Assembly: GCA_038117265.1 (NCBI GenBank)
Contig: JAYOFO010000008.1
Location: 287-64,286 of the forward strand
Direction: 5' to 3'
DNA length: 64,000 nucleotides
From: Rhodospirillaceae bacterium
GTDB lineage: Bacteria > Pseudomonadota > Alphaproteobacteria > UBA6615
Part shown: positions 1 to 64,000 of the stretch, piece by piece
How positions within the stretch are numbered: the first letter of the stretch is position 1
How the letters are laid out: the number at the start of each line of letters is the position of its first letter
The notes under the pieces: generated by a model
What the model was told of the DNA's origin: nothing
Databases searched by the model: none
Seen by the model: only the letters and a program-made list of their open reading frames with translations
Position numbers and translations under genes: made by a program

Positions 1-41
1 GCTAAAGTCACGCAAACAAACGAAACATCGAACGCGAGCCG

Positions 42-560
42 ATGAAACGCCTCTTGCTGATGCGTCACGCCAAGTCCGAGTGGCGCGCCGACGACCAGGA
101 CGATATCGACCGTGCCCTGTCGAATGGCGGCCGCATGACCATGCGCCACGTCGCGGAATGGCTGGTCGCGCAAGACCTGGTTCCCGACCGGGCACTGGTC
201 TCGCAGGCCTTGCGCACGCGCCAGACCTGGGAGCATCTGCGCACGGAACTCGGCGCGGACATTCCCGCCGACATCCAAAGCGCGCTCTACCTTGCCTCGC
301 CCGGCACGCTGCTCGCCCAAATCGAGGCGCTGCCCGACGACACCGAAACCGCGATCGTCGTCGCCCACAATCCGGGCATCGAGGAACTGGCGCGCATGCT
401 CGCGGGTCCGGACCCCGACCCCGGCGCAATGCGCGACCTGCTGCGGGGCTTCCCCACCGCCGGCGTAGCGGTCTTCGAGCTGAACGGCGGGTCCTGGCAA
501 AGCCTGTCGGCTGACGGGGCGCGCCTGGTTCGATCCATGGCGCCGCGCGAGGCCGGCTGA
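42..560 (+). CDS. Histidine phosphatase superfamily protein (SixA-like phosphohistidine phosphatase)
   Basis: N-terminal LLMRHAKSEW matches the RHG-type catalytic motif of branch-1 histidine phosphatases; size ~170 aa and internal VVAHNPG motif fit SixA-like proteins. Confidence 0.65.
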   Translation: MKRLLLMRHAKSEWRADDQDDIDRALSNGGRMTMRHVAEWLVAQDLVPDRALVSQALRTRQTWEHLRTELGADIPADIQSALYLASPGTLLAQIEALPDDTETAIVVAHNPGIEELARMLAGPDPDPGAMRDLLRGFPTAGVAVFELNGGSWQSLSADGARLVRSMAPREAG

Positions 561-595
561 GCCGCCAGCGCGACACGGCGCTGTCACCCGGCCAT

Positions 596-1660
596 GTGAC
601 GCGGCGGCCCGAAACGGATATGACTCCCGCCGGTGCCAGCTGTCGGAACGGATACGCCTTGAACCGAGCCACGCCATCGCGACCGCGCGCCCGGACGAAC
701 GCCGGACAGGAAGCCGTTTCGGTGGAGCTCAGCGCCGTCATCGTGGCGGCATCCTCCAACGGGCCGCGCGTCCTGGTCCGCGAAGACGGATCTTCGCGCC
801 CCGCCGCCCTCCCCTCCGGCCCGCTCGAGTCCGAGCATCGCACCCTCGAGGCCGGGCTCCGCGCCCGGGTCAAGACACTGACCGGCGAGCGCCTCGGCTA
901 TGTCGAGCAGCTCTACACCTTCGGCGACACCAACCGGCACGCCAGCGCACGCGGGCTGCCGGTGCGCGCGCTCTCCGTCGGCTACCTCGCACTGGCACGC
1001 GAAAGCCGATCCCGGCGCGCCGAGACCGGCACATGGGCCGACTGGTACCACTACTTCCCCTGGGAGGATTGGCGCAGCGGCGAACCCGCGATCCTGGACC
1101 GCATCCGCGCGCACATCGCGGGCTGGATCGCAGAGGCGCCCCGCGACGAACGGCGCGCCCGCGAGGCACGCCTGCAACTGACCTTCGGGGCATCGGGCGA
1201 CACCTGGAACGAGGAACTCACGCTCGAGCGCTACGAGCTGCTCTACGAGATCGGTCTCGTGCCCGAGGCGCACCGCGATGGCGCGCCCTGCTGGGCCCCG
1301 CGTGAGGCCGTGATCGCGGAAGCGGACTCGCTCGAGGCCGACCATCGACGGATACTCGCCACGGGCATCTCGCGCCTGCGCGGCAAGATCAAGTATCGCC
1401 CCGTCGTGTTCGAACTGATGTCGCCGCGTTTCACCTTCCTGCAGCTCCAGCAGACGGTCGAGGCGCTCGCAGGCATCCGGCTCCACAAGCCCAACTTCCG
1501 CCGCCTGGTCCAGAACCAGGGGCTGGTCGAGGAAACCGGCGAGGTAACGCAGGAGACCGGCGGCCGACCGGCGAAACTCTACCGGTTCCGACGCAGCGTC
1601 CTGCTCGAGCGGCCGGCCAGCGGCGTGCGGGTTCCCGGCGTACGCCGGCGCGCGACCTGA
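596..1660 (+). CDS. Nudix-related transcriptional regulator (NrtR-like): degenerate Nudix domain plus C-terminal winged-helix
   Basis: Central GPLESEHRTLEAGLRARVKTLTGERL resembles a degenerate Nudix box; C-terminal PRFTFLQLQQTVEALAGIRLHKPNFRRLVQNQGLVEETGE...GGRPAKLYRF matches the NrtR-type wHTH domain; start codon uncertain. Confidence 0.5.
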   Translation: MTRRPETDMTPAGASCRNGYALNRATPSRPRARTNAGQEAVSVELSAVIVAASSNGPRVLVREDGSSRPAALPSGPLESEHRTLEAGLRARVKTLTGERLGYVEQLYTFGDTNRHASARGLPVRALSVGYLALARESRSRRAETGTWADWYHYFPWEDWRSGEPAILDRIRAHIAGWIAEAPRDERRAREARLQLTFGASGDTWNEELTLERYELLYEIGLVPEAHRDGAPCWAPREAVIAEADSLEADHRRILATGISRLRGKIKYRPVVFELMSPRFTFLQLQQTVEALAGIRLHKPNFRRLVQNQGLVEETGEVTQETGGRPAKLYRFRRSVLLERPASGVRVPGVRRRAT

Positions 1661-1765
1661 GGCTCCCGCCACGAAAACCACGGCGGACCGATTGCGCCGC
1701 CCCTGCCGGTAGGGCAACTTGCCTTTCGAACACGGGCAATCGAACCCGAGCGAGGGAGGCACTTC

Positions 1766-2782
1766 ATGCGCGCCGCAAGGCTCCACGAAACCGGCGGACC
1801 CGAGGTCCTGCAGATCGACGAGATTCCGACCCCCGAGGCGGGTCCCGGCCAGGTGCTGGTGAAGGCGCATTCGATCGGCATCGGCATCGCCGACCAGCTG
1901 GTGCGCGACGGCCGGTATCCGTGGATGCCGTCACTGCCGACGATCCCCGGCATCGAGATGAGCGGCACCGTCGCCGCGCTCGGCGCCGGCGTGACGAAGT
2001 TTCGCGAAGGCGATCCCGTCGTTGTGTCGGCCGTGCCCGAGCGAAGCTGCTATGCGGAATACCTCGCCATCGACGCCGACTGGGTCTTTCCCTGCACCCA
2101 CGGGATCGATCTCGCCGCCGCGGGCTGCCTGATGAATTACCGTGTGGGCCATCGCATCCTGCACTCGGGCGCACGCGTGCGCGCGGGCGAGACCGTTGCC
2201 ATCGTCGGCGCGGCGGGCGGCCTGGGCAGCGCGCTGCTCGACCTGGCGAGGGCGGCAGACCTGGAAACCCTCGCGCTCGCCCGCAGCCCCGAGAAGGCCG
2301 CATTCGCCCGTGCGCGGGGTGCCGACCATGTCATCGACACGTCGGCGACCGACCTCAAGGACGCGATCATGGACGTCACCGGCGGGCGCGGCGTCGACCA
2401 TTTCATCGATCCCGTGGGCGGTCCCGGGTTCGTCGGTCATCTCGACCTGCTCGCGATCCACGGCACGCTCGTGCTCTACGGCATGATCGAAGGGCTGCCG
2501 CAGGACGACATTTTCGCTGCCCAGACCCAGCGATGGGCCCGCTGTCCGGCCGTGCGCGTGTTCTCGATCCACTCCTTCGACCACGCACCCGAGGCGACTG
2601 GTCAGGACCTCGAACTGCTCATGGGCATGGCCGCGGGCGGCACCATCGACCCGGCGATATTCGCCGAAATGCCCCTTGAGGCGGCGGCCGAGGCGCACCG
2701 GCTCCTCGACGAGGGCAGAATCATGGGCAAGCTGCTGCTGCAGCCGCACCGGACAGAAGCTCGGTTCGCGAACGACGGCTGA
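1766..2782 (+). CDS. NADPH:quinone oxidoreductase / zinc-type alcohol dehydrogenase-like (MDR superfamily)
   Basis: GETVAIVGAAGGLGSALLDLA Rossmann motif, N-terminal GroES-like region, strong RBS GAGGGAGG upstream of ATG. Confidence 0.8.
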   Translation: MRAARLHETGGPEVLQIDEIPTPEAGPGQVLVKAHSIGIGIADQLVRDGRYPWMPSLPTIPGIEMSGTVAALGAGVTKFREGDPVVVSAVPERSCYAEYLAIDADWVFPCTHGIDLAAAGCLMNYRVGHRILHSGARVRAGETVAIVGAAGGLGSALLDLARAADLETLALARSPEKAAFARARGADHVIDTSATDLKDAIMDVTGGRGVDHFIDPVGGPGFVGHLDLLAIHGTLVLYGMIEGLPQDDIFAAQTQRWARCPAVRVFSIHSFDHAPEATGQDLELLMGMAAGGTIDPAIFAEMPLEAAAEAHRLLDEGRIMGKLLLQPHRTEARFANDG

Positions 2783-2786
2783 GAGC

Positions 2787-3530
2787 TCAGTTGAAGTAGA
2801 GGCCGCCGTTCATGTGGACGGTCTGGCCGGTCATGTAGGCGTTCGTGGCGAGCATGACGACGGCCGACGCCACCTCGTCGACATGGCCGGGCCGCCCGAC
2901 CGGCGGCGCGAAGGCGATCTCGGCGGGCGTGCGCGCGGTCAGCGTCATGTCGGTCTCGACGATCGTCGGCGCCACGCAGTTGGCGGTGATCCCCTCCTCC
3001 ACCAGGCGTCGGGCGTAGGCGCGCGACAGCGCCTCCATGCCGCCCTTGGAGGCGGAATAATGGATTCCGACCCGCCCGCCATTGTAGGCCGCCCCGGAGC
3101 TCACGAAGATCAGCCGGCCCCACTTGCGTTCGCGCATTCCCGGCAGCACCGCCTGCGCGCACAGGAAGGCCGTGGTGAGGTTGGCCTGGAGCGTTTCGTT
3201 GAAGTCGGCCTCGGTCGTGTCCTCGATGTCCAGCCGCCTGCCCATGCCCGCATTGGCCACCAGGATATCTATCGGCCCCAGCGCCACCTCGACCTCACCA
3301 ACCATGCGGGTGACGTCGTCGCCCACCGACACGTCACCCTGGACGACGAAGGCGCGCCCACCCGCCGCCTCGATCGCGGCGGCCGTGTCGCGCGCGGCCT
3401 GTTCGTTGGCGACATAGTTCACCGCAACGGCCGCGCCCGCCTCGGCCAGCACCCTGGAGCAGGCCGCGCCGATGCCGCGGCCGCCGCCCGTGACCAGCGC
3501 CACCCGGCCCGTCAGATCGAAAATCTTCAC
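2787..3530 (-). CDS. Short-chain dehydrogenase/reductase (SDR) family oxidoreductase
   Basis: TGGGRGIGAA cofactor motif, YSASKGG catalytic motif; start set at GTG/TTG near 3530 (VKIFDLTGRVALVTGG) rather than the long upstream ORF extension. Confidence 0.8.
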   Translation of the reverse strand: MKIFDLTGRVALVTGGGRGIGAACSRVLAEAGAAVAVNYVANEQAARDTAAAIEAAGGRAFVVQGDVSVGDDVTRMVGEVEVALGPIDILVANAGMGRRLDIEDTTEADFNETLQANLTTAFLCAQAVLPGMRERKWGRLIFVSSGAAYNGGRVGIHYSASKGGMEALSRAYARRLVEEGITANCVAPTIVETDMTLTARTPAEIAFAPPVGRPGHVDEVASAVVMLATNAYMTGQTVHMNGGLYFN

Positions 3531-3544
3531 CAACGTCTCCCGGG

Positions 3545-5077
3545 CTACATCACCGCGCCGACCTGCCACGGGATGAACTCGTTGTCGCCGAAGCCGAGCG
3601 CCTCGGACTTGGAGAGCTTCCCGCTGGCCACGTCGAGCATGTAGTCGAAGATCTCCGCGCCCACCTCCTCGATGGTCGCGTCGCCGTCGGCGATCTTGCC
3701 GGCGTTGATGTCCATGTCCTCGGACATCCGCTCGTACATCGGCGTGTTGGTCGAGAGCTTGATCGACGGCGCCGGCTTGCAGCCATAGACCGAGCCCCGG
3801 CCGGTGGTGAAACAGACGATGTTCGCGCCCGAGGCGACCTCGCCGGTGATCGAGGCCGGGTCGAAACCGGGCGAGTCCATGAACACGAAGCCTTTGGTGT
3901 CGACGGGCTCGGCATACTTGTAGACACCGGTCAGGTTGGTCGTGCCGCCCTTCGCCGCCGCGCCCAGAGACTTTTCGAGGATCGTCGTCAGGCCGCCCGC
4001 CTTGTTGCCCGGCGAGGGGTTGTTGTCCATCGAGCCGTGGTTGCGTGCGGTGTAGTCCTCCCACCACTTGATCCGATCGACCAGCTTATGCCCGACCTTC
4101 TCGTCGACCGCGCGGCGGGTCAGCAGGTGTTCGGCGCCGTAGATTTCGGGCGTTTCGGCGAGGATGCCCGTCCCGCCATTCGCGACCAGCCGGTCGACGG
4201 CATTGCCCAGCGCCGGGTTCGCGGTGATGCCCGAATAGGCGTCCGAGCCGCCGCACTGCAGCGCGACGGTGAGTTCGCTGGCCGGCACCGTCGAGCGGGT
4301 CGCGGCGTTGGCCGGCGCGAGCATCGCGGAGATGCGCTCCACTGCCTCGTCGACGGTCTTCCGCGTGCCGCCCGATTCCTGGATCGTCATGGTCTGGAAG
4401 GTGTCGTTGAGCTCGAGCCCGTAGGCGTCCAGCAGGAACGGAATCTGGTTCACCTCGCAGCCCAGCCCGACGATCAGCACGCCGGCGAAGTTCGGGTGCC
4501 GGGCATAGCCCCAAAGGGTGCGCTGCAGGTTGGCGTAGCCCTCGCCCGAATCCGCCATGCCGCAGCCCGTCGCATGCACGAAGGCCGAGACGCCGTCGAT
4601 GTTGGGATAGTCGGCGAGCTTGCCCGTGGCGTTGAACTGGTCGGCGATATAGCGCGCGACGGTCGCCGAGCAGTTCACCGAGGTCAGAATGCCGATGTAG
4701 TTGCGCGTGCCGACCGAGCCGTTCTTGCGCACAAAGCCCTCGAACGTGCGCCGTTCGGCCTCGGGCACCATGGGCGTATCACGCAGGTCGGTCGCGAACT
4801 GGTAGTCGCGCTCGACCGGCCGAAACTCGCAATTCTGCGTGTGCACATGATCGCCCGCCGCGATGTCTTGCGAGGCATAGCCGATGATCTGGTCGTACTT
4901 GATCACCGTCTCGCCCTTGGCGATCGCGCGTGTCGCGATCTTGTGCCCGCGCGGTATCGGGTCGGCGGTCGTCACCTCCTCGCCGGGGATGTCGGTGCCG
5001 GGCAGGATTTCGGCGCGGGCGACGACGACATTGTCGGCGCCGTTCAGGCGGATGGTGAGCGGTGCGGTGTCGGACAT
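3545..5077 (-). CDS. UxaA-family altronate/galactarate-type sugar acid dehydratase
   Basis: 510 aa, N-terminal SAF-like domain followed by UxaA C-terminal domain signatures (VNCSATVARYIAD, GCGMADSGEG, LQCGGSDAYSGITANP). Confidence 0.8.
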   Translation of the reverse strand: MSDTAPLTIRLNGADNVVVARAEILPGTDIPGEEVTTADPIPRGHKIATRAIAKGETVIKYDQIIGYASQDIAAGDHVHTQNCEFRPVERDYQFATDLRDTPMVPEAERRTFEGFVRKNGSVGTRNYIGILTSVNCSATVARYIADQFNATGKLADYPNIDGVSAFVHATGCGMADSGEGYANLQRTLWGYARHPNFAGVLIVGLGCEVNQIPFLLDAYGLELNDTFQTMTIQESGGTRKTVDEAVERISAMLAPANAATRSTVPASELTVALQCGGSDAYSGITANPALGNAVDRLVANGGTGILAETPEIYGAEHLLTRRAVDEKVGHKLVDRIKWWEDYTARNHGSMDNNPSPGNKAGGLTTILEKSLGAAAKGGTTNLTGVYKYAEPVDTKGFVFMDSPGFDPASITGEVASGANIVCFTTGRGSVYGCKPAPSIKLSTNTPMYERMSEDMDINAGKIADGDATIEEVGAEIFDYMLDVASGKLSKSEALGFGDNEFIPWQVGAVM

Positions 5078-5105
5078 GAATGAACTCGTCGGATAAGGGT
5101 TGTCG

Positions 5106-5957
5106 TCAGAACTTGAGGGTGGTCGTGAGATAGTCCCACGGGCTGTAGAAGCGAACCCCGTCGCGCACGGGCGGCTGCGGCGCCTGGATCTCCAGCCAGT
5201 GGACGGGCGTGCCCTTGCGCGGGAAGAAGGCGTGCTGCGCGCCGACGCCGGTCCACGCGAAGTCGCCTTCCTTCAGCACATACTCCTGACCGTCGAAGAC
5301 GATGTCGACCTCGCCGCCGAGCACGAAATACGCCTCCTCGAACGGGTGGTCGTGATGGTTGCAGATGCCACCGTCGGCGAAACTGATGACGAACATGTTA
5401 AAGTGCACGGCACCGAACACGTCGTCCATCATCATGCGTTGGGAAAACCCATCCAGGTCGGTTGTGATAGTCAAGGGCGGGGTGTGCTGCGAATAGTCGT
5501 AGTGACCCAGCATCGGATGCCGCCGGTCGGCAAGGTTGATCGGCGACCCGCCCGCCGACCAGTCGGCCGGCCCGTCGAACCAGGTGTCGCGCCAACCTCC
5601 CGGCGGCTTGGGCTGGGGCGCACACATCTCGACCCAGCGCGCGGGCGCGCGGCCCGTGCTCCGGTAGGCGTGCTCGATCCCCGTCGGAATCAGCATGAAG
5701 TCGCCTTCGACGAGGCGGTAGAGACGGCCGTCGCGGCTGACTTCGACCTCACCGGCGATCATGTAGAGCCCGGTCTCGTGGGCCTGGACGATGATCTCGG
5801 TCTCTCCGCAGGCATCCAGTTGCATGATCCCGTAGGAGATATGCACCGTCTCGTCGGCGTGCTCGACGAACGGCGCCCAGCCCAGGCCGGACGCGTAGCC
5901 GTCATATTTGGGATGCGGCGCGAACGCGCCCGCGTCGAACGTCCCGACCTTGTGCAT
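5106..5957 (-). CDS. Bicupin (double cupin domain) protein
   Basis: Two cupin-like halves with conserved His-rich beta-barrel motifs; RBS GAGGGGG before ATG at 5957; immediately upstream of the UxaA-family gene on the same strand. Confidence 0.55.
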   Translation of the reverse strand: MHKVGTFDAGAFAPHPKYDGYASGLGWAPFVEHADETVHISYGIMQLDACGETEIIVQAHETGLYMIAGEVEVSRDGRLYRLVEGDFMLIPTGIEHAYRSTGRAPARWVEMCAPQPKPPGGWRDTWFDGPADWSAGGSPINLADRRHPMLGHYDYSQHTPPLTITTDLDGFSQRMMMDDVFGAVHFNMFVISFADGGICNHHDHPFEEAYFVLGGEVDIVFDGQEYVLKEGDFAWTGVGAQHAFFPRKGTPVHWLEIQAPQPPVRDGVRFYSPWDYLTTTLKF

Positions 5958-5992
5958 TTGCCCCCTCGCCCGACGAGCCGCCACCGGCGGGT

Positions 5993-6310
5993 CTAGCGTG
6001 CCCGCGGATGTTCGGAAATCGCCTTCCTGACGTCACTCGGCTGCGCCTCGACGGCCTCGGCCAGCCGGCACAGCTGGTCGCGCAGACCATACACCTGATC
6101 CAGCAGCGAAAGAACCATCGGCACGCCTTCCTCGGCGACCGCCATGTCGCGCCGGATTTCGCTGACCAGCCGCACCCGGGCAACGTCGATTTCGCGGAAC
6201 CAGAAGTCGCCCGCGCGCCGCTCGGGCAGCACCCAGCCTTGTGCGATCCAGCGCCGAAGTTCGGCCCGGCGCACGCCGGATACCTGCAGCAGGACTTCGC
6301 GTTCGCGCAT
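5993..6310 (-). CDS. cbpM: Chaperone modulatory protein CbpM (MerR-like)
   Basis: 105 aa, MerR-like N-terminal helix, start ATG overlaps cbpA stop in a TGACCATG arrangement typical of cbpA-cbpM operons. Confidence 0.6.
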   Translation of the reverse strand: MREREVLLQVSGVRRAELRRWIAQGWVLPERRAGDFWFREIDVARVRLVSEIRRDMAVAEEGVPMVLSLLDQVYGLRDQLCRLAEAVEAQPSDVRKAISEHPRAR

Positions 6311-6312
6311 GG

Positions 6313-7233
6313 TCAGGCCTCCATTCCGGCGCGGGGATCGTAGCCGTGCTTCGCCGACCAGCCTGCGATGAAGTCCGCAAGTTCGTCGTCGGCCGCCTCG
6401 GGCAGCACGACCTTCAGCGTCACGTGCTGATCGCCGCGCACACCCGCCTTGCCGCCCGGCACGCCGCGTCCCTTGAGGCGCAAGCGGTCCCCGGAGTTGG
6501 AATTCCTGGGGACCCGCATCTCCACCGGCCCGTCGACGGTCGGCACGCGCACCTTCGCGCCAAGCACCGCCTCGTGCAGTGCGGCCGGCAGGTCGATGTG
6601 GATGTCGTTGCCGACCCGCCGGAACAGCGCATGCGGGCGTATATGGACGCTGACCAGGGCGTGACCGGCGGGCCCGCCACCGATCCCCGGCGCGCCCTTG
6701 CCGCGCAGGCGCAGAACCTGGCCGTCGCGCAGCCCGGCCGGGATCGACAGGTCCAGCGTCTTGCCGTCCGGCATGGTGATGCGCCGTTTCCCACCCTTCG
6801 CGGCATCGAGGAAGTCGACCTCGAAGCTGTAATGGATGTCTCCGCCGCGCATGCGCACCCGCCCGCCCGCGCCCTGCCCCTCGCGGCGGAAAAGGTCGGC
6901 GAACACGTCGCCGAAATCGGCGAAATTGGCATAGCCGTCGGCCGATCGATAGGGGTGGTCGGCGCCCGCCTCGGCATAGTGGCGATAGGAGGGCTGCGCG
7001 GCGCGCTCGTGGCCCTCCGCGTCGATCTCGCCGGCGTCGAAGCGCGCGCGCTTGTCCTTGTCGCCGACGATGTCGTAGGCGGCCTGCGCCTCCTTGAAGC
7101 GCTCCTCGGCCGCCGCGTCGCCCGGCTTCAGGTCGGGATGGTTCTCCGTGGCGAGCTTGCGGTACGCCTTGCGAATCTCGTCCGCCGAGGCGTCCCTGGC
7201 CACGCCAAGGACAATGTAAGGATTCCTGGCCAC
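6313..7233 (-). CDS. cbpA: Curved-DNA-binding DnaJ-like co-chaperone CbpA
   Basis: N-terminal J domain (NPYIVLGVARDASADEIRKAYRKLATENHPD), C-terminal DnaJ-type substrate-binding domains, no zinc-finger region; followed by cbpM. Confidence 0.8.
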   Translation of the reverse strand: MARNPYIVLGVARDASADEIRKAYRKLATENHPDLKPGDAAAEERFKEAQAAYDIVGDKDKRARFDAGEIDAEGHERAAQPSYRHYAEAGADHPYRSADGYANFADFGDVFADLFRREGQGAGGRVRMRGGDIHYSFEVDFLDAAKGGKRRITMPDGKTLDLSIPAGLRDGQVLRLRGKGAPGIGGGPAGHALVSVHIRPHALFRRVGNDIHIDLPAALHEAVLGAKVRVPTVDGPVEMRVPRNSNSGDRLRLKGRGVPGGKAGVRGDQHVTLKVVLPEAADDELADFIAGWSAKHGYDPRAGMEA

Positions 7234-7326
7234 GATGTCCGTCCGCTCACAACTCCACCCACCAGATGTAGTGCGTTGTTGAGACGTTTGAAGGCCTGGC
7301 CGCGATCGACGCCGACCTGGAAAGCA

Positions 7327-7350
7327 AAAGCCCGCCGGATGGCGGGCCTT
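7327..7350 (-). terminator. Rho-independent terminator downstream of tRNA-Met
   Basis: On the minus strand: GCCCGCC-ATCC-GGCGGGC hairpin followed by TTTTGCTTT. Confidence 0.55.
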
Positions 7351-7358
7351 CGAAGGGT

Positions 7359-7435
7359 TGGTAGCGGAGGAGGGACTCGAACCCCCGACACGAGGATTAT
7401 GATTCCCCTGCTCTAACCAGCTGAGCTACTCCGCC
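7359..7435 (-). tRNA. tRNA-Met (anticodon CAU; elongator or lysidine-modified Ile2 type)
   Basis: 77 nt cloverleaf read on the minus strand: GGCGGAGTAGCTCAGCTGGTTAGAGCAGGGGAATCATAATCCTCGTGTCGGGGGTTCGAGTCCCTCCTCCGCTACCA; CAT anticodon in a 7-nt loop; encoded CCA. Confidence 0.85.
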
Positions 7436-7477
7436 CCGTATCGCGGCTGGGGATATAGGTGGAGCGTTCCCCGCCTG

Positions 7478-7892
7478 TCAAGCGCGCGGCGGGTTCGTTC
7501 GCCGGGCGACGAGACGCCCGGCCCGCAGCGCCAGACGGTTCAACATCGGCTGGCCGCCGCCGGGCACCGAGACGAGTTGGCCGATCACCGGTTCCTCGAA
7601 CCCGTGGATGTCGATGGTCGCGAACTTGACAATACGCGTCTCGAAGCTTTGCACGCCTGGAATCTCGGCGATGCCGGTCGGCGACCTTCTCGGGCGCGCG
7701 CTCGACCCCGGCGAAGACATCGGCGAAGCGGTAGCGCTCGTAATAGGCCCGACCGGTCGTTTCGAGCGCGTCGATCGCGCTGAACGACATCACCAGGACC
7801 GCGACACCGGACGCAACCACGAGGGCGATCACCAGGACCTGGCCCTTCAGCCGCCACAGATTCCGAAACAGCTTGCGGTCGAGCGCCCCCAT
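7478..7892 (-). pseudogene. Remnant of an FtsX/YbbP-type ABC transporter permease (N-terminal ~140 codons, frameshifted, truncated)
   Basis: Frame A gives MGALDRKLFRNLWRLKGQVLVIALVVASGVAVLVMSFSAIDALETTGRAYYERYRFADVFAGVERAPEKVADR (typical TM1 and start of periplasmic domain). Similarity continues in another frame (IAEIPGVQSFETRIVKFATIDIHGFEEPVIGQLVSVPGGGQPMLNRLALRAGRLV) and stops at 7478, about 40 nt before the tRNA. Full-length members are 380-850 aa. Confidence 0.55.
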
Positions 7893-7897
7893 GCCCT

Positions 7898-8632
7898 TCA
7901 CCACGCCAGCTCCCGCGCCGGCCGCCGTTGGGTGTTGACCTCTTCCTTGACGATGCGCCCGTCGCCGAACGAGATCACCCGGTCCGCCATCTCGCCAATC
8001 CCCCTGTTGTGGGTGATCAGCGCCGTGGCCGTGCCGAGCTCGCGGTTGACCTGCTCGATCGCTTCGAGGACGACGATGCCCGTTGCGCTGTCGAGCGCGC
8101 CCGTGGGCTCGTCGCACAACAGGATGTCCGGCCGCTTGGCGATGGCACGGGCGATGGCGACACGCTGCTGCTCGCCTCCCGAGAGTTGGGCCGGGAAGTG
8201 GTCGAGCCGGCCCCCCAGCCCGACGATGGCAAGCGCATCGGCCGGCGGAATCGAGACCGGCGCGATCTCGGTGACGAGAGCGACGTTCTCGACCGCCGTC
8301 AGGCTCGGAATCAGATTGTAGAACTGGAAGACGAACCCCACATGGTCGCGCCGGAACCTGGTGAGCGCGGCATCGTCGCTCGCGACCAGTTCACGGCCGC
8401 GAAAGTAGACATGCCCGTCGGTCGCCTGGTCGAGCCCGCCCAGAATGTTGAGCAGCGTCGACTTGCCGCTTCCCGAGGGGCCGAGCAGGACGACGAGTTC
8501 GGATTCGCGCAAATCCAGATCGACCCCACGGAGCGCCCAGATCTCGACATCACCCGTGATGTAGGCCTTGGTCAGGCCCTGCGCCCGCAGGACGACGCTC
8601 GGCTCGGAAGCGCCATCCGGGTTCAAGGACAT
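7898..8632 (-). CDS. ABC transporter ATP-binding protein (YbbA/LolD/MacB-type ATPase)
   Basis: Walker [10 protein letters not shown], signature [14 protein letters not shown], Walker B ILLCDEPT; stop 5 nt before the permease-remnant ATG; alternative upstream start at 8716. Confidence 0.85.
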
Positions 8633-8729
8633 TTCGGTCTCGATTGCACCGTTGCACCGCCTTTGCGGTTCGGCCCCACCGTCGACAACGATATGCCGCA
8701 GCCCGCGCCGCGACATTGACCCAGGTCAT

Positions 8730-9695
8730 CTAGCGTGGGCGTACCGGCCCGTCGGGCACGGTTTCGGTTAGTGCCGCGGGAGCGGCACGCCGGCCGCGCC
8801 CCAGCAGAACGACCCCGACGACGATCAGCACGAAGGCGATCATGTGGAAGAGTTGCAGCTCCTCGCCGAGGATCAGGATGGCCAGCACGGCGGTGATCAT
8901 CGCGCGGATGTAGTTCGACACGGTCGCCTTGTTGGCACCCAGCGCGAGCACGGTGGTGTTGGTGAAGCCGACGGCGACGATGGCGACGGCGATGCCGATC
9001 CAGGCCATGGCGGCGACCGATTCCCAGGTCACGGGCATCGGCATGTAGACCGCGCTCTCGACCAGGTAGATCGGCAGCATGACCGCGACCGAGAAGAGCT
9101 GGACCGACAGCAGGATCTCGAGCGTCGTGAAGTCGCCGGGAATCATGCGCAACAGCGAATTGTGGGTCGCGAAGCCGATCATCGCGGCGAGCATGATCAG
9201 GTCGCCGATGTTCGGCTCGAGCGTCAGCAGGACCGCGAGATCGCCGCGCATGATGATCAGGAACACGCCAAGGGTCGCGATGAAGATACCGAGCCCCTGG
9301 GTGCGGGTGATCGCCTCGCGGAACACCAGGAAGGTGATCAGCACCGTGGCCACCGGCTGGGCGGTCGAGACGAGGCCCCCGTTGATCGCGGTGGTGTAGT
9401 GATAGGCGAGATAGACAGCGGCGTTGCCGAACGGCCCCAGCGCGATCGCCAGCACCACGAAGAGCTTCCACCGCGCGACCAGGACCGCCCGCTTCTCCCA
9501 GACCGAACGTCCGACGAAGGGCAGCAGCACCACCGTCGCGATCATCAGGCGCCAGAAACCGACCCCCATGGGCGGCATCACGCCTTGCACCCAGCGCCCG
9601 AGAATGTGGTTCGAGGCGAGGATGAACGCCGCGCCCAGGATCAGGACATAGGGCCATGCGCCCTGCCGGAACCGGTGCTGGACGTCGTCGCTCAT
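8730..9695 (-). CDS. DMT superfamily (EamA-like) transporter
   Basis: ~320 aa with ~10 predicted hydrophobic helices and duplicated EamA-like halves; start chosen at MSDDVQHRF rather than the upstream extension. Confidence 0.7.
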   Translation of the reverse strand: MSDDVQHRFRQGAWPYVLILGAAFILASNHILGRWVQGVMPPMGVGFWRLMIATVVLLPFVGRSVWEKRAVLVARWKLFVVLAIALGPFGNAAVYLAYHYTTAINGGLVSTAQPVATVLITFLVFREAITRTQGLGIFIATLGVFLIIMRGDLAVLLTLEPNIGDLIMLAAMIGFATHNSLLRMIPGDFTTLEILLSVQLFSVAVMLPIYLVESAVYMPMPVTWESVAAMAWIGIAVAIVAVGFTNTTVLALGANKATVSNYIRAMITAVLAILILGEELQLFHMIAFVLIVVGVVLLGRGRRAAPAALTETVPDGPVRPR

Positions 9696-9738
9696 CGTGG
9701 TGCCGTGGCCGGCGCTCGCCGCGCCGGATTTGGTGCCG

Positions 9739-10131
9739 CTATTCCGGCTTCGCCGCGATGGTCTCCATCTCGACGACCCATTGCGGGCTGGCGAGCTGGC
9801 TGACGACCACCCAGGTCGATGCCGGCACATGGCCCGGCGCCAGGTACTTCTCGCGGTGCGCCTTGACGTGCTGCAGGCCGGTCGGATCGGTCGAATAGAC
9901 GTTCAGGCGCACGATGTGTTCCGGCCCGAACCCGGCGTCCGCCAGGACCGCCAGCGTGTTCTGCCAGATCTGATCGTGCTGTGCCTCGAAACCCTCGGGC
10001 ACGGTGCCGTCGGGGCGCGTGCCGACCTGGCCGGCGGTGATCAGCCAGCGCGCGTTCGGCGGTACCTCCACCGAGTGGCTGTAAATACCGGCGGGCGGCG
10101 CGACGGTCGACGGGTTACGCGTGACGAGCAT
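9739..10131 (-). CDS. RidA/YjgF family reactive intermediate deaminase
   Basis: 130 aa, PPAGIYSHSVEV...ITAGQVG and C-terminal VEMETIA motifs characteristic of RidA family. Confidence 0.75.
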   Translation of the reverse strand: MLVTRNPSTVAPPAGIYSHSVEVPPNARWLITAGQVGTRPDGTVPEGFEAQHDQIWQNTLAVLADAGFGPEHIVRLNVYSTDPTGLQHVKAHREKYLAPGHVPASTWVVVSQLASPQWVVEMETIAAKPE

Positions 10132-10195
10132 GTTGGTTCCTCCTCTGGTTCCGCGCGAGTGCAGATTGAACGATTGGCACGGCCTGCCCTTTCGC

Positions 10196-10912
10196 TCAGG
10201 CAAACTCGAGCAGCGTGTCCGCAAGATCCTGCGGTGCCGAGTAGAACGGCGAATGGTCGGTGTCGAGGGTGAAGACCCTGTCGCAGGGCTGCGCATCGAT
10301 CATCAGCCGTTGCATGTTGATCTTGATGGCGTTGTCGCGCAGGCACTCGATATAGGCGCGCTTCACCGCCCCGAACCGTCCGGGCGTGGTCCGTGCCGGC
10401 TGCTGGAAGATCTGCAGCGCCTGCGGAACCAGCTGCTCCTTGGCGCGCGCGACGTCCTCGTCCGAACACTCGCCATAGAAGGTCGGCTGGATGACCTCGT
10501 CGCGCATGGTCACTGAGAGCCCGTCCGCGGAAGGTATGCGGTTGGAGACCACCGTGTTGTCCCCCTCGAGCTTGGCGAGGTCGGCGCGCGACTGGCCGTT
10601 CGCCGGCATGACCGCGGTCAGGTAGACGACCCAGGCGACCTTCTCGGGCAGCCGCTCGGTCACCTGCGTGATCGTCATGCCGCCAAGGCTGTGGCCGACG
10701 AGGATTACCGGCCCGTCCTGCGCCTCGACGACCTTGCAGACATGGTCGACATAATTGTCCAGGGTCACCTGCGCCATGGGAACCCGGTTGTTACCGTGCC
10801 CCGGCAGGTCGACCGCAATCGCGGTGTGCCCGGCCGCTTCGAGCAGCGGGACGATACGCTCGTAACACCAGCCGCCATGGAATGCGCCGTGGACCAGAAT
10901 GTATGTGCTCAT
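10196..10912 (-). CDS. Alpha/beta hydrolase (esterase, MenH/SABP2-like)
   Basis: [14 protein letters not shown] start and nucleophile elbow GHSLGG; ATGA start/stop overlap with mnmA. Confidence 0.7.
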
Positions 10913-12069
10913 GCTGCCTTGCCCCTCCCGGCGTCCCGGACGATCCAGCCGCCGCCGAGTACCCGTTCGCCATCATAGAACACCGCGGCCTGTCCCGGCG
11001 AGACGCCGAATTCCGGCGTCGCCAGTTCGACGGCCGCCTCACCGTCGCCCGCGGGTCGCACATGGCCGGGGACGGGCAGCATGGTCGAGCGGATGCGCAA
11101 CTGGACGTCCACGCCCGCATCCGGAATCACCCCGTCGCCCCCGAGCCAGTTGACCCCGCGCACGCGAACCGTCGCGGTGGCGAGCGCATCGCGCGGGCCC
11201 ACGACCACGCGCCGCGTCTCGGGATCGAGCCGCACGACATAGAGCGCCTCGCCCTCGTCGCCCTCATCGCGCCGCGCGCCGATGCCAAGCCCGCGCCGCT
11301 GGCCGATCGTGTAATTGAGGATGCCCGCATGACGCCCCAGCACCGTGCCGTCCAGGTGGACGATCTCGCCCGGTTCCGCCGCGCCGGGGCGCAGCCGTTC
11401 GACCAGTGCCGCGTACTTGCCGTCGGGAACGAAACAGATGTCCTGGCTGTCGGGCTTGTCGGCGATGTCGAGACCGAGGCGGCGGGCATGCTCGCGCACC
11501 GCGTCCTTGGGCATGTCTCCGAGCGGGAAGCGCAGGAATTCAAGCTGGTCGCGGGTCGTGGCGAACAGGAAATAGCTCTGGTCGCGGGCCGGATCGACGG
11601 CACGGCACAATTGCGGGCCGTCGGCACCGACCATGCGGCGGATGTAGTGGCCCGTCGCCAGCGCGTCGGCGCCCAGGTCGCGCGCCGTGGCCACCAGGTC
11701 GCGGAACTTCACCGTCTGGTTGCACGTCACGCAGGGGATCGGCGTTTCGCCGCGGACATAGGCGTCGGCGAAGGATTCGATTACGTCATCGCGGAAGCGG
11801 GATTCGTAGTCGAGAACGTAATGGGGAAAACCGATCGCGTCGGCGACCCGATGGGCGTCGTAGATGTCCTGTCCGGCGCAGCAGGTCTTGCCGCGTGCCG
11901 TGGCCGCGCCATGGTCGTAGAGCTGCAGGGTGATCCCGACCACGTCGTAGCCGGCCTCATGCAGCAGCGCGGCCGTGACCGAGCTGTCGACACCGCCCGA
12001 CATGGCGACGACGATTCGGGTTGCTGCGGGCGGCTTTTCGAAGCCCATGCTGTCCGGCGATAGCGACAT
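10909..12069 (-). CDS. mnmA: tRNA-specific 2-thiouridylase MnmA
   Basis: PP-loop [11 protein letters not shown], catalytic cysteines CVTCN, conserved GHY...DQSYFL motifs; start at MSLSPDS. Confidence 0.9.
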
Positions 12070-12214
12070 GGCGCGCAATATAGGGTCGGGCCCGCGCGAC
12101 GCAAACCGCTCACGAATGCGTATCCGGGTTGATCGCGCCCGCATGACAGCCCATCTTCATGAAAGGAACTTCAGGCAAGGGGCGAGAGCGACGGTGGGCA
12201 GGGCAGCGACAGGC

Positions 12215-12805
12215 ATGGCGAGCATCGGGCTCATCGCGCTGGCTTTCGGCGCGACGAACGCGCATGCCGATCTCCGGAGCGACGTGGCGCGCTGCGCCGC
12301 GATCGTCGACGGCGCCGCGCGTCTCGCCTGTTTCGACACGCTTGCCGGCGGGGTGGAGGCCCCGCAAAGTGCGGCGAGAGATGCGGCGATCGCGGCCCTG
12401 AGCCGCGAGTTTCGCTTCGACCGCGGGCTGATGACCGGTCCCCTATCCTTTCGGGTGGCGGTCAGCGGCAACCTGGTGCTGAGCCGCGAGACCGCGGCCG
12501 CCCGCGAGGTCGAGGATGTCGTGCGACGGATCGCAAGGACGATCGACGGCTCCAACGACTGGCGTGTCGCCGTTACGGTGCATGGCGGCAAGGCCAAACT
12601 CAGCCGCGGACACCCCTATACCGGCGAAGAGCTGCTCGCCCAGGCGCGTGCCGGCATGGCCAGCACCGGGTTGGCCGAGACGCGCTATACTGTGACGCGC
12701 GGCGCCGATGCCGAGCCCGTCCTGTGGGACGACGGCCGCGTGCGCAGCGCCAATGAACACATCGAAATCGAGATCGAGGGTTTCGGCAACGGCCTGACGC
12801 GCTAG
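12215..12805 (+). CDS. Secreted hypothetical protein with C-terminal OmpA-like domain
   Basis: Signal peptide MASIGLIALAFGATNAHA; C-terminal TGEELLAQARAGMASTGLAETRYTVTRGADAEP...RVRSANEHIEIEI resembles the peptidoglycan-binding OmpA_C fold; start uncertain (ATG 12215 or GTG 12194). Confidence 0.4.
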   Translation: MASIGLIALAFGATNAHADLRSDVARCAAIVDGAARLACFDTLAGGVEAPQSAARDAAIAALSREFRFDRGLMTGPLSFRVAVSGNLVLSRETAAAREVEDVVRRIARTIDGSNDWRVAVTVHGGKAKLSRGHPYTGEELLAQARAGMASTGLAETRYTVTRGADAEPVLWDDGRVRSANEHIEIEIEGFGNGLTR

Positions 12806-12825
12806 GCCGCCCCCTGGGCCGCCCC

Positions 12826-13506
12826 CTAGGCCGCGTCGAGCCCCATCTGCCAGAAGTCCGCCTCGAGCCGGCTCGCCTGCTCGAAGGTGCGCACGAGCGA
12901 GGCCTCGCGGGCACGTCCGGCGCGCGCCTCCCACAGCCGGTCGAGGGTCGCGGCATGGGCGGCCGCGACGCCCTGGTATTCGGCGCCGGCATACATCTCG
13001 ACCCAGGGTCGATAGGGGTTGGCCGGGTCCGTCGCCCCCGGATCGGCGCCTAAGCGTGCGCCGATCTCGCCATAGCCGATGACGCACGGCGCCAGCGCGG
13101 CATAGAGATCGAGTAGATCGCCCTGCGCGCCCTTCTCCAGCACATAGCGCGTGTAGGCCATGGTGGCGGAATCCTCGGGCAGCGCCTCCATCGCAGCCTC
13201 GTCGAGCCCCCATGCGGCGCAGAACGCCACATGCAGCCCCATCTCGGTGTCGACGATCGCCGACATGCCCGCCGCGGCATCGCGGATATCGGCCAAAGTA
13301 TCGGCCTTGAAGGCGGCTAGCGCATAGGCGCGCGCGAAGTGGATCAGGAACAGGTAGTCCTGGCCCAGATAATGGCGAAACGCCGCCTGGGGCAGGCTGC
13401 CATCGGCGAGCCGGCGCACGAATTCGTGGTCGACATAGGCTCCCCAGGCAGGCCGTGACGCGTCGCGCAGGCGCGCGAACAGCTCATGCGCGTCGAGATA
13501 CGGCAT
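12826..13506 (-). CDS. TenA/THI-4 family protein (thiaminase II-like aminopyrimidine aminohydrolase)
   Basis: AFRHYLGQDYLFLIHFARAYALAAFK and active-site cysteine context LAPCVIGYGEIG typical of TenA_C; ATG overlaps the fdx stop (TAATG). Confidence 0.7.
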   Translation of the reverse strand: MPYLDAHELFARLRDASRPAWGAYVDHEFVRRLADGSLPQAAFRHYLGQDYLFLIHFARAYALAAFKADTLADIRDAAAGMSAIVDTEMGLHVAFCAAWGLDEAAMEALPEDSATMAYTRYVLEKGAQGDLLDLYAALAPCVIGYGEIGARLGADPGATDPANPYRPWVEMYAGAEYQGVAAAHAATLDRLWEARAGRAREASLVRTFEQASRLEADFWQMGLDAA

Positions 13507-13838
13507 TAGCCAAGCATCAGGTTTCGGGTCGCGGACGGCAGGTGGACGACGAGCCCGTCCAGCGCCGGGGTGATCACGATCTGGCAGCCGAGCCGCGAGG
13601 TCGGCCGCAGGCCCGGCGCAAGATCGAGCATGTCCTCCTCGTCTTCCGAAGGCTCGTCCAGCCGTTCGTACCACGCCGGATCGACGATCACATGACATGT
13701 CGAGCATGCCATCGCGCCCTCGCACGCCCCCTCGATATCGAGCCCGTTGTCCCAGGCGATCTGCAGCAAGGAATGGCCCAGCGGCGCGTCGACCTCGCGC
13801 CGCGCGCCGTCGGCGTCGATGAAGGTCATCCTGGGCAT
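13506..13838 (-). CDS. fdx: 2Fe-2S ferredoxin, adrenodoxin/putidaredoxin type
   Basis: 110 aa, cysteine ligands in GACEGAMACSTCHV and LGCQ. Confidence 0.8.
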   Translation of the reverse strand: MPRMTFIDADGARREVDAPLGHSLLQIAWDNGLDIEGACEGAMACSTCHVIVDPAWYERLDEPSEDEEDMLDLAPGLRPTSRLGCQIVITPALDGLVVHLPSATRNLMLG

Positions 13839-13866
13839 GTTGCGTATCGCGCCGGCCGAGACAGGT

Positions 13867-14202
13867 CTAGACGTGGAAGGACTCGCCGCAGCCGCAGGTG
13901 CCCTTGGCGTTTGGGTTGTCGAAGACGAAGCCGGATTCGAACTTGCCCTCGCGATAGTCCATCGTCGCGCCGATCAGGAACATGGTCGCTGCGGGATCGA
14001 CGAAGACCCGCACGCCCTTGTCCTCGATCACCTCCTCGAACTGCCGGGCCTCCTCCGCATATTCGACGACATAGGACAGCCCCGAACAGCCGCGGGTCGA
14101 CAGTCCGACGCGCAGGCCCACGACGCCTTCGTCGGCTCGCGACATGATATCCTTCACCCGCGCGGCGGCGGCATCGGTCAGTTTGATGATCGGTTCGGCC
14201 AT
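13867..14202 (-). CDS. Iron-sulfur cluster insertion protein (IscA/SufA/ErpA, HesB family)
   Basis: RGCSG and C-terminal GTCGCGESF cysteine motifs; RBS GAGGTG upstream of ATG. Confidence 0.8.
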   Translation of the reverse strand: MAEPIIKLTDAAAARVKDIMSRADEGVVGLRVGLSTRGCSGLSYVVEYAEEARQFEEVIEDKGVRVFVDPAATMFLIGATMDYREGKFESGFVFDNPNAKGTCGCGESFHV

Positions 14203-14229
14203 CTGCATCACCTCTACGATCTATCTAGG

Positions 14230-14640
14230 TCAATCTATGCCCAAGGCCAGCTTGGCGTCGTCCGACATCATGTCGGTGGACCAGGGCGGGTCCCAGATCA
14301 GGTTCACCTCGACCTCGCCGACCCCTTCGACCTCCGCTGCCGCGTTGGCCACCCAATAGGGCAACTCGCCGGCAACCGGGCAGGCCGGTGCGGTGAGGCT
14401 CATATTGATGCGGACCGAACCGTCGGAGAGCATCTCGATCTCGTAGACCAATCCCAACTCGTAGATGTTCACCGGAATTTCCGGATCGTAGACCGTGCGC
14501 AGCGCGTCGATCACCGCGTCGCGCGCGGCCGGTTGCGTGCCTTCGGGCAGCGGTGCGCCGGCACGTGCCGTCATCTCCTCGCCTTCCGGCTGCGGGGCAA
14601 ACATCCCGTGCGGGCTTCCCATTCCATACTCGAACGACAT
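14230..14640 (-). CDS. sufT: SUF system Fe-S assembly protein SufT (DUF59/MIP18 family)
   Basis: DUF59 signature VYDPEIPVNIYELGLVY...LTAPACP; start MSFEYG 12 nt after sufU stop. Confidence 0.7.
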   Translation of the reverse strand: MSFEYGMGSPHGMFAPQPEGEEMTARAGAPLPEGTQPAARDAVIDALRTVYDPEIPVNIYELGLVYEIEMLSDGSVRINMSLTAPACPVAGELPYWVANAAAEVEGVGEVEVNLIWDPPWSTDMMSDDAKLALGID

Positions 14641-14651
14641 ATCGGTCTGTC

Positions 14652-15107
14652 CTATTCCGTCGAAATCTCTGCTTCGCCCTCGAGCGCGGCCACCATGGTG
14701 TGCCAGGGCAGGGTCGCGCACTTCACGCGGGTCGGGAAATCGCGCACGCCCGAAAGCACGCGCAGCTTCTCTAAATCTTCCTGGAGTTCGGGCGCATTCT
14801 CATCGCCCGTGCACATGCCGTGGAAGGCGTCGAACATCGCCTGCGCCTGGGCGGGCGTGCGTCCCTTGAGCAGCTCGGTCATCATGGAGGCCGAGGCCAT
14901 CGAAATGGCACAGCCCTTCCCCAGGAATGACGCATCCACGATTTTCCCGTCGGCACCGAGCGTCAGGTAGATGACGAGCTGATCGCCGCACAGCGGATTG
15001 TTGCCCCGCGCCTCGTTGGTCGCATCGTCGCAGGCGTGGAAGTTCCGCGGGTGCTTCCCGTGGTCCAAGATCACCTCCTGGTAGAGTTCGCGCAATTCGT
15101 CACTCAT
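14652..15107 (-). CDS. sufU: SUF system zinc-dependent sulfurtransferase SufU (IscU-like)
   Basis: Three conserved ligand motifs NPLCGD, GKGCAISMASASMM, KCATLPWH and DHGKHPRNF match SufU rather than SufE. Confidence 0.7.
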   Translation of the reverse strand: MSDELRELYQEVILDHGKHPRNFHACDDATNEARGNNPLCGDQLVIYLTLGADGKIVDASFLGKGCAISMASASMMTELLKGRTPAQAQAMFDAFHGMCTGDENAPELQEDLEKLRVLSGVRDFPTRVKCATLPWHTMVAALEGEAEISTE

Positions 15108-16357
15108 CAGCCGAACAACTCCTGAACCTCACCCAACGCACCGACCAACGCATCGATGTCGGCGCGCATGTTGTACATCCCGATCGAGGCGCGCACCGTC
15201 GCGGGCACGTCCATCCGGTCCATTAGCGGCTTGGCGCAGTGGTGGCCCGCACGCACCGCCACACCGGCGCGGTCGATGATGGTTGCGATGTCGTGCGGAT
15301 GCGCATAGTTGAGCACAAATGACACGACGCTCGCCTTGTCCGGCGCTGTCCCGATGATCCGCAGCCCCTCGACGCTGGCGAGCTGCTGGGTCGCATAGTT
15401 CAGCAGGTCGGCCTCGTGGACGCCGATCGCCGAAAGTCCGACCGAATTCACATAGTCGATGGCCGCGCCGAGCCCGATCGCCTGGGCAATCGCCGGCGTG
15501 CCCGCCTCGAACTTGTGGGGCAGCCGGGCCCAGGTCGATTTCTCGAAGGTCACCGACGAGATCATGTCGCCGCCGCCCATGAAGGGCGGCATGGCGTCGA
15601 GCAGTTCCTCGCGGCCGTACAGCACGCCGATGCCGCTGGGGCCGTAGAGCTTGTGGCCCGAGAAGACATAGAAATCGCAACCCAGCGCCTGCATGTCGAC
15701 CGGGATATGGGTGACCGCCTGGCAGCCGTCGAGCAGCACCTTGGCACCCGCCGCATGCGCCTTGCGCGTGATCTCGGCCACGGGGAGCACGGTGCCCAGC
15801 ACGTTGGACATATGGGCCATGGCCACGAGCTTCGTGCGCTCGCCCAGCATCTCGTCGAAGGCGGACACCATCAACTCGCCGTCGTCGCTGACCGGCACGA
15901 CCTTCAGGACGATCCCCTTCTCGTCACGCAGCATTTGCCACGGAACGATGTTCGAATGGTGCTCGAGCCCGCTGATGAGAACCTCGTCGCCTTCCGACAG
16001 GAAGTGCCGGCCGAAGGTGTAGGCGACCAGGTTGATCGATTCCGTCGCATTGCGCGTGAAGACGATCTCGTGGGCGTGTGCGGCGTTGATGTAGGCGCGG
16101 ATCGTCTCGCGCGTGCCCTCATAGCGAGCCGTCACGGCCTCGCTGATCGCATAGAGCCCGCGATGGACGTTGGCATACTCGCGCTCGTAGACATCGCGCA
16201 CGGCATCGATGACCTGGCGCGGCTTCTGGGCCGACGCGGCGCTGTCGAGGAACACCAGCGGCTTGCCGTGCATGGTCGTCGACAGGATCGGGAAATCCCG
16301 GCGCACGGCCGCGACGTCGAAGGCGGGGTTCACGGCGACGGATTCGGTCGACGTCAT
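15107..16357 (-). CDS. sufS: Cysteine desulfurase SufS (group II)
   Basis: PLP lysine context SGHKLYGPSG, active-site Cys loop RAGHHCAKP; ATGA overlap with sufD. Confidence 0.9.
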   Translation of the reverse strand: MTSTESVAVNPAFDVAAVRRDFPILSTTMHGKPLVFLDSAASAQKPRQVIDAVRDVYEREYANVHRGLYAISEAVTARYEGTRETIRAYINAAHAHEIVFTRNATESINLVAYTFGRHFLSEGDEVLISGLEHHSNIVPWQMLRDEKGIVLKVVPVSDDGELMVSAFDEMLGERTKLVAMAHMSNVLGTVLPVAEITRKAHAAGAKVLLDGCQAVTHIPVDMQALGCDFYVFSGHKLYGPSGIGVLYGREELLDAMPPFMGGGDMISSVTFEKSTWARLPHKFEAGTPAIAQAIGLGAAIDYVNSVGLSAIGVHEADLLNYATQQLASVEGLRIIGTAPDKASVVSFVLNYAHPHDIATIIDRAGVAVRAGHHCAKPLMDRMDVPATVRASIGMYNMRADIDALVGALGEVQELFG

Positions 16358-17685
16358 TGCGCATCTCCGTCGGCAACGTTGGCGGCGAGCCAATCCCGGA
16401 TACGTCCGGCATAGTGTTCGGCGACGGTTTCACCCGCGACCTCCTCGAGCGCCTCGGAGAGGAACGCCTCGATCAGCATGCGCCGCGCCACGGCGGCGGG
16501 GATGCCGCGGCTGAGCAGATAGAACATCGCCGTCTCGTCCAGCTCGCCGGCGGTCGCGCCGTGGCTGCACTTGACGTCATCGGCATAGATCTCGAGCTCG
16601 GGCCGGGCATCGATCTCGGCATCGCGCGACAGCAGCAGCGCCCGGCTCAGCTGATGGCCGTCGGTCTTCTGGGCGTCCTGCACGACGAGCACCTTGCCCT
16701 GGAAGACGCCCCGTGCGAATCCGTCGAGCACGCCCTTGTAGACCTGGCGCGACCGGCATTCCGGTGCGGCATGCTCGACATAAGTCGTGTTGTCGATCAC
16801 CTGCTCGCCCGCGCCCAGATAGATTCCGTCGAGCCGGCACTCGGCGTCGGGACCGCCGAGAACGGCGCGAATCTCGCTGCGCCCGATTCGCGCGCCGCGC
16901 TGCAGGACGAAGCTGTCGTATGTCGATGCCGCGCCAAGCGCCACCGACGTTCCCGACAGGAAGACGCGTGCGGTGTCCTCGCCCTGTTCGCTGAAGTGAT
17001 GCAGGCGCGCGCCCGCGCCCAGTTCGATCTCGGTGGCCGCATTGGTGAAGCCGCCGCCGCCCGCCGTCGCGACATGCGTCTCGACCAAAGTTGCCGTTGC
17101 GCCGTCGCCCAAAACGACCAGGTGCCGCGGCTGGATCATCGCCGGCGCGGCACCACCCGTCGTCAGCGACACAAGATGGACCGGCCGGTCGAGCGCAATG
17201 CCCGGCCCGAGCCGCAGAAAAAGACCATCGCCCAGGAACGCGGTGTTCAGCGCCACCATCGGCATCGCCGCAAGGTCCGCCACCCTGCCGAGCGTCGGCT
17301 CGGCCTTGTGCGGTTCGTGGGCGAGTGTCTCCGCCAGGCTCGCGATCTCCACACCGCTCGGCAGGCCATCGAGCCCCGAGAGTGACGGGGCGAAGCGCCC
17401 GTCAACGAGGATGAAGCGCCAGGCCGCGATCGCCGGCACGGCATCCGGCAGCGCCGCCGGAACCGATCCGGCCGCCGCGAGCGGGAACCCGCCCTCGGCC
17501 AGCGCGTTGAGCGTGGTGTAGCGCCAGTACTCGTCCTGCCTTCGCGGCAGGCCGTGGGCACCATAGGCATCGGCGCCGGTGCGTCGCAGCGCATCGACCC
17601 AGCCCGTGCCCGCTCCCGCGAACGCGGCCGCGCCGTCGCGCGCGGCGTCGAGGAAAGGCGTCAGGTTCGTGCTGCCGTCGGGCAC
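16354..17685 (-). CDS. sufD: Fe-S cluster assembly protein SufD
   Basis: SufB/D family C-terminal beta-helix region; start assigned to GTG preceded by GGGAGG directly after the sufC stop. Confidence 0.85.
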   Translation of the reverse strand: MPDGSTNLTPFLDAARDGAAAFAGAGTGWVDALRRTGADAYGAHGLPRRQDEYWRYTTLNALAEGGFPLAAAGSVPAALPDAVPAIAAWRFILVDGRFAPSLSGLDGLPSGVEIASLAETLAHEPHKAEPTLGRVADLAAMPMVALNTAFLGDGLFLRLGPGIALDRPVHLVSLTTGGAAPAMIQPRHLVVLGDGATATLVETHVATAGGGGFTNAATEIELGAGARLHHFSEQGEDTARVFLSGTSVALGAASTYDSFVLQRGARIGRSEIRAVLGGPDAECRLDGIYLGAGEQVIDNTTYVEHAAPECRSRQVYKGVLDGFARGVFQGKVLVVQDAQKTDGHQLSRALLLSRDAEIDARPELEIYADDVKCSHGATAGELDETAMFYLLSRGIPAAVARRMLIEAFLSEALEEVAGETVAEHYAGRIRDWLAANVADGDAQ

Positions 17686-17695
17686 CCGCGCCTCC

Positions 17696-18451
17696 CTAGG
17701 CCGCCTGCTCGAGGAATTCGGCATAGCCCTTTTCCTCGAGCTCGAGCGCCAGTTCCTTGCCGCCGGACTTCACGATCCGGCCGTTTGCCAGCACGTGGAC
17801 GTGGTCGGGGACGATGTAGTCGAGCAGCCTCTGGTAATGGGTGATGACGAGCATGCCACGTTCGGGCGAACGCATCGCATTGACGCCGTCGGCGACCAGC
17901 TTGAGCGCGTCGATATCGAGCCCGGAATCCGTTTCGTCGAGGATCGCGAAGCGCGGCTCCAGCGCCGCCATCTGCAGGATTTCCATGCGTTTCTTCTCGC
18001 CGCCCGAGAACCCGGTATTGACCGAGCGCTTGAGCATGTCGTCCGAGATGTTGAGGTCGCCCGTGCGTTCGCGGATGTACTTCACGAAATCCATCGGATC
18101 GAGCGGCGTCTCGCCGCGATGCCCGCGCACCGCGTTCACCGCCGTGCGCAGGAAGTTCATGTTCGTCACGCCCGGAATCTCGACCGGATACTGGAACGCC
18201 AGGAACACGCCCTCGCGCGCGCGCTCGTCGGGTGCCATGTCGAGCAGATCCTTGCCGTCGAAGAGCACCTCGCCGCCGGTGACCTCATAGCCCTCGCGAC
18301 CGGTCAGCACATAGGAGAGCGTGCTCTTGCCCGAGCCGTTCGGCCCCATGATCGCGTGCACCTCGCCGGCGCCGATCGTCAGATCGAGCCCATTGATGAT
18401 CGGCTTTTCATCTACCGTCGCGTGAAGATCGCGGATTTCCAACAATGCCAT
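17696..18451 (-). CDS. sufC: Fe-S cluster assembly ATPase SufC
   Basis: Walker A GPNGSGKST, ABC signature FSGGEKKR, 251 aa. Confidence 0.9.
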   Translation of the reverse strand: MALLEIRDLHATVDEKPIINGLDLTIGAGEVHAIMGPNGSGKSTLSYVLTGREGYEVTGGEVLFDGKDLLDMAPDERAREGVFLAFQYPVEIPGVTNMNFLRTAVNAVRGHRGETPLDPMDFVKYIRERTGDLNISDDMLKRSVNTGFSGGEKKRMEILQMAALEPRFAILDETDSGLDIDALKLVADGVNAMRSPERGMLVITHYQRLLDYIVPDHVHVLANGRIVKSGGKELALELEEKGYAEFLEQAA

Positions 18452-18467
18452 TTCGATACGTCCTCGT

Positions 18468-19937
<1,470 letters not shown>

Positions 19938-19953
19938 AACGTCCCTCGTGCTC

Positions 19954-21138
19954 CTATTCCGCGGCGCGGGCCGATCCGCCCGCACGCTGTGCATTTACCG
20001 CCGCCGAGATCATCTCCGCCGCTGTCGCAATCTCTTCGCGTGTCGTGAACCGCCCGAGGCCGATGCGGATCGACGCGCCCGCGCGTTCGTCGTCGAGCCC
20101 AAGCGCGCGCAACACGTAGGATGGCTCGACCAATGCCGACGTGCACGCCGAGCCCGTCGAGACGGCCACCTCGGGCATGTCGGCCATCAACGCCTCTGCG
20201 TCGATTCCCGGGAATCCCACATTCAGGTTGCCCGGCACGCGCAACTCGCCATGTCCGTTCAGAAACAGGTCGGGCTGCGCCGCGCGCAGGCGCTCGAGAA
20301 GGTCGGTGCGCAGGACCAGCAGGCGAGCGCCCTCGCGGTCCGTCTCCGCATGCGCAATCGCGCACGCCTCGCCCAGCGCCACCACCAGCGGCACCGCGAG
20401 CGTCCCGGAACGCAGGCCCCGCTCCTGCCCGCCGCCGCTGATTTCCGCCAGCAGGCGCGCCCGCGGCCGGCGACGCACATAGAGCGCACCCACGCCCTTG
20501 GGGGCGTAGAGCTTGTGGCCCGATATGCTGAGCAGGTCGACCTGCATCGCCTCGACGTCGAGCGCAATCTTTCCTGCGGCCTGGGCCGCATCGGTGTGGA
20601 ACAGCACACCGCGCGCGCGGCACAGCGCGCCGATTTCGGCCAGCGGCTGGACGACGCCGATCTCGTTGTTCACCGCCATGACGGAGACGAGCACGGTGTC
20701 GTCATCGATCGCGTCGGCAAGCGCGGGCACGTCGACCAGCCCGTCGGGGCCGACACCGACAACAGAGACCCGTGCGCCCTCCTCCGCCAATGCGGCGCAG
20801 GCCTCCAGGACGCATTTGTGCTCGGTCGCAACCGTGACGATGTGGCGGCCGCGCCCATATCGCAGCGCAAAGCGGACCGCCCCCTTGATGGCGAGGTTGT
20901 TCGATTCCGTGGCGCCCGACGTGAAGACGATCTCGCGCGCCTGTGCCCCGATCAGCGCGGCCACCCGCTCGCGCGCCGCTTCGGTCGCGTCGGCAGCCTG
21001 CTGTCCCCAAGCATGCTGGGTCGAGTGGGCGTTGCCGAAGGTCTCGCTGAACCAGGGCAGCATCGCGTCGAGCACGCGCGGGTCGACCGGCGTCGTCGCC
21101 TGATGATCGAGGTAGATCGCGGTGGGTGCGCCGGTCAT
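19954..21138 (-). CDS. Cysteine desulfurase, NifS/IscS-like (class V aminotransferase) paralog 1
   Basis: [10 protein letters not shown] start, PLP lysine [10 protein letters not shown], active-site loop SACTS. Confidence 0.8.
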
Positions 21139-22250
21139 GCGACGGACCTCCGTTCACCCTGCGCGCGACCTTGTCCCGACGCCATACGGCCCCACGCCTC
21201 GACGAAGCGCGCGACATCGTCCCGCGTCGTCGTCCAGCCCAGGGAAACCCGGATGGCGTTGCGTGCCGTATCTTCGTCGCATCCCATGGCGGCAAGCACG
21301 TGGCTGGGCGCGATCTTGCCGCTCGAACAGGCCGATCCGGCGCTCACCGCCACCCCGGCCAGATCGAGCGACATCACCTGGAACTCGCCGGTCAAGTCCG
21401 GCAACCCGATGCAGCTCGTGTTCGGCAGCCGCGCGGCGTCCGCACCGTGCACGCGGACGTCGGGGCAAAGGGCACGCACTTGCGTCTCGATGGCGTCGCG
21501 CAGATGCGCCCACTGCGCCGCCTCGGGCAAATGCTCCGCGGCAATCCGCGCCGCGGCGCCGAAGCCGGCGATACCGGGCACGTTCTCTGTGCCGGCGCGC
21601 CGGCGGCGTTCCTGCCCGCCGCCACGCAGCAGCGGCTCGGGATCGAGCCCGGGACGCAAGACAAGGGCCCCGACGCCCAGGGGCCCGCCGAGCTTGTGGG
21701 CGGACAGCGTCAGCATGTCGGCACCCAATTCCGGCATCGAGAGCGGAATCTTGCCGGCCGCCTGCACCGCGTCGCAATGGAGCAGCGCGCCATGTTCGTG
21801 GACGATCGAGGCGATATCGGCGATCGGCTGGATTACGCCGGTCTCATTGTTGGCGAGCATAACCGACACCAACCGGACATCTTCGGAAAGCATATCGGCC
21901 AGCGCATCCAGAACCACGACGCCCTCGGCATCGACCGGGATGCGTCCGGCATCGGTCCGCGCGCCGCGCACGGAATCATGCTCGACGGCGGAAACCAGAA
22001 CATGGCCGGGAAACGCCCGCAGCGCCCAGTTGTTCGCCTCGGTGCCGCCCGACGTGAACACGACCCCAGCCGGCACCGCGCCCACGAGATCGGCCACCGT
22101 CTCGCGCGCATCATCGACCGCGCGGCGGGTAAGCCGGCCGAAGCGATGCGTCGACGACGGGTTGCCGGCCCGCGCGAGCGCATCGGCAACAGCTACGGCC
22201 GCCTCGGGGCGGACCGGCGTGGTCGCGTTGTGGTCGAGATAGGTGTCCAT
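21135..22250 (-). CDS. Cysteine desulfurase, NifS/IscS-like paralog 2
   Basis: YLDHNATTP start, SAHKLGGPLG PLP motif, SAGSACSSG active-site loop; ATGA overlap with paralog 1. Confidence 0.8.
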   Translation of the reverse strand: MDTYLDHNATTPVRPEAAVAVADALARAGNPSSTHRFGRLTRRAVDDARETVADLVGAVPAGVVFTSGGTEANNWALRAFPGHVLVSAVEHDSVRGARTDAGRIPVDAEGVVVLDALADMLSEDVRLVSVMLANNETGVIQPIADIASIVHEHGALLHCDAVQAAGKIPLSMPELGADMLTLSAHKLGGPLGVGALVLRPGLDPEPLLRGGGQERRRRAGTENVPGIAGFGAAARIAAEHLPEAAQWAHLRDAIETQVRALCPDVRVHGADAARLPNTSCIGLPDLTGEFQVMSLDLAGVAVSAGSACSSGKIAPSHVLAAMGCDEDTARNAIRVSLGWTTTRDDVARFVEAWGRMASGQGRAQGERRSVA

Positions 22251-22268
22251 GGTGCGGGATCGGACGGG

Positions 22269-22740
22269 TTATTCGGCGGCCAGTTCTGGAACACCCAGCC
22301 GCGGCGCCTGCAATGGCTGGCCGGGATGGATGTTCCCGTCACACACGTCGGCGAGGCTGACCGAGTTCAGGTAGATGTGAATCTGGTGCCCGAGCTCCTC
22401 CCACAGATCATGGGTCATGCAGCGGGTGCTCTTGCGGATGCAGCCCATCGCACTGCCGGGCTTGCAACCCGTGGTGCGGATCGATTCCTCGACGGCGAGA
22501 ATGACGTCCGAGACGCGGATATCGGCAGCCGGATAGGCCAGCCGATAGCCGCCACCCGGTCCGCGCATGCTCCGGACGAGTTCGGCGCGGCGGAGCTTCG
22601 AGAAGAGCTGCTCCAGGTAGGAGAGCGAGATTTCCTGACGGTCCGCGACTTCTGCGAGGGCCACGGGACCGTCCGCGCCGTGCCGCGCGAGATCCACCAT
22701 CGCCATGACCGCATAGCGTCCTTTGGTGCTGAGCTTCACC
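22269..22740 (-). CDS. Rrf2 family transcriptional regulator (IscR/SufR-like)
   Basis: VKLSTKGRYAVMAMVDLA N-terminal HTH typical of Rrf2; three-Cys cluster TGCKPGSAMGCIRKSTRC; GTG start with GAGG RBS. Confidence 0.75.
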
Positions 22741-22776
22741 TTCTGCCTCTTCGGTTTGTCGTCTGCTTGCCGCGCA

Positions 22777-23532
22777 TCAGGCTCTGCGGCCGGGCTGGTC
22801 CGTGTCGTCCTCGGCCTTCGCGCCGCGCCCGCCGGCCCGGATCTGTAAGAGTTCCTCGAGCTCGCGCTCGAGTTCCTGGACCCGGACACGCAGGGTGCTG
22901 ATTTCGTTGAGCATCGCCCCGATGGCCTTCTCGTCGGGGTCCGGAATATCCTCGGTCGGCGTCCCGTAGGCCGCAAAGGCGTCGCCCGAACAGGTCGAAG
23001 ACGGCACCGGGTGAGCCGGAATGCCGACCACGGTGCAGCCGTCGGGCACGTCCTTGACGACCACGGCGTTCGCACCGACCCGCGCGTTGCGCCCCACGGT
23101 CACGGGACCGAGCACCTGGGCGCCCGACCCGATTATCGCGCCGTCGAGGATCGTGGGATGGCGTTTGACGTTCTTCTGCGCCTCGCTGTCCACCGAGGGG
23201 GCGATGCCGCCCAGGGTCGAGCCGTGATAGAGGGTGACGTTGTCGCCGATTTCCGCCGTCTCGCCGATCACCACGCCCGTCGCGTGGTCGATCACCAGCC
23301 GCGCGCCGATGCGGGCACCCGGGTGGATGTCCACGCCGGTGAAGAATCGGCCGACGTTGTTGACGAACCGTGAGGCGATCACCAGCCGGTTGGTCCACAA
23401 CCAGTGCGCCAGGCGGTGCCAGACGATTGCGTGGAACCCCGGATAGGCGATGAACACCATGAACCTGGAGTTCGCGGCCGGGTCGCGCTCCATGTAAGCG
23501 TCCAGATCGTCAAAGAGATGCTTGAAGATCAT
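22777..23532 (-). CDS. cysE: Serine O-acetyltransferase CysE
   Basis: MIFKHLFDDLDAYMERDPAANSRF N-terminus, left-handed beta-helix hexapeptide repeats; ~35 aa charged C-terminal tail. Confidence 0.85.
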   Translation of the reverse strand: MIFKHLFDDLDAYMERDPAANSRFMVFIAYPGFHAIVWHRLAHWLWTNRLVIASRFVNNVGRFFTGVDIHPGARIGARLVIDHATGVVIGETAEIGDNVTLYHGSTLGGIAPSVDSEAQKNVKRHPTILDGAIIGSGAQVLGPVTVGRNARVGANAVVVKDVPDGCTVVGIPAHPVPSSTCSGDAFAAYGTPTEDIPDPDEKAIGAMLNEISTLRVRVQELERELEELLQIRAGGRGAKAEDDTDQPGRRA

Positions 23533-23732
23533 GTCGACCTTTATGATATAGAGCGCGCTACATCGCGCGCCTCGCCGGTTCGGCCGCCCCACGTGGCCCT
23601 TTCAGCGGGGATATATGATGCCCGAGTAAAATGGTCAAGTATTCGGCCCGGTTTCTCGGAATTCCGTACCCGAATGGCCTACGATAATCGTTTGAGAACC
23701 GCGGATACCGCATCGCGGGACAGGAAGACAGG

Positions 23733-24431
23733 ATGCCCGAAGTCATCATAAACGGCCCCGAAGGGCGCCTCGAAGGCCGTTACTACCCGGCAAAAAGGCC
23801 GAATGCGCCGATCGCGCTCCTGCTGCATCCCCACCCGCAGCATGGCGGCACTATGAACAACAAGGTGGTGTACCAGCTCTACCAGATGTTCGTGCGCAAG
23901 GGGTTCGCAACGCTGCGTTTCAACTTCCGCGGCGTCGGTCGCAGCCAGGGCAGCTTCGACCGGGGCGAGGGCGAGCTTTCGGATGCGGCATCCGCACTCG
24001 ACTGGTTGCAGACCCAGAACCAGGACGCCCCGATGTGCTGGATCGGCGGCTTCTCGTTCGGCGCGTGGATCGGCATGCAGCTGCTGATGCGGCGGCCGGA
24101 GATCACCGGGTTCGTCTCGGTCTCGCCGCCGGCGAACATGTACGACTTTTCGTTCCTTGCCCCCTGCCCGGCCTCGGGACTGATCACCCACGGCGACCTG
24201 GACGACATCGTTCCCCAGGAATCCGTCACCGACCTGATTGCGAAACTCGCCAAGCAGAAGGACGTGATCATCGACTTCCAGTTGCTCAAGGGCGCAACGC
24301 ACTTCTACAACGAGCATCTCGATCAGCTCGAACAGACGGTGAGCGGATATCTGGATCGGCGTATCGCGGAAATCGAAGCCGAGATCGCCGCCGAGCAGGC
24401 CGAGGCGGAAGAGGAAGCGGCCTCGGCCTAA
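23733..24431 (+). CDS. Alpha/beta hydrolase fold protein (YqiA/BAAT-like)
   Basis: [18 protein letters not shown] and nucleophile elbow GFSFGAW. Confidence 0.6.
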
Positions 24432-25546
24432 CCGTCCGCCGGCGGCGGCGCGCGGAACAGGCGCCCGCCGCGACACGGCGCGCCGACGCCCGTCGTCGAA
24501 GGGCCGCTCAGCGGCAACCCTTCGAGGCTTCGCACCGCCAGATAGGCGAACGCCTGTGCCTCTACTGCATCCCCGTCGATGCCCGCGTCTTCCATGGGTT
24601 CGACCCGCGCCCCGAGCCGGGTCGCCAGCATCGCCATGAGCGCCGCGTTGCGTCTCCCGCCACCGGTCACCAGCCAGCGGGCCGGCGGCTGCGCCAGGAA
24701 ATTCGCTGCCACGGCAACGCTCTCGGCGGTGAAGGCGGTCAGGGTCGCGGCCCCGTCGGCAAGCGACAGCCCGGCGACGGGGGAGACGTCGAAGGCATTG
24801 CGGTCCAACGACTTGGGCGGCGCTGCCGCGAAATAGGGATCCGACAGCAGCGCATCCAGCGCACCCCGGTCGACCGTGCCGGCGGCGGCAATCAGACCGT
24901 CGGCGTCGAAGGGCTGTCCCGTGTGATCCGTCACCCAATCGTCGATCAAGGCGCAACCCGGGCCCGTGTCGAAGGCAAGCAGATGCTCGAACACGTCGTC
25001 CCGCCCGGGATCGGCGTCGGATCCGATCCAGGTCAGATTGCCGACGCCGCCCAGATTGAGGACGCAGAGCGGCCGGTCGTCCGGTGCGACCGCGGCGTGA
25101 AACAAGGGTGCAAAGGGCGCGCCCTGCCCGCCCGCCGCGACATCGGCAGACCGGAAATCGGCCACGACGTCGACTCCGAGGCGTTCGGCCAGCAGCGCAC
25201 CGTCCCCCATCTGGACCGTCCTCCCGTGGGCCGGGTCGTGAAACAGGGTGTGGCCGTGGAATCCCACGACCCGCACGTCCGACGGCGCCACGCGGGCATC
25301 GGAAAGCAGGTGTTCGACGACCTCGACCTGTCGCAACGTGAACTCCCGCTCCAGTTCGGCCGGTACGGGCGCGGGGCCGAGTGCGCCGCGCATGCGCGCG
25401 CGGAACGCCGGTGCGTAGGCGGCCGAACGAAACGCCAGCGGCGCGATCCGAGAGCCGCCGTCGGTCCGGACCAGCGCCGCATCGATACCGTCCATCGATG
25501 TGCCGCTCATCAGCCCGACCGCCAAGCACTGATCCTTCGAAGACAC
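24428..25546 (-). CDS. anmK: Anhydro-N-acetylmuramic acid kinase AnmK
   Basis: [16 protein letters not shown]-terminal motif; GTG start with GGGAG RBS; divergent from tyrS as in many proteobacteria. Confidence 0.85.
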
Positions 25547-25651
25547 GCGCCGCTGCTCCCTACGACCTTTCGCCCCGAACCGGTGCGAGATATACACCCG
25601 GCACGAACAGATATGTTAGTTAGCGCCTCCGCGCACCCGGAACACGCAACG

Positions 25652-26905
25652 ATGGCCGCACACAAGTCCGAATTCATCAACACGCTCGTCGAGCGCGGTT
25701 ACCTCCATCAGTGCACCGACATGGAGGGCCTCGACGCGCGCGCGCATGACGGCACCATCACCGCCTATGTCGGCTACGACGCAACGGCCGACAGCCTGCA
25801 CATCGGCAACCTCGTCTCGATCATGATGCTGCACTGGCTGCAGCAGACCGGGCACCGCCCCATCGTGCTGATGGGCGGCGGGACCACGAAGATCGGCGAT
25901 CCGTCCGGCAAGGACGAGACTCGCCAGCTGCTGACCGACGAGACGATCGCCGGCAACATCGCGTCCATCCGGCAGACCTTCGACCGGTTCGTCTCGTTCG
26001 GCAGCGGCGCGAACGACGCCATCCTGGTGAACAATGCGGATTGGCTCGACCAGCTCGCCTATATCCCCCTGCTGCGGAAGATCGGCCGGCACTTCACCAT
26101 CAACCGCATGCTGACATTCGATTCCGTGAAGCTCCGGCTCGAGCGCGAGCAGCCGCTGACCTTCCTCGAATTCAACTACATGATCCTCCAGGCCTACGAT
26201 TTCGTGGAACTGGCGAAGCGGCACGACTGCGTCCTGCAGATGGGCGGTTCGGACCAATGGGGCAACATCGTCAACGGCATCGAACTCGGCCGGCGCGCCT
26301 CGGAACGCGAGCTGTTCGGTCTGACGACGCCGCTGATCACGACGGCGTCGGGCGCGAAAATGGGCAAGACCGCCGCCGGTGCGGTCTGGCTCAAGGCCGA
26401 ACGCTACTCGCCCTACGACTACTGGCAATTCTGGCGCAACACCGAGGATGCCGACGTGGGCCGGTTCCTGCGCCTGTTCACCGACCTGCCGCTGGACGAG
26501 ATCGCGCGTCTCGACGCGCTCGCGGGTGCCGAGATCAACGAGGCCAAGAAGCTGCTAGCCACGGCCGCAACCCGGATGCTCCACGGCGAAGCGGCCGCGA
26601 ACGAGGCCGCGGCGACCGCCGAGGAGACGTTCGAGGCCGGCGGAGCATCCGACGGCCTGCCGACCACCGACCTGCCGCGCGGCGAGCTCGAAGCGGGCAT
26701 TGCCCTGTTCGCCTTGCTCACGCGGGCGGGCCTGACAGCGTCGAACAGTGAGGGACGCCGCCTGATCAAGGGCGGCGGCGCGCGGGTCAATGACGTTGCG
26801 GTCTCCGACGAAACCTTTGCGGTCGGTCCCGACGCCGTGAACGACGACGGCGTCATCAAGCTTTCGGCGGGCCGCAAGCGTCACGCGCTGGTACGCCCGG
26901 TCTAG
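25652..26905 (+). CDS. tyrS: Tyrosine--tRNA ligase TyrS
   Basis: HIGN class I motif, KMGKT (KMSKS-type) motif, C-terminal S4-like domain. Confidence 0.9.
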
Positions 26906-26919
26906 ACGCACCGTTGTTG

Positions 26920-29900
26920 TTACTGGCCGGCGCCCGGAACGGGCTCGGACTCGGACTCGGCCGGCGGCTCGCTGTCCGGCGGCGCATCGTCCTGGCCGAA
27001 ACCCGTCAGGATGCGCCGTACGATGCCGGGCGTGAGAACGGCGAGCGGATTGACGGAGACATCCGGATCTTCGAGCGGCCCCCGCGCCGTGAACGTCGCC
27101 GCGAAGATGCCGTCCGAACCGCCCGACAGGACTGTTCCGATCAGCGGGATATTCGCCAGGATTGAATTGAGCGTGTAGGCCGGCGCGATTTCACCCGACA
27201 TGTTCAACGTGTCGCTCGCCCGGTCGATCGTCCCCGTTGCGATGATGCCGACATCCGCACCGCGTGCCTTCGCGTTGCGGATTTGGATTTCGTCGTCCGT
27301 AATCTCGAACGGAACCTCGGCCCGACGGAAGCTCAGCCCCTCGCCGCGCAACAGATCGGCGATCCCCGTCAGGGATGCCAGCGACAGAATTTGCGCACCG
27401 ATCAGCCCGTCGGCCAGCAGGAAATTCTGCATGTCGAGCTGGCCGGCGATCTTTTGCTTCGCGCCGTCGGAAATCGTCGCCAGGACCCGCATTTCTCCGC
27501 CGCGGATGGTGTCGATCCAGTCGAGGGCCCGAAGCACGCCTCCCGCGTCGTCGGATTCGAACATCACGCGACGGATCTGGTCCTCGGGCGCGATCTCCAG
27601 AAACATGCGACCGGCACCGGATATGCGCGCACGAAGGCGCACGTTGGACCAGTCCGCACCGTCGTTGATCAGGGTGCCGTGGAGTCCGAGCAAGCGTGTC
27701 TGTTCTCCCAGCCGAACCTCCTGCAGCGGAGATTGCTCGCTGATCACGATCTGCATCGCCGGCGTCGGGTCGCCGCCATCCTCGCCGCCCCCCAACACGT
27801 CGTCCATGAAGGGTCGCAGATCGATTGCGCGTCCGCCGATCGAGATGATCGGCGGGACCCCGGCAGGCAGCTCGATATTGGCGAACACATCGTTTCCGCC
27901 GAACGCGACACGCGGCAGCGACACACGCTGCGGCTCGGGACCGTCGGCCCCCCGGCGAAACAGGACGCTGCCGGATATATCGAGGTCGTCGGCAGAGATC
28001 GTCAATTCGGGAACCGACACGAGCACATCGTCCTGCACAATAAAGCGCAGAAACGCCCGACCGCTCTCTCCGGGAGGCTTGCGCCATTGGAACGGATCGA
28101 GCGCCAGCTCCGCATCCGTCAGGTCGATCTCGGCCGCACCGGCCGCCATGCCGTCCCACCCCAGCGCATAGGTCAGCCCGAGCTCGAGCGTGCCCGAAAC
28201 AAACGGTGCGGCACTCAGGCCCAGCGCGTCGCGCGCCTGCGCATCCAGATTGGTCCGCACCTCGTAACGGGTGCGCACATCCCCGTCGCGCTCGAACCGC
28301 TCGCTCCATGTCAGTCCGACCGGGATCGCCGCAATCGACGCGGTGCCCTTCGCTTCCATCCCTTCACGGTCAATGCTGAGCGTCAGGTCGCCATCCGACA
28401 CCGGCAGCCCGAAGGCGGCCGCTTCTGCAGCAAAGCCTGTCAGCCGGGATGCGGTCGCGACCGCAATTTCGTCGACGGTGACTTCGTTGAGGAGCGGGAA
28501 CGCAAAGACCGCGTTCGTGCGCTGCTGACCCTTGGTTCGCGCCGGATCGATCCCGAACTTGCTGACGAACCCCAGCGGCTCGCTGTCGAGTATTTCGAGC
28601 GCCTCGCGGACGGCACCGCTGACGGTCACCTGTATCTTGATCGATTCGCCACGCGCTGGGCCATCCAGCCCCTCGATCTCCACCCGGCCGGTCTCGACGA
28701 CGTTCTCGTCGAACGCGCCGCCTTCGATATCGACGGTAAACCGGCGCGCATCGAAGCGCGCCACACCACGAACATCACGGCCCGGCTCCAGCGGGCGAAA
28801 ATAGTGAACCGTGACGTCACGGAAGTGAATCTCGCCGCCGACCGACGCCAACGAATACGCACCCGGCTCCGCTTCGGGCACTTCCGCCTGAACTCCTATG
28901 GTCGCGCGCTCGACAATACCGTCGCGGATGTTCCCGGTGATCCACTCGCGGGTCGAGGGCTCGACGGTTTCGGGCCAATAGTCCCCGATCGCGTTCGCCG
29001 GGAACTGCTCGATCGACCCGTTCACATTCAACGACCAGATGGCCCCGATGCGGTCGGCCGCGCCCGATACAGCGAAACGCGCCGCGCCGACCGCAAGGGA
29101 GAGTTCCTCCACCTCGAACGCCTCGAGGCCCCGAACCGTACGCCCCTTGAGAACTGCCGCATCGAAGGGCAATGGGGCTTCAAACAGGGGCGCGGCATCG
29201 ATGGCGCCTCCGCCGGACCGGATGTCGACGGTCACGCTGGTCGGTTCGAGCGCAGAATCGAGCGACAGCGCGATGGTTCCCTCGAGCGACGCGTCGAGCC
29301 TGGCCAACTGTTCGAAGGCGGGATCGAGTTGAACGAGCGCGGTCGGAGTCACGTCGTCAAACACGATCCCGAGATCGGTCGCACCCGACTGCACGCGATA
29401 GGCGCCGGACAGGTCCGCGCGCAGAATCGCATCACGTTCGCCGATCACAACCGATCCTTCGGCAATGATTCCGGCCGCGTCGCGAAGCAGCGCGATGTTG
29501 GCCGCCGGTGCAGTCAGCTGAATGCCACGCGCAAAATCGAGATACTCGATGAAGGCGCTGCGCACCCCGACACGGGCCAGATACCCGCTCGCCAGCTCCG
29601 GGTTCGGCGGCTGCAGAAGCTCGCGCACAAGCCCCATTGGCGAGGCCTGCGCCGCATCCCCGCCGGCCTTGTCGCCAAGCCCGAGACTCACGCTGCCGTC
29701 TTGCGCGCGCACGATTCGGATGCGCGGTCCGAACAGATCCAGGCTGGTTGGCGCGACGAGGCCGCGCAGCAGCGCGCTGGCGCTGAACTTGACCGACATT
29801 TCGGGGATGGTCGCCTGCACACCGCCGTCGCGGTCGAGGAACTGCAGACCGACCGCCCGGATGTCGAGCGCGCGTTCGGACTCCTCCCATGTCAGGATCG

Positions 29901-30087
29901 TGTCGTGCAGGCGCACCTGGACGGCCGACTGGCGCGTGGCGAGCGCCTGCTCGATCAATGGCGTCAGGAATCTGAGGCTGATCGGCCCCCAGCTCAGCTG
30001 AAAGACCAGCGCGCCGAATATCAGCGCCAGCCCGACCAGCGCCGCAGCAAAGAACAGGAGCAGCAATCGTGAACTACGAATGATCAA
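26920..30087 (-). CDS. YhdP/AsmA-like giant inner-membrane-anchored protein (DUF3971-type C-terminus)
   Basis: ~1055 aa, N-terminal TM helix LLLLFFAAALVGLALIFGAL, long beta-rich repeats, conserved C-terminal region ILANIPLIGTVLSGGSDGIFAATFTARGPLEDPDVSVNPLAVLTPGIVRRI; TTG start with GAAGG RBS. Confidence 0.6.
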   Translation of the reverse strand: MIIRSSRLLLLFFAAALVGLALIFGALVFQLSWGPISLRFLTPLIEQALATRQSAVQVRLHDTILTWEESERALDIRAVGLQFLDRDGGVQATIPEMSVKFSASALLRGLVAPTSLDLFGPRIRIVRAQDGSVSLGLGDKAGGDAAQASPMGLVRELLQPPNPELASGYLARVGVRSAFIEYLDFARGIQLTAPAANIALLRDAAGIIAEGSVVIGERDAILRADLSGAYRVQSGATDLGIVFDDVTPTALVQLDPAFEQLARLDASLEGTIALSLDSALEPTSVTVDIRSGGGAIDAAPLFEAPLPFDAAVLKGRTVRGLEAFEVEELSLAVGAARFAVSGAADRIGAIWSLNVNGSIEQFPANAIGDYWPETVEPSTREWITGNIRDGIVERATIGVQAEVPEAEPGAYSLASVGGEIHFRDVTVHYFRPLEPGRDVRGVARFDARRFTVDIEGGAFDENVVETGRVEIEGLDGPARGESIKIQVTVSGAVREALEILDSEPLGFVSKFGIDPARTKGQQRTNAVFAFPLLNEVTVDEIAVATASRLTGFAAEAAAFGLPVSDGDLTLSIDREGMEAKGTASIAAIPVGLTWSERFERDGDVRTRYEVRTNLDAQARDALGLSAAPFVSGTLELGLTYALGWDGMAAGAAEIDLTDAELALDPFQWRKPPGESGRAFLRFIVQDDVLVSVPELTISADDLDISGSVLFRRGADGPEPQRVSLPRVAFGGNDVFANIELPAGVPPIISIGGRAIDLRPFMDDVLGGGEDGGDPTPAMQIVISEQSPLQEVRLGEQTRLLGLHGTLINDGADWSNVRLRARISGAGRMFLEIAPEDQIRRVMFESDDAGGVLRALDWIDTIRGGEMRVLATISDGAKQKIAGQLDMQNFLLADGLIGAQILSLASLTGIADLLRGEGLSFRRAEVPFEITDDEIQIRNAKARGADVGIIATGTIDRASDTLNMSGEIAPAYTLNSILANIPLIGTVLSGGSDGIFAATFTARGPLEDPDVSVNPLAVLTPGIVRRILTGFGQDDAPPDSEPPAESESEPVPGAGQ

Positions 30088-30176
30088 TGATGGACCTTCT
30101 GCGCGGGTACACCAGGCTGGCCCCGGTGCGCTTGACCGCCCCCACGCCATACCGCAGTGTGCCTCAAAATCAAACC

Positions 30177-33170
30177 ATGCCCATGAGCTTCGCGTTCGCG
30201 CCAGACCCCGACCAGTTGCCCCGATCGGCCGACAACGATCGAATCGAACGAGGCTTTGACAGGTTTCGCGAAGCGGCCGCCCGTGCGCCGGAAACCGAGC
30301 GGTGCGCGCGCGACGTCGTCGCAGACCCGCATTTGAAGGCCCTTCTGGCGGGGGTCTTCGGCAACAGCGGCTTCCTGAGCCAGTGCCTCGCGCGCGACAT
30401 CGAATTCGTGCCGCGAATCCTCGTCGACGGGCCCGATGCCGCCTTTCAAAGCGTGCTGTGCGAGCTCGCCGCACGCGATCCGGAGGCCTCTCTCGCCGAC
30501 ACCGCGGTGGCGCTGCGCCGGGCCAAGCGCCAGGTTGCCCTCCTCACCGCGCTTGCCGACCTGGGCGGTGTCTGGCCCCTCGAAACTGTGACCGCGACCC
30601 TCAGCCGGTTCAGCGCCCACGCGCTCTCGATCGGCTGCGCCACGGTGCTGCGCGAGGCCGCACGACGCGAGCGCATTCGGCTGCCCGACGCGGCACGACC
30701 CGAGGACGGCTCGGGGTTCATCATCCTGGGCATGGGCAAGCTCGGTGCCCATGAACTCAATTATTCGAGCGATATCGACCTGATCGTCCTCTTTGACAAC
30801 CAGACCGCACCGGTCACCGACCCCGGCGACATGCAGCAACAGTTCGTCCGCATGACACGCGATCTCGTCAAGCTGATGGAGGAACGCACCGGCGAGGGTT
30901 ACGTGTTCCGGACGGACCTGCGCCTGCGCCCCGATCCCGGCGCGACACCCGTCGCCTTGTCCACCCTGGCCGCGGAGACCTACTACGAAAGCCTCGGCCA
31001 GAATTGGGAACGCGCGGCGATGATCAAGGCGCGGCCGGTCGCCGGCGACATCGCGGCCGGCGAAGCATTCCTCGATCTGCTGCAGCCTTTCGTCTGGCGC
31101 CGGCACCTCGACTTCGCAGCGATCGAGGACATCCAGTCGATCAAGCGGCAGATCCACGCCCACAAGGGCGGCAGCACCGTCGCGGTCGCCGGCCACAACG
31201 TAAAGCTGGGCCGCGGGGGAATCCGCGAGGTCGAGTTTTTCGCCCAGACCCAGCAGCTCATCTGGGGCAGCCGGGATCCCAGCCTGCGCACGCCCCACAC
31301 CGTGCCGGCCATCGAGGCGCTGGTAACGGCGGGGCGGGTCGCGCGCCATGTCGCCGACGACATGATTGCCGGTTACCGTTACCTGCGGCGCCTCGAGCAT
31401 CGGCTGCAAATGGTCGACGACCAGCAGACCCACTCCCTGCCCGACACGGACGAAGGCCTGGGTTCGATCGCTGCCTTCATGGGCTACCCCGACCGGGATG
31501 CCTTCGAGGCCGAACTGCTCGGCCACCTGCGTACGATCGAGAGCCACTATGCGGACCTGTTCGAGGAATCCGCATCGCTGGGCGGGCGCGGCACGCTGGT
31601 GTTTACCGGCGGCGAGGACCACCCGGACACGCTGAAGACCCTCACCGAGATGGGGTTCTCCGATCCCGAAGGCATCTCGGCCGCGGTGCGCGCCTGGCAC
31701 CATGGCCGCCACCGCGCCACGCGCAGCACCCGGGCCCGCGAGATCCTGACGGAACTGATGCCGGCACTGCTCGAGGCGCTGTCGCAGACCGCGAACCCGG
31801 ATAATGCGTTCCGGCGCTTCGACACGTTCATCGCGGGCCTGCCGGCCGGGGTGCAGCTCTTCTCGCTGTTCCAGGCGAACCCGTCGCTGCTCCACCTCGT
31901 CGCCGAGATCGCCGGCGGTGCACCGCGGCTCGCGGAATGGCTGCAACGAAACCCCTTGCTCCTCGACGGCGTGCTCGATTCCGACTTCTTCGACGCGTTG
32001 CCCGACGCGGCCCAGATGCAGACGGAACTTACTGCGCGCCTTTCCGAGGCCCGCGACATGCAGGACGTGCTCGATATCGCGCGCCGTTGGGCGAACGATG
32101 CCAAGTTCCAGGTCGGGGTCCTGATCATGCGAAACACGATCGGCATCGACCGGGCCGACCGCGCCTTTTCCGACATCGCCGACACGGTCATTGGCGCGCT
32201 GCTGCAGCCGATCACGAGCGAGTTCACCGCGCAGCATGGCCGCTGCGCCGGCGATGGCCTTGCGGTGCTGGCGCTCGGCAAGCATGGCGGGCGCGAGCTG
32301 TCGGCGACTTCGGACCTCGATCTGGTGTTTCTCTACGATCTGCCGCCGCACGACGGCGACGCATCGCCGGCGTCCGACGGCGCCAAGCCCCTGTCGGCAC
32401 CGCACTATTACCAGCGGCTCGGACAGCGGCTCATCAATGCGCTGACGGCGCTCACCGGCGACGGCCGGCTCTACGAGGTCGATATGCGTCTGCGTCCCTC
32501 GGGAAACGCCGGACCGCTGGCCGTCAGCCTGGATGGCTTCGCCGATTACCAGCGCGAGAGCGCATGGACGTGGGAGCACCTGGCGCTGACCCGCGCGCGC
32601 GTGGTCGCGGGCGAGCCCTCTTTCGCCGGGCGGATCGGCGATGCGATTCGCGAGGCGCTGTGCGCCAAGCGCCCGGCCGACGAACTGCTTGTCGCCGTGG
32701 CCGACATGCGCGCGCGCATGGCCGCCGAGCACGCGGCCCCCGGCCCCTGGCACGTCAAGCATGTGCGCGGCGGGCTCGTCGACTGCGAGTTCATCGCCCA
32801 GTACCTGCAGCTTCGCCACGCCCACGAGCACCCCGAGATTCTGTCCACCGGGACCGTGCAGGCATACAAAAACCTCGCTGAATCAGGCATCCTCGAACGC
32901 AAGGCGGCAGATGAGCTGATCGCGGCGACACGACTCTTGCGCCGCCTGCAGGGTCTGCTGCGCCTGACCATCGAGTGCGATCCCGATCCCGAAGCGATTC
33001 CGCCGCCGCTGCGCCGCCAACTCGCCCTGGCCGGCGATGCGGAGGACTTCGAAGCGCTCGAGGCGCAGATGCGCGCGACCGCAGAGCTCGTGCACGGCCA
33101 CTTCAACCGGTTGATCGACGAGCCCTCGGCGGGCATCAAGGCGAACCAGACAGACAGCAAGGACGAGTAG
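30177..33170 (+). CDS. glnE: Bifunctional glutamine synthetase adenylyltransferase/adenylyl-removing enzyme GlnE
   Basis: Two nucleotidyltransferase domains (SDIDLIVLFD and SDLDLVFLYD); start assigned to internal MPMSFAF. Confidence 0.85.
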   Translation: MPMSFAFAPDPDQLPRSADNDRIERGFDRFREAAARAPETERCARDVVADPHLKALLAGVFGNSGFLSQCLARDIEFVPRILVDGPDAAFQSVLCELAARDPEASLADTAVALRRAKRQVALLTALADLGGVWPLETVTATLSRFSAHALSIGCATVLREAARRERIRLPDAARPEDGSGFIILGMGKLGAHELNYSSDIDLIVLFDNQTAPVTDPGDMQQQFVRMTRDLVKLMEERTGEGYVFRTDLRLRPDPGATPVALSTLAAETYYESLGQNWERAAMIKARPVAGDIAAGEAFLDLLQPFVWRRHLDFAAIEDIQSIKRQIHAHKGGSTVAVAGHNVKLGRGGIREVEFFAQTQQLIWGSRDPSLRTPHTVPAIEALVTAGRVARHVADDMIAGYRYLRRLEHRLQMVDDQQTHSLPDTDEGLGSIAAFMGYPDRDAFEAELLGHLRTIESHYADLFEESASLGGRGTLVFTGGEDHPDTLKTLTEMGFSDPEGISAAVRAWHHGRHRATRSTRAREILTELMPALLEALSQTANPDNAFRRFDTFIAGLPAGVQLFSLFQANPSLLHLVAEIAGGAPRLAEWLQRNPLLLDGVLDSDFFDALPDAAQMQTELTARLSEARDMQDVLDIARRWANDAKFQVGVLIMRNTIGIDRADRAFSDIADTVIGALLQPITSEFTAQHGRCAGDGLAVLALGKHGGRELSATSDLDLVFLYDLPPHDGDASPASDGAKPLSAPHYYQRLGQRLINALTALTGDGRLYEVDMRLRPSGNAGPLAVSLDGFADYQRESAWTWEHLALTRARVVAGEPSFAGRIGDAIREALCAKRPADELLVAVADMRARMAAEHAAPGPWHVKHVRGGLVDCEFIAQYLQLRHAHEHPEILSTGTVQAYKNLAESGILERKAADELIAATRLLRRLQGLLRLTIECDPDPEAIPPPLRRQLALAGDAEDFEALEAQMRATAELVHGHFNRLIDEPSAGIKANQTDSKDE

Positions 33171-33171
33171 C

Positions 33172-33637
33172 CATGAGCGTGAACGAAGGCGACAAGGCCC
33201 CGGATTTCAAGATGCCGACCGACGGCGGCGGCGCGGTCAGCCTGAAGGCCCTCAGGGGCCGCCCGGTCGTGCTCTATTTCTACCCGAAGGACTCCACGCC
33301 GGGCTGCACCACCGAGGCGTGCGCCTTCCGCGACCTGATGCCGGACTTCGCCAAGATCGATGCCGAGATCGTCGGCGTTTCCAAGGACAGCGTGAAACGC
33401 CACGACAACTTCAAGGCCAAGAACGCTTTGCCGTTCAGCCTCGCGAGCGACGAGGAGAGCAATGTCTGCGAGCGTTATGGCGTGTGGGTCGAGAAATCCA
33501 TGTACGGGCGCAAGTTCATGGGGATCGAGCGTACGACCTTCCTGATCGATGCCAAGGGCGTGGTGCGCCGGGTCTGGCGTAAGGTCAAGGTCTCCGGCCA
33601 CGCCGACGAGGTTCTCGAGGCAGTCCGATCCCTCTGA
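33172..33637 (+). CDS. bcp: Peroxiredoxin Bcp (thiol peroxidase)
   Basis: KAPDF..., peroxidatic Cys context YPKDSTPGCTTE and resolving ACAFRD. Confidence 0.8.
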
Positions 33638-33711
33638 ACGGAAACCCCGCCTCGCTGGTCGCCGGGGCCGCCGCCGTCCTGGGCGAACCCGATGTCGCCG
33701 CCAAGTGCCGG

Positions 33712-34452
33712 ATGACGCACGAACTCTCCGCGTCCTGGCAGGGCGGAGGCCTGCCCGTCGGGGCTGCGCAGGTCCTGCCCGACCGTCCGGCCCGGGCCGA
33801 CCGGCTCGTTCTGTTGCCGCCGGCAGACGTGCCGCGCCGGCGGATCAGCCGCGGGACCCGGGGACGTGCCGCTCTGCTGCACGCGCTCGCGCACATCGAA
33901 CTGAACGCGATCGATCTGGCGTGGGACATCGTCGCGCGTTTTGCCCCCATGGGGTTGCCCCACGGCTTCTTCGACGACTGGGTGCGCGTCGCCCATGAAG
34001 AGGCAACGCATTTCGAACTGCTGACCACACGCCTCGCCGAACTCGATACCGCCTATGGCGACCTGCCCGCCCATGACGGGCTCTGGGACGCTGCGGTCTC
34101 GACCGGGCACGATCTTGCGGCCCGCCTGGCGGTGGTCCCGCTCGTGCTGGAAGCCCGCGGCCTTGACGTCACACCCGCGATAATCGAACGGCTGCGCGCC
34201 GTCGACGACCACGCCAGCGCCGCGGTGCTGGAGGTCATCTATCGCGATGAGATCGGCCATGTCGCGATCGGGCGGAACTGGTTCGAACATATCTGCGCCG
34301 AACGCGGCTACGAACCCGAAACGCAGTGGCAGAATCTCGTCGAGACCTGTTTCCGCGGCGTGCTGAAACCGCCCTACAACGTCGACGCACGCACGGCGGC
34401 CGGGTTTCCCGAGAGCTGGTATATGGGGATCTCGGCCTACATCGACGGCTAG
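33712..34452 (+). CDS. DUF455 ferritin-like domain protein
   Basis: Helical ferritin-like residues (HIELNAIDLAWD, HEEATHFELL, EARGLDVTP, DEIGHV); no in-frame start upstream of ATG 33712. Confidence 0.55.
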   Translation: MTHELSASWQGGGLPVGAAQVLPDRPARADRLVLLPPADVPRRRISRGTRGRAALLHALAHIELNAIDLAWDIVARFAPMGLPHGFFDDWVRVAHEEATHFELLTTRLAELDTAYGDLPAHDGLWDAAVSTGHDLAARLAVVPLVLEARGLDVTPAIIERLRAVDDHASAAVLEVIYRDEIGHVAIGRNWFEHICAERGYEPETQWQNLVETCFRGVLKPPYNVDARTAAGFPESWYMGISAYIDG

Positions 34453-34718
34453 AGGCGATGGCGCACGCAGGTGACCGCCAGAAGGTCCGTTCCGTCGGAG
34501 CCGATGGCACGAATTCGAATGGCCTGCTGCGCACCGATCAGATCCCAGACCTGGGCATGGGACGCCGGACACACGCTGGCGAGGCTCGCGGACTGGAGGT
34601 CGGCGGGCAGGCGCGCAAAGTCCTTCCGGCGTTCGCCTGACACGCGCAGACGCACCTCGATCCGCGATCCGTCCGATGTCACCCCCTCGACCGCACCCGC
34701 GCGCTGCGGGTTTCGGTC

Positions 34719-34922
34719 TTAGTAGACGCCCAGATAATCGGCCGCGACATCGAGGCGCGACATGGCCGGCGCCTCGCCGTCGACCGGATAGACGTAGAAC
34801 CTGTAGGCGATGAGCGAGGCGATCACCGCCAGACAAACTGCGGTGAGCGGCTTCATGGGAACCCAGAACCCGCCCGGCGGACCACCGTCATAGACCTGGC
34901 GCATCCGGGTCGGGGGTTGCAT
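34719..34922 (-). CDS. Small hypothetical membrane protein downstream of prfB
   Basis: Hydrophobic segment MKPLTAVCLAVIASLIAYRFYVY; likely real start at the internal Met; no homology recognised. Confidence 0.25.
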   Translation of the reverse strand: MQPPTRMRQVYDGGPPGGFWVPMKPLTAVCLAVIASLIAYRFYVYPVDGEAPAMSRLDVAADYLGVY

Positions 34923-34928
34923 GGCCGG

Positions 34929-36084
34929 CTAGTCCGCCTCTGCCGCGTCGGTTTCGCCGCTTCCGGTCGACGCCTCGCCGCCACCGCGCCCCACCCGTGC
35001 GGCAAGCGAGGCTTCGAGATAGCGATCGATATCGCCGTCCAGGACGGCCTGGGCATTGCCGGTTTCCACGCTCGTGCGCAGGTCCTTCACCATCTGGTAG
35101 GGGTGCAGCACATAGGACCGGATCTGGTGTCCCCACCCGATTTCGGTCTTCGAATCCTGCTCGGCCTGCGCCTCTTCCTCGCGCTTCTGCATCTCGTGCT
35201 CGTAGAGGCGGGCACGCATCATCGCCATCGCCTGCGCGCGGTTGCGATGCTGCGAACGATCGTTCTGGCACTGGACGACGATCCCCGTGGGGATATGGGT
35301 CAGGCGAACCGCGCTGTCGGTCTTGTTGACGTGCTGACCGCCCGCACCCGACGCCCGGTAGGTGTCGACCCGCAGATCCTTGTCCTCGATCTCAATCTCG
35401 ATCGCATCGTCGATCACGGGATAGACCCAGACCGAGGCGAAGCTGGTGTGGCGTCTGGACTGGCTGTCGAAGGGCGAGATGCGGACCAGGCGGTGGACGC
35501 CGGACTCGGTCTTGAGCCAGCCATACGCGTTGGGCCCGTTGATCTGGAACGTCGCCGATTTCAAACCCGCCTCTTCGCCGGCGCTTTCCTCGATCCAGTC
35601 GACCTTGTAGTCGTGCGCCTCGGCCCAGCGCAGGTACATGCGCACCAGCATCGACGCCCAGTCCTGGGATTCGGTGCCGCCCGCGCCGGCGTTGATCTCG
35701 ATGTAACAGTCGTTGCCGTCGGCTTCGCCCGAGAGCAGGCTTTCCAGTTCCAGCTTCTCGGCCCGCGCCTGCAGCCCCGCTATGGCCGCCTCGCCCTCGT
35801 GCACGACATCGTCGTCGTCCTCCGCCTCGCCGAGCTCGATCAACGTGATCGCGTCTTCGAGCTCGCTCTCGAGACCACGGACCTGCTGCACGGATTTCTC
35901 GAGCCGGGTGCGGTCGCGCAGGAGCTTCTGCGCGTGTTCCTGATCGTCCCACAGGCACGGATCTTCAGCCTCGGCATTCAGCCGGTCGAGGCGTTTGAGT
36001 GCGCTGTCCCAGTCAAAGATGCCTCCGCATGAGGCTCAGGGAGTCTTCGATCGATTCCACCAGATGGCTTATTTCCGCACGCAT
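34929..36084 (-). CDS. prfB: Peptide chain release factor 2 (PrfB) with programmed +1 ribosomal frameshift
   Basis: Frame 0 [23 protein letters not shown] ends at in-frame TGA inside CTT TGA C (36018-36012), preceded by SD-like GGAGG; +1 frame continues [12 protein letters not shown]... through GGQ motif [19 protein letters not shown] is join(36084..36016,36014..34929). Confidence 0.9.
36007..36024 (-). promoter_or_regulatory. RF2 autoregulatory +1 frameshift site (GGAGG-CAT-CTT-TGA-C)
   Basis: Sequence cGGAGGcatCTTTGAC on the minus strand; the E. coli equivalent is AGGGGGtatCTTTGAC. Confidence 0.85.
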
Positions 36085-36168
36085 TGTACTTTCCGATGAT
36101 CGTGACCCGGTTGTGCGGGCCGTGCGCGGCGAAGCCTAGCGCCCGCACCCCGCCCGTCAATAGTCCGT

Positions 36169-38583
36169 TCAATAGATGCCGCGCCGCTGCCCCGGCCCCT
36201 CGCCAGGCAGGCCCGTATTGCCGTCGATGACCGAGCCGAGTTCGCGCGGCGCGGTATCGGGCTTGAACGCCTCCAGAAGGGTCGATCGTTCGCCCGGCAG
36301 CGCGACCAGGCCGGTGTCGGGATTGACGCGCACCAGCTCGATATCGGGCGGCACCCGGAACGGGATGACGGGGCGCCCCTTCAGGGCACGTTCCATGAAA
36401 TCCTTGAAGATCGGCGCGGGGACCGAGGACCCGGTTTCGCGCGGGCCCAGGCTGCGCGGCTCGTCGAAGCCGACGAACACCCCGACCACCAGGTCGGGCG
36501 AGAACCCGATAAACCATGTGTCGAGCGAATCGTTGGTCGTACCGGTCTTGCCGGCCAGCGGTATCCCGAGCTGGGAAATTCGCCGTGCCGTGCCGCGATC
36601 GACCACGCCCTTCAGCATGTTGACCATCTGGTAGGCCGTCCCGGCATCCAGCAACCGCGCGCGCGGATCGGGCAGGATCGGCGGCGGCTGGTCCGCCCAG
36701 GCCGCGACGCGGCACGCGTCGCATTTGCGCATGTCGTGACGGAACACCGTCGCCCCGGCCCGGTCCTGGATGCGGTCGATCAGGGTCGGCGTGACCTCCT
36801 TGCCGCCGTTCACCACGGTGGCATAGGCGGTCACGATCCGCATCAGCGTCGTCTCGCCGGCGCCGATCGACATGCCGAGCTGGCGCGGCAGGTGATCCAC
36901 GACCTTGAGCCGTTCCGCGTATTCGGCGACCCGCTCCATACCGATCGTCTGCGCCAGGCGCACGGTCATCAGGTTCCGCGACTTCTCGATGCCCAGCCGC
37001 ATCGGGCTCGGTCCATAGAACGTCTTGCTGTAGTTGGCCGGCTTCCACTTGCCCTGCCCCGGTCCCTGGTCGATCACGAACGGCGCATCGAGGATACGCG
37101 TCGAGGGCGTGAAGCCGCTGTCGAGGCCCGCGAGATAGACAATCGGCTTGAACGCCGAACCCGGCTGCCGCCAGGCCTGCGTGGCCCGGTTGAACTCGCT
37201 GGCGGCAAAATCGAACCCGCCCGTCATGGCCAGGACCCGGCCGGTATGGGGATCGAGCGCGACGACCGCGCCGTTGATGTCCGGAACCTGTTCCAGCCTG
37301 TAGGTCCCCGGCGGATACGGCTTCTCCTCGCTGTCGGCCGCGACCGGCGAGACCAGCACGACGTCGCCGGGTGCGAGCACCTCATCCGGCGTCTTCACCG
37401 CCGAACCACGGCGTTGCCCTTCGAGCCACTTGCGGGCCCATTTCATTTCGTCCAGCGGTATCCGACCGGTCGACCCGTCGACGAAGCCGATCGTGGCGGA
37501 CTGTGCATCGAGTGCCACGACGGCAGCGGTTTGCCAGCCCGCGGCTCCGGGCGGCACGGCGAGCTGGGGCAGCGCTTCGCGCCAGGCGGCGGGATCGGCC
37601 AGCCGCCTCACGGGCCCGCGCCAGCCATGCCGGCGGTCGTAGTCGACCAGCCCGGCGTGGAGCGTCTCCTGTGCGATCTGTTGCAGACGGGGATCGAGCG
37701 TCGTGCGAACCGACAGCCCCCCCTCGTAGAGCGCATTGTCACCGAACCGCTCGACCAGCTCGCGGCGCACCTCTTCGGCGAAATACGGCGCCTCGACATA
37801 AGCCTCCGCGCCCGAGCGCACGACGGCGATCGGTCGCGTGCCGAGTTCGGCGACGAGGTCGGGCGCAATCACGCCGTCCTCGGCCATGCGTCCCAGAACG
37901 TAGTTGCGCCGCGCCATGGCGGCTGCGGTGTTGCGCACGGGATTGTAATTGTTGGGCGCCTTGGGCAGTGCCGCCAGGAATGCCGCCTCCTCGACGGTAA
38001 GCTGGTCGAGCGGCTTTCCGAAGTAATTGAGCGCCGCGGACGCCACCCCGTAGGCCCCGAAACCGAGATAAATCTCGTTCAGGTACAGCTCGAGGATCTC
38101 GTCCTTGGAGAACGCCCGTTCCATGCGGAACGACAGGATCGCCTCGCGCACCTTGCGCTCGATGGAGACCTCCTTGCTTAGGAGGAAGTTCTGTGCCACC
38201 TGCTGGGTGATCGTGGACGCGCCTTCGGGCCGGCGGCCCGACCCCAGATTGCGCAGGTTCGCAACGACCGCGCGCATCACGCCCACCACATCGACGCCCG
38301 GGTGAGAGTAGAAATTCTTATCCTCGGCGGACAGGAAGGCCGCCTTCACCAGCTCGGGGATGGTGTCGACCGGAACGAAGACACGGCGCTGGACAGCATA
38401 TTCGGCCAACAGGCTGCCGTCGCCCGCATGCACGCGCGTCGTAACGGGCGGCTCATAGTCCGCGAGCTGGGAATAGTCCGGCAGGTCGCGGCCGTACTCC
38501 CAGAACACCCACAGGACTCCGCCGACCGCAAGCAGTCCGCAGAACAGGGCGGTTCCCGCCAGATATCCCAACCAGCGCAGCAT
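36169..38583 (-). CDS. mrcA: Penicillin-binding protein 1A (bifunctional transglycosylase/transpeptidase)
   Basis: N-terminal TM anchor, GT51 motifs (EDKNFYSHPGVD, ITQQVAQNFLLS), transpeptidase SAFKP and KTGTTND motifs. Confidence 0.9.
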   Translation of the reverse strand: MLRWLGYLAGTALFCGLLAVGGVLWVFWEYGRDLPDYSQLADYEPPVTTRVHAGDGSLLAEYAVQRRVFVPVDTIPELVKAAFLSAEDKNFYSHPGVDVVGVMRAVVANLRNLGSGRRPEGASTITQQVAQNFLLSKEVSIERKVREAILSFRMERAFSKDEILELYLNEIYLGFGAYGVASAALNYFGKPLDQLTVEEAAFLAALPKAPNNYNPVRNTAAAMARRNYVLGRMAEDGVIAPDLVAELGTRPIAVVRSGAEAYVEAPYFAEEVRRELVERFGDNALYEGGLSVRTTLDPRLQQIAQETLHAGLVDYDRRHGWRGPVRRLADPAAWREALPQLAVPPGAAGWQTAAVVALDAQSATIGFVDGSTGRIPLDEMKWARKWLEGQRRGSAVKTPDEVLAPGDVVLVSPVAADSEEKPYPPGTYRLEQVPDINGAVVALDPHTGRVLAMTGGFDFAASEFNRATQAWRQPGSAFKPIVYLAGLDSGFTPSTRILDAPFVIDQGPGQGKWKPANYSKTFYGPSPMRLGIEKSRNLMTVRLAQTIGMERVAEYAERLKVVDHLPRQLGMSIGAGETTLMRIVTAYATVVNGGKEVTPTLIDRIQDRAGATVFRHDMRKCDACRVAAWADQPPPILPDPRARLLDAGTAYQMVNMLKGVVDRGTARRISQLGIPLAGKTGTTNDSLDTWFIGFSPDLVVGVFVGFDEPRSLGPRETGSSVPAPIFKDFMERALKGRPVIPFRVPPDIELVRVNPDTGLVALPGERSTLLEAFKPDTAPRELGSVIDGNTGLPGEGPGQRRGIY

Positions 38584-38678
38584 GATGGCCTAGGTCTACC
38601 CCAAATTCGGTCCGGAACCGAGCCCACAGGCCCGACGATGTCCAGGTTGCAACGCGATTGTGGCGTGCTTGTGGTGGC

Positions 38679-39920
38679 TCAGGGCCGCAGCGCGGCGCTC
38701 TGGGTCGTGCGGAAATACTCCGAAACCGCGCGCACAATCGAGTCCGAAAGTTTCCGGCGGTGGCTCGCCGAGACCAGGAGTTTCTCTTCGTGCGGGTTGG
38801 AGATGTAACCCAGTTCTATCAGGACGGACGGGATGTCCGGCGCCTTCAATACCGCAAATCCCGCAGACCGCCATGGCCGTGTCAGCAGCGACGCGTTGGG
38901 TTTTACCGATGCCACGAGAATGTCGCGTGCAAACTTCACCGAAAGTTCGTTCGTCTTCGCCTGCGCGAAGTCGATCAGGATGTTTTGGATGTCGTCGCTG
39001 TAGTCGCCGAGGTCGACGCCGCCGATCACGTCGGATTTGTTTTCCAATGCCGCCAGCGCCGCCGCTTCCTTGTCGGACGCCTTGTCGGAGAGCGTGTACA
39101 CCGAAAAACCCCGGGTCGCGCGGCGGGGATGCGTGTTGGCGTGCAACGAAAGGAAAAGGTCGGCACCCGCAGCATGCGCGATGCGGACGCGTTCCCGCAG
39201 CGGCAGGAAAATGTCGCGATCGCGCGTCATCACCACCTTGTAGCGGCCATCGGCTTCGAGGCCACGGACCACCTCGCGGGCATAATCGAGCGCAATATTC
39301 TTCTCGTAGACCCCCGACACCCCGATCGCGCCGGGATCGACGCCGCCATGGCCCGCATCGACGACAACAACCGGCTTCGCATTGGGTCCCGCAGGCACGG
39401 CCACGGGCGGCGGCGCCGCGGCGACCCTGGGCGGCGCCTCGCCGGGACGCATCGTCGCCACGAAGTCGCTCCGCGTCGTCTCCACGAGATCCAGGACGAG
39501 GCGCCAGGGCTTGTCGCCGTCGGGCTTCAGCAGGAAGTGGCGCGCAACCTTGGAAGGCTTGTCGAGATCGAGCACAAACCGGCTCGTTCCAGGCCGGAAC
39601 AGGCCGTAGCGCAGTTTCATGATCAGGCCGGCACCGTTACCGATCCGTTCCTCGGGGAGCACGAAATTCACTTCCGGCAGGTCGATCACCACGCGATACG
39701 GGTCGACGAGGCCGAATATCCGCGGCTCCAACCGGTCGCTCAGATCGACCACAAAACGCGTTCCATCCTCGCGCAGGCCGATTCGGATGTCCTTCACCTC
39801 GAGGCCGGCCGCGCCCGCCGGCACCGGCGCCGATATCGCGCCCATCGCCATGGCGAGAACCACACCGAACCCTGCCAGGATCCGTGGAAAACTCGATATT
39901 CTTTTCAGAATCAATGACAT
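38679..39920 (-). CDS. N-acetylmuramoyl-L-alanine amidase (AmiC-like, Amidase_3) with N-terminal AMIN-like domain
   Basis: Signal peptide, VVVDAGHGGVDPGA...SLHAN Amidase_3 core; start at MSLILKRISSF (ATG 39920). Confidence 0.85.
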   Translation of the reverse strand: MSLILKRISSFPRILAGFGVVLAMAMGAISAPVPAGAAGLEVKDIRIGLREDGTRFVVDLSDRLEPRIFGLVDPYRVVIDLPEVNFVLPEERIGNGAGLIMKLRYGLFRPGTSRFVLDLDKPSKVARHFLLKPDGDKPWRLVLDLVETTRSDFVATMRPGEAPPRVAAAPPPVAVPAGPNAKPVVVVDAGHGGVDPGAIGVSGVYEKNIALDYAREVVRGLEADGRYKVVMTRDRDIFLPLRERVRIAHAAGADLFLSLHANTHPRRATRGFSVYTLSDKASDKEAAALAALENKSDVIGGVDLGDYSDDIQNILIDFAQAKTNELSVKFARDILVASVKPNASLLTRPWRSAGFAVLKAPDIPSVLIELGYISNPHEEKLLVSASHRRKLSDSIVRAVSEYFRTTQSAALRP

Positions 39921-40338
39921 CCTGATTCTGTATATCGCCATCGCGCGATGCGCTGCAACTGCGTTCGTTCGGTATTTTGTCCGATCAAATCCATTGTCGA
40001 ACCATCGGGCGAGCGCTAATGTAAATGCGCGAACACCCGCGAATTCACACAGTTGTGCGATGTTCGTGATCCGTGTGGGGGTTTTCGGTACAGGTTCATC
40101 GACCTCGGTCACCCGCCACGGAAAGCGATCATCGTGCACAGTCAGTTTGCGGTTTGTGCAACTTCGAGCCCGCCGCACGGACTGTTCCGTGCGGGTATTC
40201 GGAAACAGAACCTGCCGTCCTGGTGCGCAATCGCCCGTTCGACGGTGCAGGTACCGATACTGGTCTCGACCAATGAGATCCCCTCCGGCGCCCCCGTTCG
40301 CAAGGCGACGGAACGAGGTGATCGCGGGGACATACACC
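39921..40338 (+). promoter_or_regulatory. Divergent promoter region and long 5' leader of rne (candidate RNase E autoregulatory UTR)
   Basis: 418 nt non-coding gap between amiC-like start and rne ATG, lower local GC and multiple inverted repeats; rne leaders are characteristically long and structured. Confidence 0.45.
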
Positions 40339-42888
40339 ATGCCAAAGCGCATGTTGATCGAGGCGACACATCCCGAGGAGACCCGGGTCGTTGTTGCCGA
40401 CGGCAACGACCTTCTTGAATTCGATTACGAAACCTCGACCAAGCGTCAGATCAAGAGCAACATCTATCTGGCCAAGGTCACACGCGTCGAACCCTCCTTG
40501 CAGGCGGCGTTCGTCGATTTCGGCGGCAACCGCCACGGTTTCCTGGCCTTCAACGAAATCCACCCCGACTACTACCGGATTCCGGTCGAGGATCGCGAGA
40601 AGCTGCTCGCCGAGACCGAGGAAGAGGAGGAGGAAGACGGGGCCGAGGGCAACGGCGAGGACGGCGAAGAGGTCGAGGTCGTCGGTGACGGCCATGACGA
40701 GGACATTCACGACCTCAGCGACGAGCATCGCCGGCGGCTGCGCAAGCTCACCCGCACCTACAAGATCCAGGAGGTCATCAAGCGCCGCCAGATCCTGCTG
40801 GTGCAGGTGGTCAAGGAAGAGCGCGGCAACAAGGGTGCGGCCCTGACGACCTATCTGTCGCTGCCGGGCCGATACTGCGTGCTGATGCCCAACACCTCTC
40901 GCGGCGGCGGGATCAGCCGGAAGATCACCGACGCCAAGCACCGCAAGAGCATGAAGGCGATCCTTTCCGACCTGGAAGTTCCCGAGGGCATGGCGGTCAT
41001 CATGCGCACCGCGGGTGTCGGACGGACCAAGGCCGAGATCAAACGCGACTTCGAGTATTTGCGTCGCCTGTGGGACGAGATTCGCGAAACCACGCTCGAT
41101 TCGACTGCCCCGGCCCTGATCTACGAGGAAGGCGACGTCATTAAGCGGGCGCTCCGCGACATTTACGACCGCGACATCGACGAGGTGCTCGTCGAGGGCG
41201 AGGAAGCCTACAAGTCGGCCAAGGCGCTGATGCGTACGATGATCCCGTCGCACGCAAAGCGCGTGCAAAAGTACGAGGACGTCGGAATCCCGCTGTTCAA
41301 TCGCTATCAGATCGACCAGCAGCTCGACGAGATTCACGAGCCGATCGTGCAGCTCAAGTCCGGCGGCTACATCGTCATCAACACCACCGAGGCGCTGGTC
41401 GCAATCGACGTGAACTCCGGCCGATCGACGCGCGAACGCAACGTCGAGCAGACCGCATACCGGACGAATCTCGAGGCGGCCGACGAGGTCGCACGCCAGC
41501 TTCGCCTGCGCGACCTGGCGGGGCTGGTCGTCATCGACTTCATCGACATGGATGTTTCGCGCAACAACCATGCGGTGGAGCGCCGGCTCAAGGAGGCGAT
41601 GAAGTCCGATCGCGCGCGCATCCAGATCGGGCGCATCTCGGCCTTCGGACTCCTCGAACTGTCGCGCCAGCGCATGCGGCCGAGCCTACTCGAGGCGCAC
41701 TCCCAGCTTTGCCCCGTCTGCGCCGGATCGGGATTCGTGCGTTCGACGGAATCGACCACCATGTCGATCCTGCGGGAGCTTGAGGAAGAGGGCCTGCGAA
41801 AGCGCGCCAGCGAGGTGACCGTCACCGCGCGCACCGATGTGGCCCTCTACCTGCTCAACCAGAAGCGGGATTCGCTGCGCGACATCGAGGATCGCTACGG
41901 CTTCAAGATCCTCGTCCTCGCCGACGGCGAACTTGCGCCCTCGGAGTACGAAATCGAGCACACGCGCGCCGCATCCGGCGATGGCGAGGAATCGGCAGTC
42001 GAGGAGAAATCCGATGAAGGCGGTTCGCGTCGCCGCTCGCGCCGCGGACGCCGCCGGCCCGAAGAGGAGAGCGCCCGCAGCGCCGACCGCAGCGACAGTG
42101 CCGAGGATGCGGCTGACGAGGCGGAAGCCGGTGCCGAGGACGAGGATGGCGACGACGAGGACGACGAGGAGCGCGGCTCGCGCCGTGGCGGACGCCGGCG
42201 TGGGCGTCGCGGCGGCAGACGTCGCCGTCGCACGACGGACGGGGACGAGACGGGAGTCGAGGCGAGCGACGTCGACGAAACCGCGGAGAGCGGCGACGCC
42301 GACGAAGCTGTCGATGCGACCGAGGAGGCCGAGCGCGGCGCAGGAAGCAGTGACGAAGACGACGAGGATCGGCCGCGCCGCCGGCGCCGGCGGCCCCGCC
42401 GTCGGGGGCGGCGCACCCGTAACGGCGAAGACGATGTGAATGGCGACGAGGCCGTTGCGGTCGCTGCGGAAGCGGAAAGCGCCGACGCGGTAAGCGAAGA
42501 CGACGCAGCGGCCGAGGACAACGCCACCGCTTCGGAGCCCGGCATCGACGCGCATGACGAGCCGGACGACGACGAGGACGAAGAGAACGCGGTCGATACC
42601 GACCTTGACATTCCCGAGCCCGTGTCGAATGCGATGGAGCGCGACGACGTGGCGGACATCGACCTGCCGCCGGAAACGGAAAGCGCCGACGACGCGGAAG
42701 ACGGGCACGAGACAGCGGACCCCGTTGCGGCTGCGGACGACACCGTTGAGGCGCCGGACGTCACCGACGAACCGGAGCCCGAGCCGCGTGCGGAACAGGA
42801 GCCTGAGCCGGAGCCCGTCGCCGAGGTTCCCGATGACCGGCCGCGCCGGTCGGGATGGTGGAGCCGCGCCACGTCGAGCGCCGAGTAG
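40339..42888 (+). CDS. rne: Ribonuclease E
   Basis: N-terminal S1 and catalytic domains (MLIEATHPEETRVV, IYLAKVTRVEPSLQAAFVDFG, DNase I-like and Zn-link CPVCAGSG); acidic insertion EEEEEEDGAEGNGEDGEEVEV within the S1 region; low-complexity Arg-rich/acidic C-terminal scaffold. Confidence 0.9.
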   Translation: MPKRMLIEATHPEETRVVVADGNDLLEFDYETSTKRQIKSNIYLAKVTRVEPSLQAAFVDFGGNRHGFLAFNEIHPDYYRIPVEDREKLLAETEEEEEEDGAEGNGEDGEEVEVVGDGHDEDIHDLSDEHRRRLRKLTRTYKIQEVIKRRQILLVQVVKEERGNKGAALTTYLSLPGRYCVLMPNTSRGGGISRKITDAKHRKSMKAILSDLEVPEGMAVIMRTAGVGRTKAEIKRDFEYLRRLWDEIRETTLDSTAPALIYEEGDVIKRALRDIYDRDIDEVLVEGEEAYKSAKALMRTMIPSHAKRVQKYEDVGIPLFNRYQIDQQLDEIHEPIVQLKSGGYIVINTTEALVAIDVNSGRSTRERNVEQTAYRTNLEAADEVARQLRLRDLAGLVVIDFIDMDVSRNNHAVERRLKEAMKSDRARIQIGRISAFGLLELSRQRMRPSLLEAHSQLCPVCAGSGFVRSTESTTMSILRELEEEGLRKRASEVTVTARTDVALYLLNQKRDSLRDIEDRYGFKILVLADGELAPSEYEIEHTRAASGDGEESAVEEKSDEGGSRRRSRRGRRRPEEESARSADRSDSAEDAADEAEAGAEDEDGDDEDDEERGSRRGGRRRGRRGGRRRRRTTDGDETGVEASDVDETAESGDADEAVDATEEAERGAGSSDEDDEDRPRRRRRRPRRRGRRTRNGEDDVNGDEAVAVAAEAESADAVSEDDAAAEDNATASEPGIDAHDEPDDDEDEENAVDTDLDIPEPVSNAMERDDVADIDLPPETESADDAEDGHETADPVAAADDTVEAPDVTDEPEPEPRAEQEPEPEPVAEVPDDRPRRSGWWSRATSSAE

Positions 42889-42915
42889 GCCCCGACCCGA
42901 AGGCGCCGCCTGGAA

Positions 42916-44076
42916 TCAGGCGATTGTCCCGGCGCGCCATGCGCGCAGGCGCGCGATCGCCTGGCGCATGTCGTCTTCGGTGCCCGCGAACGAGAACCTT
43001 ATGAAGGCGTTGCCGCGATAGGGGTCGAAGTCCAGCCCCGGCGTCGCGGCCACATGCGCCTCGTTGAGCATGCGCCGGCAGAACTCCGGGCTGTCGTTGG
43101 TCATCGCCCCGACATCGGCATAGATGTAGAAGGCGCCGTCGGCCGGAGCGAGACGGTCGAAGCCGACCCGGGGCAGTTCCGCGAGCAGGATTTCGCGGTT
43201 GCGGGCATAGGCCGCCACATTGGCGCGCAACTCCTCCTCGCTGTCGAACGCGGCGATCGCGGCGGCCTGCGAGAGCGACGGCGGAGAGATGAACAGGTTC
43301 TGGGTCAGGCATTCGACCGCCCGCAGCATCGACGTCGGCACCACGAGCCAGCCGAGCCGCCAGCCGGTCATCGAGAAGTACTTCGAGAAGCTGTTGATCA
43401 CGACCGCCTCGCCATCATGGGCGAGCGCGGTGACCGCATCGTGGCCGTAGGTGATGCCGTGGTAGATCTCATCGGAAATGAAACGGATCCCGCGCGACCG
43501 GCAGTAATCTACCAGAGTGCGCATGCCCGCGTCGTCGACCATCGTACCTGTGGGGTTCGATGGGCTCGCGATGATCAGGCCGTCGAGATCGCCGTCGAGG
43601 TCGTCGAGCCGCGCCGGCGTCGGCTGGTAGCGATCCGCCAATTGTGTCTCGACCACGACCGGCTCGATGCCCAGCGCCGACAGGATGTTCCGGTAGGCCG
43701 GGTAGCCCGGCGCCGCGAGGGCCACCCGGTCGCCGACATCGAACGCCGCGAGAAACGCCAGCAGGAAACCGCCGGACGACCCTGTCGTTACGACGACCTG
43801 TGCCGGATCGACAACGACCCCGTAGAAATCGGCATAGTGCCTGGCGATCCGTTCGCGCAGCGCGGGAACGCCGAGCGCGTCGGTATATCCCAGCCGATCA
43901 TCGCGCAGCGCCTGTGCGGCGGCTTCGAGAACCTTCGCCGGAGCCGGAGTGCCGGGCTGGCCCACCTCGAGATGCACGATGTCCTCGCCCTGTGCGGCAA
44001 GCGCATTAGCCTCGCGCATGACATCCATGACGATGAACGGGTCGATGCGCCCGCGCACCGAAGTCTTGAGCGTCAT
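42916..44076 (-). CDS. Pyridoxal phosphate-dependent aminotransferase (class I/II, aspartate aminotransferase family)
   Basis: 386 aa, PLP lysine context SFSKYFSMTGWRLGW, SPSNPTG motif. Confidence 0.8.
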   Translation of the reverse strand: MTLKTSVRGRIDPFIVMDVMREANALAAQGEDIVHLEVGQPGTPAPAKVLEAAAQALRDDRLGYTDALGVPALRERIARHYADFYGVVVDPAQVVVTTGSSGGFLLAFLAAFDVGDRVALAAPGYPAYRNILSALGIEPVVVETQLADRYQPTPARLDDLDGDLDGLIIASPSNPTGTMVDDAGMRTLVDYCRSRGIRFISDEIYHGITYGHDAVTALAHDGEAVVINSFSKYFSMTGWRLGWLVVPTSMLRAVECLTQNLFISPPSLSQAAAIAAFDSEEELRANVAAYARNREILLAELPRVGFDRLAPADGAFYIYADVGAMTNDSPEFCRRMLNEAHVAATPGLDFDPYRGNAFIRFSFAGTEDDMRQAIARLRAWRAGTIA

Positions 44077-44084
44077 CGTGTGAC

Positions 44085-45635
44085 CTACTCGTCTGCGCTA
44101 ACAGCGAGACCGTGCGAACGCGGGTCCTTGACGAACTGACAGGTTTGCACGCGCGGCAGACCGCGGGGGCAATAGAACCCGTTGATCCGCGCGATCTCCG
44201 CATCGACTTCCAGCGCGTGTCCCAACTCCCGCAGCGCGGCGCGCGACGCTTCCGGCATCGCGGCCTCGACATGGGACTTGTCGGGTTCGCCGGTGTTAAA
44301 GGCGCGCGGTGCCGCGACCGCACCGACCATGTCCTCTGCATCGTCCCGCAAGGTGCGCAAGGCAACCGCGGCAACCGCGACGGGGCTCGGTCCGGTTCCC
44401 GCGGCCGCAAAGTACGTCAGACCGACATTCTCGTTCGCAACGAGCGCCACCGAGGGAAACGATGCCCTTATGGACCCCGGCACGGCGAGCAGGATGCCCG
44501 TCCCCGGCGCCACGGCGCCGGCCCCGAACGGACCGTTCATCGTGAACGAACAGGCAACGGTGCGCCCCTGATTGTCGACGGCGACAATGCTCGCCCCGTC
44601 ATGCGCCCTGCCCGTGGCAAACATCGCACCGCCGACCACCGGCCGGTGTGCGGTGTCGGATACCTCACCGATGAGCGAGCCGATCGCACCCTCTGCAACG
44701 AGCTCGGCCGCACTGCGACCCGACAGAGCGTTCCGGTAGGCGCGTGCGCCATACTCAAGAAGCAGGTGATCGCGGACGGGGCCGGTGCCATCGCTGCCGG
44801 AGAACCGTTCGTCGGCCTGTGCCGCAGCCCAGACCTGGGCCGAGACCGTACCGCCCGAATTGTGCGGGAAAAACAGGAACCGGTCGCCGAGTTCGAACCG
44901 CACCGGGGTCTGGAGTTCGGGCTTGTAGTTTCGCAAATCCTTGATCGTCACGCCGCCACCCGCGGCACGGACAGCCGATGCGAAGTTCCGACCCAGTGTT
45001 CCGTCGTAGAAAGCGCCCGGCCCGAGAGTGCGGATGTTCGAGATTACGGCCGCAAGGTCGATCTGCCGCAGCAGCCGTCCCTCGGCGACCACGCCCCCGC
45101 CGAAGATCGCACGTGCGCCGGGGTCCGCCTCGACCCTGTTGTGCGACTCCGCGTAATCGCGCGCGAAGGCACGCGAGACCGCATGGCCGTCGCGCGCAAA
45201 CTCCTCGGCCGGCACCAGGAGATCGGCCCAGTTGAGTTCGCCATAACGCGCGTGCAAGAGGAACATGCCGCGCACATTCCCGGGCACGGCAAAGGACGCA
45301 TTGCCGTCTGCTGCGCGGCCCGGCAAGAAAGAGATCACCTCGGTCTGAATCCGGACCGCATCGTGGACCAGGCAGACACCGCCGCCGCCCAGGCTGGCAG
45401 ATCCCGGCATCGTGACGGCCATTGTGAAATAGGCCGCAACCGCCGCATCCGCTGCCGTTCCGCCGGCCGACAAGACCTCGCGTCCAACGAGGGCAGCATG
45501 CGGCTCATCGGCAATCAGACCACCGAAGAACCCCTCGATGTATCCGATGTCGCCTTGCTGCGGGCCGCCACCGGTGCATGCGGCCAGTGCCAGCCCCGCA
45601 AGCACCACGAACCGGGAGCCTGATTGACGCCACAT
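44085..45635 (-). CDS. ggt: Gamma-glutamyltransferase family protein (probable lipoprotein)
   Basis: Lipobox signal MWRQSGSRFVVLAGLALAAC, GGT-type motifs around the Thr nucleophile region (SFTMNGPFGAG); upstream part of the long ORF rejected. Confidence 0.75.
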   Translation of the reverse strand: MWRQSGSRFVVLAGLALAACTGGGPQQGDIGYIEGFFGGLIADEPHAALVGREVLSAGGTAADAAVAAYFTMAVTMPGSASLGGGGVCLVHDAVRIQTEVISFLPGRAADGNASFAVPGNVRGMFLLHARYGELNWADLLVPAEEFARDGHAVSRAFARDYAESHNRVEADPGARAIFGGGVVAEGRLLRQIDLAAVISNIRTLGPGAFYDGTLGRNFASAVRAAGGGVTIKDLRNYKPELQTPVRFELGDRFLFFPHNSGGTVSAQVWAAAQADERFSGSDGTGPVRDHLLLEYGARAYRNALSGRSAAELVAEGAIGSLIGEVSDTAHRPVVGGAMFATGRAHDGASIVAVDNQGRTVACSFTMNGPFGAGAVAPGTGILLAVPGSIRASFPSVALVANENVGLTYFAAAGTGPSPVAVAAVALRTLRDDAEDMVGAVAAPRAFNTGEPDKSHVEAAMPEASRAALRELGHALEVDAEIARINGFYCPRGLPRVQTCQFVKDPRSHGLAVSADE

Positions 45636-45677
45636 TCCTGTGTACCTAGTTTTCCTGATGGTCCTGAAGAGAAACAC

Positions 45678-47030
45678 GTGCGCTCGCTTGTCCGACTGAT
45701 TGGCCTGATCACCGCGCTTGCCGTCGTGGGAAGCGCCCCTGCGGTCAGCCAGGGGCGCAGTGTGGGGCTGGTCCGCGATGCCGAAATCGAAAATATCATC
45801 CGCGACTACGCCACGCCAATTTTCAATGCGGCGGGCCTCGATACCACATCTGTGCGAATCCATCTGGTCAACGATGAGCGACTCAACGCGTTCGTCGCCG
45901 GTGGGCAGCGCATGTTCATCAACACCGGGCTGTTGATGCGCGCCTCCCATCCCGAAGAGGTCATAGGCGTCATCGCCCATGAGGCGGGCCACATCGCTGG
46001 CGGCCATCTGGCGCGTTTCCAGGATGAGCTGCGGAACGCCCGCACCACATCGATCCTGTCCATGATACTCGGCACCGCAGCGGGACTCGCTGCGCGCGAT
46101 GGCCGCGTTGCCGGCGCCGTCATCAGCGGCAGCAACCAGGCTCTCCTGCGCGACCTGCTGAAGTACAGCCGCACGCAGGAATCCGCAGCCGATGCGGCCG
46201 CGCTCAAGTATCTCGACCAGACCGGCATTTCGGCGCGCGGCCTGCTGGAGTTCTTCGAACTGCTCCAGCGCGACGTCCGCCTGTCCGGAGGGCGCGAACA
46301 CCCGTATCTGAGCACCCATCCCCTGACCAACGACCGTATGGCAGCCGTGTCGAGCCATCTGGCGCTGTCGCGCTTTGCCGACGCCGGGCCCTCCCCCGAT
46401 CTCGCCAGGAAGCACGCCTACATGCGGGCAAAGCTGATCGGCTTCACGGAACCGCTGGAACGGACGCTCGAGATCTATGGCGACGACGACCAGAGCGCAC
46501 CGGCACGCTACGCCCGGGCCACGGCCTACTACCTCCAGTCCGATCTGGACCGCGCGCTTCCCCTGATAGACGGGCTGATCGTCGAGGAGCCTGAAAACCC
46601 CTACTTCTATGAGCTCAAGGGGCAGATGCTGCTGGAAAACGGGCGGGTCGCGGAGTCCATCGTGCCGTACCAACGCATGGTCGATCTCGCCCCCGACGAG
46701 GCGCTGCTGCGCATGGCGCTTGCCAAGGCGCAGGTCGAAACCGGTGACAAGACGCTGCTCTCGCCGGCACTCGAACACCTCCAGGCAACAGTGCGCCTCG
46801 AGCCGGACCTTCAGGGCGCTTGGCGATTGCTGACCGTGGTCCAGGGGCGTCTCGGCAACCAGGGTGAACTCGCCCTGGCCCAGGCCGAATACGCGCTGCT
46901 TGGCGACGACCCCAAGGCCGCCAAGGCGCACGCGGAACGGGCCATCGAACTGCTGCCAACGGGCGCACCGGGCTGGCTGCGCTCGCAGGACATCGTCAGC
47001 GAGGCCGATCGCCAGATCGAGGAGCGCTGA
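45678..47030 (+). CDS. M48 family zinc metalloprotease with TPR-like C-terminal domain (BepA/YfgC-like)
   Basis: Signal peptide, HEAGHIAGGH zinc motif, C-terminal TPR-like helices; GTG start chosen to avoid divergent overlap with ggt start. Confidence 0.7.
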   Translation: MRSLVRLIGLITALAVVGSAPAVSQGRSVGLVRDAEIENIIRDYATPIFNAAGLDTTSVRIHLVNDERLNAFVAGGQRMFINTGLLMRASHPEEVIGVIAHEAGHIAGGHLARFQDELRNARTTSILSMILGTAAGLAARDGRVAGAVISGSNQALLRDLLKYSRTQESAADAAALKYLDQTGISARGLLEFFELLQRDVRLSGGREHPYLSTHPLTNDRMAAVSSHLALSRFADAGPSPDLARKHAYMRAKLIGFTEPLERTLEIYGDDDQSAPARYARATAYYLQSDLDRALPLIDGLIVEEPENPYFYELKGQMLLENGRVAESIVPYQRMVDLAPDEALLRMALAKAQVETGDKTLLSPALEHLQATVRLEPDLQGAWRLLTVVQGRLGNQGELALAQAEYALLGDDPKAAKAHAERAIELLPTGAPGWLRSQDIVSEADRQIEER

Positions 47031-47140
47031 TCGCGGACAGTCACCTTTGTGTGACACGCTGGTGTGCGCCTTGAACCCGCCGGGCCGCTCCACCATCATC
47101 CGCCCGAGTTCGCCGTACAGCTATTCCAGGGAGCACATCC

Positions 47141-47959
47141 GTGCCCGAATCCCGCGGAGCCATTTTCGTCGCTTTTCTGATGGCAGCGATCGTCGCCCTC
47201 GCCATCGTGTTTCCCGATGTCGAGCGCCGAACGACGGGCCCGATCGTCGTCGAAACAACCGGTACATCCTCGGGCCGCGACACGGCGAACGGCCCCTTCG
47301 ATGCGCTCGAGCGCAACGAAATTCGCAATACCGTGCGCTCCTACCTGCTGGAAAACCCGACCGTGATCGTCGAGGCGCTCGAAATCCTGCAGGCGAGCCA
47401 GCAGCAGACGGAACAGCGTCGCAGCAGCGACGCGCTCGCGTCGCACATGGACCGGCTCACGAAGGCGCATCGAGACCCCTCCGTGGGCAATCCCGACGCC
47501 TCGGTAACGATCGTCGAGTTCTTCGACTACCAGTGCCCCTACTGCAAGCGTATGGCCGAGGACGTCGCCGCGATCGTCGCCGCCAACCCCGATGTGCGCA
47601 TCGTCTACAAGGAATTCCCCGTCTTAAGATCGGAATCCACGCTCGCGACGCGCGCCGCGCTGGCCGCGTACCGCCAGGGCAAGTACCAGGAGTTCCACCT
47701 GGCCATAATGGGGTTGCGGGGTGCGCCCTCGGAAACGGCGATCATGCGTGTGGCCGACCGGCTGGGCCTCGACCTCGACCGTCTCCGCCGGGACATGCAG
47801 TCACCCGAGACCGAGCAGCTTATCCAGGCGAACTACCGCCTGGCGCAGGACATCGGCGTGCGCGGCACACCCGCCTTCGTCATCGGCGACCAGCTCGTGC
47901 CCGGTGCGCTCGACGCCGACAGCATGCGGGCATTGATCGCCGAGAAACGCGGCGGCTGA
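47141..47959 (+). CDS. DsbA family thiol:disulfide oxidoreductase (periplasmic, membrane-anchored)
   Basis: N-terminal TM/signal, CPYC active site in FFDYQCPYCKR. Confidence 0.75.
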   Translation: MPESRGAIFVAFLMAAIVALAIVFPDVERRTTGPIVVETTGTSSGRDTANGPFDALERNEIRNTVRSYLLENPTVIVEALEILQASQQQTEQRRSSDALASHMDRLTKAHRDPSVGNPDASVTIVEFFDYQCPYCKRMAEDVAAIVAANPDVRIVYKEFPVLRSESTLATRAALAAYRQGKYQEFHLAIMGLRGAPSETAIMRVADRLGLDLDRLRRDMQSPETEQLIQANYRLAQDIGVRGTPAFVIGDQLVPGALDADSMRALIAEKRGG

Positions 47960-47967
47960 TCCGCCCC

Positions 47968-48612
47968 CTACTCCGCGTCGGGTTGATTGTCCGGCAGCGC
48001 ATTCCGGAATGCATCGAGCGTGAGACACTCGGCACTGATGCGCATGACCGTCGGAAAGGCCGACAGGTCACACCCGAAGCGCTCGGCGTTGTAGACCTGC
48101 GGCACGATGCAGACATCAGCCATGGTCGGCGTGTCGCCGTGTGCGAAGCGGCCGGACCGGCCATCGGCGACCAGCCCCTCGAGCCCGCGCATCCCCTCGT
48201 CGATCCAGTGCTTGTACCAGGTCTCGTTCCGCGCCTCCTCACCGATATCGAAGGCCGCCCCCAGATGGCGCAGCACCCGCAGGTTGTTGAGCGGATGGAT
48301 GTCGCAGGCAATGGCCAGCGAGATGGCGCGGACGCGGGCCCGACCGCCCGCATCGGACGGCAGCAGGCGCGGCGTATCGGGCCGGCTTTCGTCGAGATAT
48401 TCCATGATCGCGAGCGACTGGACCACCGTGGTGCCGTCGTCGTCGATCAGGGTGGGCACGAGACCCTGCGGGTTGACCGTGAGATAGGCGTCCGAACTCT
48501 GGTCCTTGCGTCGCAGATGGACAAATTCCCGCTCGGCCTCGAGCCCCTTCAGGTTCAGCGCGATGCGCACGCGAAACGCCGCGGAAGAACGCCAATAGTC
48601 GAACAGCTTCAT
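47968..48612 (-). CDS. maiA: Maleylacetoacetate isomerase (zeta-class glutathione S-transferase)
   Basis: MKLFDYWRSSAAFRVRIALNLKG zeta-GST N-terminal signature; 214 aa. Confidence 0.8.
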   Translation of the reverse strand: MKLFDYWRSSAAFRVRIALNLKGLEAEREFVHLRRKDQSSDAYLTVNPQGLVPTLIDDDGTTVVQSLAIMEYLDESRPDTPRLLPSDAGGRARVRAISLAIACDIHPLNNLRVLRHLGAAFDIGEEARNETWYKHWIDEGMRGLEGLVADGRSGRFAHGDTPTMADVCIVPQVYNAERFGCDLSAFPTVMRISAECLTLDAFRNALPDNQPDAE

Positions 48613-48643
48613 CGCCTTCCCCCTTTCGCACCGGACGGTGCGT

Positions 48644-50566
48644 CTAGTCGTCCAGATTTCTGATGTCGAGCGCCGGGAGCGCGTCGGCGGGCGCAAACCC
48701 GAACACGCGCGCGTAGAAGCAGAGTTCCGCCTCGAGCGCCCGGCAGACATTCTCTGCCTTGCGGAACCCGTGACCCTCGCCCTCGAACAGGACGTAGGCA
48801 ACCGGAATACCCTTGGCGTCGAGCGCCGCGACCATCGCCTCGGCCTGGTTCGGCGGCACCACCTGGTCCTCGTCGCCCTGCAGGAAGATCACCGGACAAT
48901 CGAGGCCGTCGACATGGTTGATCGGCGAACGCTTCCGATAGACGGCCTCGGCTTCGGGCAACGGCCCGATCAGCCGGTCGAGATAGCGGCTCTCGAACTT
49001 GTGCGTGTCGCGCGCCAGGGTCATCAGATCGCCGATTCCGTACAGGCTGGCCCCGGCCGAGAAAGTGTCGCGGAAGGCCAGCGCGGCAAGGGTCGTGTAC
49101 CCGCCCGCGCTGCCACCGCGTATCGCCAGGCGCGCCGGATCGACAGCCCCCTGCGCAACCAGGTACTCCGCGCCTGCAACCATGTCGTCCACGTCGGCGA
49201 CTCCCCACGCGCCATAAAGCGCCTCACGGTAGGACCGCCCGAAACCCGTGCTGCCACGATAATTGACGTCGAGGACGGCGAAACCGCGGCTGGTCCAGTA
49301 CTGGATGCCGAGGCTGAACGAAGGCGATGTCGCCCCGGTCGGGCCGCCATGGCCACGCACGATCAGCGGCGGGCGCTCCGCCTCCGGGCCCGCAAAGTCT
49401 GCATTGCGCGGCGGATAGTGAAACCCGTGGGCCATCGCGCCGTCGGTCGTGGGGAACGAAATCTCACGGGGCGCGGATACGCTGTCGGGATCGATGTCCC
49501 CCGTAAAGGACCGGCGCACCACCTCCAGCGATCCGTCCGCCGGATCGAACAGGACAATGGCGGCCGGCGCGCGGGGCGAGGCCGCAACGAACGCGACCCG
49601 GCCACCGACGACGCGCACGCCGGAAATGTCGTCGTAGGGCACATCGGTCTCGACGAGACCCGTGCCGTCCAGGAAGCCGAGGCGCCAGCGCCCATCCTGC
49701 GACCATGCGCAGACGATCCCGCCATTCGGGCCGATATCGTAGGTCCGCATGCCGAACACCCATTGCGGCAGGCCGAACTCGGCTTCCAAGGGCGCCAGCG
49801 CAGCAACATTCCCGCCGTCCCAGGCATACAGATTCCACCATTCGGTAGGGTCGGAGACGAAGACCAGGCTCCCGTCGGGTCGCCATTCGGGCTGGAAGAC
49901 GGATTCCCCTTCTCCGCCGGCAACCCGCACGGGGTCGCCCGGCCGCCCTCCCGCATCCAGCTCGGCCACCCACAGCGAGGTGGCGTCCCACGGCATGTCG
50001 GGCAGCTCCCAGCTCAGCCAGGCAAGCCACCGCCCGTCGGGCGAAAGCCGGGGGTTGGAGACGAAGTCATGACCGGTAACCAGTTCCGCCACGGCGCCGT
50101 CGACGAGCGACACGGCCACGAGCGCATTCTCGACCCCGTCCTCGGTGTGCCGTTCGCGAACGCATATCAGGCGATCGCGCGCGCGGTCATGGCACATGTC
50201 GGCGAACCGATCGCCCGAATCCGCGGTCACGGCCTCGGGTACGCCGCCGGCCACCTGGCGATAGATGCGCTGATCGGCGAAGTTCACGAAGAAGACATCT
50301 CCGCCGGACACGAGCACCGCACCGCCGCCATACTCGTGGACGCGGGAGCGTACGGAATACGGTGCCGGCGTGACATCGATGCCGCCCCCGTTCGATTGAC
50401 GGACGAGCACCACACGGCCGCCCTCGGCCGGCCGGCCCTCGAGCCAATAGAGTGTGTCCCCGTCGACATGGATGCCGGCCAGAGAGATCGCCGTGTCGGC
50501 AATCATCGAAGCCGCGACCGGCGACGCCCAGGTGCCATAGGGCGCGATGGTCGGACCACCGCTCAC
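48644..50566 (-). CDS. S9 family serine peptidase (prolyl oligopeptidase/acylaminoacyl-peptidase-like) with N-terminal beta-propeller
   Basis: Catalytic triad context GGSAGGY, QGDEDQVVP, EGEGHGF in C-terminal alpha/beta hydrolase domain. Confidence 0.8.
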   Translation of the reverse strand: MSGGPTIAPYGTWASPVAASMIADTAISLAGIHVDGDTLYWLEGRPAEGGRVVLVRQSNGGGIDVTPAPYSVRSRVHEYGGGAVLVSGGDVFFVNFADQRIYRQVAGGVPEAVTADSGDRFADMCHDRARDRLICVRERHTEDGVENALVAVSLVDGAVAELVTGHDFVSNPRLSPDGRWLAWLSWELPDMPWDATSLWVAELDAGGRPGDPVRVAGGEGESVFQPEWRPDGSLVFVSDPTEWWNLYAWDGGNVAALAPLEAEFGLPQWVFGMRTYDIGPNGGIVCAWSQDGRWRLGFLDGTGLVETDVPYDDISGVRVVGGRVAFVAASPRAPAAIVLFDPADGSLEVVRRSFTGDIDPDSVSAPREISFPTTDGAMAHGFHYPPRNADFAGPEAERPPLIVRGHGGPTGATSPSFSLGIQYWTSRGFAVLDVNYRGSTGFGRSYREALYGAWGVADVDDMVAGAEYLVAQGAVDPARLAIRGGSAGGYTTLAALAFRDTFSAGASLYGIGDLMTLARDTHKFESRYLDRLIGPLPEAEAVYRKRSPINHVDGLDCPVIFLQGDEDQVVPPNQAEAMVAALDAKGIPVAYVLFEGEGHGFRKAENVCRALEAELCFYARVFGFAPADALPALDIRNLDD

Positions 50567-51960
50567 AGGAGGACGATCGCCGCGAGGCCCAGGAAGGCCA
50601 GGAACCCGACCACATCGGTCACCGTGGTCAGGACGACCGCGGATGCCACCGCGGGATCGATCTTCATGCGGTCGAGAACGATCGGGATCGCAACACCGGC
50701 AAACCCGGCGAACACCAGGTTGATGATCATGGCGGCGGCGATGATGAAGCCGATCGACAATGTCTCGAACCAGAACCAGGCGATTGCCCCCATCAGGAGC
50801 GCAAAGACGAGTCCGTTGATGCCGCCGACGATCACCTCCTTGCCGACGATGCGTGCCGCGTTCGTCGTCGTCAGCTCCTTCATCGCCAGCGCGCGCACGG
50901 CGACCGTGAGCGTCTGGGTGCCGGCATTACCGCCCATCGATGCGACGATGGGCATCAGGACCGCGAGGGCGACGACCTTCTCGATCGCGGCATCGAACAG
51001 GCCGATCACCAGCGACGCGACGATGGCCGTGCCGAGGTTTACGAGCAGCCAGGAAAACCGCGCCCGTGTGGTGTCCAGGACCGCCTCGTAGAAATCGTCT
51101 TCGCGCACACCGCCGAGGCGCATCAGGTCTTCCTCCGCCTCCTCGTGGACGACGTGCACGACGTCGTCGGCGGTGATCACGCCGACCAGCCGGCCGTCCT
51201 CGTCGACCACCGGCGCCGAGACCAGCGCATACTGGCTGAACATCAGCGCGACCTCTTCCTGGTCCATCGCCGTGCGCGCGGCCCGCAGGTCGGTCAGCAT
51301 GATGTCGTCGATGCGGACCTCGCGCTGATTGCGCATCAAGCGCGACAGCGGAATCGCGCCGACGGGCTTGCGCTCCTCGTCGACGACGTAGATTTCGTAG
51401 AAATCGCGCGGCAGGTGCGATGCGCGCGCACGCATGTAGTCGATCGTGTTGCCCACCGACCAGTTGCGTGGCACGGTCACCAGCTCGCGCTGCATCAGGC
51501 GACCGGCGCTCTCCTCGGGATAGGTCAGCGCCTGTTCCAGAAGCGCGCGGTCGGACGGCGAGAGCTGCTCGAGAACCTGCGGCTGATCGGCCTCGGCGAT
51601 GTCCTCGAACACGTCGAGGGCGTCGTCCGTCTCCAGCACGGTGATCGCCGCAGCGACCTCCGCCGGCGTCAGCGCCTCGAGGACGCCTTCGCGGACGACA
51701 TCGTCGAGATGGGTCAGGACTTCGGGATCGAGCCGGTCGCGAACATGTTGGAGAAAACGTCCCCGGTTGTCTGGCGTCAGCTCCTCGAGCAGGTCTGCCA
51801 GGTCCGAGGCATGCAGATCGGCGATCAGGCCTTCCAGGTCCGCGATCCGGTCCTCGGCGAGGGCGGCCTCGCAGGCGCGCACGAGCGTCTCGTCAACGCC
51901 GTAGCTGCGTTCGGCCTCGACCGCCGCCTCCTGAACGCCCATGTCCACCTGCTGGACCAT
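50563..51960 (-). CDS. mgtE: Magnesium transporter MgtE
   Basis: MgtE N domain, tandem CBS domains, C-terminal TM domain (VLMPIVASMGGNAGTQTL); start at MVQQVDMG; 4-nt overlap with S9 peptidase gene. Confidence 0.85.
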   Translation of the reverse strand: MVQQVDMGVQEAAVEAERSYGVDETLVRACEAALAEDRIADLEGLIADLHASDLADLLEELTPDNRGRFLQHVRDRLDPEVLTHLDDVVREGVLEALTPAEVAAAITVLETDDALDVFEDIAEADQPQVLEQLSPSDRALLEQALTYPEESAGRLMQRELVTVPRNWSVGNTIDYMRARASHLPRDFYEIYVVDEERKPVGAIPLSRLMRNQREVRIDDIMLTDLRAARTAMDQEEVALMFSQYALVSAPVVDEDGRLVGVITADDVVHVVHEEAEEDLMRLGGVREDDFYEAVLDTTRARFSWLLVNLGTAIVASLVIGLFDAAIEKVVALAVLMPIVASMGGNAGTQTLTVAVRALAMKELTTTNAARIVGKEVIVGGINGLVFALLMGAIAWFWFETLSIGFIIAAAMIINLVFAGFAGVAIPIVLDRMKIDPAVASAVVLTTVTDVVGFLAFLGLAAIVLL

Positions 51961-52167
51961 CGCAACTCCGATACCGTATTTCCGCCGGGCCGTATCCGGC
52001 ACCGTCAGATGTGGGCGGGCGTCGCTCGGCCGGCAATATCCGTCCGGTCCGCGGATGGAAATATTGTTCGCCCGAACCGCCGAGGCCTTGATGCGTGATC
52101 GGTCGGGCGCTGGCAACCGCAAATACGGAAAAACCGGCCCGAAACCGCTATAGTCGCGGCACGGATC

Positions 52168-52839
52168 ATGACAGCGACGATCGAAACCAGTCCTGGCGAG
52201 ACGCCCGGCACGCCGGAATGGCGCACGGCACACGGCCTGACGCCCTATGGTGAGGCCCTGGCCGAAATGGAGGCACGCGTGGCCGCGATCCATGACGGCG
52301 GAGCGCGCGAACTCGTCTGGCTGGTGGAACATCCGCCGCTCTACACCGCCGGCACCAGCGCCCGTCCGGAGGACTTGCTCGAGCCGGGCCGCTTTCCCGT
52401 GTTCGAGACCGGCCGCGGCGGACAGTACACCTATCACGGCCCGGGACAGCGGGTGGCCTATGCCATGCTCGACCTGCGCGGACGGGGGCAGGACCTGCGC
52501 GCCTATGTGCGCGGCCTGGAAGCCTTGGTAACCGATACGCTCGCGACCTTCGGGGTCGCCGGCGAGCGCCGCGACGGGCGGGTCGGAATCTGGGTGCCGC
52601 GTGGCGACGGCCGCGAGGACAAGATCGCGGCGATCGGCGTGCGCGTGCGGCGCTGGATCACCTACCACGGCGTGTCGATCAACGTGTCGCCCGATCTCGC
52701 GCACTTCTCGGGGATCGTGCCGTGCGGGATCGGTGACGCACATCTGGGCGTGACCAGCCTGGCCGATCTGGGAATCGATGCAGATATGGACGACGTGGAT
52801 GCCGCCCTGCGCGAAAGCTTCGTGCGGGTCTTCGGCTGA
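52168..52839 (+). CDS. lipB: Lipoyl(octanoyl) transferase LipB
   Basis: [12 protein letters not shown], catalytic Cys context SGIVPCGIG, lysine [12 protein letters not shown] region. Confidence 0.85.
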
Positions 52840-52843
52840 CGAC

Positions 52844-53134
52844 CTAGGCGGTCGGAAGCTGCCGGAAGCCGGAGCCCACAAGCGGGCCGGGATCCGTCTC
52901 CTCGCATTCGACAGTGTCGACCCGGGCTGCGGGCGGTCCGGCGTGGCAGCGCGCGATCATCGCCTCGACGGCTTCGGCCGGGCCGGCAAAGACGGCCTCG
53001 ACGGATCCGTCGGACCGGTTGCGGACCCATCCGTCAAGACCGAGCCCCGACGCGTTGCTCACCGTCCAGCCGCGAAACCACACGCCCTGAACGCGCCCGC
53101 GAACCGCCACACGGACGCCGCGCGGGGCAGCCAC
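52844..53134 (-). CDS. acyP: Acylphosphatase
   Basis: 96 aa, VRGRVQGVWFR and GWVRNRSDGSVE signature. Confidence 0.8.
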   Translation of the reverse strand: MAAPRGVRVAVRGRVQGVWFRGWTVSNASGLGLDGWVRNRSDGSVEAVFAGPAEAVEAMIARCHAGPPAARVDTVECEETDPGPLVGSGFRQLPTA

Positions 53135-55122
53135 TACTCGAACTCGACGATCGCCTGGTCGACGCGGAGGCTGTCGCCCGGCGCGGCATGGATTTCCTTG
53201 ACCACCCCGTCGGATACGGCGCGAAGGACGTTCTCCATCTTCATCGCCTCGACCACGGCAACTTCCTCGCCGGCGCGCACCTGGGTGCCCGGCTCGACCG
53301 CGACCGAGACCAGCAGCCCCGGCATGGGAGAAAGAACGAACCGGCTGAGATCCGGCGGCACCTTCTCGGGCATTTTGGCATCGAATTCCGCGGCGCGCGG
53401 TGTGAGCACGCGAAACTCGGCCTCGATGCCGCGGTGCGTGAGGCGATATCCGACGCCGAGGCGGTCGATCTGGAACGTCGCCGGCTCTCCGTCGAACCGT
53501 GCCACGAATACGGGATCACCCAGCCCCCAGCCGGTCTCGACAGCGATGTCGCGTCCCTCGATCGCGGCGGTCGCACCACCACCGAAGTGCGCGACACGCG
53601 CCGCGATCGCGGTATCGCCCAACCGTACGACCCAGTCCTGGGGCGCCGACGGAGCGGCTGGCGCCCCGCCCTTCCCGTTCATTTGCGCGCGCGCGGCATA
53701 ACGACCGTGCACCACCGCCGCGACCGCCACGAACCGGTCGCGCAGGGTCCCTTCCGGCGCCGCGGGCGCATAACCCTCGGGATACTCCTCGGCGATGAAG
53801 TTCGTCGTCAGCCGTCCTTCGACGAAACGCGGATGCGCCATGATCGACGCCAGGAAGGCGGTGTTGTGCCCTGTCCCGCGGATGTAATAGGCGTCGAGCG
53901 CGTCCTGCATGCGCGCGATGGCCGCGTTCCGATCCGCCCCGTGGGTCGCCAGCTTGGCAATCATCGGGTCGTAGAACATCGAGATCTCGGAGCCCTCGCC
54001 CACGCCCGTGTCGATGCGCACCGTCGTGCCGTCCTCGACCGGCGTGCGATAGCGCGCGAGGCGTCCGATCGCGGGCAGGAAGTTGCGCGCCGGGTCTTCC
54101 GCATACACGCGCGCCTCGATCGCCCAGCCGTCGAGCTTCACGTCGGCCTGCGACATCGACAGCTTCTCGCCGTTGGCCACGCGGATCATCTGTTCGACGA
54201 GGTCGAGGCCCGTGATCATCTCCGTCACCGGGTGTTCGACCTGCAGGCGGGTGTTCATCTCGAGGAAGTAGAAGTTCCGGTCCTTGTCGACGATGAACTC
54301 GACCGTCCCCGCCGACCGGTACCCGACCGCCGCGGCCAGCGCGCAGGCCTGCGCGCCCATGGCCGCACGCGTCTCGGCATCGAGGAACGGCGACGGCGCC
54401 TCCTCGATCACCTTCTGGTGGCGACGCTGGATCGAGCATTCGCGCTCGCCGAGGTAGATGACGTTGCCATGGGCATCCGCCAGCACCTGGATCTCGATAT
54501 GACGTGGCTCCTCGATGAACTTCTCGATGAACACCCGGTCGTCGCCGAAGCTGGAGCGGGCCTCGTTCTGGGCGGAGCGGAAGCCCTCGCGGGTCTTACC
54601 CGCGTCGTGGGCGATGCGCATGCCCTTGCCGCCGCCGCCCGCCGACGCCTTGATCATGACCGGATAGCCGATGCTGTCGGCGATCCGGACGGCCTCGGCG
54701 TCGTCGGCGATAATTCCCATATGGCCGGGCACGGTGCTCACGCCCGCCGCGTCCGCCAGCTTCTTGGATTCGATCTTGTCGCCCATGGCGGCAATCGCAT
54801 CGGGCGGCGGACCGATGAAGGCAACGCCCTCGGCCTCCAGCGCACGGGCGAAGGCCGCGTTTTCGGACAGGAAACCGTAGCCGGGATGGACCGCCTCGGC
54901 ACCGGTGGCGCGGATGGCGTCGAATATCCTGTCGGCCACGAGATAGCTCTCCGCCGCAGGCGAAGGGCCGATGTGGACGGCCTCATCGGCCATCGTCACG
55001 GCAAGCGAACCCGCGTCCGCATCGGAGTACACCGCGACGGTCGCGATCCCCATTTTCCGGGCCGTCCGGATCACCCGACAGGCGATCTCTCCCCGGTTTG
55101 CGACGAGAATCTTCGTAAACAT
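53134..55122 (-). CDS. pccA: Propionyl-CoA/acetyl-CoA carboxylase alpha subunit (biotin carboxylase + BCCP)
   Basis: MFTKILVANRGEIACRV biotin carboxylase N-terminus, ATP-grasp, C-terminal biotinyl motif EAMKMEN. Confidence 0.85.
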   Translation of the reverse strand: MFTKILVANRGEIACRVIRTARKMGIATVAVYSDADAGSLAVTMADEAVHIGPSPAAESYLVADRIFDAIRATGAEAVHPGYGFLSENAAFARALEAEGVAFIGPPPDAIAAMGDKIESKKLADAAGVSTVPGHMGIIADDAEAVRIADSIGYPVMIKASAGGGGKGMRIAHDAGKTREGFRSAQNEARSSFGDDRVFIEKFIEEPRHIEIQVLADAHGNVIYLGERECSIQRRHQKVIEEAPSPFLDAETRAAMGAQACALAAAVGYRSAGTVEFIVDKDRNFYFLEMNTRLQVEHPVTEMITGLDLVEQMIRVANGEKLSMSQADVKLDGWAIEARVYAEDPARNFLPAIGRLARYRTPVEDGTTVRIDTGVGEGSEISMFYDPMIAKLATHGADRNAAIARMQDALDAYYIRGTGHNTAFLASIMAHPRFVEGRLTTNFIAEEYPEGYAPAAPEGTLRDRFVAVAAVVHGRYAARAQMNGKGGAPAAPSAPQDWVVRLGDTAIAARVAHFGGGATAAIEGRDIAVETGWGLGDPVFVARFDGEPATFQIDRLGVGYRLTHRGIEAEFRVLTPRAAEFDAKMPEKVPPDLSRFVLSPMPGLLVSVAVEPGTQVRAGEEVAVVEAMKMENVLRAVSDGVVKEIHAAPGDSLRVDQAIVEFE

Positions 55123-55233
55123 GGCGGCGAAACCTACGCAACCGTGTTGCAGCGCGCAATCGATCAATCGTGGGACGCGGAACTTACGACCATGCAATGG
55201 ACGGCGCGCGATCTCCGCCTTAGCCTGCAGCCA

Positions 55234-55879
55234 TGAAAAAAAATCGGCCAAGACCGCATTCTCCGAAGATCACAGGCGCGGACTGCATCTGCCGCTTGCC
55301 GCCGTGCTAATCGGCGGCGTGACGCTTCTTATCGCCGCCGCGGTGGGAAGTGTCCTGCTGACCACCCTGACGAGCGCGACGCGCAGCACATTCGAACTCG
55401 TGGCCGAACGCGCGGAAGGCACGCTCGACAAGTATATCGGCGATGCGATCATGGCGTTCTGGGGTGCGCCCGAGCATTTGCCCGACCACGCCGACCGCGC
55501 CTTGCGTGCCGCCGCCGAAATCCAGCGGCGCGTATGTGCCGACAATGACGCGCGGCGCGCACGCGGCGAACCGCCATTGGCGATCCGGATCGGCGTCCAC
55601 ACCGGTCCGGTCGTGGTGGGCAACATCGGCTCGCGCAGTCGCGTCAACTACACCATCGTCGGCGATACCGTGAACACCGCCTCGCGGATCGACTCGCTGG
55701 CCAAGGACTTCGCATCCGAGGAGGACTGCATCGTCCTCGTGAGCGGGGACACGTGCGCGCACGTGACCGAAGCTGCGGGGGCCGGCTTCGTTCTGACCGG
55801 TCTCGGCGATCACGAAATCCGCGGGCGCCAAGGCACGGTCGCGGTGTTCCGGCTGGACGCCGGCGAGGCGTCGGGCTAA
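55234..55879 (+). pseudogene. Remnant class III adenylate/guanylate cyclase (TM helix fused to C-terminal half of the cyclase homology domain)
   Basis: LDKYIGDAIMAFWGAP...IRIGVHTGPVVVGNIGSRSRVNYTIVGDTVNTASRIDSL matches the second half of a CHD; the N-terminal half with the first metal-binding Asp is absent and replaced by a hydrophobic segment. The nearest ATG (55234) is out of frame across an A8 homopolymer. Confidence 0.5.
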
Positions 55880-55889
55880 GCAGCCGACC

Positions 55890-56630
55890 ATGGACGCCGA
55901 AGAACTCCAACGCCGCGTTGCGGCCTTCCCCTACTGGTACCACCGGATCGAATTGCCCGGCGGCGTGACAACGCCCGGCTGGGCGCCGCTGTCTGTGGAT
56001 GCCTACCGCATCCCCGACGACCTGACGGGCAAGCGGGTGCTGGATATCGGGGCCTGGGACGGTTTCTGGACCTTCGAGGCGCTGCGCCGCGGCGCCAGCC
56101 AGGTGATCGCCATCGACGATTTTTCCGACTTCGTCGGCCAGATCGAGGCCGAGGACCGACGTGCCTGGGAAACGTTCGACCTGTGCCGCGAAGCGCTCGG
56201 GCATGACCATGAGCGGTGCCAGCGCCACGAGATGACGGTCTATGACCTGGCCCCCGAGACGTTCGGGACGTTCGATGTCGTGCTCTGCTTCGGCGTCCTC
56301 TATCACCTGCGCTGGCCGATGTATGCGATCGACCGGATGGCGGCCGTTTGCACCGGCGATCTGTTCATGGAATCCGCCATCGCCGACGACTTCAGCGCCT
56401 ATCGCGGCGGGCTGGGCGCGGGCTTCGGCGGCGACATGGTGATGGAGTTCTATCCCAACGACGAGTACGGCGAGAACGAGACCAACTGGTGGGCCCCGAC
56501 CCTGCGCTGCATGGGAAGCATGGTGAAGGCGGCAGGCTTCGATGCCGTTCGGGGATGGAAGCTGACCGACGCGCCGGAGCGGGTCTCGCAGTGCCGCGGC
56601 TTCGTGTGGGGCAGCCGCACCGCCGGCTAG
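55890..56630 (+). CDS. Class I SAM-dependent methyltransferase (DUF1698/CmoB-like fold)
   Basis: FPYWYHRIELPGG N-terminal motif, SAM motif I VLDIGAWDGFWTFEAL, motif II DVVLCFGVLYH. Confidence 0.65.
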   Translation: MDAEELQRRVAAFPYWYHRIELPGGVTTPGWAPLSVDAYRIPDDLTGKRVLDIGAWDGFWTFEALRRGASQVIAIDDFSDFVGQIEAEDRRAWETFDLCREALGHDHERCQRHEMTVYDLAPETFGTFDVVLCFGVLYHLRWPMYAIDRMAAVCTGDLFMESAIADDFSAYRGGLGAGFGGDMVMEFYPNDEYGENETNWWAPTLRCMGSMVKAAGFDAVRGWKLTDAPERVSQCRGFVWGSRTAG

Positions 56631-56702
56631 GCCCCGCGCCTTGACAGCCACTGCAACCCGGCCAACCATCGATATCTCACCGTCTACCGACTAACGGCCA
56701 AT

Positions 56703-56918
56703 ATGACGACCGTCATCTCCGAACACGCCACCGTCCACACGGCCCGGGCACGGGCCGAAGGCGATGATTTGTGGATCGACAACGATGCCCTGGAACCGGC
56801 CACGGGCTGGTCGATCAAGCCCGAGGGTTTGTGTCACGGCCCGATCTGCGTTCCCGTTCCGCGCGATGCGGCCGGCGCCTATGTGCGCGACGGCGCGGTC
56901 AACATCGCGGCGTTCTAG
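56703..56918 (+). CDS. Small hypothetical protein (71 aa) with C-x5-C motif, ends at in-frame TAG, in the same frame as the downstream redoxin ORF
   Basis: MTTVISEH...GWSIKPEGLCHGPICVPVP...AAF; no family recognised; could be an independent small gene or a decayed N-terminal segment of the downstream ORF. Confidence 0.3.
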   Translation: MTTVISEHATVHTARARAEGDDLWIDNDALEPATGWSIKPEGLCHGPICVPVPRDAAGAYVRDGAVNIAAF

Positions 56919-56966
56919 CGCCGGCTCGACAAGCTGATCGCGCGCTCCGAGGCGGGCGACGTCTGG

Positions 56967-57806
56967 GTGTTGGGCGAAGGGGCCGCGGATCGCCTGGCGG
57001 CGCTGCGCTCGCTGGAGGCGCCCGATTTCACCCTGCCCGATGTCGATGGCAATCCCGTCTCGCTGTCGAACTTCCGGGGCAAAAAGGTCCTGCTGGCCAG
57101 CTGGGCATCCTGGTGACGCTGCCGCGAGGACCTGTCCGTGTGGCAGGAACTATATGACGAGCTGAAGGAAACGGGTTTCACCATCATCGCCGTGGCGCTC
57201 GATTCCGACCTGGATGCCGTGCGCCACTGGTACGAGGCGGCCGGGAACCCGGACTATCCGGTTCTCATCGACCGCACGCACCGCCTCGCCGACCTGTACA
57301 ATCTGGTGAACGTGCCGCAGGCGATCTGGATCGACGAGGACCGGAAGATCGTCCGGCCGCCGGAGACGGCGGGCTATTACGATTCTATTCGCTTCATGGA
57401 CCCCGAGACGATGGCCGTTCCCGAGGCCGAAGCCGCAAAGGTCGGCGAGGCACGCAGAATCTATCTCGCCGCCATCCACGACTGGATCGAACACGGCGCC
57501 GACAGCCGCTTCGCCAAACCCGCGAACGAGGCGGCAACCGGGATGCCCGAGGCGACCGAAATGACGGCGCTGGCGCACGCGCTGATCCGCCTCGGCCGGC
57601 ACCTGAACGACCTCGGTCGCGCCGACGAGGCCGCGCGGCACATGGCCGAGGCGAGCCGGCTGCACCCCGATTCCTGGGCCATGTGGCGGCAGGCAGCGGA
57701 AAAGAACGCCGCCGGGCTGGCGACGACGCCGGAGTTCCTCGCGCGCGTTCGGGCGCTCGGCGAGAAGCGCTACTACCCGCCGCCCGACATCGAGGGCATG
57801 CCCTGA
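56967..57806 (+). CDS. TlpA/redoxin-family thioredoxin-fold protein with in-frame TGA at the redox-active position (candidate selenoprotein, or pseudogene)
   Basis: APDFTLPDVDGNPVSLSNFRGKKVLLASWASW-TGA-RCREDL...TGFTIIAVALDSD aligns with the TlpA/ResA block FRGK.LLVNFWASWCxPCRxE with TGA (57114-57116) in place of the first active-site Cys; the frame stays open to 57806 (C-terminal helical extension). Start GTG 56967 or TTG 56970 after in-frame TAG 56916. Confidence 0.45.
57114..57147 (+). other. In-frame UGA plus downstream hairpin (candidate bacterial SECIS position)
   Basis: UGA at 57114-57116; CUGCC (57119-57123) pairs with GGCAG (57142-57146) enclosing an imperfect inner helix with a GU-containing apical region; not validated. 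Confidence 0.25.
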
Positions 57807-57833
57807 GGCCCGAGCCCGGGTGCGAAATTCGCC

Positions 57834-59366
57834 CTAGAGCGGAATGTTGTCGTGCTTCTTCCAGGGGTTCTCGAGCTGCTTGTTCTCGAGCAGGCGCAGC
57901 GCCCGGCAGATGCGCCGCCGCGTCGAATGTGGGTAGATCACGTCGTCGATGAAGCCCTTCTGGGCCGCCACGAACGGGTTTGCGAACCGCTTGCGGTACT
58001 CCTCGGTCCGCGCCTCGATCTTCGCCGGATCTTCGCGATCCTCGCGATAGATGATCTCCACCGCCCCCTTCGGTCCCATCACCGCGATCTCAGCCGTTGG
58101 CCAGGCATAGTTCACGTCGCCCCGGATGTGCTTCGACGACATGACGTCGTAGGCGCCGCCATAGGCCTTGCGGATGATTACCGTGACCTTCGGCACCGTC
58201 GCCTCGGCATAGGCGAACAGCAGCTTCGCGCCGTGCTTGATGATGCCGCCATACTCCTGCACGGTGCCCGGCAGGAATCCCGGCACGTCCACGAAGGTGA
58301 CGATCGGGATATTGAAGCAGTCGCAGAACCGCACGAAGCGCGCGCCCTTCTTGGCGGAATCGATGTCGAGACAGCCGGCGAGCACCATCGGCTGGTTGGC
58401 CACGAATCCGACCGTGCGCCCCTCCATCCGGCCGAAGCCGATAACAATGTTGCCGGCATGCTCGGCCTGCAGTTCGAAGAAATCGCCCTCGTCGACGACC
58501 TTGGTGATCAGTTCCTTGATGTCGTAGGGCTTGCTCGGATCGGGCGGGATCAGCGTGTCGAGCGACGGCTCCAGCCGATCGAACGGGTCGCTCGTCGGCC
58601 ACACCGGGGGGCGCTCACGGTTGTTGAGCGGCAGGAAATCGAAGAACCGGCGAAGCTGCAACAGCATGTCGACGTCGTTCTCGAACGCCCTGTCCGCGAC
58701 GCTCGATTTCGTCGTGTGGGTCGAGGCGCCGCCCAACTCCTCATGGGTGACCTCCTCGTGGGTGACGGTCTTCACCACGTCGGGACCGGTCACGAACATG
58801 TAGGAGGTGTCGCGCACCATGAAGATGAAATCGGTCATCGCCGGCGAATAGACCGCGCCGCCCGCGCACGGCCCCATGATCGCCGAGACCTGCGGGATCA
58901 CGCCCGAGGCGTTGACGTTGCGCTGGAACACGTCGGCATAGCCGGCGAGCGAGCCGACACCTTCCTGAATTCGCGCCCCGCCAGAATCGTTGAGCCCGAG
59001 GACCGGCACCCCGTTCTTCATCGCCATGTCCATGATCTTGCAGATCTTCTGGGCATGCGCCTCCGACAGCGAACCGCCGAAGACCGTGAAGTCCTGGGAG
59101 AAGACGAACACCTTGCGCCCGTTGATCAAGCCCCAGCCGGTGACCACGCCATCGCCGGGGATCGGCTCGATCCCTGCGGTCATCTCGTTCGGCGCCTGTT
59201 CGACGAACATGTCGAACTCCTCGAAACTGTTCTCGTCGAGCAGGAGTTCGATGCGCTCTCGCGCCGTCAGCTTCCCCTTGGTGTGCTGGGACTCGATCCG
59301 GCGCTCTCCGCCGCCGAGCCGCGCGCGGGCGCGCCGCGCTTCCAGTTGATCCAGAATGTCCTGCAT
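57834..59366 (-). CDS. pccB: Propionyl-CoA carboxylase beta subunit (carboxyltransferase)
   Basis: 510 aa, two carboxyltransferase domains ([29 protein letters not shown]). Confidence 0.9.
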
Positions 59367-59446
59367 CGCGCATCCCCGTGCACGTTCGTGTCAGGGATCA
59401 AATAGCAGGTTTTCGGAGAGTCAGACCAGTTGGCACGAATGGCGGC

Positions 59447-60151
59447 TCAGCCGGCGCGCAACAGCTCCAGGAACGCAGCCGCGCACTCGATCTCGTCCCT
59501 GAGGGCCGCGCGACGGCGCGACGCTTCCGCATCCGCGCCCCACACCTCCTCCTGGAACGATTCGTCGAGCTGACTGACTTCCACCGCCGCCGGGGCATCG
59601 AGCCGCCCGTGGGACAGTGCCAGCGCGACCACCACCGAGCCGCTCGCCGCCACCGCCACGCCAAGCGCGGCCAGCTCGAAATGATCATGGGCGTCCACCG
59701 CGGCGCGCAACCGTTCGATCGCTTCCGGCGGCTGATCGACCGGCAGCAACCCCTCGGTCGCGACCAGCTCGGCGCCGAACGCATCGCGCGTCCATTCGAT
59801 CAGCGGTTCCCATGCCCGCGACTGGCGAACGACGAGGCTCGTGGGCGCCGGCGCGCGATAGCAGACGAGGTCCGTCTCGCCATAGGTCGCCACCCGGTCG
59901 ACATAGGCCCGCCGGTCGGCCGCAACACGATCAAGCGCCGTTGCCGCAATACGCGTCATCGGCATCGCCTCGACGTCGATTTCGTCCCCCTGGCTGCGCC
60001 ATTCCCCGGCGATGGCATCGGCGAGGGCCGCCTTGGGCACGATGAGGTCTCGGCGCAACGGCGTGCGGACCGGCCTGGAATCGAGGCGAACTCCGTAGCC
60101 ATCGACGTGGGCCTCGGGGACAACCGCCACTTCCTTGTAGAAACGCTTCAC
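59447..60151 (-). CDS. ATP12 family F1-ATP synthase assembly chaperone
   Basis: MKRFYKEVAV...TPLRRDLIVPKAALADAIAGEW pattern typical of ATP12 family. Confidence 0.7.
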   Translation of the reverse strand: MKRFYKEVAVVPEAHVDGYGVRLDSRPVRTPLRRDLIVPKAALADAIAGEWRSQGDEIDVEAMPMTRIAATALDRVAADRRAYVDRVATYGETDLVCYRAPAPTSLVVRQSRAWEPLIEWTRDAFGAELVATEGLLPVDQPPEAIERLRAAVDAHDHFELAALGVAVAASGSVVVALALSHGRLDAPAAVEVSQLDESFQEEVWGADAEASRRRAALRDEIECAAAFLELLRAG

Positions 60152-60156
60152 GGGAC

Positions 60157-63075
60157 CTAGCGACCGAGGATGCTCTTGAGGCCGTCGCCGACCCCCTCGA
60201 TAACCTTGGACGGTGCATTCAGCACACCGCCCGAACCACCTTCGCCCAGCGGTTTGGTCGGCGTGGCATCGGATTGCCCCTCGGTCTCGGTCGCGAACTT
60301 GACGCAGGGATGGTCGTTGCCGCCCATCTCGGTCAGTCCGATCAAGGCGGCGGGCGGAAACACCACCGCACCGATCAGGCTGCCGATCTTGGCAAGCGAG
60401 ATCACGGCATCCGGAGCGAACGAAGGGTCGTCGAGCGGTCCGCTGACGCGCACAGGAACAGCCAGGCTCAGATCGAGCCCGCGCGGCGACGGCGATATCT
60501 TCAGGTCGTAGCGCTCCTTGCCGAGGTCGATCTTGCCGCTTGCCGTCAACACGATGACTTCGGTGTCGAGCACCCCCACCCTGCTGGTCGCGATTCCCTG
60601 CGCGAGCTCGAAGTCACTCGCCAGGCACTCGACGATCACCCACTCCTTCTTGCCGAGAATCTGGCCGATGCTAGAGAACACGCCGCTCACATAGCCGAGC
60701 CCCTCATTGCGCATCCATCCCTTCGCCATAAGCACCCGGGCATGTCCGTCGAGGCTGCCCATGATCTGGGCGAGTGTCGTTCCCGAGCCCGACAGCGCCA
60801 CGTTCATCGTCCCCTGTCCCTCGACCACGTCGAGATCCGCGAAATCCTTTAACAACTGGCCGAGTTGCAGGTTCGGACCGACGAGCGACAGGTTCACGAG
60901 CGGTGTACCGGCACGCGCGTCAACGTTGAAGGCGCCCCGCAGGTCGCTGCCCGCGTAAGTGGTGACGAGCGGACGGATGTCGAGCACGCCGTCGTCGAGG
61001 ACGATGCGAATGTCCGTGTTCGTGTACGTCCCGTAGGGGGTCAGGAGTTCTCCGGCCTTGAGTGCGATGTCCAACTCGAGCCCGGTGAGAAATTCCAGCG
61101 GCAGTGGATCGTGCGAGAATACGGGCTCGGCTTTGTCGGTTTTCGCCCTCCGCTCCGCTTCCTCGCGCGAGACCAGGTTCGGGCGGTGCGCCTCCTCTTC
61201 GTCCGGGAAGTAATGCGTCAGGTCGAAGCGCCCCGTTTCGAGCCTCGCCTCGATCATCGGCACCGCGCCGCTCAGGTCGACCCGACCGCTGCCTTTCAGT
61301 TCGGAGCCGTTGTTGCGCAGGTCCATGCGTTCGAACATCGCTTGCGTCTCGTCACCCTTGAGCGCGATTGCGATGTCGAGCGGACCGACATCGGGAAGTT
61401 CCGCGCCGATCAGGGGTTCGAAGAAGTCCAGGGTCTGTCCATCCGCCGTCACGCTGATGTCGTACGACGCCCGCAGCGTGTCGCCCGAGCGATCGACATT
61501 CACGGTCCCGGTGATCCGGCTGCGGTCGACCGCGACGTTCCCGAGCTCGACGGTCGCCTTGTCCAGCGTCCCCACGGCCTTGATGTCGCCATCGATGCTT
61601 CCGACGTTGGCGACGTCGTTCCCCAGATAGGGCCGCAGGACATCCAGCGACTGCTCTTTCGCCTGCAGCGACACGTCGTAGGCGAGCTTCGGTTCGCCCT
61701 CGATATCGTCGACGTTCACGCGGCCCGCAACGGTCGTTCCGCTCGCCCGGACATCCGTGATCTCGATCCGCGCCTTGGCCCGATCGCCCTCGAAGCGGAC
61801 GACCCCGCGGATCGGTCCGAAGTCCGGCAAGCTCGTCCCCGCGAACGGTTCAGCAATTGCTAGGGTCTGGCCATCGGCGGTCAGGCTCAGATCGTAGGCG
61901 ACGGCCGGAGGCTCGGCCGCCAGGCCAATCGTCACCGACCCGGAAAGCCGGCTCTTGTCCACGATGACGGCGTTGGGCTCCAGCCTGGCCTGCGCGAGAT
62001 TGCCGATGATGTTGATCGAGCCGGTCAGCGGGCCCAGCGTGTCGAGCGGCAGCCCCGTGTAGATCGAGGTCAAGCGCAAGGATTGACCGTCCAGGACGAG
62101 CCTGAGGTCGTAATCGAGCGTGGCGTCACCGGCGACGTCGGCGCGTGCCTCGCCTTCGAGGCGAAACCGATCGGTCTCGAACAATATGTCCTCGACGACC
62201 GGCCTCTCGGTTTGTCCGGTGACATGCGCGGACAGGCTGATGCGCCCGAGCGGCGGAAGCTTTGCCCCGACGAAGGTCTGGATCGTCTCCAGCCCGTTGC
62301 CCGAAATCAGGATGTCGACGTCGAAACCTTCCGGATTGGCCGGTTGGCGCACGCCGCCGTCGATCTGCACGTCGAACCCCAGCACCTGGCCGACCAGGGT
62401 GACCGGGACGGGCTCGCCGCCCGACATGATCGCTTCCAGCGAACCCACGCGTCCGCTCAACGCGACCGTCGCGACATTCTCTGCCACTCGCAGGTCGCCG
62501 GCGATGTCGATATCGAGCGGACCGTCAGGCTCCTCGGGAACGGCGATGGCCTTCTGCAGGTCGAATATGGTGGTCGTCCCGGCCGCACCGTCGACCACGG
62601 TGACCTTGAGCTTCTCAATCACTGCCTGTTCGAAACCGATAACCAGGCCGCCACCATTCTCCCGACGGCCGTCGGAAGCATCCTCTCCGAAATCCAGGTT
62701 GCTGCGCCCGTCGGCCGCATTCTCGATCACCACATCGGTGTCGCGGAGCGTGATGTGCCCGGCGCGAAACGTGCCGCCAAGCAACGGCAGAAGCGCGAAC
62801 TCGACATCGAACGTGCCGATCCGCAGCATTTCCCGATGCGTGCCCCACTCGGCGTTGGACAGGCGCACATCGCGCAGGAGGAGCCGTGTGTCGAGCCCGA
62901 TGTCGAGATCGATCGGACCGCCGAACGTGACCGTTCGCCCCGTCACGGCCGCCACCATCCGCGCGACGCGATCCTTGTGTTCGTTGGGATCGAAGTTCAA
63001 CGCATACGCCACGCCCGCGACCATGACGACCACGGTCAGCACCACGACGATCTTCAAGACAGTGCGCACGCGCAT
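60157..63075 (-). CDS. AsmA family outer-membrane biogenesis protein (second AsmA-like giant protein)
   Basis: ~970 aa, N-terminal TM helix, long repeat-rich beta region, C-terminal AsmA_2-like block (GYVSGVFSSIGQILGKKEWVIVECLASDFELAQGIATSRVGVLDTEVIVLTASGKIDLGKERYDLKISPSP); start at MRVRTVLKIVVVL. Confidence 0.7.
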   Translation of the reverse strand: MRVRTVLKIVVVLTVVVMVAGVAYALNFDPNEHKDRVARMVAAVTGRTVTFGGPIDLDIGLDTRLLLRDVRLSNAEWGTHREMLRIGTFDVEFALLPLLGGTFRAGHITLRDTDVVIENAADGRSNLDFGEDASDGRRENGGGLVIGFEQAVIEKLKVTVVDGAAGTTTIFDLQKAIAVPEEPDGPLDIDIAGDLRVAENVATVALSGRVGSLEAIMSGGEPVPVTLVGQVLGFDVQIDGGVRQPANPEGFDVDILISGNGLETIQTFVGAKLPPLGRISLSAHVTGQTERPVVEDILFETDRFRLEGEARADVAGDATLDYDLRLVLDGQSLRLTSIYTGLPLDTLGPLTGSINIIGNLAQARLEPNAVIVDKSRLSGSVTIGLAAEPPAVAYDLSLTADGQTLAIAEPFAGTSLPDFGPIRGVVRFEGDRAKARIEITDVRASGTTVAGRVNVDDIEGEPKLAYDVSLQAKEQSLDVLRPYLGNDVANVGSIDGDIKAVGTLDKATVELGNVAVDRSRITGTVNVDRSGDTLRASYDISVTADGQTLDFFEPLIGAELPDVGPLDIAIALKGDETQAMFERMDLRNNGSELKGSGRVDLSGAVPMIEARLETGRFDLTHYFPDEEEAHRPNLVSREEAERRAKTDKAEPVFSHDPLPLEFLTGLELDIALKAGELLTPYGTYTNTDIRIVLDDGVLDIRPLVTTYAGSDLRGAFNVDARAGTPLVNLSLVGPNLQLGQLLKDFADLDVVEGQGTMNVALSGSGTTLAQIMGSLDGHARVLMAKGWMRNEGLGYVSGVFSSIGQILGKKEWVIVECLASDFELAQGIATSRVGVLDTEVIVLTASGKIDLGKERYDLKISPSPRGLDLSLAVPVRVSGPLDDPSFAPDAVISLAKIGSLIGAVVFPPAALIGLTEMGGNDHPCVKFATETEGQSDATPTKPLGEGGSGGVLNAPSKVIEGVGDGLKSILGR

Positions 63076-63199
63076 CCGGATATCCCTGAACGGGCTGCAG
63101 ATCACGGGACCCGACAGCGTTCGGACTCATAACTTAGGACCGGGGCATGCGCGAGGCCATTTGCGGCGAAAGCCGCGAACTCCACGGAATCGCCTCAAT

Positions 63200-64000
63200 T
63201 CAGCCGTTTCGCGGGTCGAAACCGAGGAACTTCCAGCTCGCCCGGAGGGTTTCGTCGAGCGGCGCTTCGAGCTCGAGCCGCCCCCCGTGGCCGGGATGCG
63301 GCAGCGAAAGGCGGCACGCATGCAGATGCAGCCGCCGGTCCAGGCCCTCGACATGGCTCTCATGACCGCCATACTTGGCGTCGCCCACGATCGGGGTGCC
63401 CATCGCCGCACAATGCACGCGAAGCTGGTGGGTTCGTCCCGTCATCGGCCGCAGTTCGAGCCAGGCGACACGTTGACCGGCATGGTCGATGACCCGAAAG
63501 GCGGTCTCGGCCGGCTGCCCCTCATCGCTGGGCGCCATACGCTGCTGTCCGGGCCGTCCCTGCTTCGAAAGCGGTGCGTCGATGGTCCCCATATCCTCGT
63601 CCGGAACGCCGCAGACCAGCGCCCAGTACACCTTCTCCACCTCGCGGCCGCGGAACATGGCGGTGAGTTCCTGCGCCGCCCGGCGCGTGCGCGCGAGCAC
63701 CAGCAACCCGCTCGTGTCCTTGTCCAGCCTGTGGACGAGCCGCGGACGTTCGGAGGCCTCGAAGCGCAGCGCATCGAGCATCCCGTCGAGATGCCGCGTC
63801 GTGCGCGAACCGCCCTGCACGGCAAGCCCCGACGGTTTGTTAAGCGCGATCAGGAAATCGTCGCGATAGACGACGAGGTCGCGCATCTCTTCGGCATCGC
63901 GCCTCGCGACCGGCCGCGGCCCGTCCGGCGGTACGGTCGGCTCCGCGACGAAAGGCGGCAGGCGCACCTCCTGCCCCGGTTCGAGCCGCTGACCCGGTTT
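63200..64000 (-). CDS. RluA family pseudouridine synthase (partial; 5' end beyond window)
   Basis: Catalytic Asp motif HRLDKDTSGLLVLART, C-terminal conserved block; ORF open to the window edge. Confidence 0.75.
   Translation of the reverse strand, partial: KPGQRLEPGQEVRLPPFVAEPTVPPDGPRPVARRDAEEMRDLVVYRDDFLIALNKPSGLAVQGGSRTTRHLDGMLDALRFEASERPRLVHRLDKDTSGLLVLARTRRAAQELTAMFRGREVEKVYWALVCGVPDEDMGTIDAPLSKQGRPGQQRMAPSDEGQPAETAFRVIDHAGQRVAWLELRPMTGRTHQLRVHCAAMGTPIVGDAKYGGHESHVEGLDRRLHLHACRLSLPHPGHGGRLELEAPLDETLRASWKFLGFDPRNG

Follow-up and report, generated by a model that had tools for sequence, protein, structure and literature searches.

Does a permease gene that breaks off shortly before a tRNA gene mark the place where a mobile element once integrated or excised, as the initial annotation of this locus proposed, or did the gene decay in place? 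The locus lies in a 64,000-nt stretch of an alphaproteobacterial contig, hereafter the window, in which the stop codon of an intact ABC ATPase gene (7900-7898) is found 5 nt ahead of the permease ATG (7892-7890), as had been described, so that the adjacent cognate ATPase expected for a type VII permease is present. The feature is a real, ordinary deletion-plus-frameshift pseudogene, a case of ordinary gene decay. We consider it very probable that the segment 7478-7892 is the permease remnant of an ancestral three-gene efflux-pump operon, left by an internal deletion of ~3.2 kb in which no site-specific recombination took part. Coordinates are collected in Table 1.

Table 1. Features of the locus, in window coordinates, with the evidence on which each was placed.
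Feature	Position	Strand	Evidence
cbpA-like (DnaJ + DnaJ_C) and cbpM-like (MerR_2) genes	5993..7233	minus	Pfam, NCBIfam; syntenic in relatives
Hairpin GCCCGCC-ATCC-GGCGGGC followed by TTTTG	7325..7347	minus	Read from sequence
tRNA-Met, anticodon CAT, intact	7359..7435	minus	ARAGORN; Rfam RF00005, 61.4 bits
Putative tRNA-Met promoter	7453..7482	minus	CTTGACA at 7482-7476, 17-nt spacer, CTATAT at 7458-7453; conservation
Deletion junction	7493..7511	minus	blastn against L167; 19 nt in place of 3,226 nt
Permease stub, frame 2 (codons ~74-132)	7505..7672	minus	Translation, tblastn, protein alignment
Single inserted base (+1 frameshift)	7673	minus	Alignment; placement ambiguous within 7672-7675
Permease stub, frame 1 (codons 1 to ~73)	7674..7892	minus	Translation, tblastn, orthologue alignment, hydropathy
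ABC ATPase, LolD/MacB-NBD/DevA type, 244 aa, intact	7898..8632	minus	PF00005, E=1.6e-32
Palindrome TGACCTGGGTCA	8717..8728	minus	Conservation; between EamA stop and ATPase
EamA-family transporter gene	8730..9695	minus	Pfam EamA, E=2.7e-27; conserved left neighbour of the ABC operon

The first frame of the stub was translated as MGALDRKLFRNLWRLKGQVLVIALVVASGVAVLVMSFSAIDALETTGRAYYERYRFADVFAGVERAPEKVADR, which covers the N-terminal cytoplasmic segment, TM1 (residues ~19-37) and the first part of periplasmic domain 1, and the next frame continues within the same domain as IAEIPGVQSFETRIVKFATIDIHGFEEPVIGQLVSVPGGGQPMLNRLALRAGRLVA until a TGA at 7480-7478, 42 nt from the 5' end of tRNA-Met. Permease-like sequence in two frames, ending at 7478 near the tRNA gene, had already been reported and was recovered here; the frame change, in contrast, is not located near 7720-7735 but consists of one extra base at ~7673, position 7720 being the first ATG of the second frame. 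By tblastn, residues 1-74 of the L018 permease align to window 7901..7680 and residues 70-132 to 7693..7505. Family homology stops at the end of the second-frame segment (at 7505 by tblastn and 7512 by blastn) and covers ~132 of ~787 codons, or 17% of the protein; that it is short was stated correctly at the outset, its extent being corrected from ~140 codons. The retained part amounts to TM1 and ~95 residues of the first periplasmic domain, without any FtsX helix, either coupling region or the second module. Compared with the intact orthologues, whose N-termini are 81-82% identical to the stub, ~655 residues and seven membrane helices are missing, in agreement with an expected loss of several hundred residues but not with the three further TM helices first assumed, as the intact orthologues have eight hydrophobic segments.

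The repaired 137-aa stub gave no matches in Pfam or NCBIfam, MacB_PCD included, and its family was assigned via homologues. The FtsX C-terminal three-helix domain (PF02687) was found neither in the stub (Pfam) nor in the whole window (tblastn), and no remaining permease or adaptor parts were detected below E=0.1 elsewhere in the 64-kb window (tblastn). Homologue searches with the stub as query returned short or partial proteins only and missed the full-length orthologues (P0073, for instance, is the same 80-aa ORF in another assembly). This 80-aa ORF, called at 7478-7720 by JGI and named 'putative ABC transport system permease protein', is not a gene, and 7478-7892 should be annotated as a pseudogene. 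The stub is unable to form a transporter, and what the window contains is a pseudogene remnant of a type VII (MacB/FtsX-superfamily) permease rather than a member of the family. The initial annotation was thus right in its core: the gene is a pseudogene of an FtsX/MacB-superfamily permease, truncated and frameshifted, next to a partner ATPase that is intact.

In order to describe the intact family, 80 loci containing ATPase homologues from many phyla (62-73% identity) were used for family statistics and not for orthology. Among the matches listed, a permease match follows the ATPase in 75 of the 80 loci, 67 of 69 complete permeases measure 784-835 aa (mostly 786-788 aa), the adaptor gene lies directly downstream of the permease in 62 of these 69, and none of the 62-73% ATPase homologues is syntenic with the window. 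Intact permeases carry the FtsX domain twice together with MacB_PCD (Pfam), while the product of the third gene matches HlyD_3 and RND_mfp (110.6 bits, above the cut-off of 94.9). Hydropathy profiles of four intact orthologues, a crude measure, display eight hydrophobic segments arranged as 1+3 and 1+3. These domains and gene neighborhoods define a family of duplicated MacB-like permeases, each acting together with a separate ATPase and a periplasmic adaptor.

The ancestral operon is placed by its sequence within the type VII (MacB/FtsX) ABC superfamily (PMC5985334, PMC12646458), to which MacAB-TolC-type tripartite efflux pumps belong (PMC5985334), and it resembles pumps of the MacAB or DevBCA type. 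With MacAB-TolC, the intact orthologues share an N-terminal TM helix, a MacB-like periplasmic core domain and the FtsX C-terminal bundle, as well as an ATPase of the LolD/MacB-NBD type and an adjacent HlyD/RND_mfp periplasmic adaptor gene. The ATPase of E. coli MacB is fused, however, while here it is a separate polypeptide, and the 4-TM protomer of MacB dimerises, whereas the orthologues considered here are ~787-aa duplicated chains with eight hydrophobic segments. The gene order (ATPase, permease, adaptor) is a further difference, and of these genes the window itself retains just the ATPase and 17% of the permease; the adaptor, present in orthologous loci, has been deleted. E. coli YbbAP(-TesA) likewise combines a separate ATPase with a long duplicated type VII permease of ~800 aa and two periplasmic domains, but YbbP has 10 TM helices, a TM5-6 linker and the lipid hydrolase TesA as its partner (PMC12646458). 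The orthologues of the window locus, by contrast, have eight hydrophobic segments (crude hydropathy) and a membrane-fusion adaptor gene next to the permease, while YbbAP has no adaptor (PMC12646458), and the window ATPase reaches 186.8 bits against a YbbA equivalog cut-off of 336. The earlier label 'YbbP/FtsX-type' is appropriate at the superfamily level and for the long duplicated permease, but 'YbbP-type' claims too much: in view of the ATPase score, the eight segments and the adaptor, the permease is not a YbbP orthologue. Cyanobacterial DevBCA also consists of a separate ATPase (the window ATPase is DevA-like, 189.8 bits), an FtsX-type permease and a membrane-fusion protein (the adaptor is DevB-like, 45.9 bits), although both scores are under the subfamily cut-offs (295.8 and 129, respectively). 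DevC is a single 4-TM module and not duplicated. The best NCBIfam matches of the ATPase (LolD, DevA, YbbA, and MacB-NBD) all fall under the equivalog or subfamily cut-offs.

The permease was broken twice. At the extra base the window reads GACCGGCATCGCC, and the orthologues L167, L170, L171, and L086 are one base shorter (GACCGG-C-ATCGCC in the window vs. GAGCGG-ATCGCC in the orthologues). The second lesion was delimited by blastn against L167, in which window 8584->7512 corresponds to 9626-10697 and window 7492->7352 to 13924-14062. The lost DNA comprises the permease from about codon 127-133, a 13-nt spacer, the whole adaptor gene (its stop in L167 is at 13899) and at most 25 nt beyond, so that the alignment with orthologous loci proposed at the outset identifies the missing DNA as the remaining permease sequence and the adaptor gene. 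A distance of 10-30 nt separates the end of the deletion from the tRNA-Met transcription unit downstream, with the breakpoint placed only to within the GC-rich segment 7493-7511, as the nearest intact orthologue is ~76% identical in DNA. Microhomology at the breakpoint was considered (strings containing CCGG occur on both sides in L167), but these are indistinguishable from chance at 76% DNA identity and no claim is based on them. Direct and inverted repeats around the junction were limited to weak, chance-level GC-rich matches, and neither target-site duplications nor IS ends were found there.

Syntenic contigs bearing the operon were obtained from JGI (L167, L168, L169), from Logan (L170), and from a 4.33-Mb ENA/NCBI contig (L171). 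Their common order is Suf genes ... MnmA, hydrolase, RidA, EamA, ATPase, permease (787/788 aa), and adaptor (400 aa), and the window matches this order from the Suf operon up to and including EamA. In L167, L169, and L171, tRNA-Met starts 76-80 nt past the adaptor stop (the short L170 contig ends inside such a gene), followed by cbpA, cbpM, cupin, and GD_AH genes in L167 and L169. A metagenome scan with CbpA yielded syntenic relatives without the operon (L087, L088, L090, L091, L092, and L094; flanking proteins 66-91% identical), in which MnmA, hydrolase, RidA, EamA, tRNA-Met, cbpA, and cbpM follow each other with no ABC genes. The EamA gene is syntenic in all relatives, operon present or not. 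L172, L174-176 and the L087-L094 group lack the operon altogether but have all kept the putative tRNA promoter; their EamA stop is 9-60 nt away from its -35 box, except in L172, where it is a TGA within that box, the same TGA as the stop of the stub. Taken alone, these operon-less relatives suggested a lineage-specific insertion, a reading rejected in view of the intact operons at the same site. An ORF as short as that of the stub, the finding that the initial annotation had named as speaking against its interpretation, occurs in same-species assemblies only, whereas more distant relatives either carry the operon intact or lack it.

A neighbor-joining tree was built from 1,001 aligned residues of four left-flank genes. 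It unites the window and L172 as sisters (bootstrap 100%), pairs L167 with L170, and groups L087, L092, and L094; L171 is the most distant taxon, with 64-67% identity to all others. Based on this tree and the shared site, the operon appears to be ancestral between EamA and tRNA-Met and to have been lost repeatedly, a rooting that depends on L171 as the most distant taxon with weak backbone bootstraps (36-56%). As the whole operon is gone in L172, L174-176 and the L087-L094 group, it is dispensable in this clade. The partial loss in the window is separate from the complete loss in L172, because a remnant persists in the window and is almost undecayed. The repaired stub has no internal stop and deviates at none of 21 columns conserved in ≥90% of the sequences, and a relative-rate test against L167 with L171 as outgroup gave 10 vs. 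6 unique changes (p=0.32), i.e., no acceleration. For the ATPase the same test gave 13 vs. 8 (p=0.28), equally without acceleration. Since neither stub nor ATPase has an excess of amino-acid changes, the inactivation is recent relative to species divergence. Across six assemblies, 32 SNP sites were counted in 18.7 kb, 3 of them in the 415-bp stub and 29 in the other 18,301 bp, a ~4-fold enrichment in the stub (Poisson p ~0.03) that fits relaxed constraint.

The tRNA gene towards which the deletion runs shares 96% identity with its counterpart in relatives. It was named tRNA-Met from its CAT anticodon and may be an elongator Met or a lysidine-modified Ile2 tRNA. The motif CTTGACA...CTATAT is found 41-49 nt before the tRNA in L087, L090, L091, L092, L094, L167, L170, L171, L172, and L174. 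The alphaproteobacterial sigma-70 consensus is CTTGAC-N17-CTATAT, and given this resemblance together with the conservation, we regard the motif as the probable promoter of tRNA-Met; the stop codon of the stub falls inside its -35 box. The hairpin on the other side is likely the terminator of the tRNA, and comparable hairpins, each with a T run, are located downstream of the tRNA in L087, L090, L091, L092, L094, and L174. A generic scan for sigma-70 promoters and terminators called neither the promoter nor the hairpin, the latter being below the T-run threshold. The 3' side of the tRNA faces the cbpA-cbpM and sugar-acid genes, as the initial annotation had it.

These observations allow the possible origins of the broken gene to be compared. 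The locus is known from metagenome assemblies only, and one contig stops within the stub, hence the gene might in principle be intact or continue on another contig, its disruption being an artefact of sequencing or assembly. Same-species contigs were retrieved by exact-protein look-up from four JGI metagenomes (L001, L083, L084, and L085) and one Logan run (L002), and all five align to the window gap-free at 99.89-99.97% identity. L084 breaks off within the stub, at window 7727, while each of the four assemblies that span the site (L001, L002, L083, and L085) carries both the extra base and the truncation. Because both lesions recur in these four independent assemblies from different samples, the broken permease is not a sequencing error; the extra base also lies outside any homopolymer run, and the sequence is continuous and syntenic on either side of the junction, which leaves an artefact with a practically negligible probability. 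An integrase that inserted or excised a genomic island at tRNA-Met, thereby breaking the permease, is likewise highly improbable. The locus is similar to tRNA-associated islands and their scars in that a disrupted gene adjoins a tRNA gene whose 3' flank varies among relatives: L167 has a RidA-like gene there, L087 and L094 have an alpha/beta-hydrolase gene, L174-176 have four genes, and in L171 synteny breaks off. Integrases that target tRNA genes, however, place islands at the tRNA 3' end, while the stub precedes the tRNA promoter on the 5' side. Orthologous loci, with gene order conserved on both sides, show that what was lost is the operon's own native continuation. In the window itself, no foreign or variable DNA was found on the 3' side, which runs directly into the conserved cbpA-cbpM genes, and no lineage-specific cargo flanks the tRNA. 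Integrase and transposase families are absent from the Pfam matches of the genes called across L083, a contig whose overlap with the window (1-18716) reaches ~7 kb beyond the tRNA on the 3' side and ~11 kb on the 5' side. A 24-mer from the tRNA 3' end (≤3 mismatches) retrieved nothing but the tRNA itself in the 64-kb window, and so did 25-, 18-, and 14-mers (5, 3, and 1 mismatches) in the window, L167, L171, L087, and L094. The initial annotation had seen neither integrase nor repeat and had suggested searching for a second copy of the tRNA 3' end; both absences were borne out over these ranges, and its reading of the broken gene as an integration or excision scar is not upheld. In general, a truncated gene beside a tRNA should be checked for the side of the tRNA on which it lies and against orthologous loci before it is called an integration scar.

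Another origin would be horizontal transfer, in which the ATPase and an already truncated 5' fragment of the permease arrived together and were inserted between EamA and the tRNA by illegitimate recombination. It would account for EamA being followed directly by the tRNA in several related lineages, the sister species L172 included, and homologous operons do exist in many phyla. Nevertheless, it is very improbable: the complete operon occupies exactly the same site in L167, L170, and L171, and the GC3 values of the ATPase (0.865) and the stub (0.85-0.89) are indistinguishable from those of neighboring host genes. The ATPase identities to L167, L170, and L171 (84%, 84%, and 81%; P0122 and P0123 at 84%, P0126 at 81%) rank as those of the flanking genes do, though the gap between them is much smaller. 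In addition, a palindrome just after the EamA stop, TGAC(C/T)TGGGTCA, is common to the window, L167 (TGACTTGGGTCA), and L171, where it is kept while the surrounding intergenic sequence diverges, and it is absent from the operon-less lineages; from this pattern, it may serve the ABC operon as an operator or promoter element. A deletion is thus preferred. On this account, the ancestral operon between EamA and tRNA-Met consisted of genes for an ATPase, an 8-TM permease of the MacB/FtsX type (duplicated, ~787 aa) and an adaptor of ~400 aa. A single ~3.2-kb deletion would have removed the permease from codon ~127-133 onward together with the adaptor, ending short of the tRNA-Met promoter, and the one-base insertion at ~7673 broke the permease frame as well. 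We favor an internal deletion over traffic of foreign DNA because, apart from the lost segment, the genes follow one another as before (EamA, ATPase, permease, adaptor, tRNA-Met, cbpA). That the deletion ends at the tRNA would follow from selection on the tRNA and its promoter, as only deletions sparing both would survive and end-points would pile up against the promoter. A stronger version, in which the EamA-tRNA-Met interval is a recurrent deletion site that lost the operon at least three times (partially in the window lineage, completely in L172, and completely in L174 and/or the L087-L094 group), with every deletion stopping at the promoter and the ATPase perhaps recruited by another type VII permease, is distinctly unlikely. 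If true, it would provide a natural series for studying promoter-shaped deletion end-points and the re-use of orphan ABC ATPases.

The deletion is compatible with two fates of the ATPase, and only the step in which the orphaned gene would be intact merely for lack of time to decay is at stake between them. All catalytic motifs are readable (Walker A, Q-loop, LSGGEQQ signature, Walker B, and H-loop), the protein deviates at 1 of 94 columns conserved in ≥95% of the sequences, which is the median for intact relatives, its rate is not accelerated, and the population has a single SNP site in its 735 bp. Continued function would explain an intact ATPase equally well, and selection might have kept it for powering an FtsX/MacB-type permease encoded elsewhere or for another role. 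We nevertheless consider this unlikely. The integrity of the ATPase is no proof of its use, because the demonstrably dead stub is just as well preserved, and sister lineages dropped the ATPase along with the rest of the operon. Moreover, its sole conserved-column deviation, S127, sits at a position that is Pro in 84 of 84 relatives, and the 64-kb window contains no further permease of this family. Most likely, the ATPase is an orphan recently cut off from its permease and adaptor, in which damage has not yet accumulated, and it should be flagged as an orphan in annotations. The locus records the repeated loss of a MacAB-like efflux pump in uncultured alphaproteobacteria and suggests that the pump is dispensable in their habitats. 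As for the conserved left flank, the best named matches of its MnmA protein are alphaproteobacterial MAGs (76-79%), with Denitrobaculum and Pelagibius at 66-67%.

The permease pseudogene downstream of the intact ATPase gene, which is truncated and carries one extra base at ~7673, offers two overlapping reading frames. Left uncorrected, the first frame runs for 159 codons (window 7413-7892, minus strand), crossing the promoter of the tRNA-Met gene and ending 23 nt inside the tRNA gene itself. JGI gene calling predicts instead an 80-aa ORF in the second frame (7478-7720, minus strand; P0073), with the product name 'putative ABC transport system permease protein'. Neither of the two should be annotated as a gene. 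A contig of the same species (L084) stops inside the pseudogene, its position 10990 corresponding to window 7727, 54 nt ahead of the frameshift. No sequence divergence was found at this contig end within the pseudogene, and a possible origin of the break is coverage or a strain-level break in the assembly graph.

The entire operon is missing (region 13230-13400) in L172, the sister of the window organism (83.5% amino acid identity in the flanking genes, bootstrap 100%), where a TGA within the -35 box of the tRNA promoter serves as the stop codon of EamA. This contig was obtained from JGI 3300066509, the sample that also gave the same-species contig L083, and it terminates within the tRNA, probably due to sequence common to both co-occurring species.

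Codon 127 of the retained ATPase (window 8252-8254) encodes serine, as opposed to the proline present in 84/84 relatives, syntenic orthologues included. The serine is identical across all assemblies covering the codon, with no SNP, and may be either an early sign of relaxed constraint on the ATPase or harmless. The spacer between EamA and the ATPase contains a palindrome, which is kept in two relatives with an intact operon (L171, and L167 as TGACTTGGGTCA) despite the divergence of the remaining spacer, and is absent from the lineages that lost the ABC operon. It is a candidate operator or promoter element of this operon.

The DNA 3' of the same tRNA-Met varies among relatives. The window and L090-L092 have no extra DNA at this flank. 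Among the variable loci, four were searched for a second copy of the tRNA 3' end (L167, L171, L087, and L094), and none turned up.

Locations of the palindrome, tRNA-Met 3' flanks, overlapping ORFs and short permeases
Feature	Location	Strand	Also in
Palindrome TGACCTGGGTCA, directly after EamA stop, upstream of ATPase	window 8717-8728	minus	
RidA-like gene, 129 aa, 3' of tRNA-Met	L167 14056-14682		L169
~0.9 kb with reverse-strand alpha/beta-hydrolase (GHSGG motif), 3' of tRNA-Met	L087 9064-10000; L094 9012-10000		L088
~4 kb, four genes (hydrolase, Nif11-like, GNAT, TPR-sulfotransferase), 3' of tRNA-Met	L174 9941-13873		L175, L176
Synteny break 3' of tRNA-Met	L171 14495 onward		
Overlapping ORFs (examples)	window 6241-7416; 7608-8321; 8844-9803	plus	
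Short permease ORFs	L008 from ~10711; L076 from ~10711		

Between window positions 5500 and 10500 (both strands), other frames and the opposite strand also hold numerous long ORFs that overlap; these were rejected as genes, being spurious ORFs of the kind usual in DNA of 67% GC. Unusually short permease ORFs were also found behind a homologous ATPase in two unrelated genomes (615 aa in L008, 408 aa in L076), and these may be additional cases of decay or sequencing errors.

Follow-up and report, generated by a model that had tools for sequence, protein, structure and literature searches.

In proteins of the thioredoxin fold, the nucleophilic Cys is the residue just before helix alpha-1. Two members of this group, ResA of Bacillus subtilis and TlpA of Bradyrhizobium, are membrane-anchored extracytoplasmic thiol-disulfide reductases. 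When a gene encodes selenocysteine (Sec), gene callers typically truncate it, and the open reading frame (ORF) is cut right after the Sec codon. A Sec codon is classically recognized from the presence of Cys at the same column in homologues, from a conserved TGA with open flanking frames, and from a covarying hairpin with an apical GU.

The family to which the gene studied here belongs can be traced to the "Prx-like (UGC-containing)" sequences of the Global Ocean Sampling study of 2008, which comprised 46 Sec sequences and 855 Cys homologues (PMC2398784). A 2026 review places the family among the selenoproteins predicted with high confidence, and not among the experimentally verified ones (PMC13188914). 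We found no report of experimental Se incorporation for any family member, and the main text of Peng 2016 (PMC5029168) makes no mention of "UGC". NCBIfam contains an equivalog model of the family, NF041054, which is named "ResA-like WAxxUGC motif-containing protein" (WAxxUGC_long) and has a curated cut-off of 300 bits. That is, the family has been described since 2008 and is modelled by NCBI.

The decoding signal that serves as our reference is that of Escherichia coli fdhF. Its upper hairpin of 17 nt is located 11 nt past the UGA and possesses the essential loop nucleotides G23 and U24 (PMC8659212). Domain 4 of SelB binds such hairpins and keeps RF2 off the A site (PMC5311926). In the present study, we analyzed a gene with an in-frame TGA in a 64-kb stretch of DNA (hereafter, the window).

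Structure of the gene and its relation to known proteins

The gene, a ResA-like candidate for a UxC selenoprotein, occupies positions 56703..57806 of the forward (+) strand. The frame starts at ATG 56703 and ends at an ordinary TGA stop at 57804-57806, and it is interrupted by TAG at 56916-56918 and by TGA at 57114-57116. Its 367 codons align end to end with homologues of about 365 residues, in agreement with the three-domain architecture of about 360 residues of NF041054. A preliminary description of this DNA had given the frame as 56967-57806 with a TlpA/ResA-like block. The Pfam analysis confirmed the redoxin domain in this block, but the start was misplaced, because the true ORF begins at ATG 56703 and GTG 56967 is merely the first start codon past the TAG. 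Gene callers split the gene into an ORF of about 137 amino acids and an ORF of about 222 amino acids, which are labelled "hypothetical"; this is so in the assemblies that we examined and, it appears, in dozens of others. Apart from the neighboring cyclase gene, which is truncated, the remaining genes of the window look intact.

The product consists of an N-terminal domain with a CxxxxC pair, a redoxin domain, and a C-terminal helical domain that is TPR-like. The codons of the N-terminal pair, Cys44 and Cys49, lie at 56832..56849 (+), and in the alignment of 57 sequences the columns of Gly42, Cys44, and Cys49 were invariant. The redoxin domain, which has the thioredoxin fold, covers residues 105-217 (57015..57353, +). 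It was detected with Pfam (AhpC-TSA, 72.4 bits; Redoxin, 60.8 bits; E 4e-20) and in a homologue model, and its score exceeds the gathering score of 26 of PF00578 (AhpC/TSA). Only weak TPR signals were obtained from Pfam at the C-terminus. Since the Pfam match spans residues 105-217, the internal TGA, which is codon 138, lies within the redoxin domain.

The positions 57111-57125 read TGG TGA CGC TGC CGC, and the local peptide is L-A-S-W-A-S-W-[TGA]-R-C-R-E-D-L-S-V-W-Q. When the TGA at 57114..57116 (+) is read as Sec (U), it takes the nucleophilic position of the motif W-A-S-W-U-R-C, and the TGC at 57120..57122 (+) encodes Cys140, with which the Sec makes up the U-x-C redox pair; the column of Cys140 is invariant. 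The assignment of this TGA to the nucleophilic Cys position, which had been made from the letters of the window, was borne out by the sequence, by alignment with Cys forms, and by the homologue model. It was also true that the frame is clean past the TGA, since it stays open as far as the TGA at 57804-57806.

For the structural comparison, we used an AlphaFold model of P0002, the full-length Cys form nearest to the window protein (54% identity). In this model (pLDDT 94.1, pTM 0.91), Cys138 directly precedes a helix formed by residues 139-157. A Foldseek search of the PDB with the model gave B. subtilis ResA (1st9) as the best match, with an E value of 5.6e-12 and a target-normalised TM-score of 0.78. 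The top matches were 1st9 and 1su9, with 25-29% identity, and TlpA (1jfu) also matched. In the same search, the N- and C-terminal domains had no counterpart in the PDB (query-normalised TM-score 0.30).

Thus, judging from the model, the protein would resemble ResA and TlpA in its central thioredoxin-like fold with a ResA-type insertion and in the location of the active site at the N-terminus of helix alpha-1. In contrast to these proteins, every family member examined has UxC or CxC in place of CxxC, and the family has an extra N-terminal domain of about 100 residues and a C-terminal helical domain of about 130 residues. Direct reading of the N-terminus, MTTVISEHATVHTARARAEGDDLW, revealed no hydrophobic segment that could be a membrane anchor or a signal peptide. 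As for the gene neighborhood, no gene family, cytochrome-c-maturation genes included, occurred in more than 11 of the 83 loci. The peroxidatic motif, defined as PxxxTxxC/U (PMC13188914), is absent from the window protein, as its active-site context L-A-S-W-A-S-W-U-R-C has no P...T. We suppose that the product would have, at the N-terminal end of helix alpha-1, a redox centre that reads U-R-C and not U-G-C as in most relatives, and that this centre would presumably alternate between a selenol/thiol state and the selenenylsulfide.

The window protein, with U written as C and the TAG written as W, matched NF041054 over profile positions 6-352 of 354 with an E value of about 1e-85. The score was 284.4 bits, which is below the cut-off of 300 bits, and the allele of a sibling strain (L002) also remained below it with 288.5 bits. 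Five U-G-C forms from other phyla scored 290.7-304.8 bits, and only one of the five passed; Cys forms scored 275.7-294.6 bits. Because most true U-G-C forms thus fall short of 300 bits as well, the shortfall reflects a tight cut-off and not a different family. The window protein shares with NF041054 the Sec placed first in a U-x-C centre after W-A-S-W, the existence of Cys-form homologues, and the redoxin/AhpC-TSA domain. It differs from the model in its motif, which is W-A-S-W-U-R-C instead of W-A-x-x-U-G-C, although with the same spacing and the same two redox residues, and in the amber codon at Trp72 in the window allele. The middle residue is Gly in 69 of the 73 distinct Sec forms. In a small alphaproteobacterial clade it is Arg (the window, L001, L002, L004, and L005) or Cys (U-C-C, in L003).

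Conservation of the TGA codon at the active site

A protein search with the full-length product yielded two types of matches. Homologues of about 365 amino acids spanned the whole query with about 50% identity, and dozens of ORFs of about 220 amino acids covered only the part after the TGA with 55-74% identity. The short ORFs start right past the TGA, as is expected when a gene caller truncates a Sec gene. In the contigs that encode the 220-residue matches, among them those of the relatives L003 and L004, an upstream ORF ends in TGA in the same frame. The full-length Cys homologues read T-W-A-S-W-C-G-C-R, and the TGA column corresponds to their first Cys. The motif of the family is therefore C-x-C and not CxxC, and a spacing of one residue is the norm. 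That is, the alignment answers the question, posed in the preliminary description, of whether Cys homologues carry CxC or CxxC, and the U-R-C spacing, which had been held against a selenoprotein, loses its force, because C-G-C and U-G-C are the normal motif of the family.

We then scanned one genome per species, which gave 496 relatives, and examined the best 80 loci. Among these best 80 of the 496 species-level relatives, the codon at the Cys column was TGA in 79 and TGC in 1. Such recurrence of TGA in 79 of 80 other species at a single column is far beyond chance. The carriers belong to Alphaproteobacteria, Burkholderiales, Rokubacteria/Methylomirabilota, SAR324, Dehalococcoidia, and Verrucomicrobiia. 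In the 84 other loci, no further stop codon was found up to 115 codons upstream or 215 codons downstream of the TGA. The relatives L003 and L004, with 74% identity, are syntenic with the window and have the order pccA, cyclase, redoxin gene, pccB, ATP12, and AsmA.

Next, the components of Sec incorporation were searched for. Using E. coli K-12 SelA, SelB, and SelD as tblastn queries, we searched the 64-kb window and about 1.9 Mb of the relatives' loci for selA, selB, and selD and obtained no match, and ARAGORN detected no tRNA-Sec either in the window or in the 60 loci scanned. The window does contain prfB with its UGA frameshift site, and TGA terminates many other genes there. As TGA is an ordinary stop in many genes of the window and prfB is present, a global reassignment of UGA is excluded. 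A second selenoprotein gene was also sought in the window, and the same-frame ORF pairs at 515-2782, 34449-36035, and 41686-44097 proved to be separate genes or non-coding.

A covarying hairpin downstream of the TGA

When the Sec forms were stacked in register and folded with RNAalifold, a single hairpin was obtained from +17 to +33 (U of UGA = 0). In the window, this candidate SECIS of 17 nt corresponds to 57131..57147 (+), and it is defined by the consensus fold, by covariation, and by the contrast between Sec and Cys forms. Its consensus is Y-Y-U-G-Y-C [C-G-U-G-U] G-G-C-A-G-R. The stem is formed between 57131-57136 and 57142-57147, and the loop, C-G-U-G-U at 57137-57141, contains a covarying pair, 57137:57140, and an invariant G-U at 57138-57139.

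Among the 72 distinct sequences, 96% of the cells were paired in this register, compared to 35-65% when the 3' partners were slid, and none of 500 shuffles matched the observed pairing or covariation. Compensatory changes were found at 3 pairs in these 72 sequences, with counts uncorrected for phylogeny. The pair that joins the Leu and Gln codons was CG in 48, UG in 18, and UA in 6 with no mispairs, and each CAA came with TTG. The outer pair was CG in 30, UA in 18, and UG in 4. The loop pair 23:26, which flanks the invariant G24-U25 (U of UGA = 0), was C:G in 64, G:C in 7, and A:U in 1. All 7 G:C pairs come from Rokubacteria/Methylomirabilota and probably represent one event.

As a control, we collected 104 distinct Cys forms from metagenomes with a degenerate W-A-S-W-C-G-C pattern. 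The complete signature, defined as the five inner pairs, the loop pair, and the G-U, was present in 73 of 73 distinct Sec forms and in 7 of 104 distinct Cys forms. When the comparison was restricted to sequences with the same peptide (D-L-S/P-V-W-Q), the signature was present in 69 of 69 Sec forms and in 7 of 20 Cys forms (Fisher p = 5.5e-11). The Val codon that gives G24-U25 is invariant in the Sec forms, whereas the Cys forms have A, G, V, L, E, or I at this residue. Since the signature and the Val codon are fixed in the Sec forms alone, the constraint at the RNA level exists solely where the codon is UGA.

The preliminary description had expected the SECIS to begin 3 nt past the UGA. This was wrong by about 11 nt, because the conserved hairpin begins 14 nt past the UGA, at 57131. 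A long hairpin does begin at +3 nt, and in the window sequence it is more stable (-20.1 kcal/mol) than the local fold of the conserved hairpin (-7.7 kcal/mol) and buries the G-U. We rejected it as the SECIS. It is the minimum-energy fold of a single sequence (z = only -1.6) and lacks support from covariation. In the family it is 86.6% paired, with invariant coding columns, one compensatory cell, and a break where CAG changes to CAA. The long fold shares the 3' arm GGCAG with the conserved hairpin and pairs it with a second copy of CUGYC in the Gly/Arg-Cys-Arg codons. With the UGA in the A site, the ribosome would cover the 5' arm of the long fold and unwind it; we therefore infer that the ribosome melts this competing fold. 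The Rfam scan of 57050-57250 gave only chance hits, Rfam having no model of the bacterial SECIS, and the scan of the whole window gave only tRNA-Met.

Like the fdhF element, the conserved hairpin is a 17-nt structure in the coding sequence shortly past the UGA, with an apical G-U and an unpaired U beside the loop. The two differ in detail. When the U of UGA is counted as nt 1, the G-U is at nt 25/26 here and at nt 23/24 in fdhF, and the spacer is 14 nt here and 11 nt in fdhF. The unpaired U is on the 3' side of the loop here, whereas that of fdhF is the 5' bulged U17. Unlike in fdhF, no conserved lower stem was detected in the hairpin of this family. The loop pair 57137:57140 may be compared with the loop-closing pair G22:C25 of fdhF. 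By analogy with fdhF, the hairpin at 57131-57147 may present its apical G-U to domain 4 of SelB carrying Sec-tRNASec. SelB with Sec-tRNASec would then be placed beside the ribosome when the UGA is in the A site, and could outcompete RF2.

All of the classical evidence for a Sec codon was thus found in the comparative data, namely Cys at the column in homologues, the conserved TGA with open flanks, and the covarying hairpin just downstream with its apical GU. The selenoprotein reading proposed in the preliminary description therefore holds, and the sequence comparisons support the view that the TGA is a selenocysteine codon and not a decay lesion.

The TAG allele, other readings of the gene, and significance

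The TAG at 56916..56918 (+) is codon 72 and stands at the site of a conserved Trp, Trp72. In this column, 83 of the 84 other loci have W, and the copy in the window is the sole interrupted one among 85. The JGI contig L207 has 99.93% identity to the window over 17.3 kb, with 10 SNPs and one indel in all, and L208 has the same identity over 9.7 kb. Codon 72 is TGG in these siblings and in L002, which is also 99.93% identical to the window, and likewise in the distant relatives L003 and L004; the TAG is therefore derived, and it is specific to the strain. A second derived SNP is located at 56935 (+), 18 nt 3' of the TAG, and changes CCG (Pro78) to CTG (Leu). The sibling strains have Pro78 (CCG), and Pro is also found in L003 and L004.

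A Logan contig from SRR26337560 was identical to the window, and its counterpart from SRR26337561 had two differences, G at 56917 (TGG, Trp) and C at 56935 (CCG, Pro). That is, the two alleles coexist in related samples. The TAG allele is present in NCBI, JGI, and Logan assemblies, which were assembled independently. The TAG arose from the conserved Trp72 codon by a separate and recent G-to-A transition. Most likely, the full-length protein is not made in the TAG strain, and at best re-initiation at GTG 56967 might give a product shortened at its N-terminus. We therefore consider this allele to be probably null or truncated and of very recent origin.

Both the TAG and the decay of the neighboring cyclase gene had been noted in the preliminary description. 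The TAG 66 codons upstream of the TGA is real, but it does not speak against a selenoprotein, because it is a separate lesion that the siblings lack. The neighboring cyclase gene is indeed truncated. Compared to the L003 orthologue, it has lost about residues 64-468 in frame, and its catalytic domain matched Pfam positions 38-177 of 183. The same truncation occurs in strains with the TGG allele, which means that it preceded the TAG and is no sign of general decay. The choice offered at that time, a rare UxC selenoredoxin or an inactivated redoxin, can be divided accordingly: the UxC selenoredoxin, though not as a rare one, applies to the TGA, and recent inactivation applies to the TAG.

The question remains how well the other readings explain these data. 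One alternative is that the TGA is a decay lesion, produced from TGC or TGT or by a 3-nt deletion in a CxxC motif, in which case this redoxin would be dead and would never have contained Sec. The second stop in the same allele, the truncated cyclase gene beside it, and the resemblance of U-x-C to a damaged CxxC when canonical TlpA/ResA is the measure all seem to fit such decay. However, 79 species could not all have acquired a lesion at one and the same codon with the frame intact. In addition, the Cys forms have C-G-C and not CxxC, the SECIS signature sets the TGA forms apart, and the cyclase truncation is shared by siblings without the premature TAG and is unrelated. We consider that this reading has hardly any chance of being correct. 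The same can be said of the idea that UGA is read as a standard amino acid, by near-cognate read-through as Cys or Trp or by a reassigned code. The failure to see Sec machinery in the window and in about 1.9 Mb of loci would be in line with it. Against it, TGA ends many well-supported genes of the window, this gene included, RF2 is encoded by prfB with its UGA-sensing frameshift site, and the carriers come from many phyla with the standard code. The SelB-type hairpin specific to the TGA forms would also be left without explanation, and we give this idea almost no credence.

A stronger competitor is the view that the gene is fully functional, the TAG being either an error or bypassed from GTG 56967, which would yield a selenoprotein of 279 residues with the redoxin and TPR domains. 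In its favor, the part of the gene 3' of the TAG has kept an intact redoxin domain, Sec codon, SECIS, and C-terminal domain, GTG 56967 is in frame 48 nt past the TAG, and the coexistence of both alleles in related samples is compatible with function. An error is unlikely, however, given the independent NCBI, JGI, and Logan assemblies. As for the bypass, the only Shine-Dalgarno-like sequence, GAGG at 56949-56952, is 14 nt from the GTG, which is a poor spacing. The N-terminal domain with invariant Cys44 and Cys49 is kept in 57 of 57 aligned sequences, which argues that the domain is needed, and none of the 84 other loci is interrupted. We therefore regard a fully functional gene as unlikely. It is somewhat less likely still that the U-R-C/U-C-C clade is functionally shifted and that the segregating amber allele gives a working truncated selenoprotein from GTG 56967; if so, the N-terminal CxxxxC domain would be dispensable. 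In our judgment, the gene very probably encodes a soluble, three-domain, ResA/TlpA-like Sec oxidoreductase, whose UGA would be recoded by means of the hairpin and whose recent TAG likely makes the present allele null or truncated.

These results leave the knowledge of selenocysteine decoding unchanged. Their main value lies in annotation, because gene callers split the gene and the cut-off of NF041054 misses most of the members tested. The case also separates, within the same gene, a recoded UGA, recognized by its conservation across phyla and its covarying SECIS, from a true nonsense TAG found in one strain. A precise SECIS of the family with a covarying loop pair is a further, modest addition. 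To the known selenoprotein family, the present findings add a U-R-C/U-C-C variant and what is probably a naturally segregating knock-out allele.

Alternative folds and the residue between Sec and Cys

The SECIS region of the selenoprotein gene, which is predicted to encode a ResA/TlpA-like redoxin, holds two copies of the sequence CUGYC on the (+) strand. The first lies at 57119-57123 in the (Gly/Arg)-Cys-Arg codons, and the second lies at 57132-57136 in the Leu-Ser/Pro codons. A single GGCAG (57142-57146, (+)) is the pairing partner of both. That is, either copy can pair with this one GGCAG, and the two folds are therefore mutually exclusive. Covariation was found only in the pairing of the downstream copy. 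Of the two folds, the one formed with the upstream copy is the more stable in the window, with a value of -20.1 kcal/mol over a 65-nt stretch, and it might mask the SECIS for as long as no ribosome has reached the site.

As for the residue placed between Sec and Cys, Gly was found in 69 of the 73 distinct Sec forms, that is, family sequences with TGA at the catalytic column. Two syntenic relatives from two JGI samples encode proteins that are identical except at this residue, where L003 has TGT (U-C-C, encoded at 2977-2985) and L004 has CGT (U-R-C, encoded at 1637-1645).

The N-terminal domain and two closely spaced SNPs

The N-terminal domain of about 100 aa possesses an invariant CxxxxC pair formed by Cys44 and Cys49 (56832-56849, (+)) together with a conserved A-T-G-W-x-x-K-P-x-G motif, and no fold match for this domain was found in the PDB. 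The domain could constitute a second redox or metal site.

When the window was compared with the sibling contig L207, only 10 SNPs were present over 17.3 kb, and two of these, at 56917 and 56935, fall 18 nt apart within this same domain. Both are G:C-to-A:T transitions, the former changing Trp72 to an amber codon and the latter changing Pro78 to Leu. The two changes could stem from recombination of a small patch, from clustered damage, or from a relaxation of selection following the nonsense hit.

The cyclase remnant and neighboring sequence

A dCache-HAMP-adenylate/guanylate cyclase remnant of 191 aa lies at 55304-55879 (+). When set against the 616-aa orthologue in L003, it lacks about residues 64-468 in frame, with the junction ...AERAEG|TLDKYIGD, and thus no sensor domain is left and the catalytic domain is shortened by its first 37 profile positions. 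The short ORF is also present in the sibling strains L207 and L208. Between the remnant and the selenoprotein gene, the window carries a class I methyltransferase ORF of 246 aa (55890-56630, (+); Pfam Methyltransf_9/DUF1698, E 6e-12), and no such ORF was found at the corresponding position in L003. In the short stretch between the pccA start and the remnant start, the window has one A more than L207 (1-nt indel at 55236).

UGA recoding in prfB and annotation of the family

The prfB gene for release factor 2 (36084-34929, (-)) contains the canonical programmed +1 frameshift. Its short opening frame, preceded by GGAGG, runs for 24 codons from the ATG at 36084 and ends in CTT TGA C (36018-36012, (-)), after which the main RF2 frame resumes in +1. 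This frameshift, of a well-known type, adds a second UGA recoding event to the window and shows that UGA functions as a stop codon in the source genome.

We scored the NCBIfam equivalog model NF041054 on the window, L002, L003, L006, L046, L049, L073, and L082. Among the seven tested Sec forms, the scores ranged from 280.8 to 304.8, and just one form reached the curated cut-off of 300 bits. Gene callers report the family gene as two separate ORFs, one of about 137 aa and the other of about 222 aa. Since the cut-off is mostly missed and the gene is split in this manner, the family is probably widely under-annotated.
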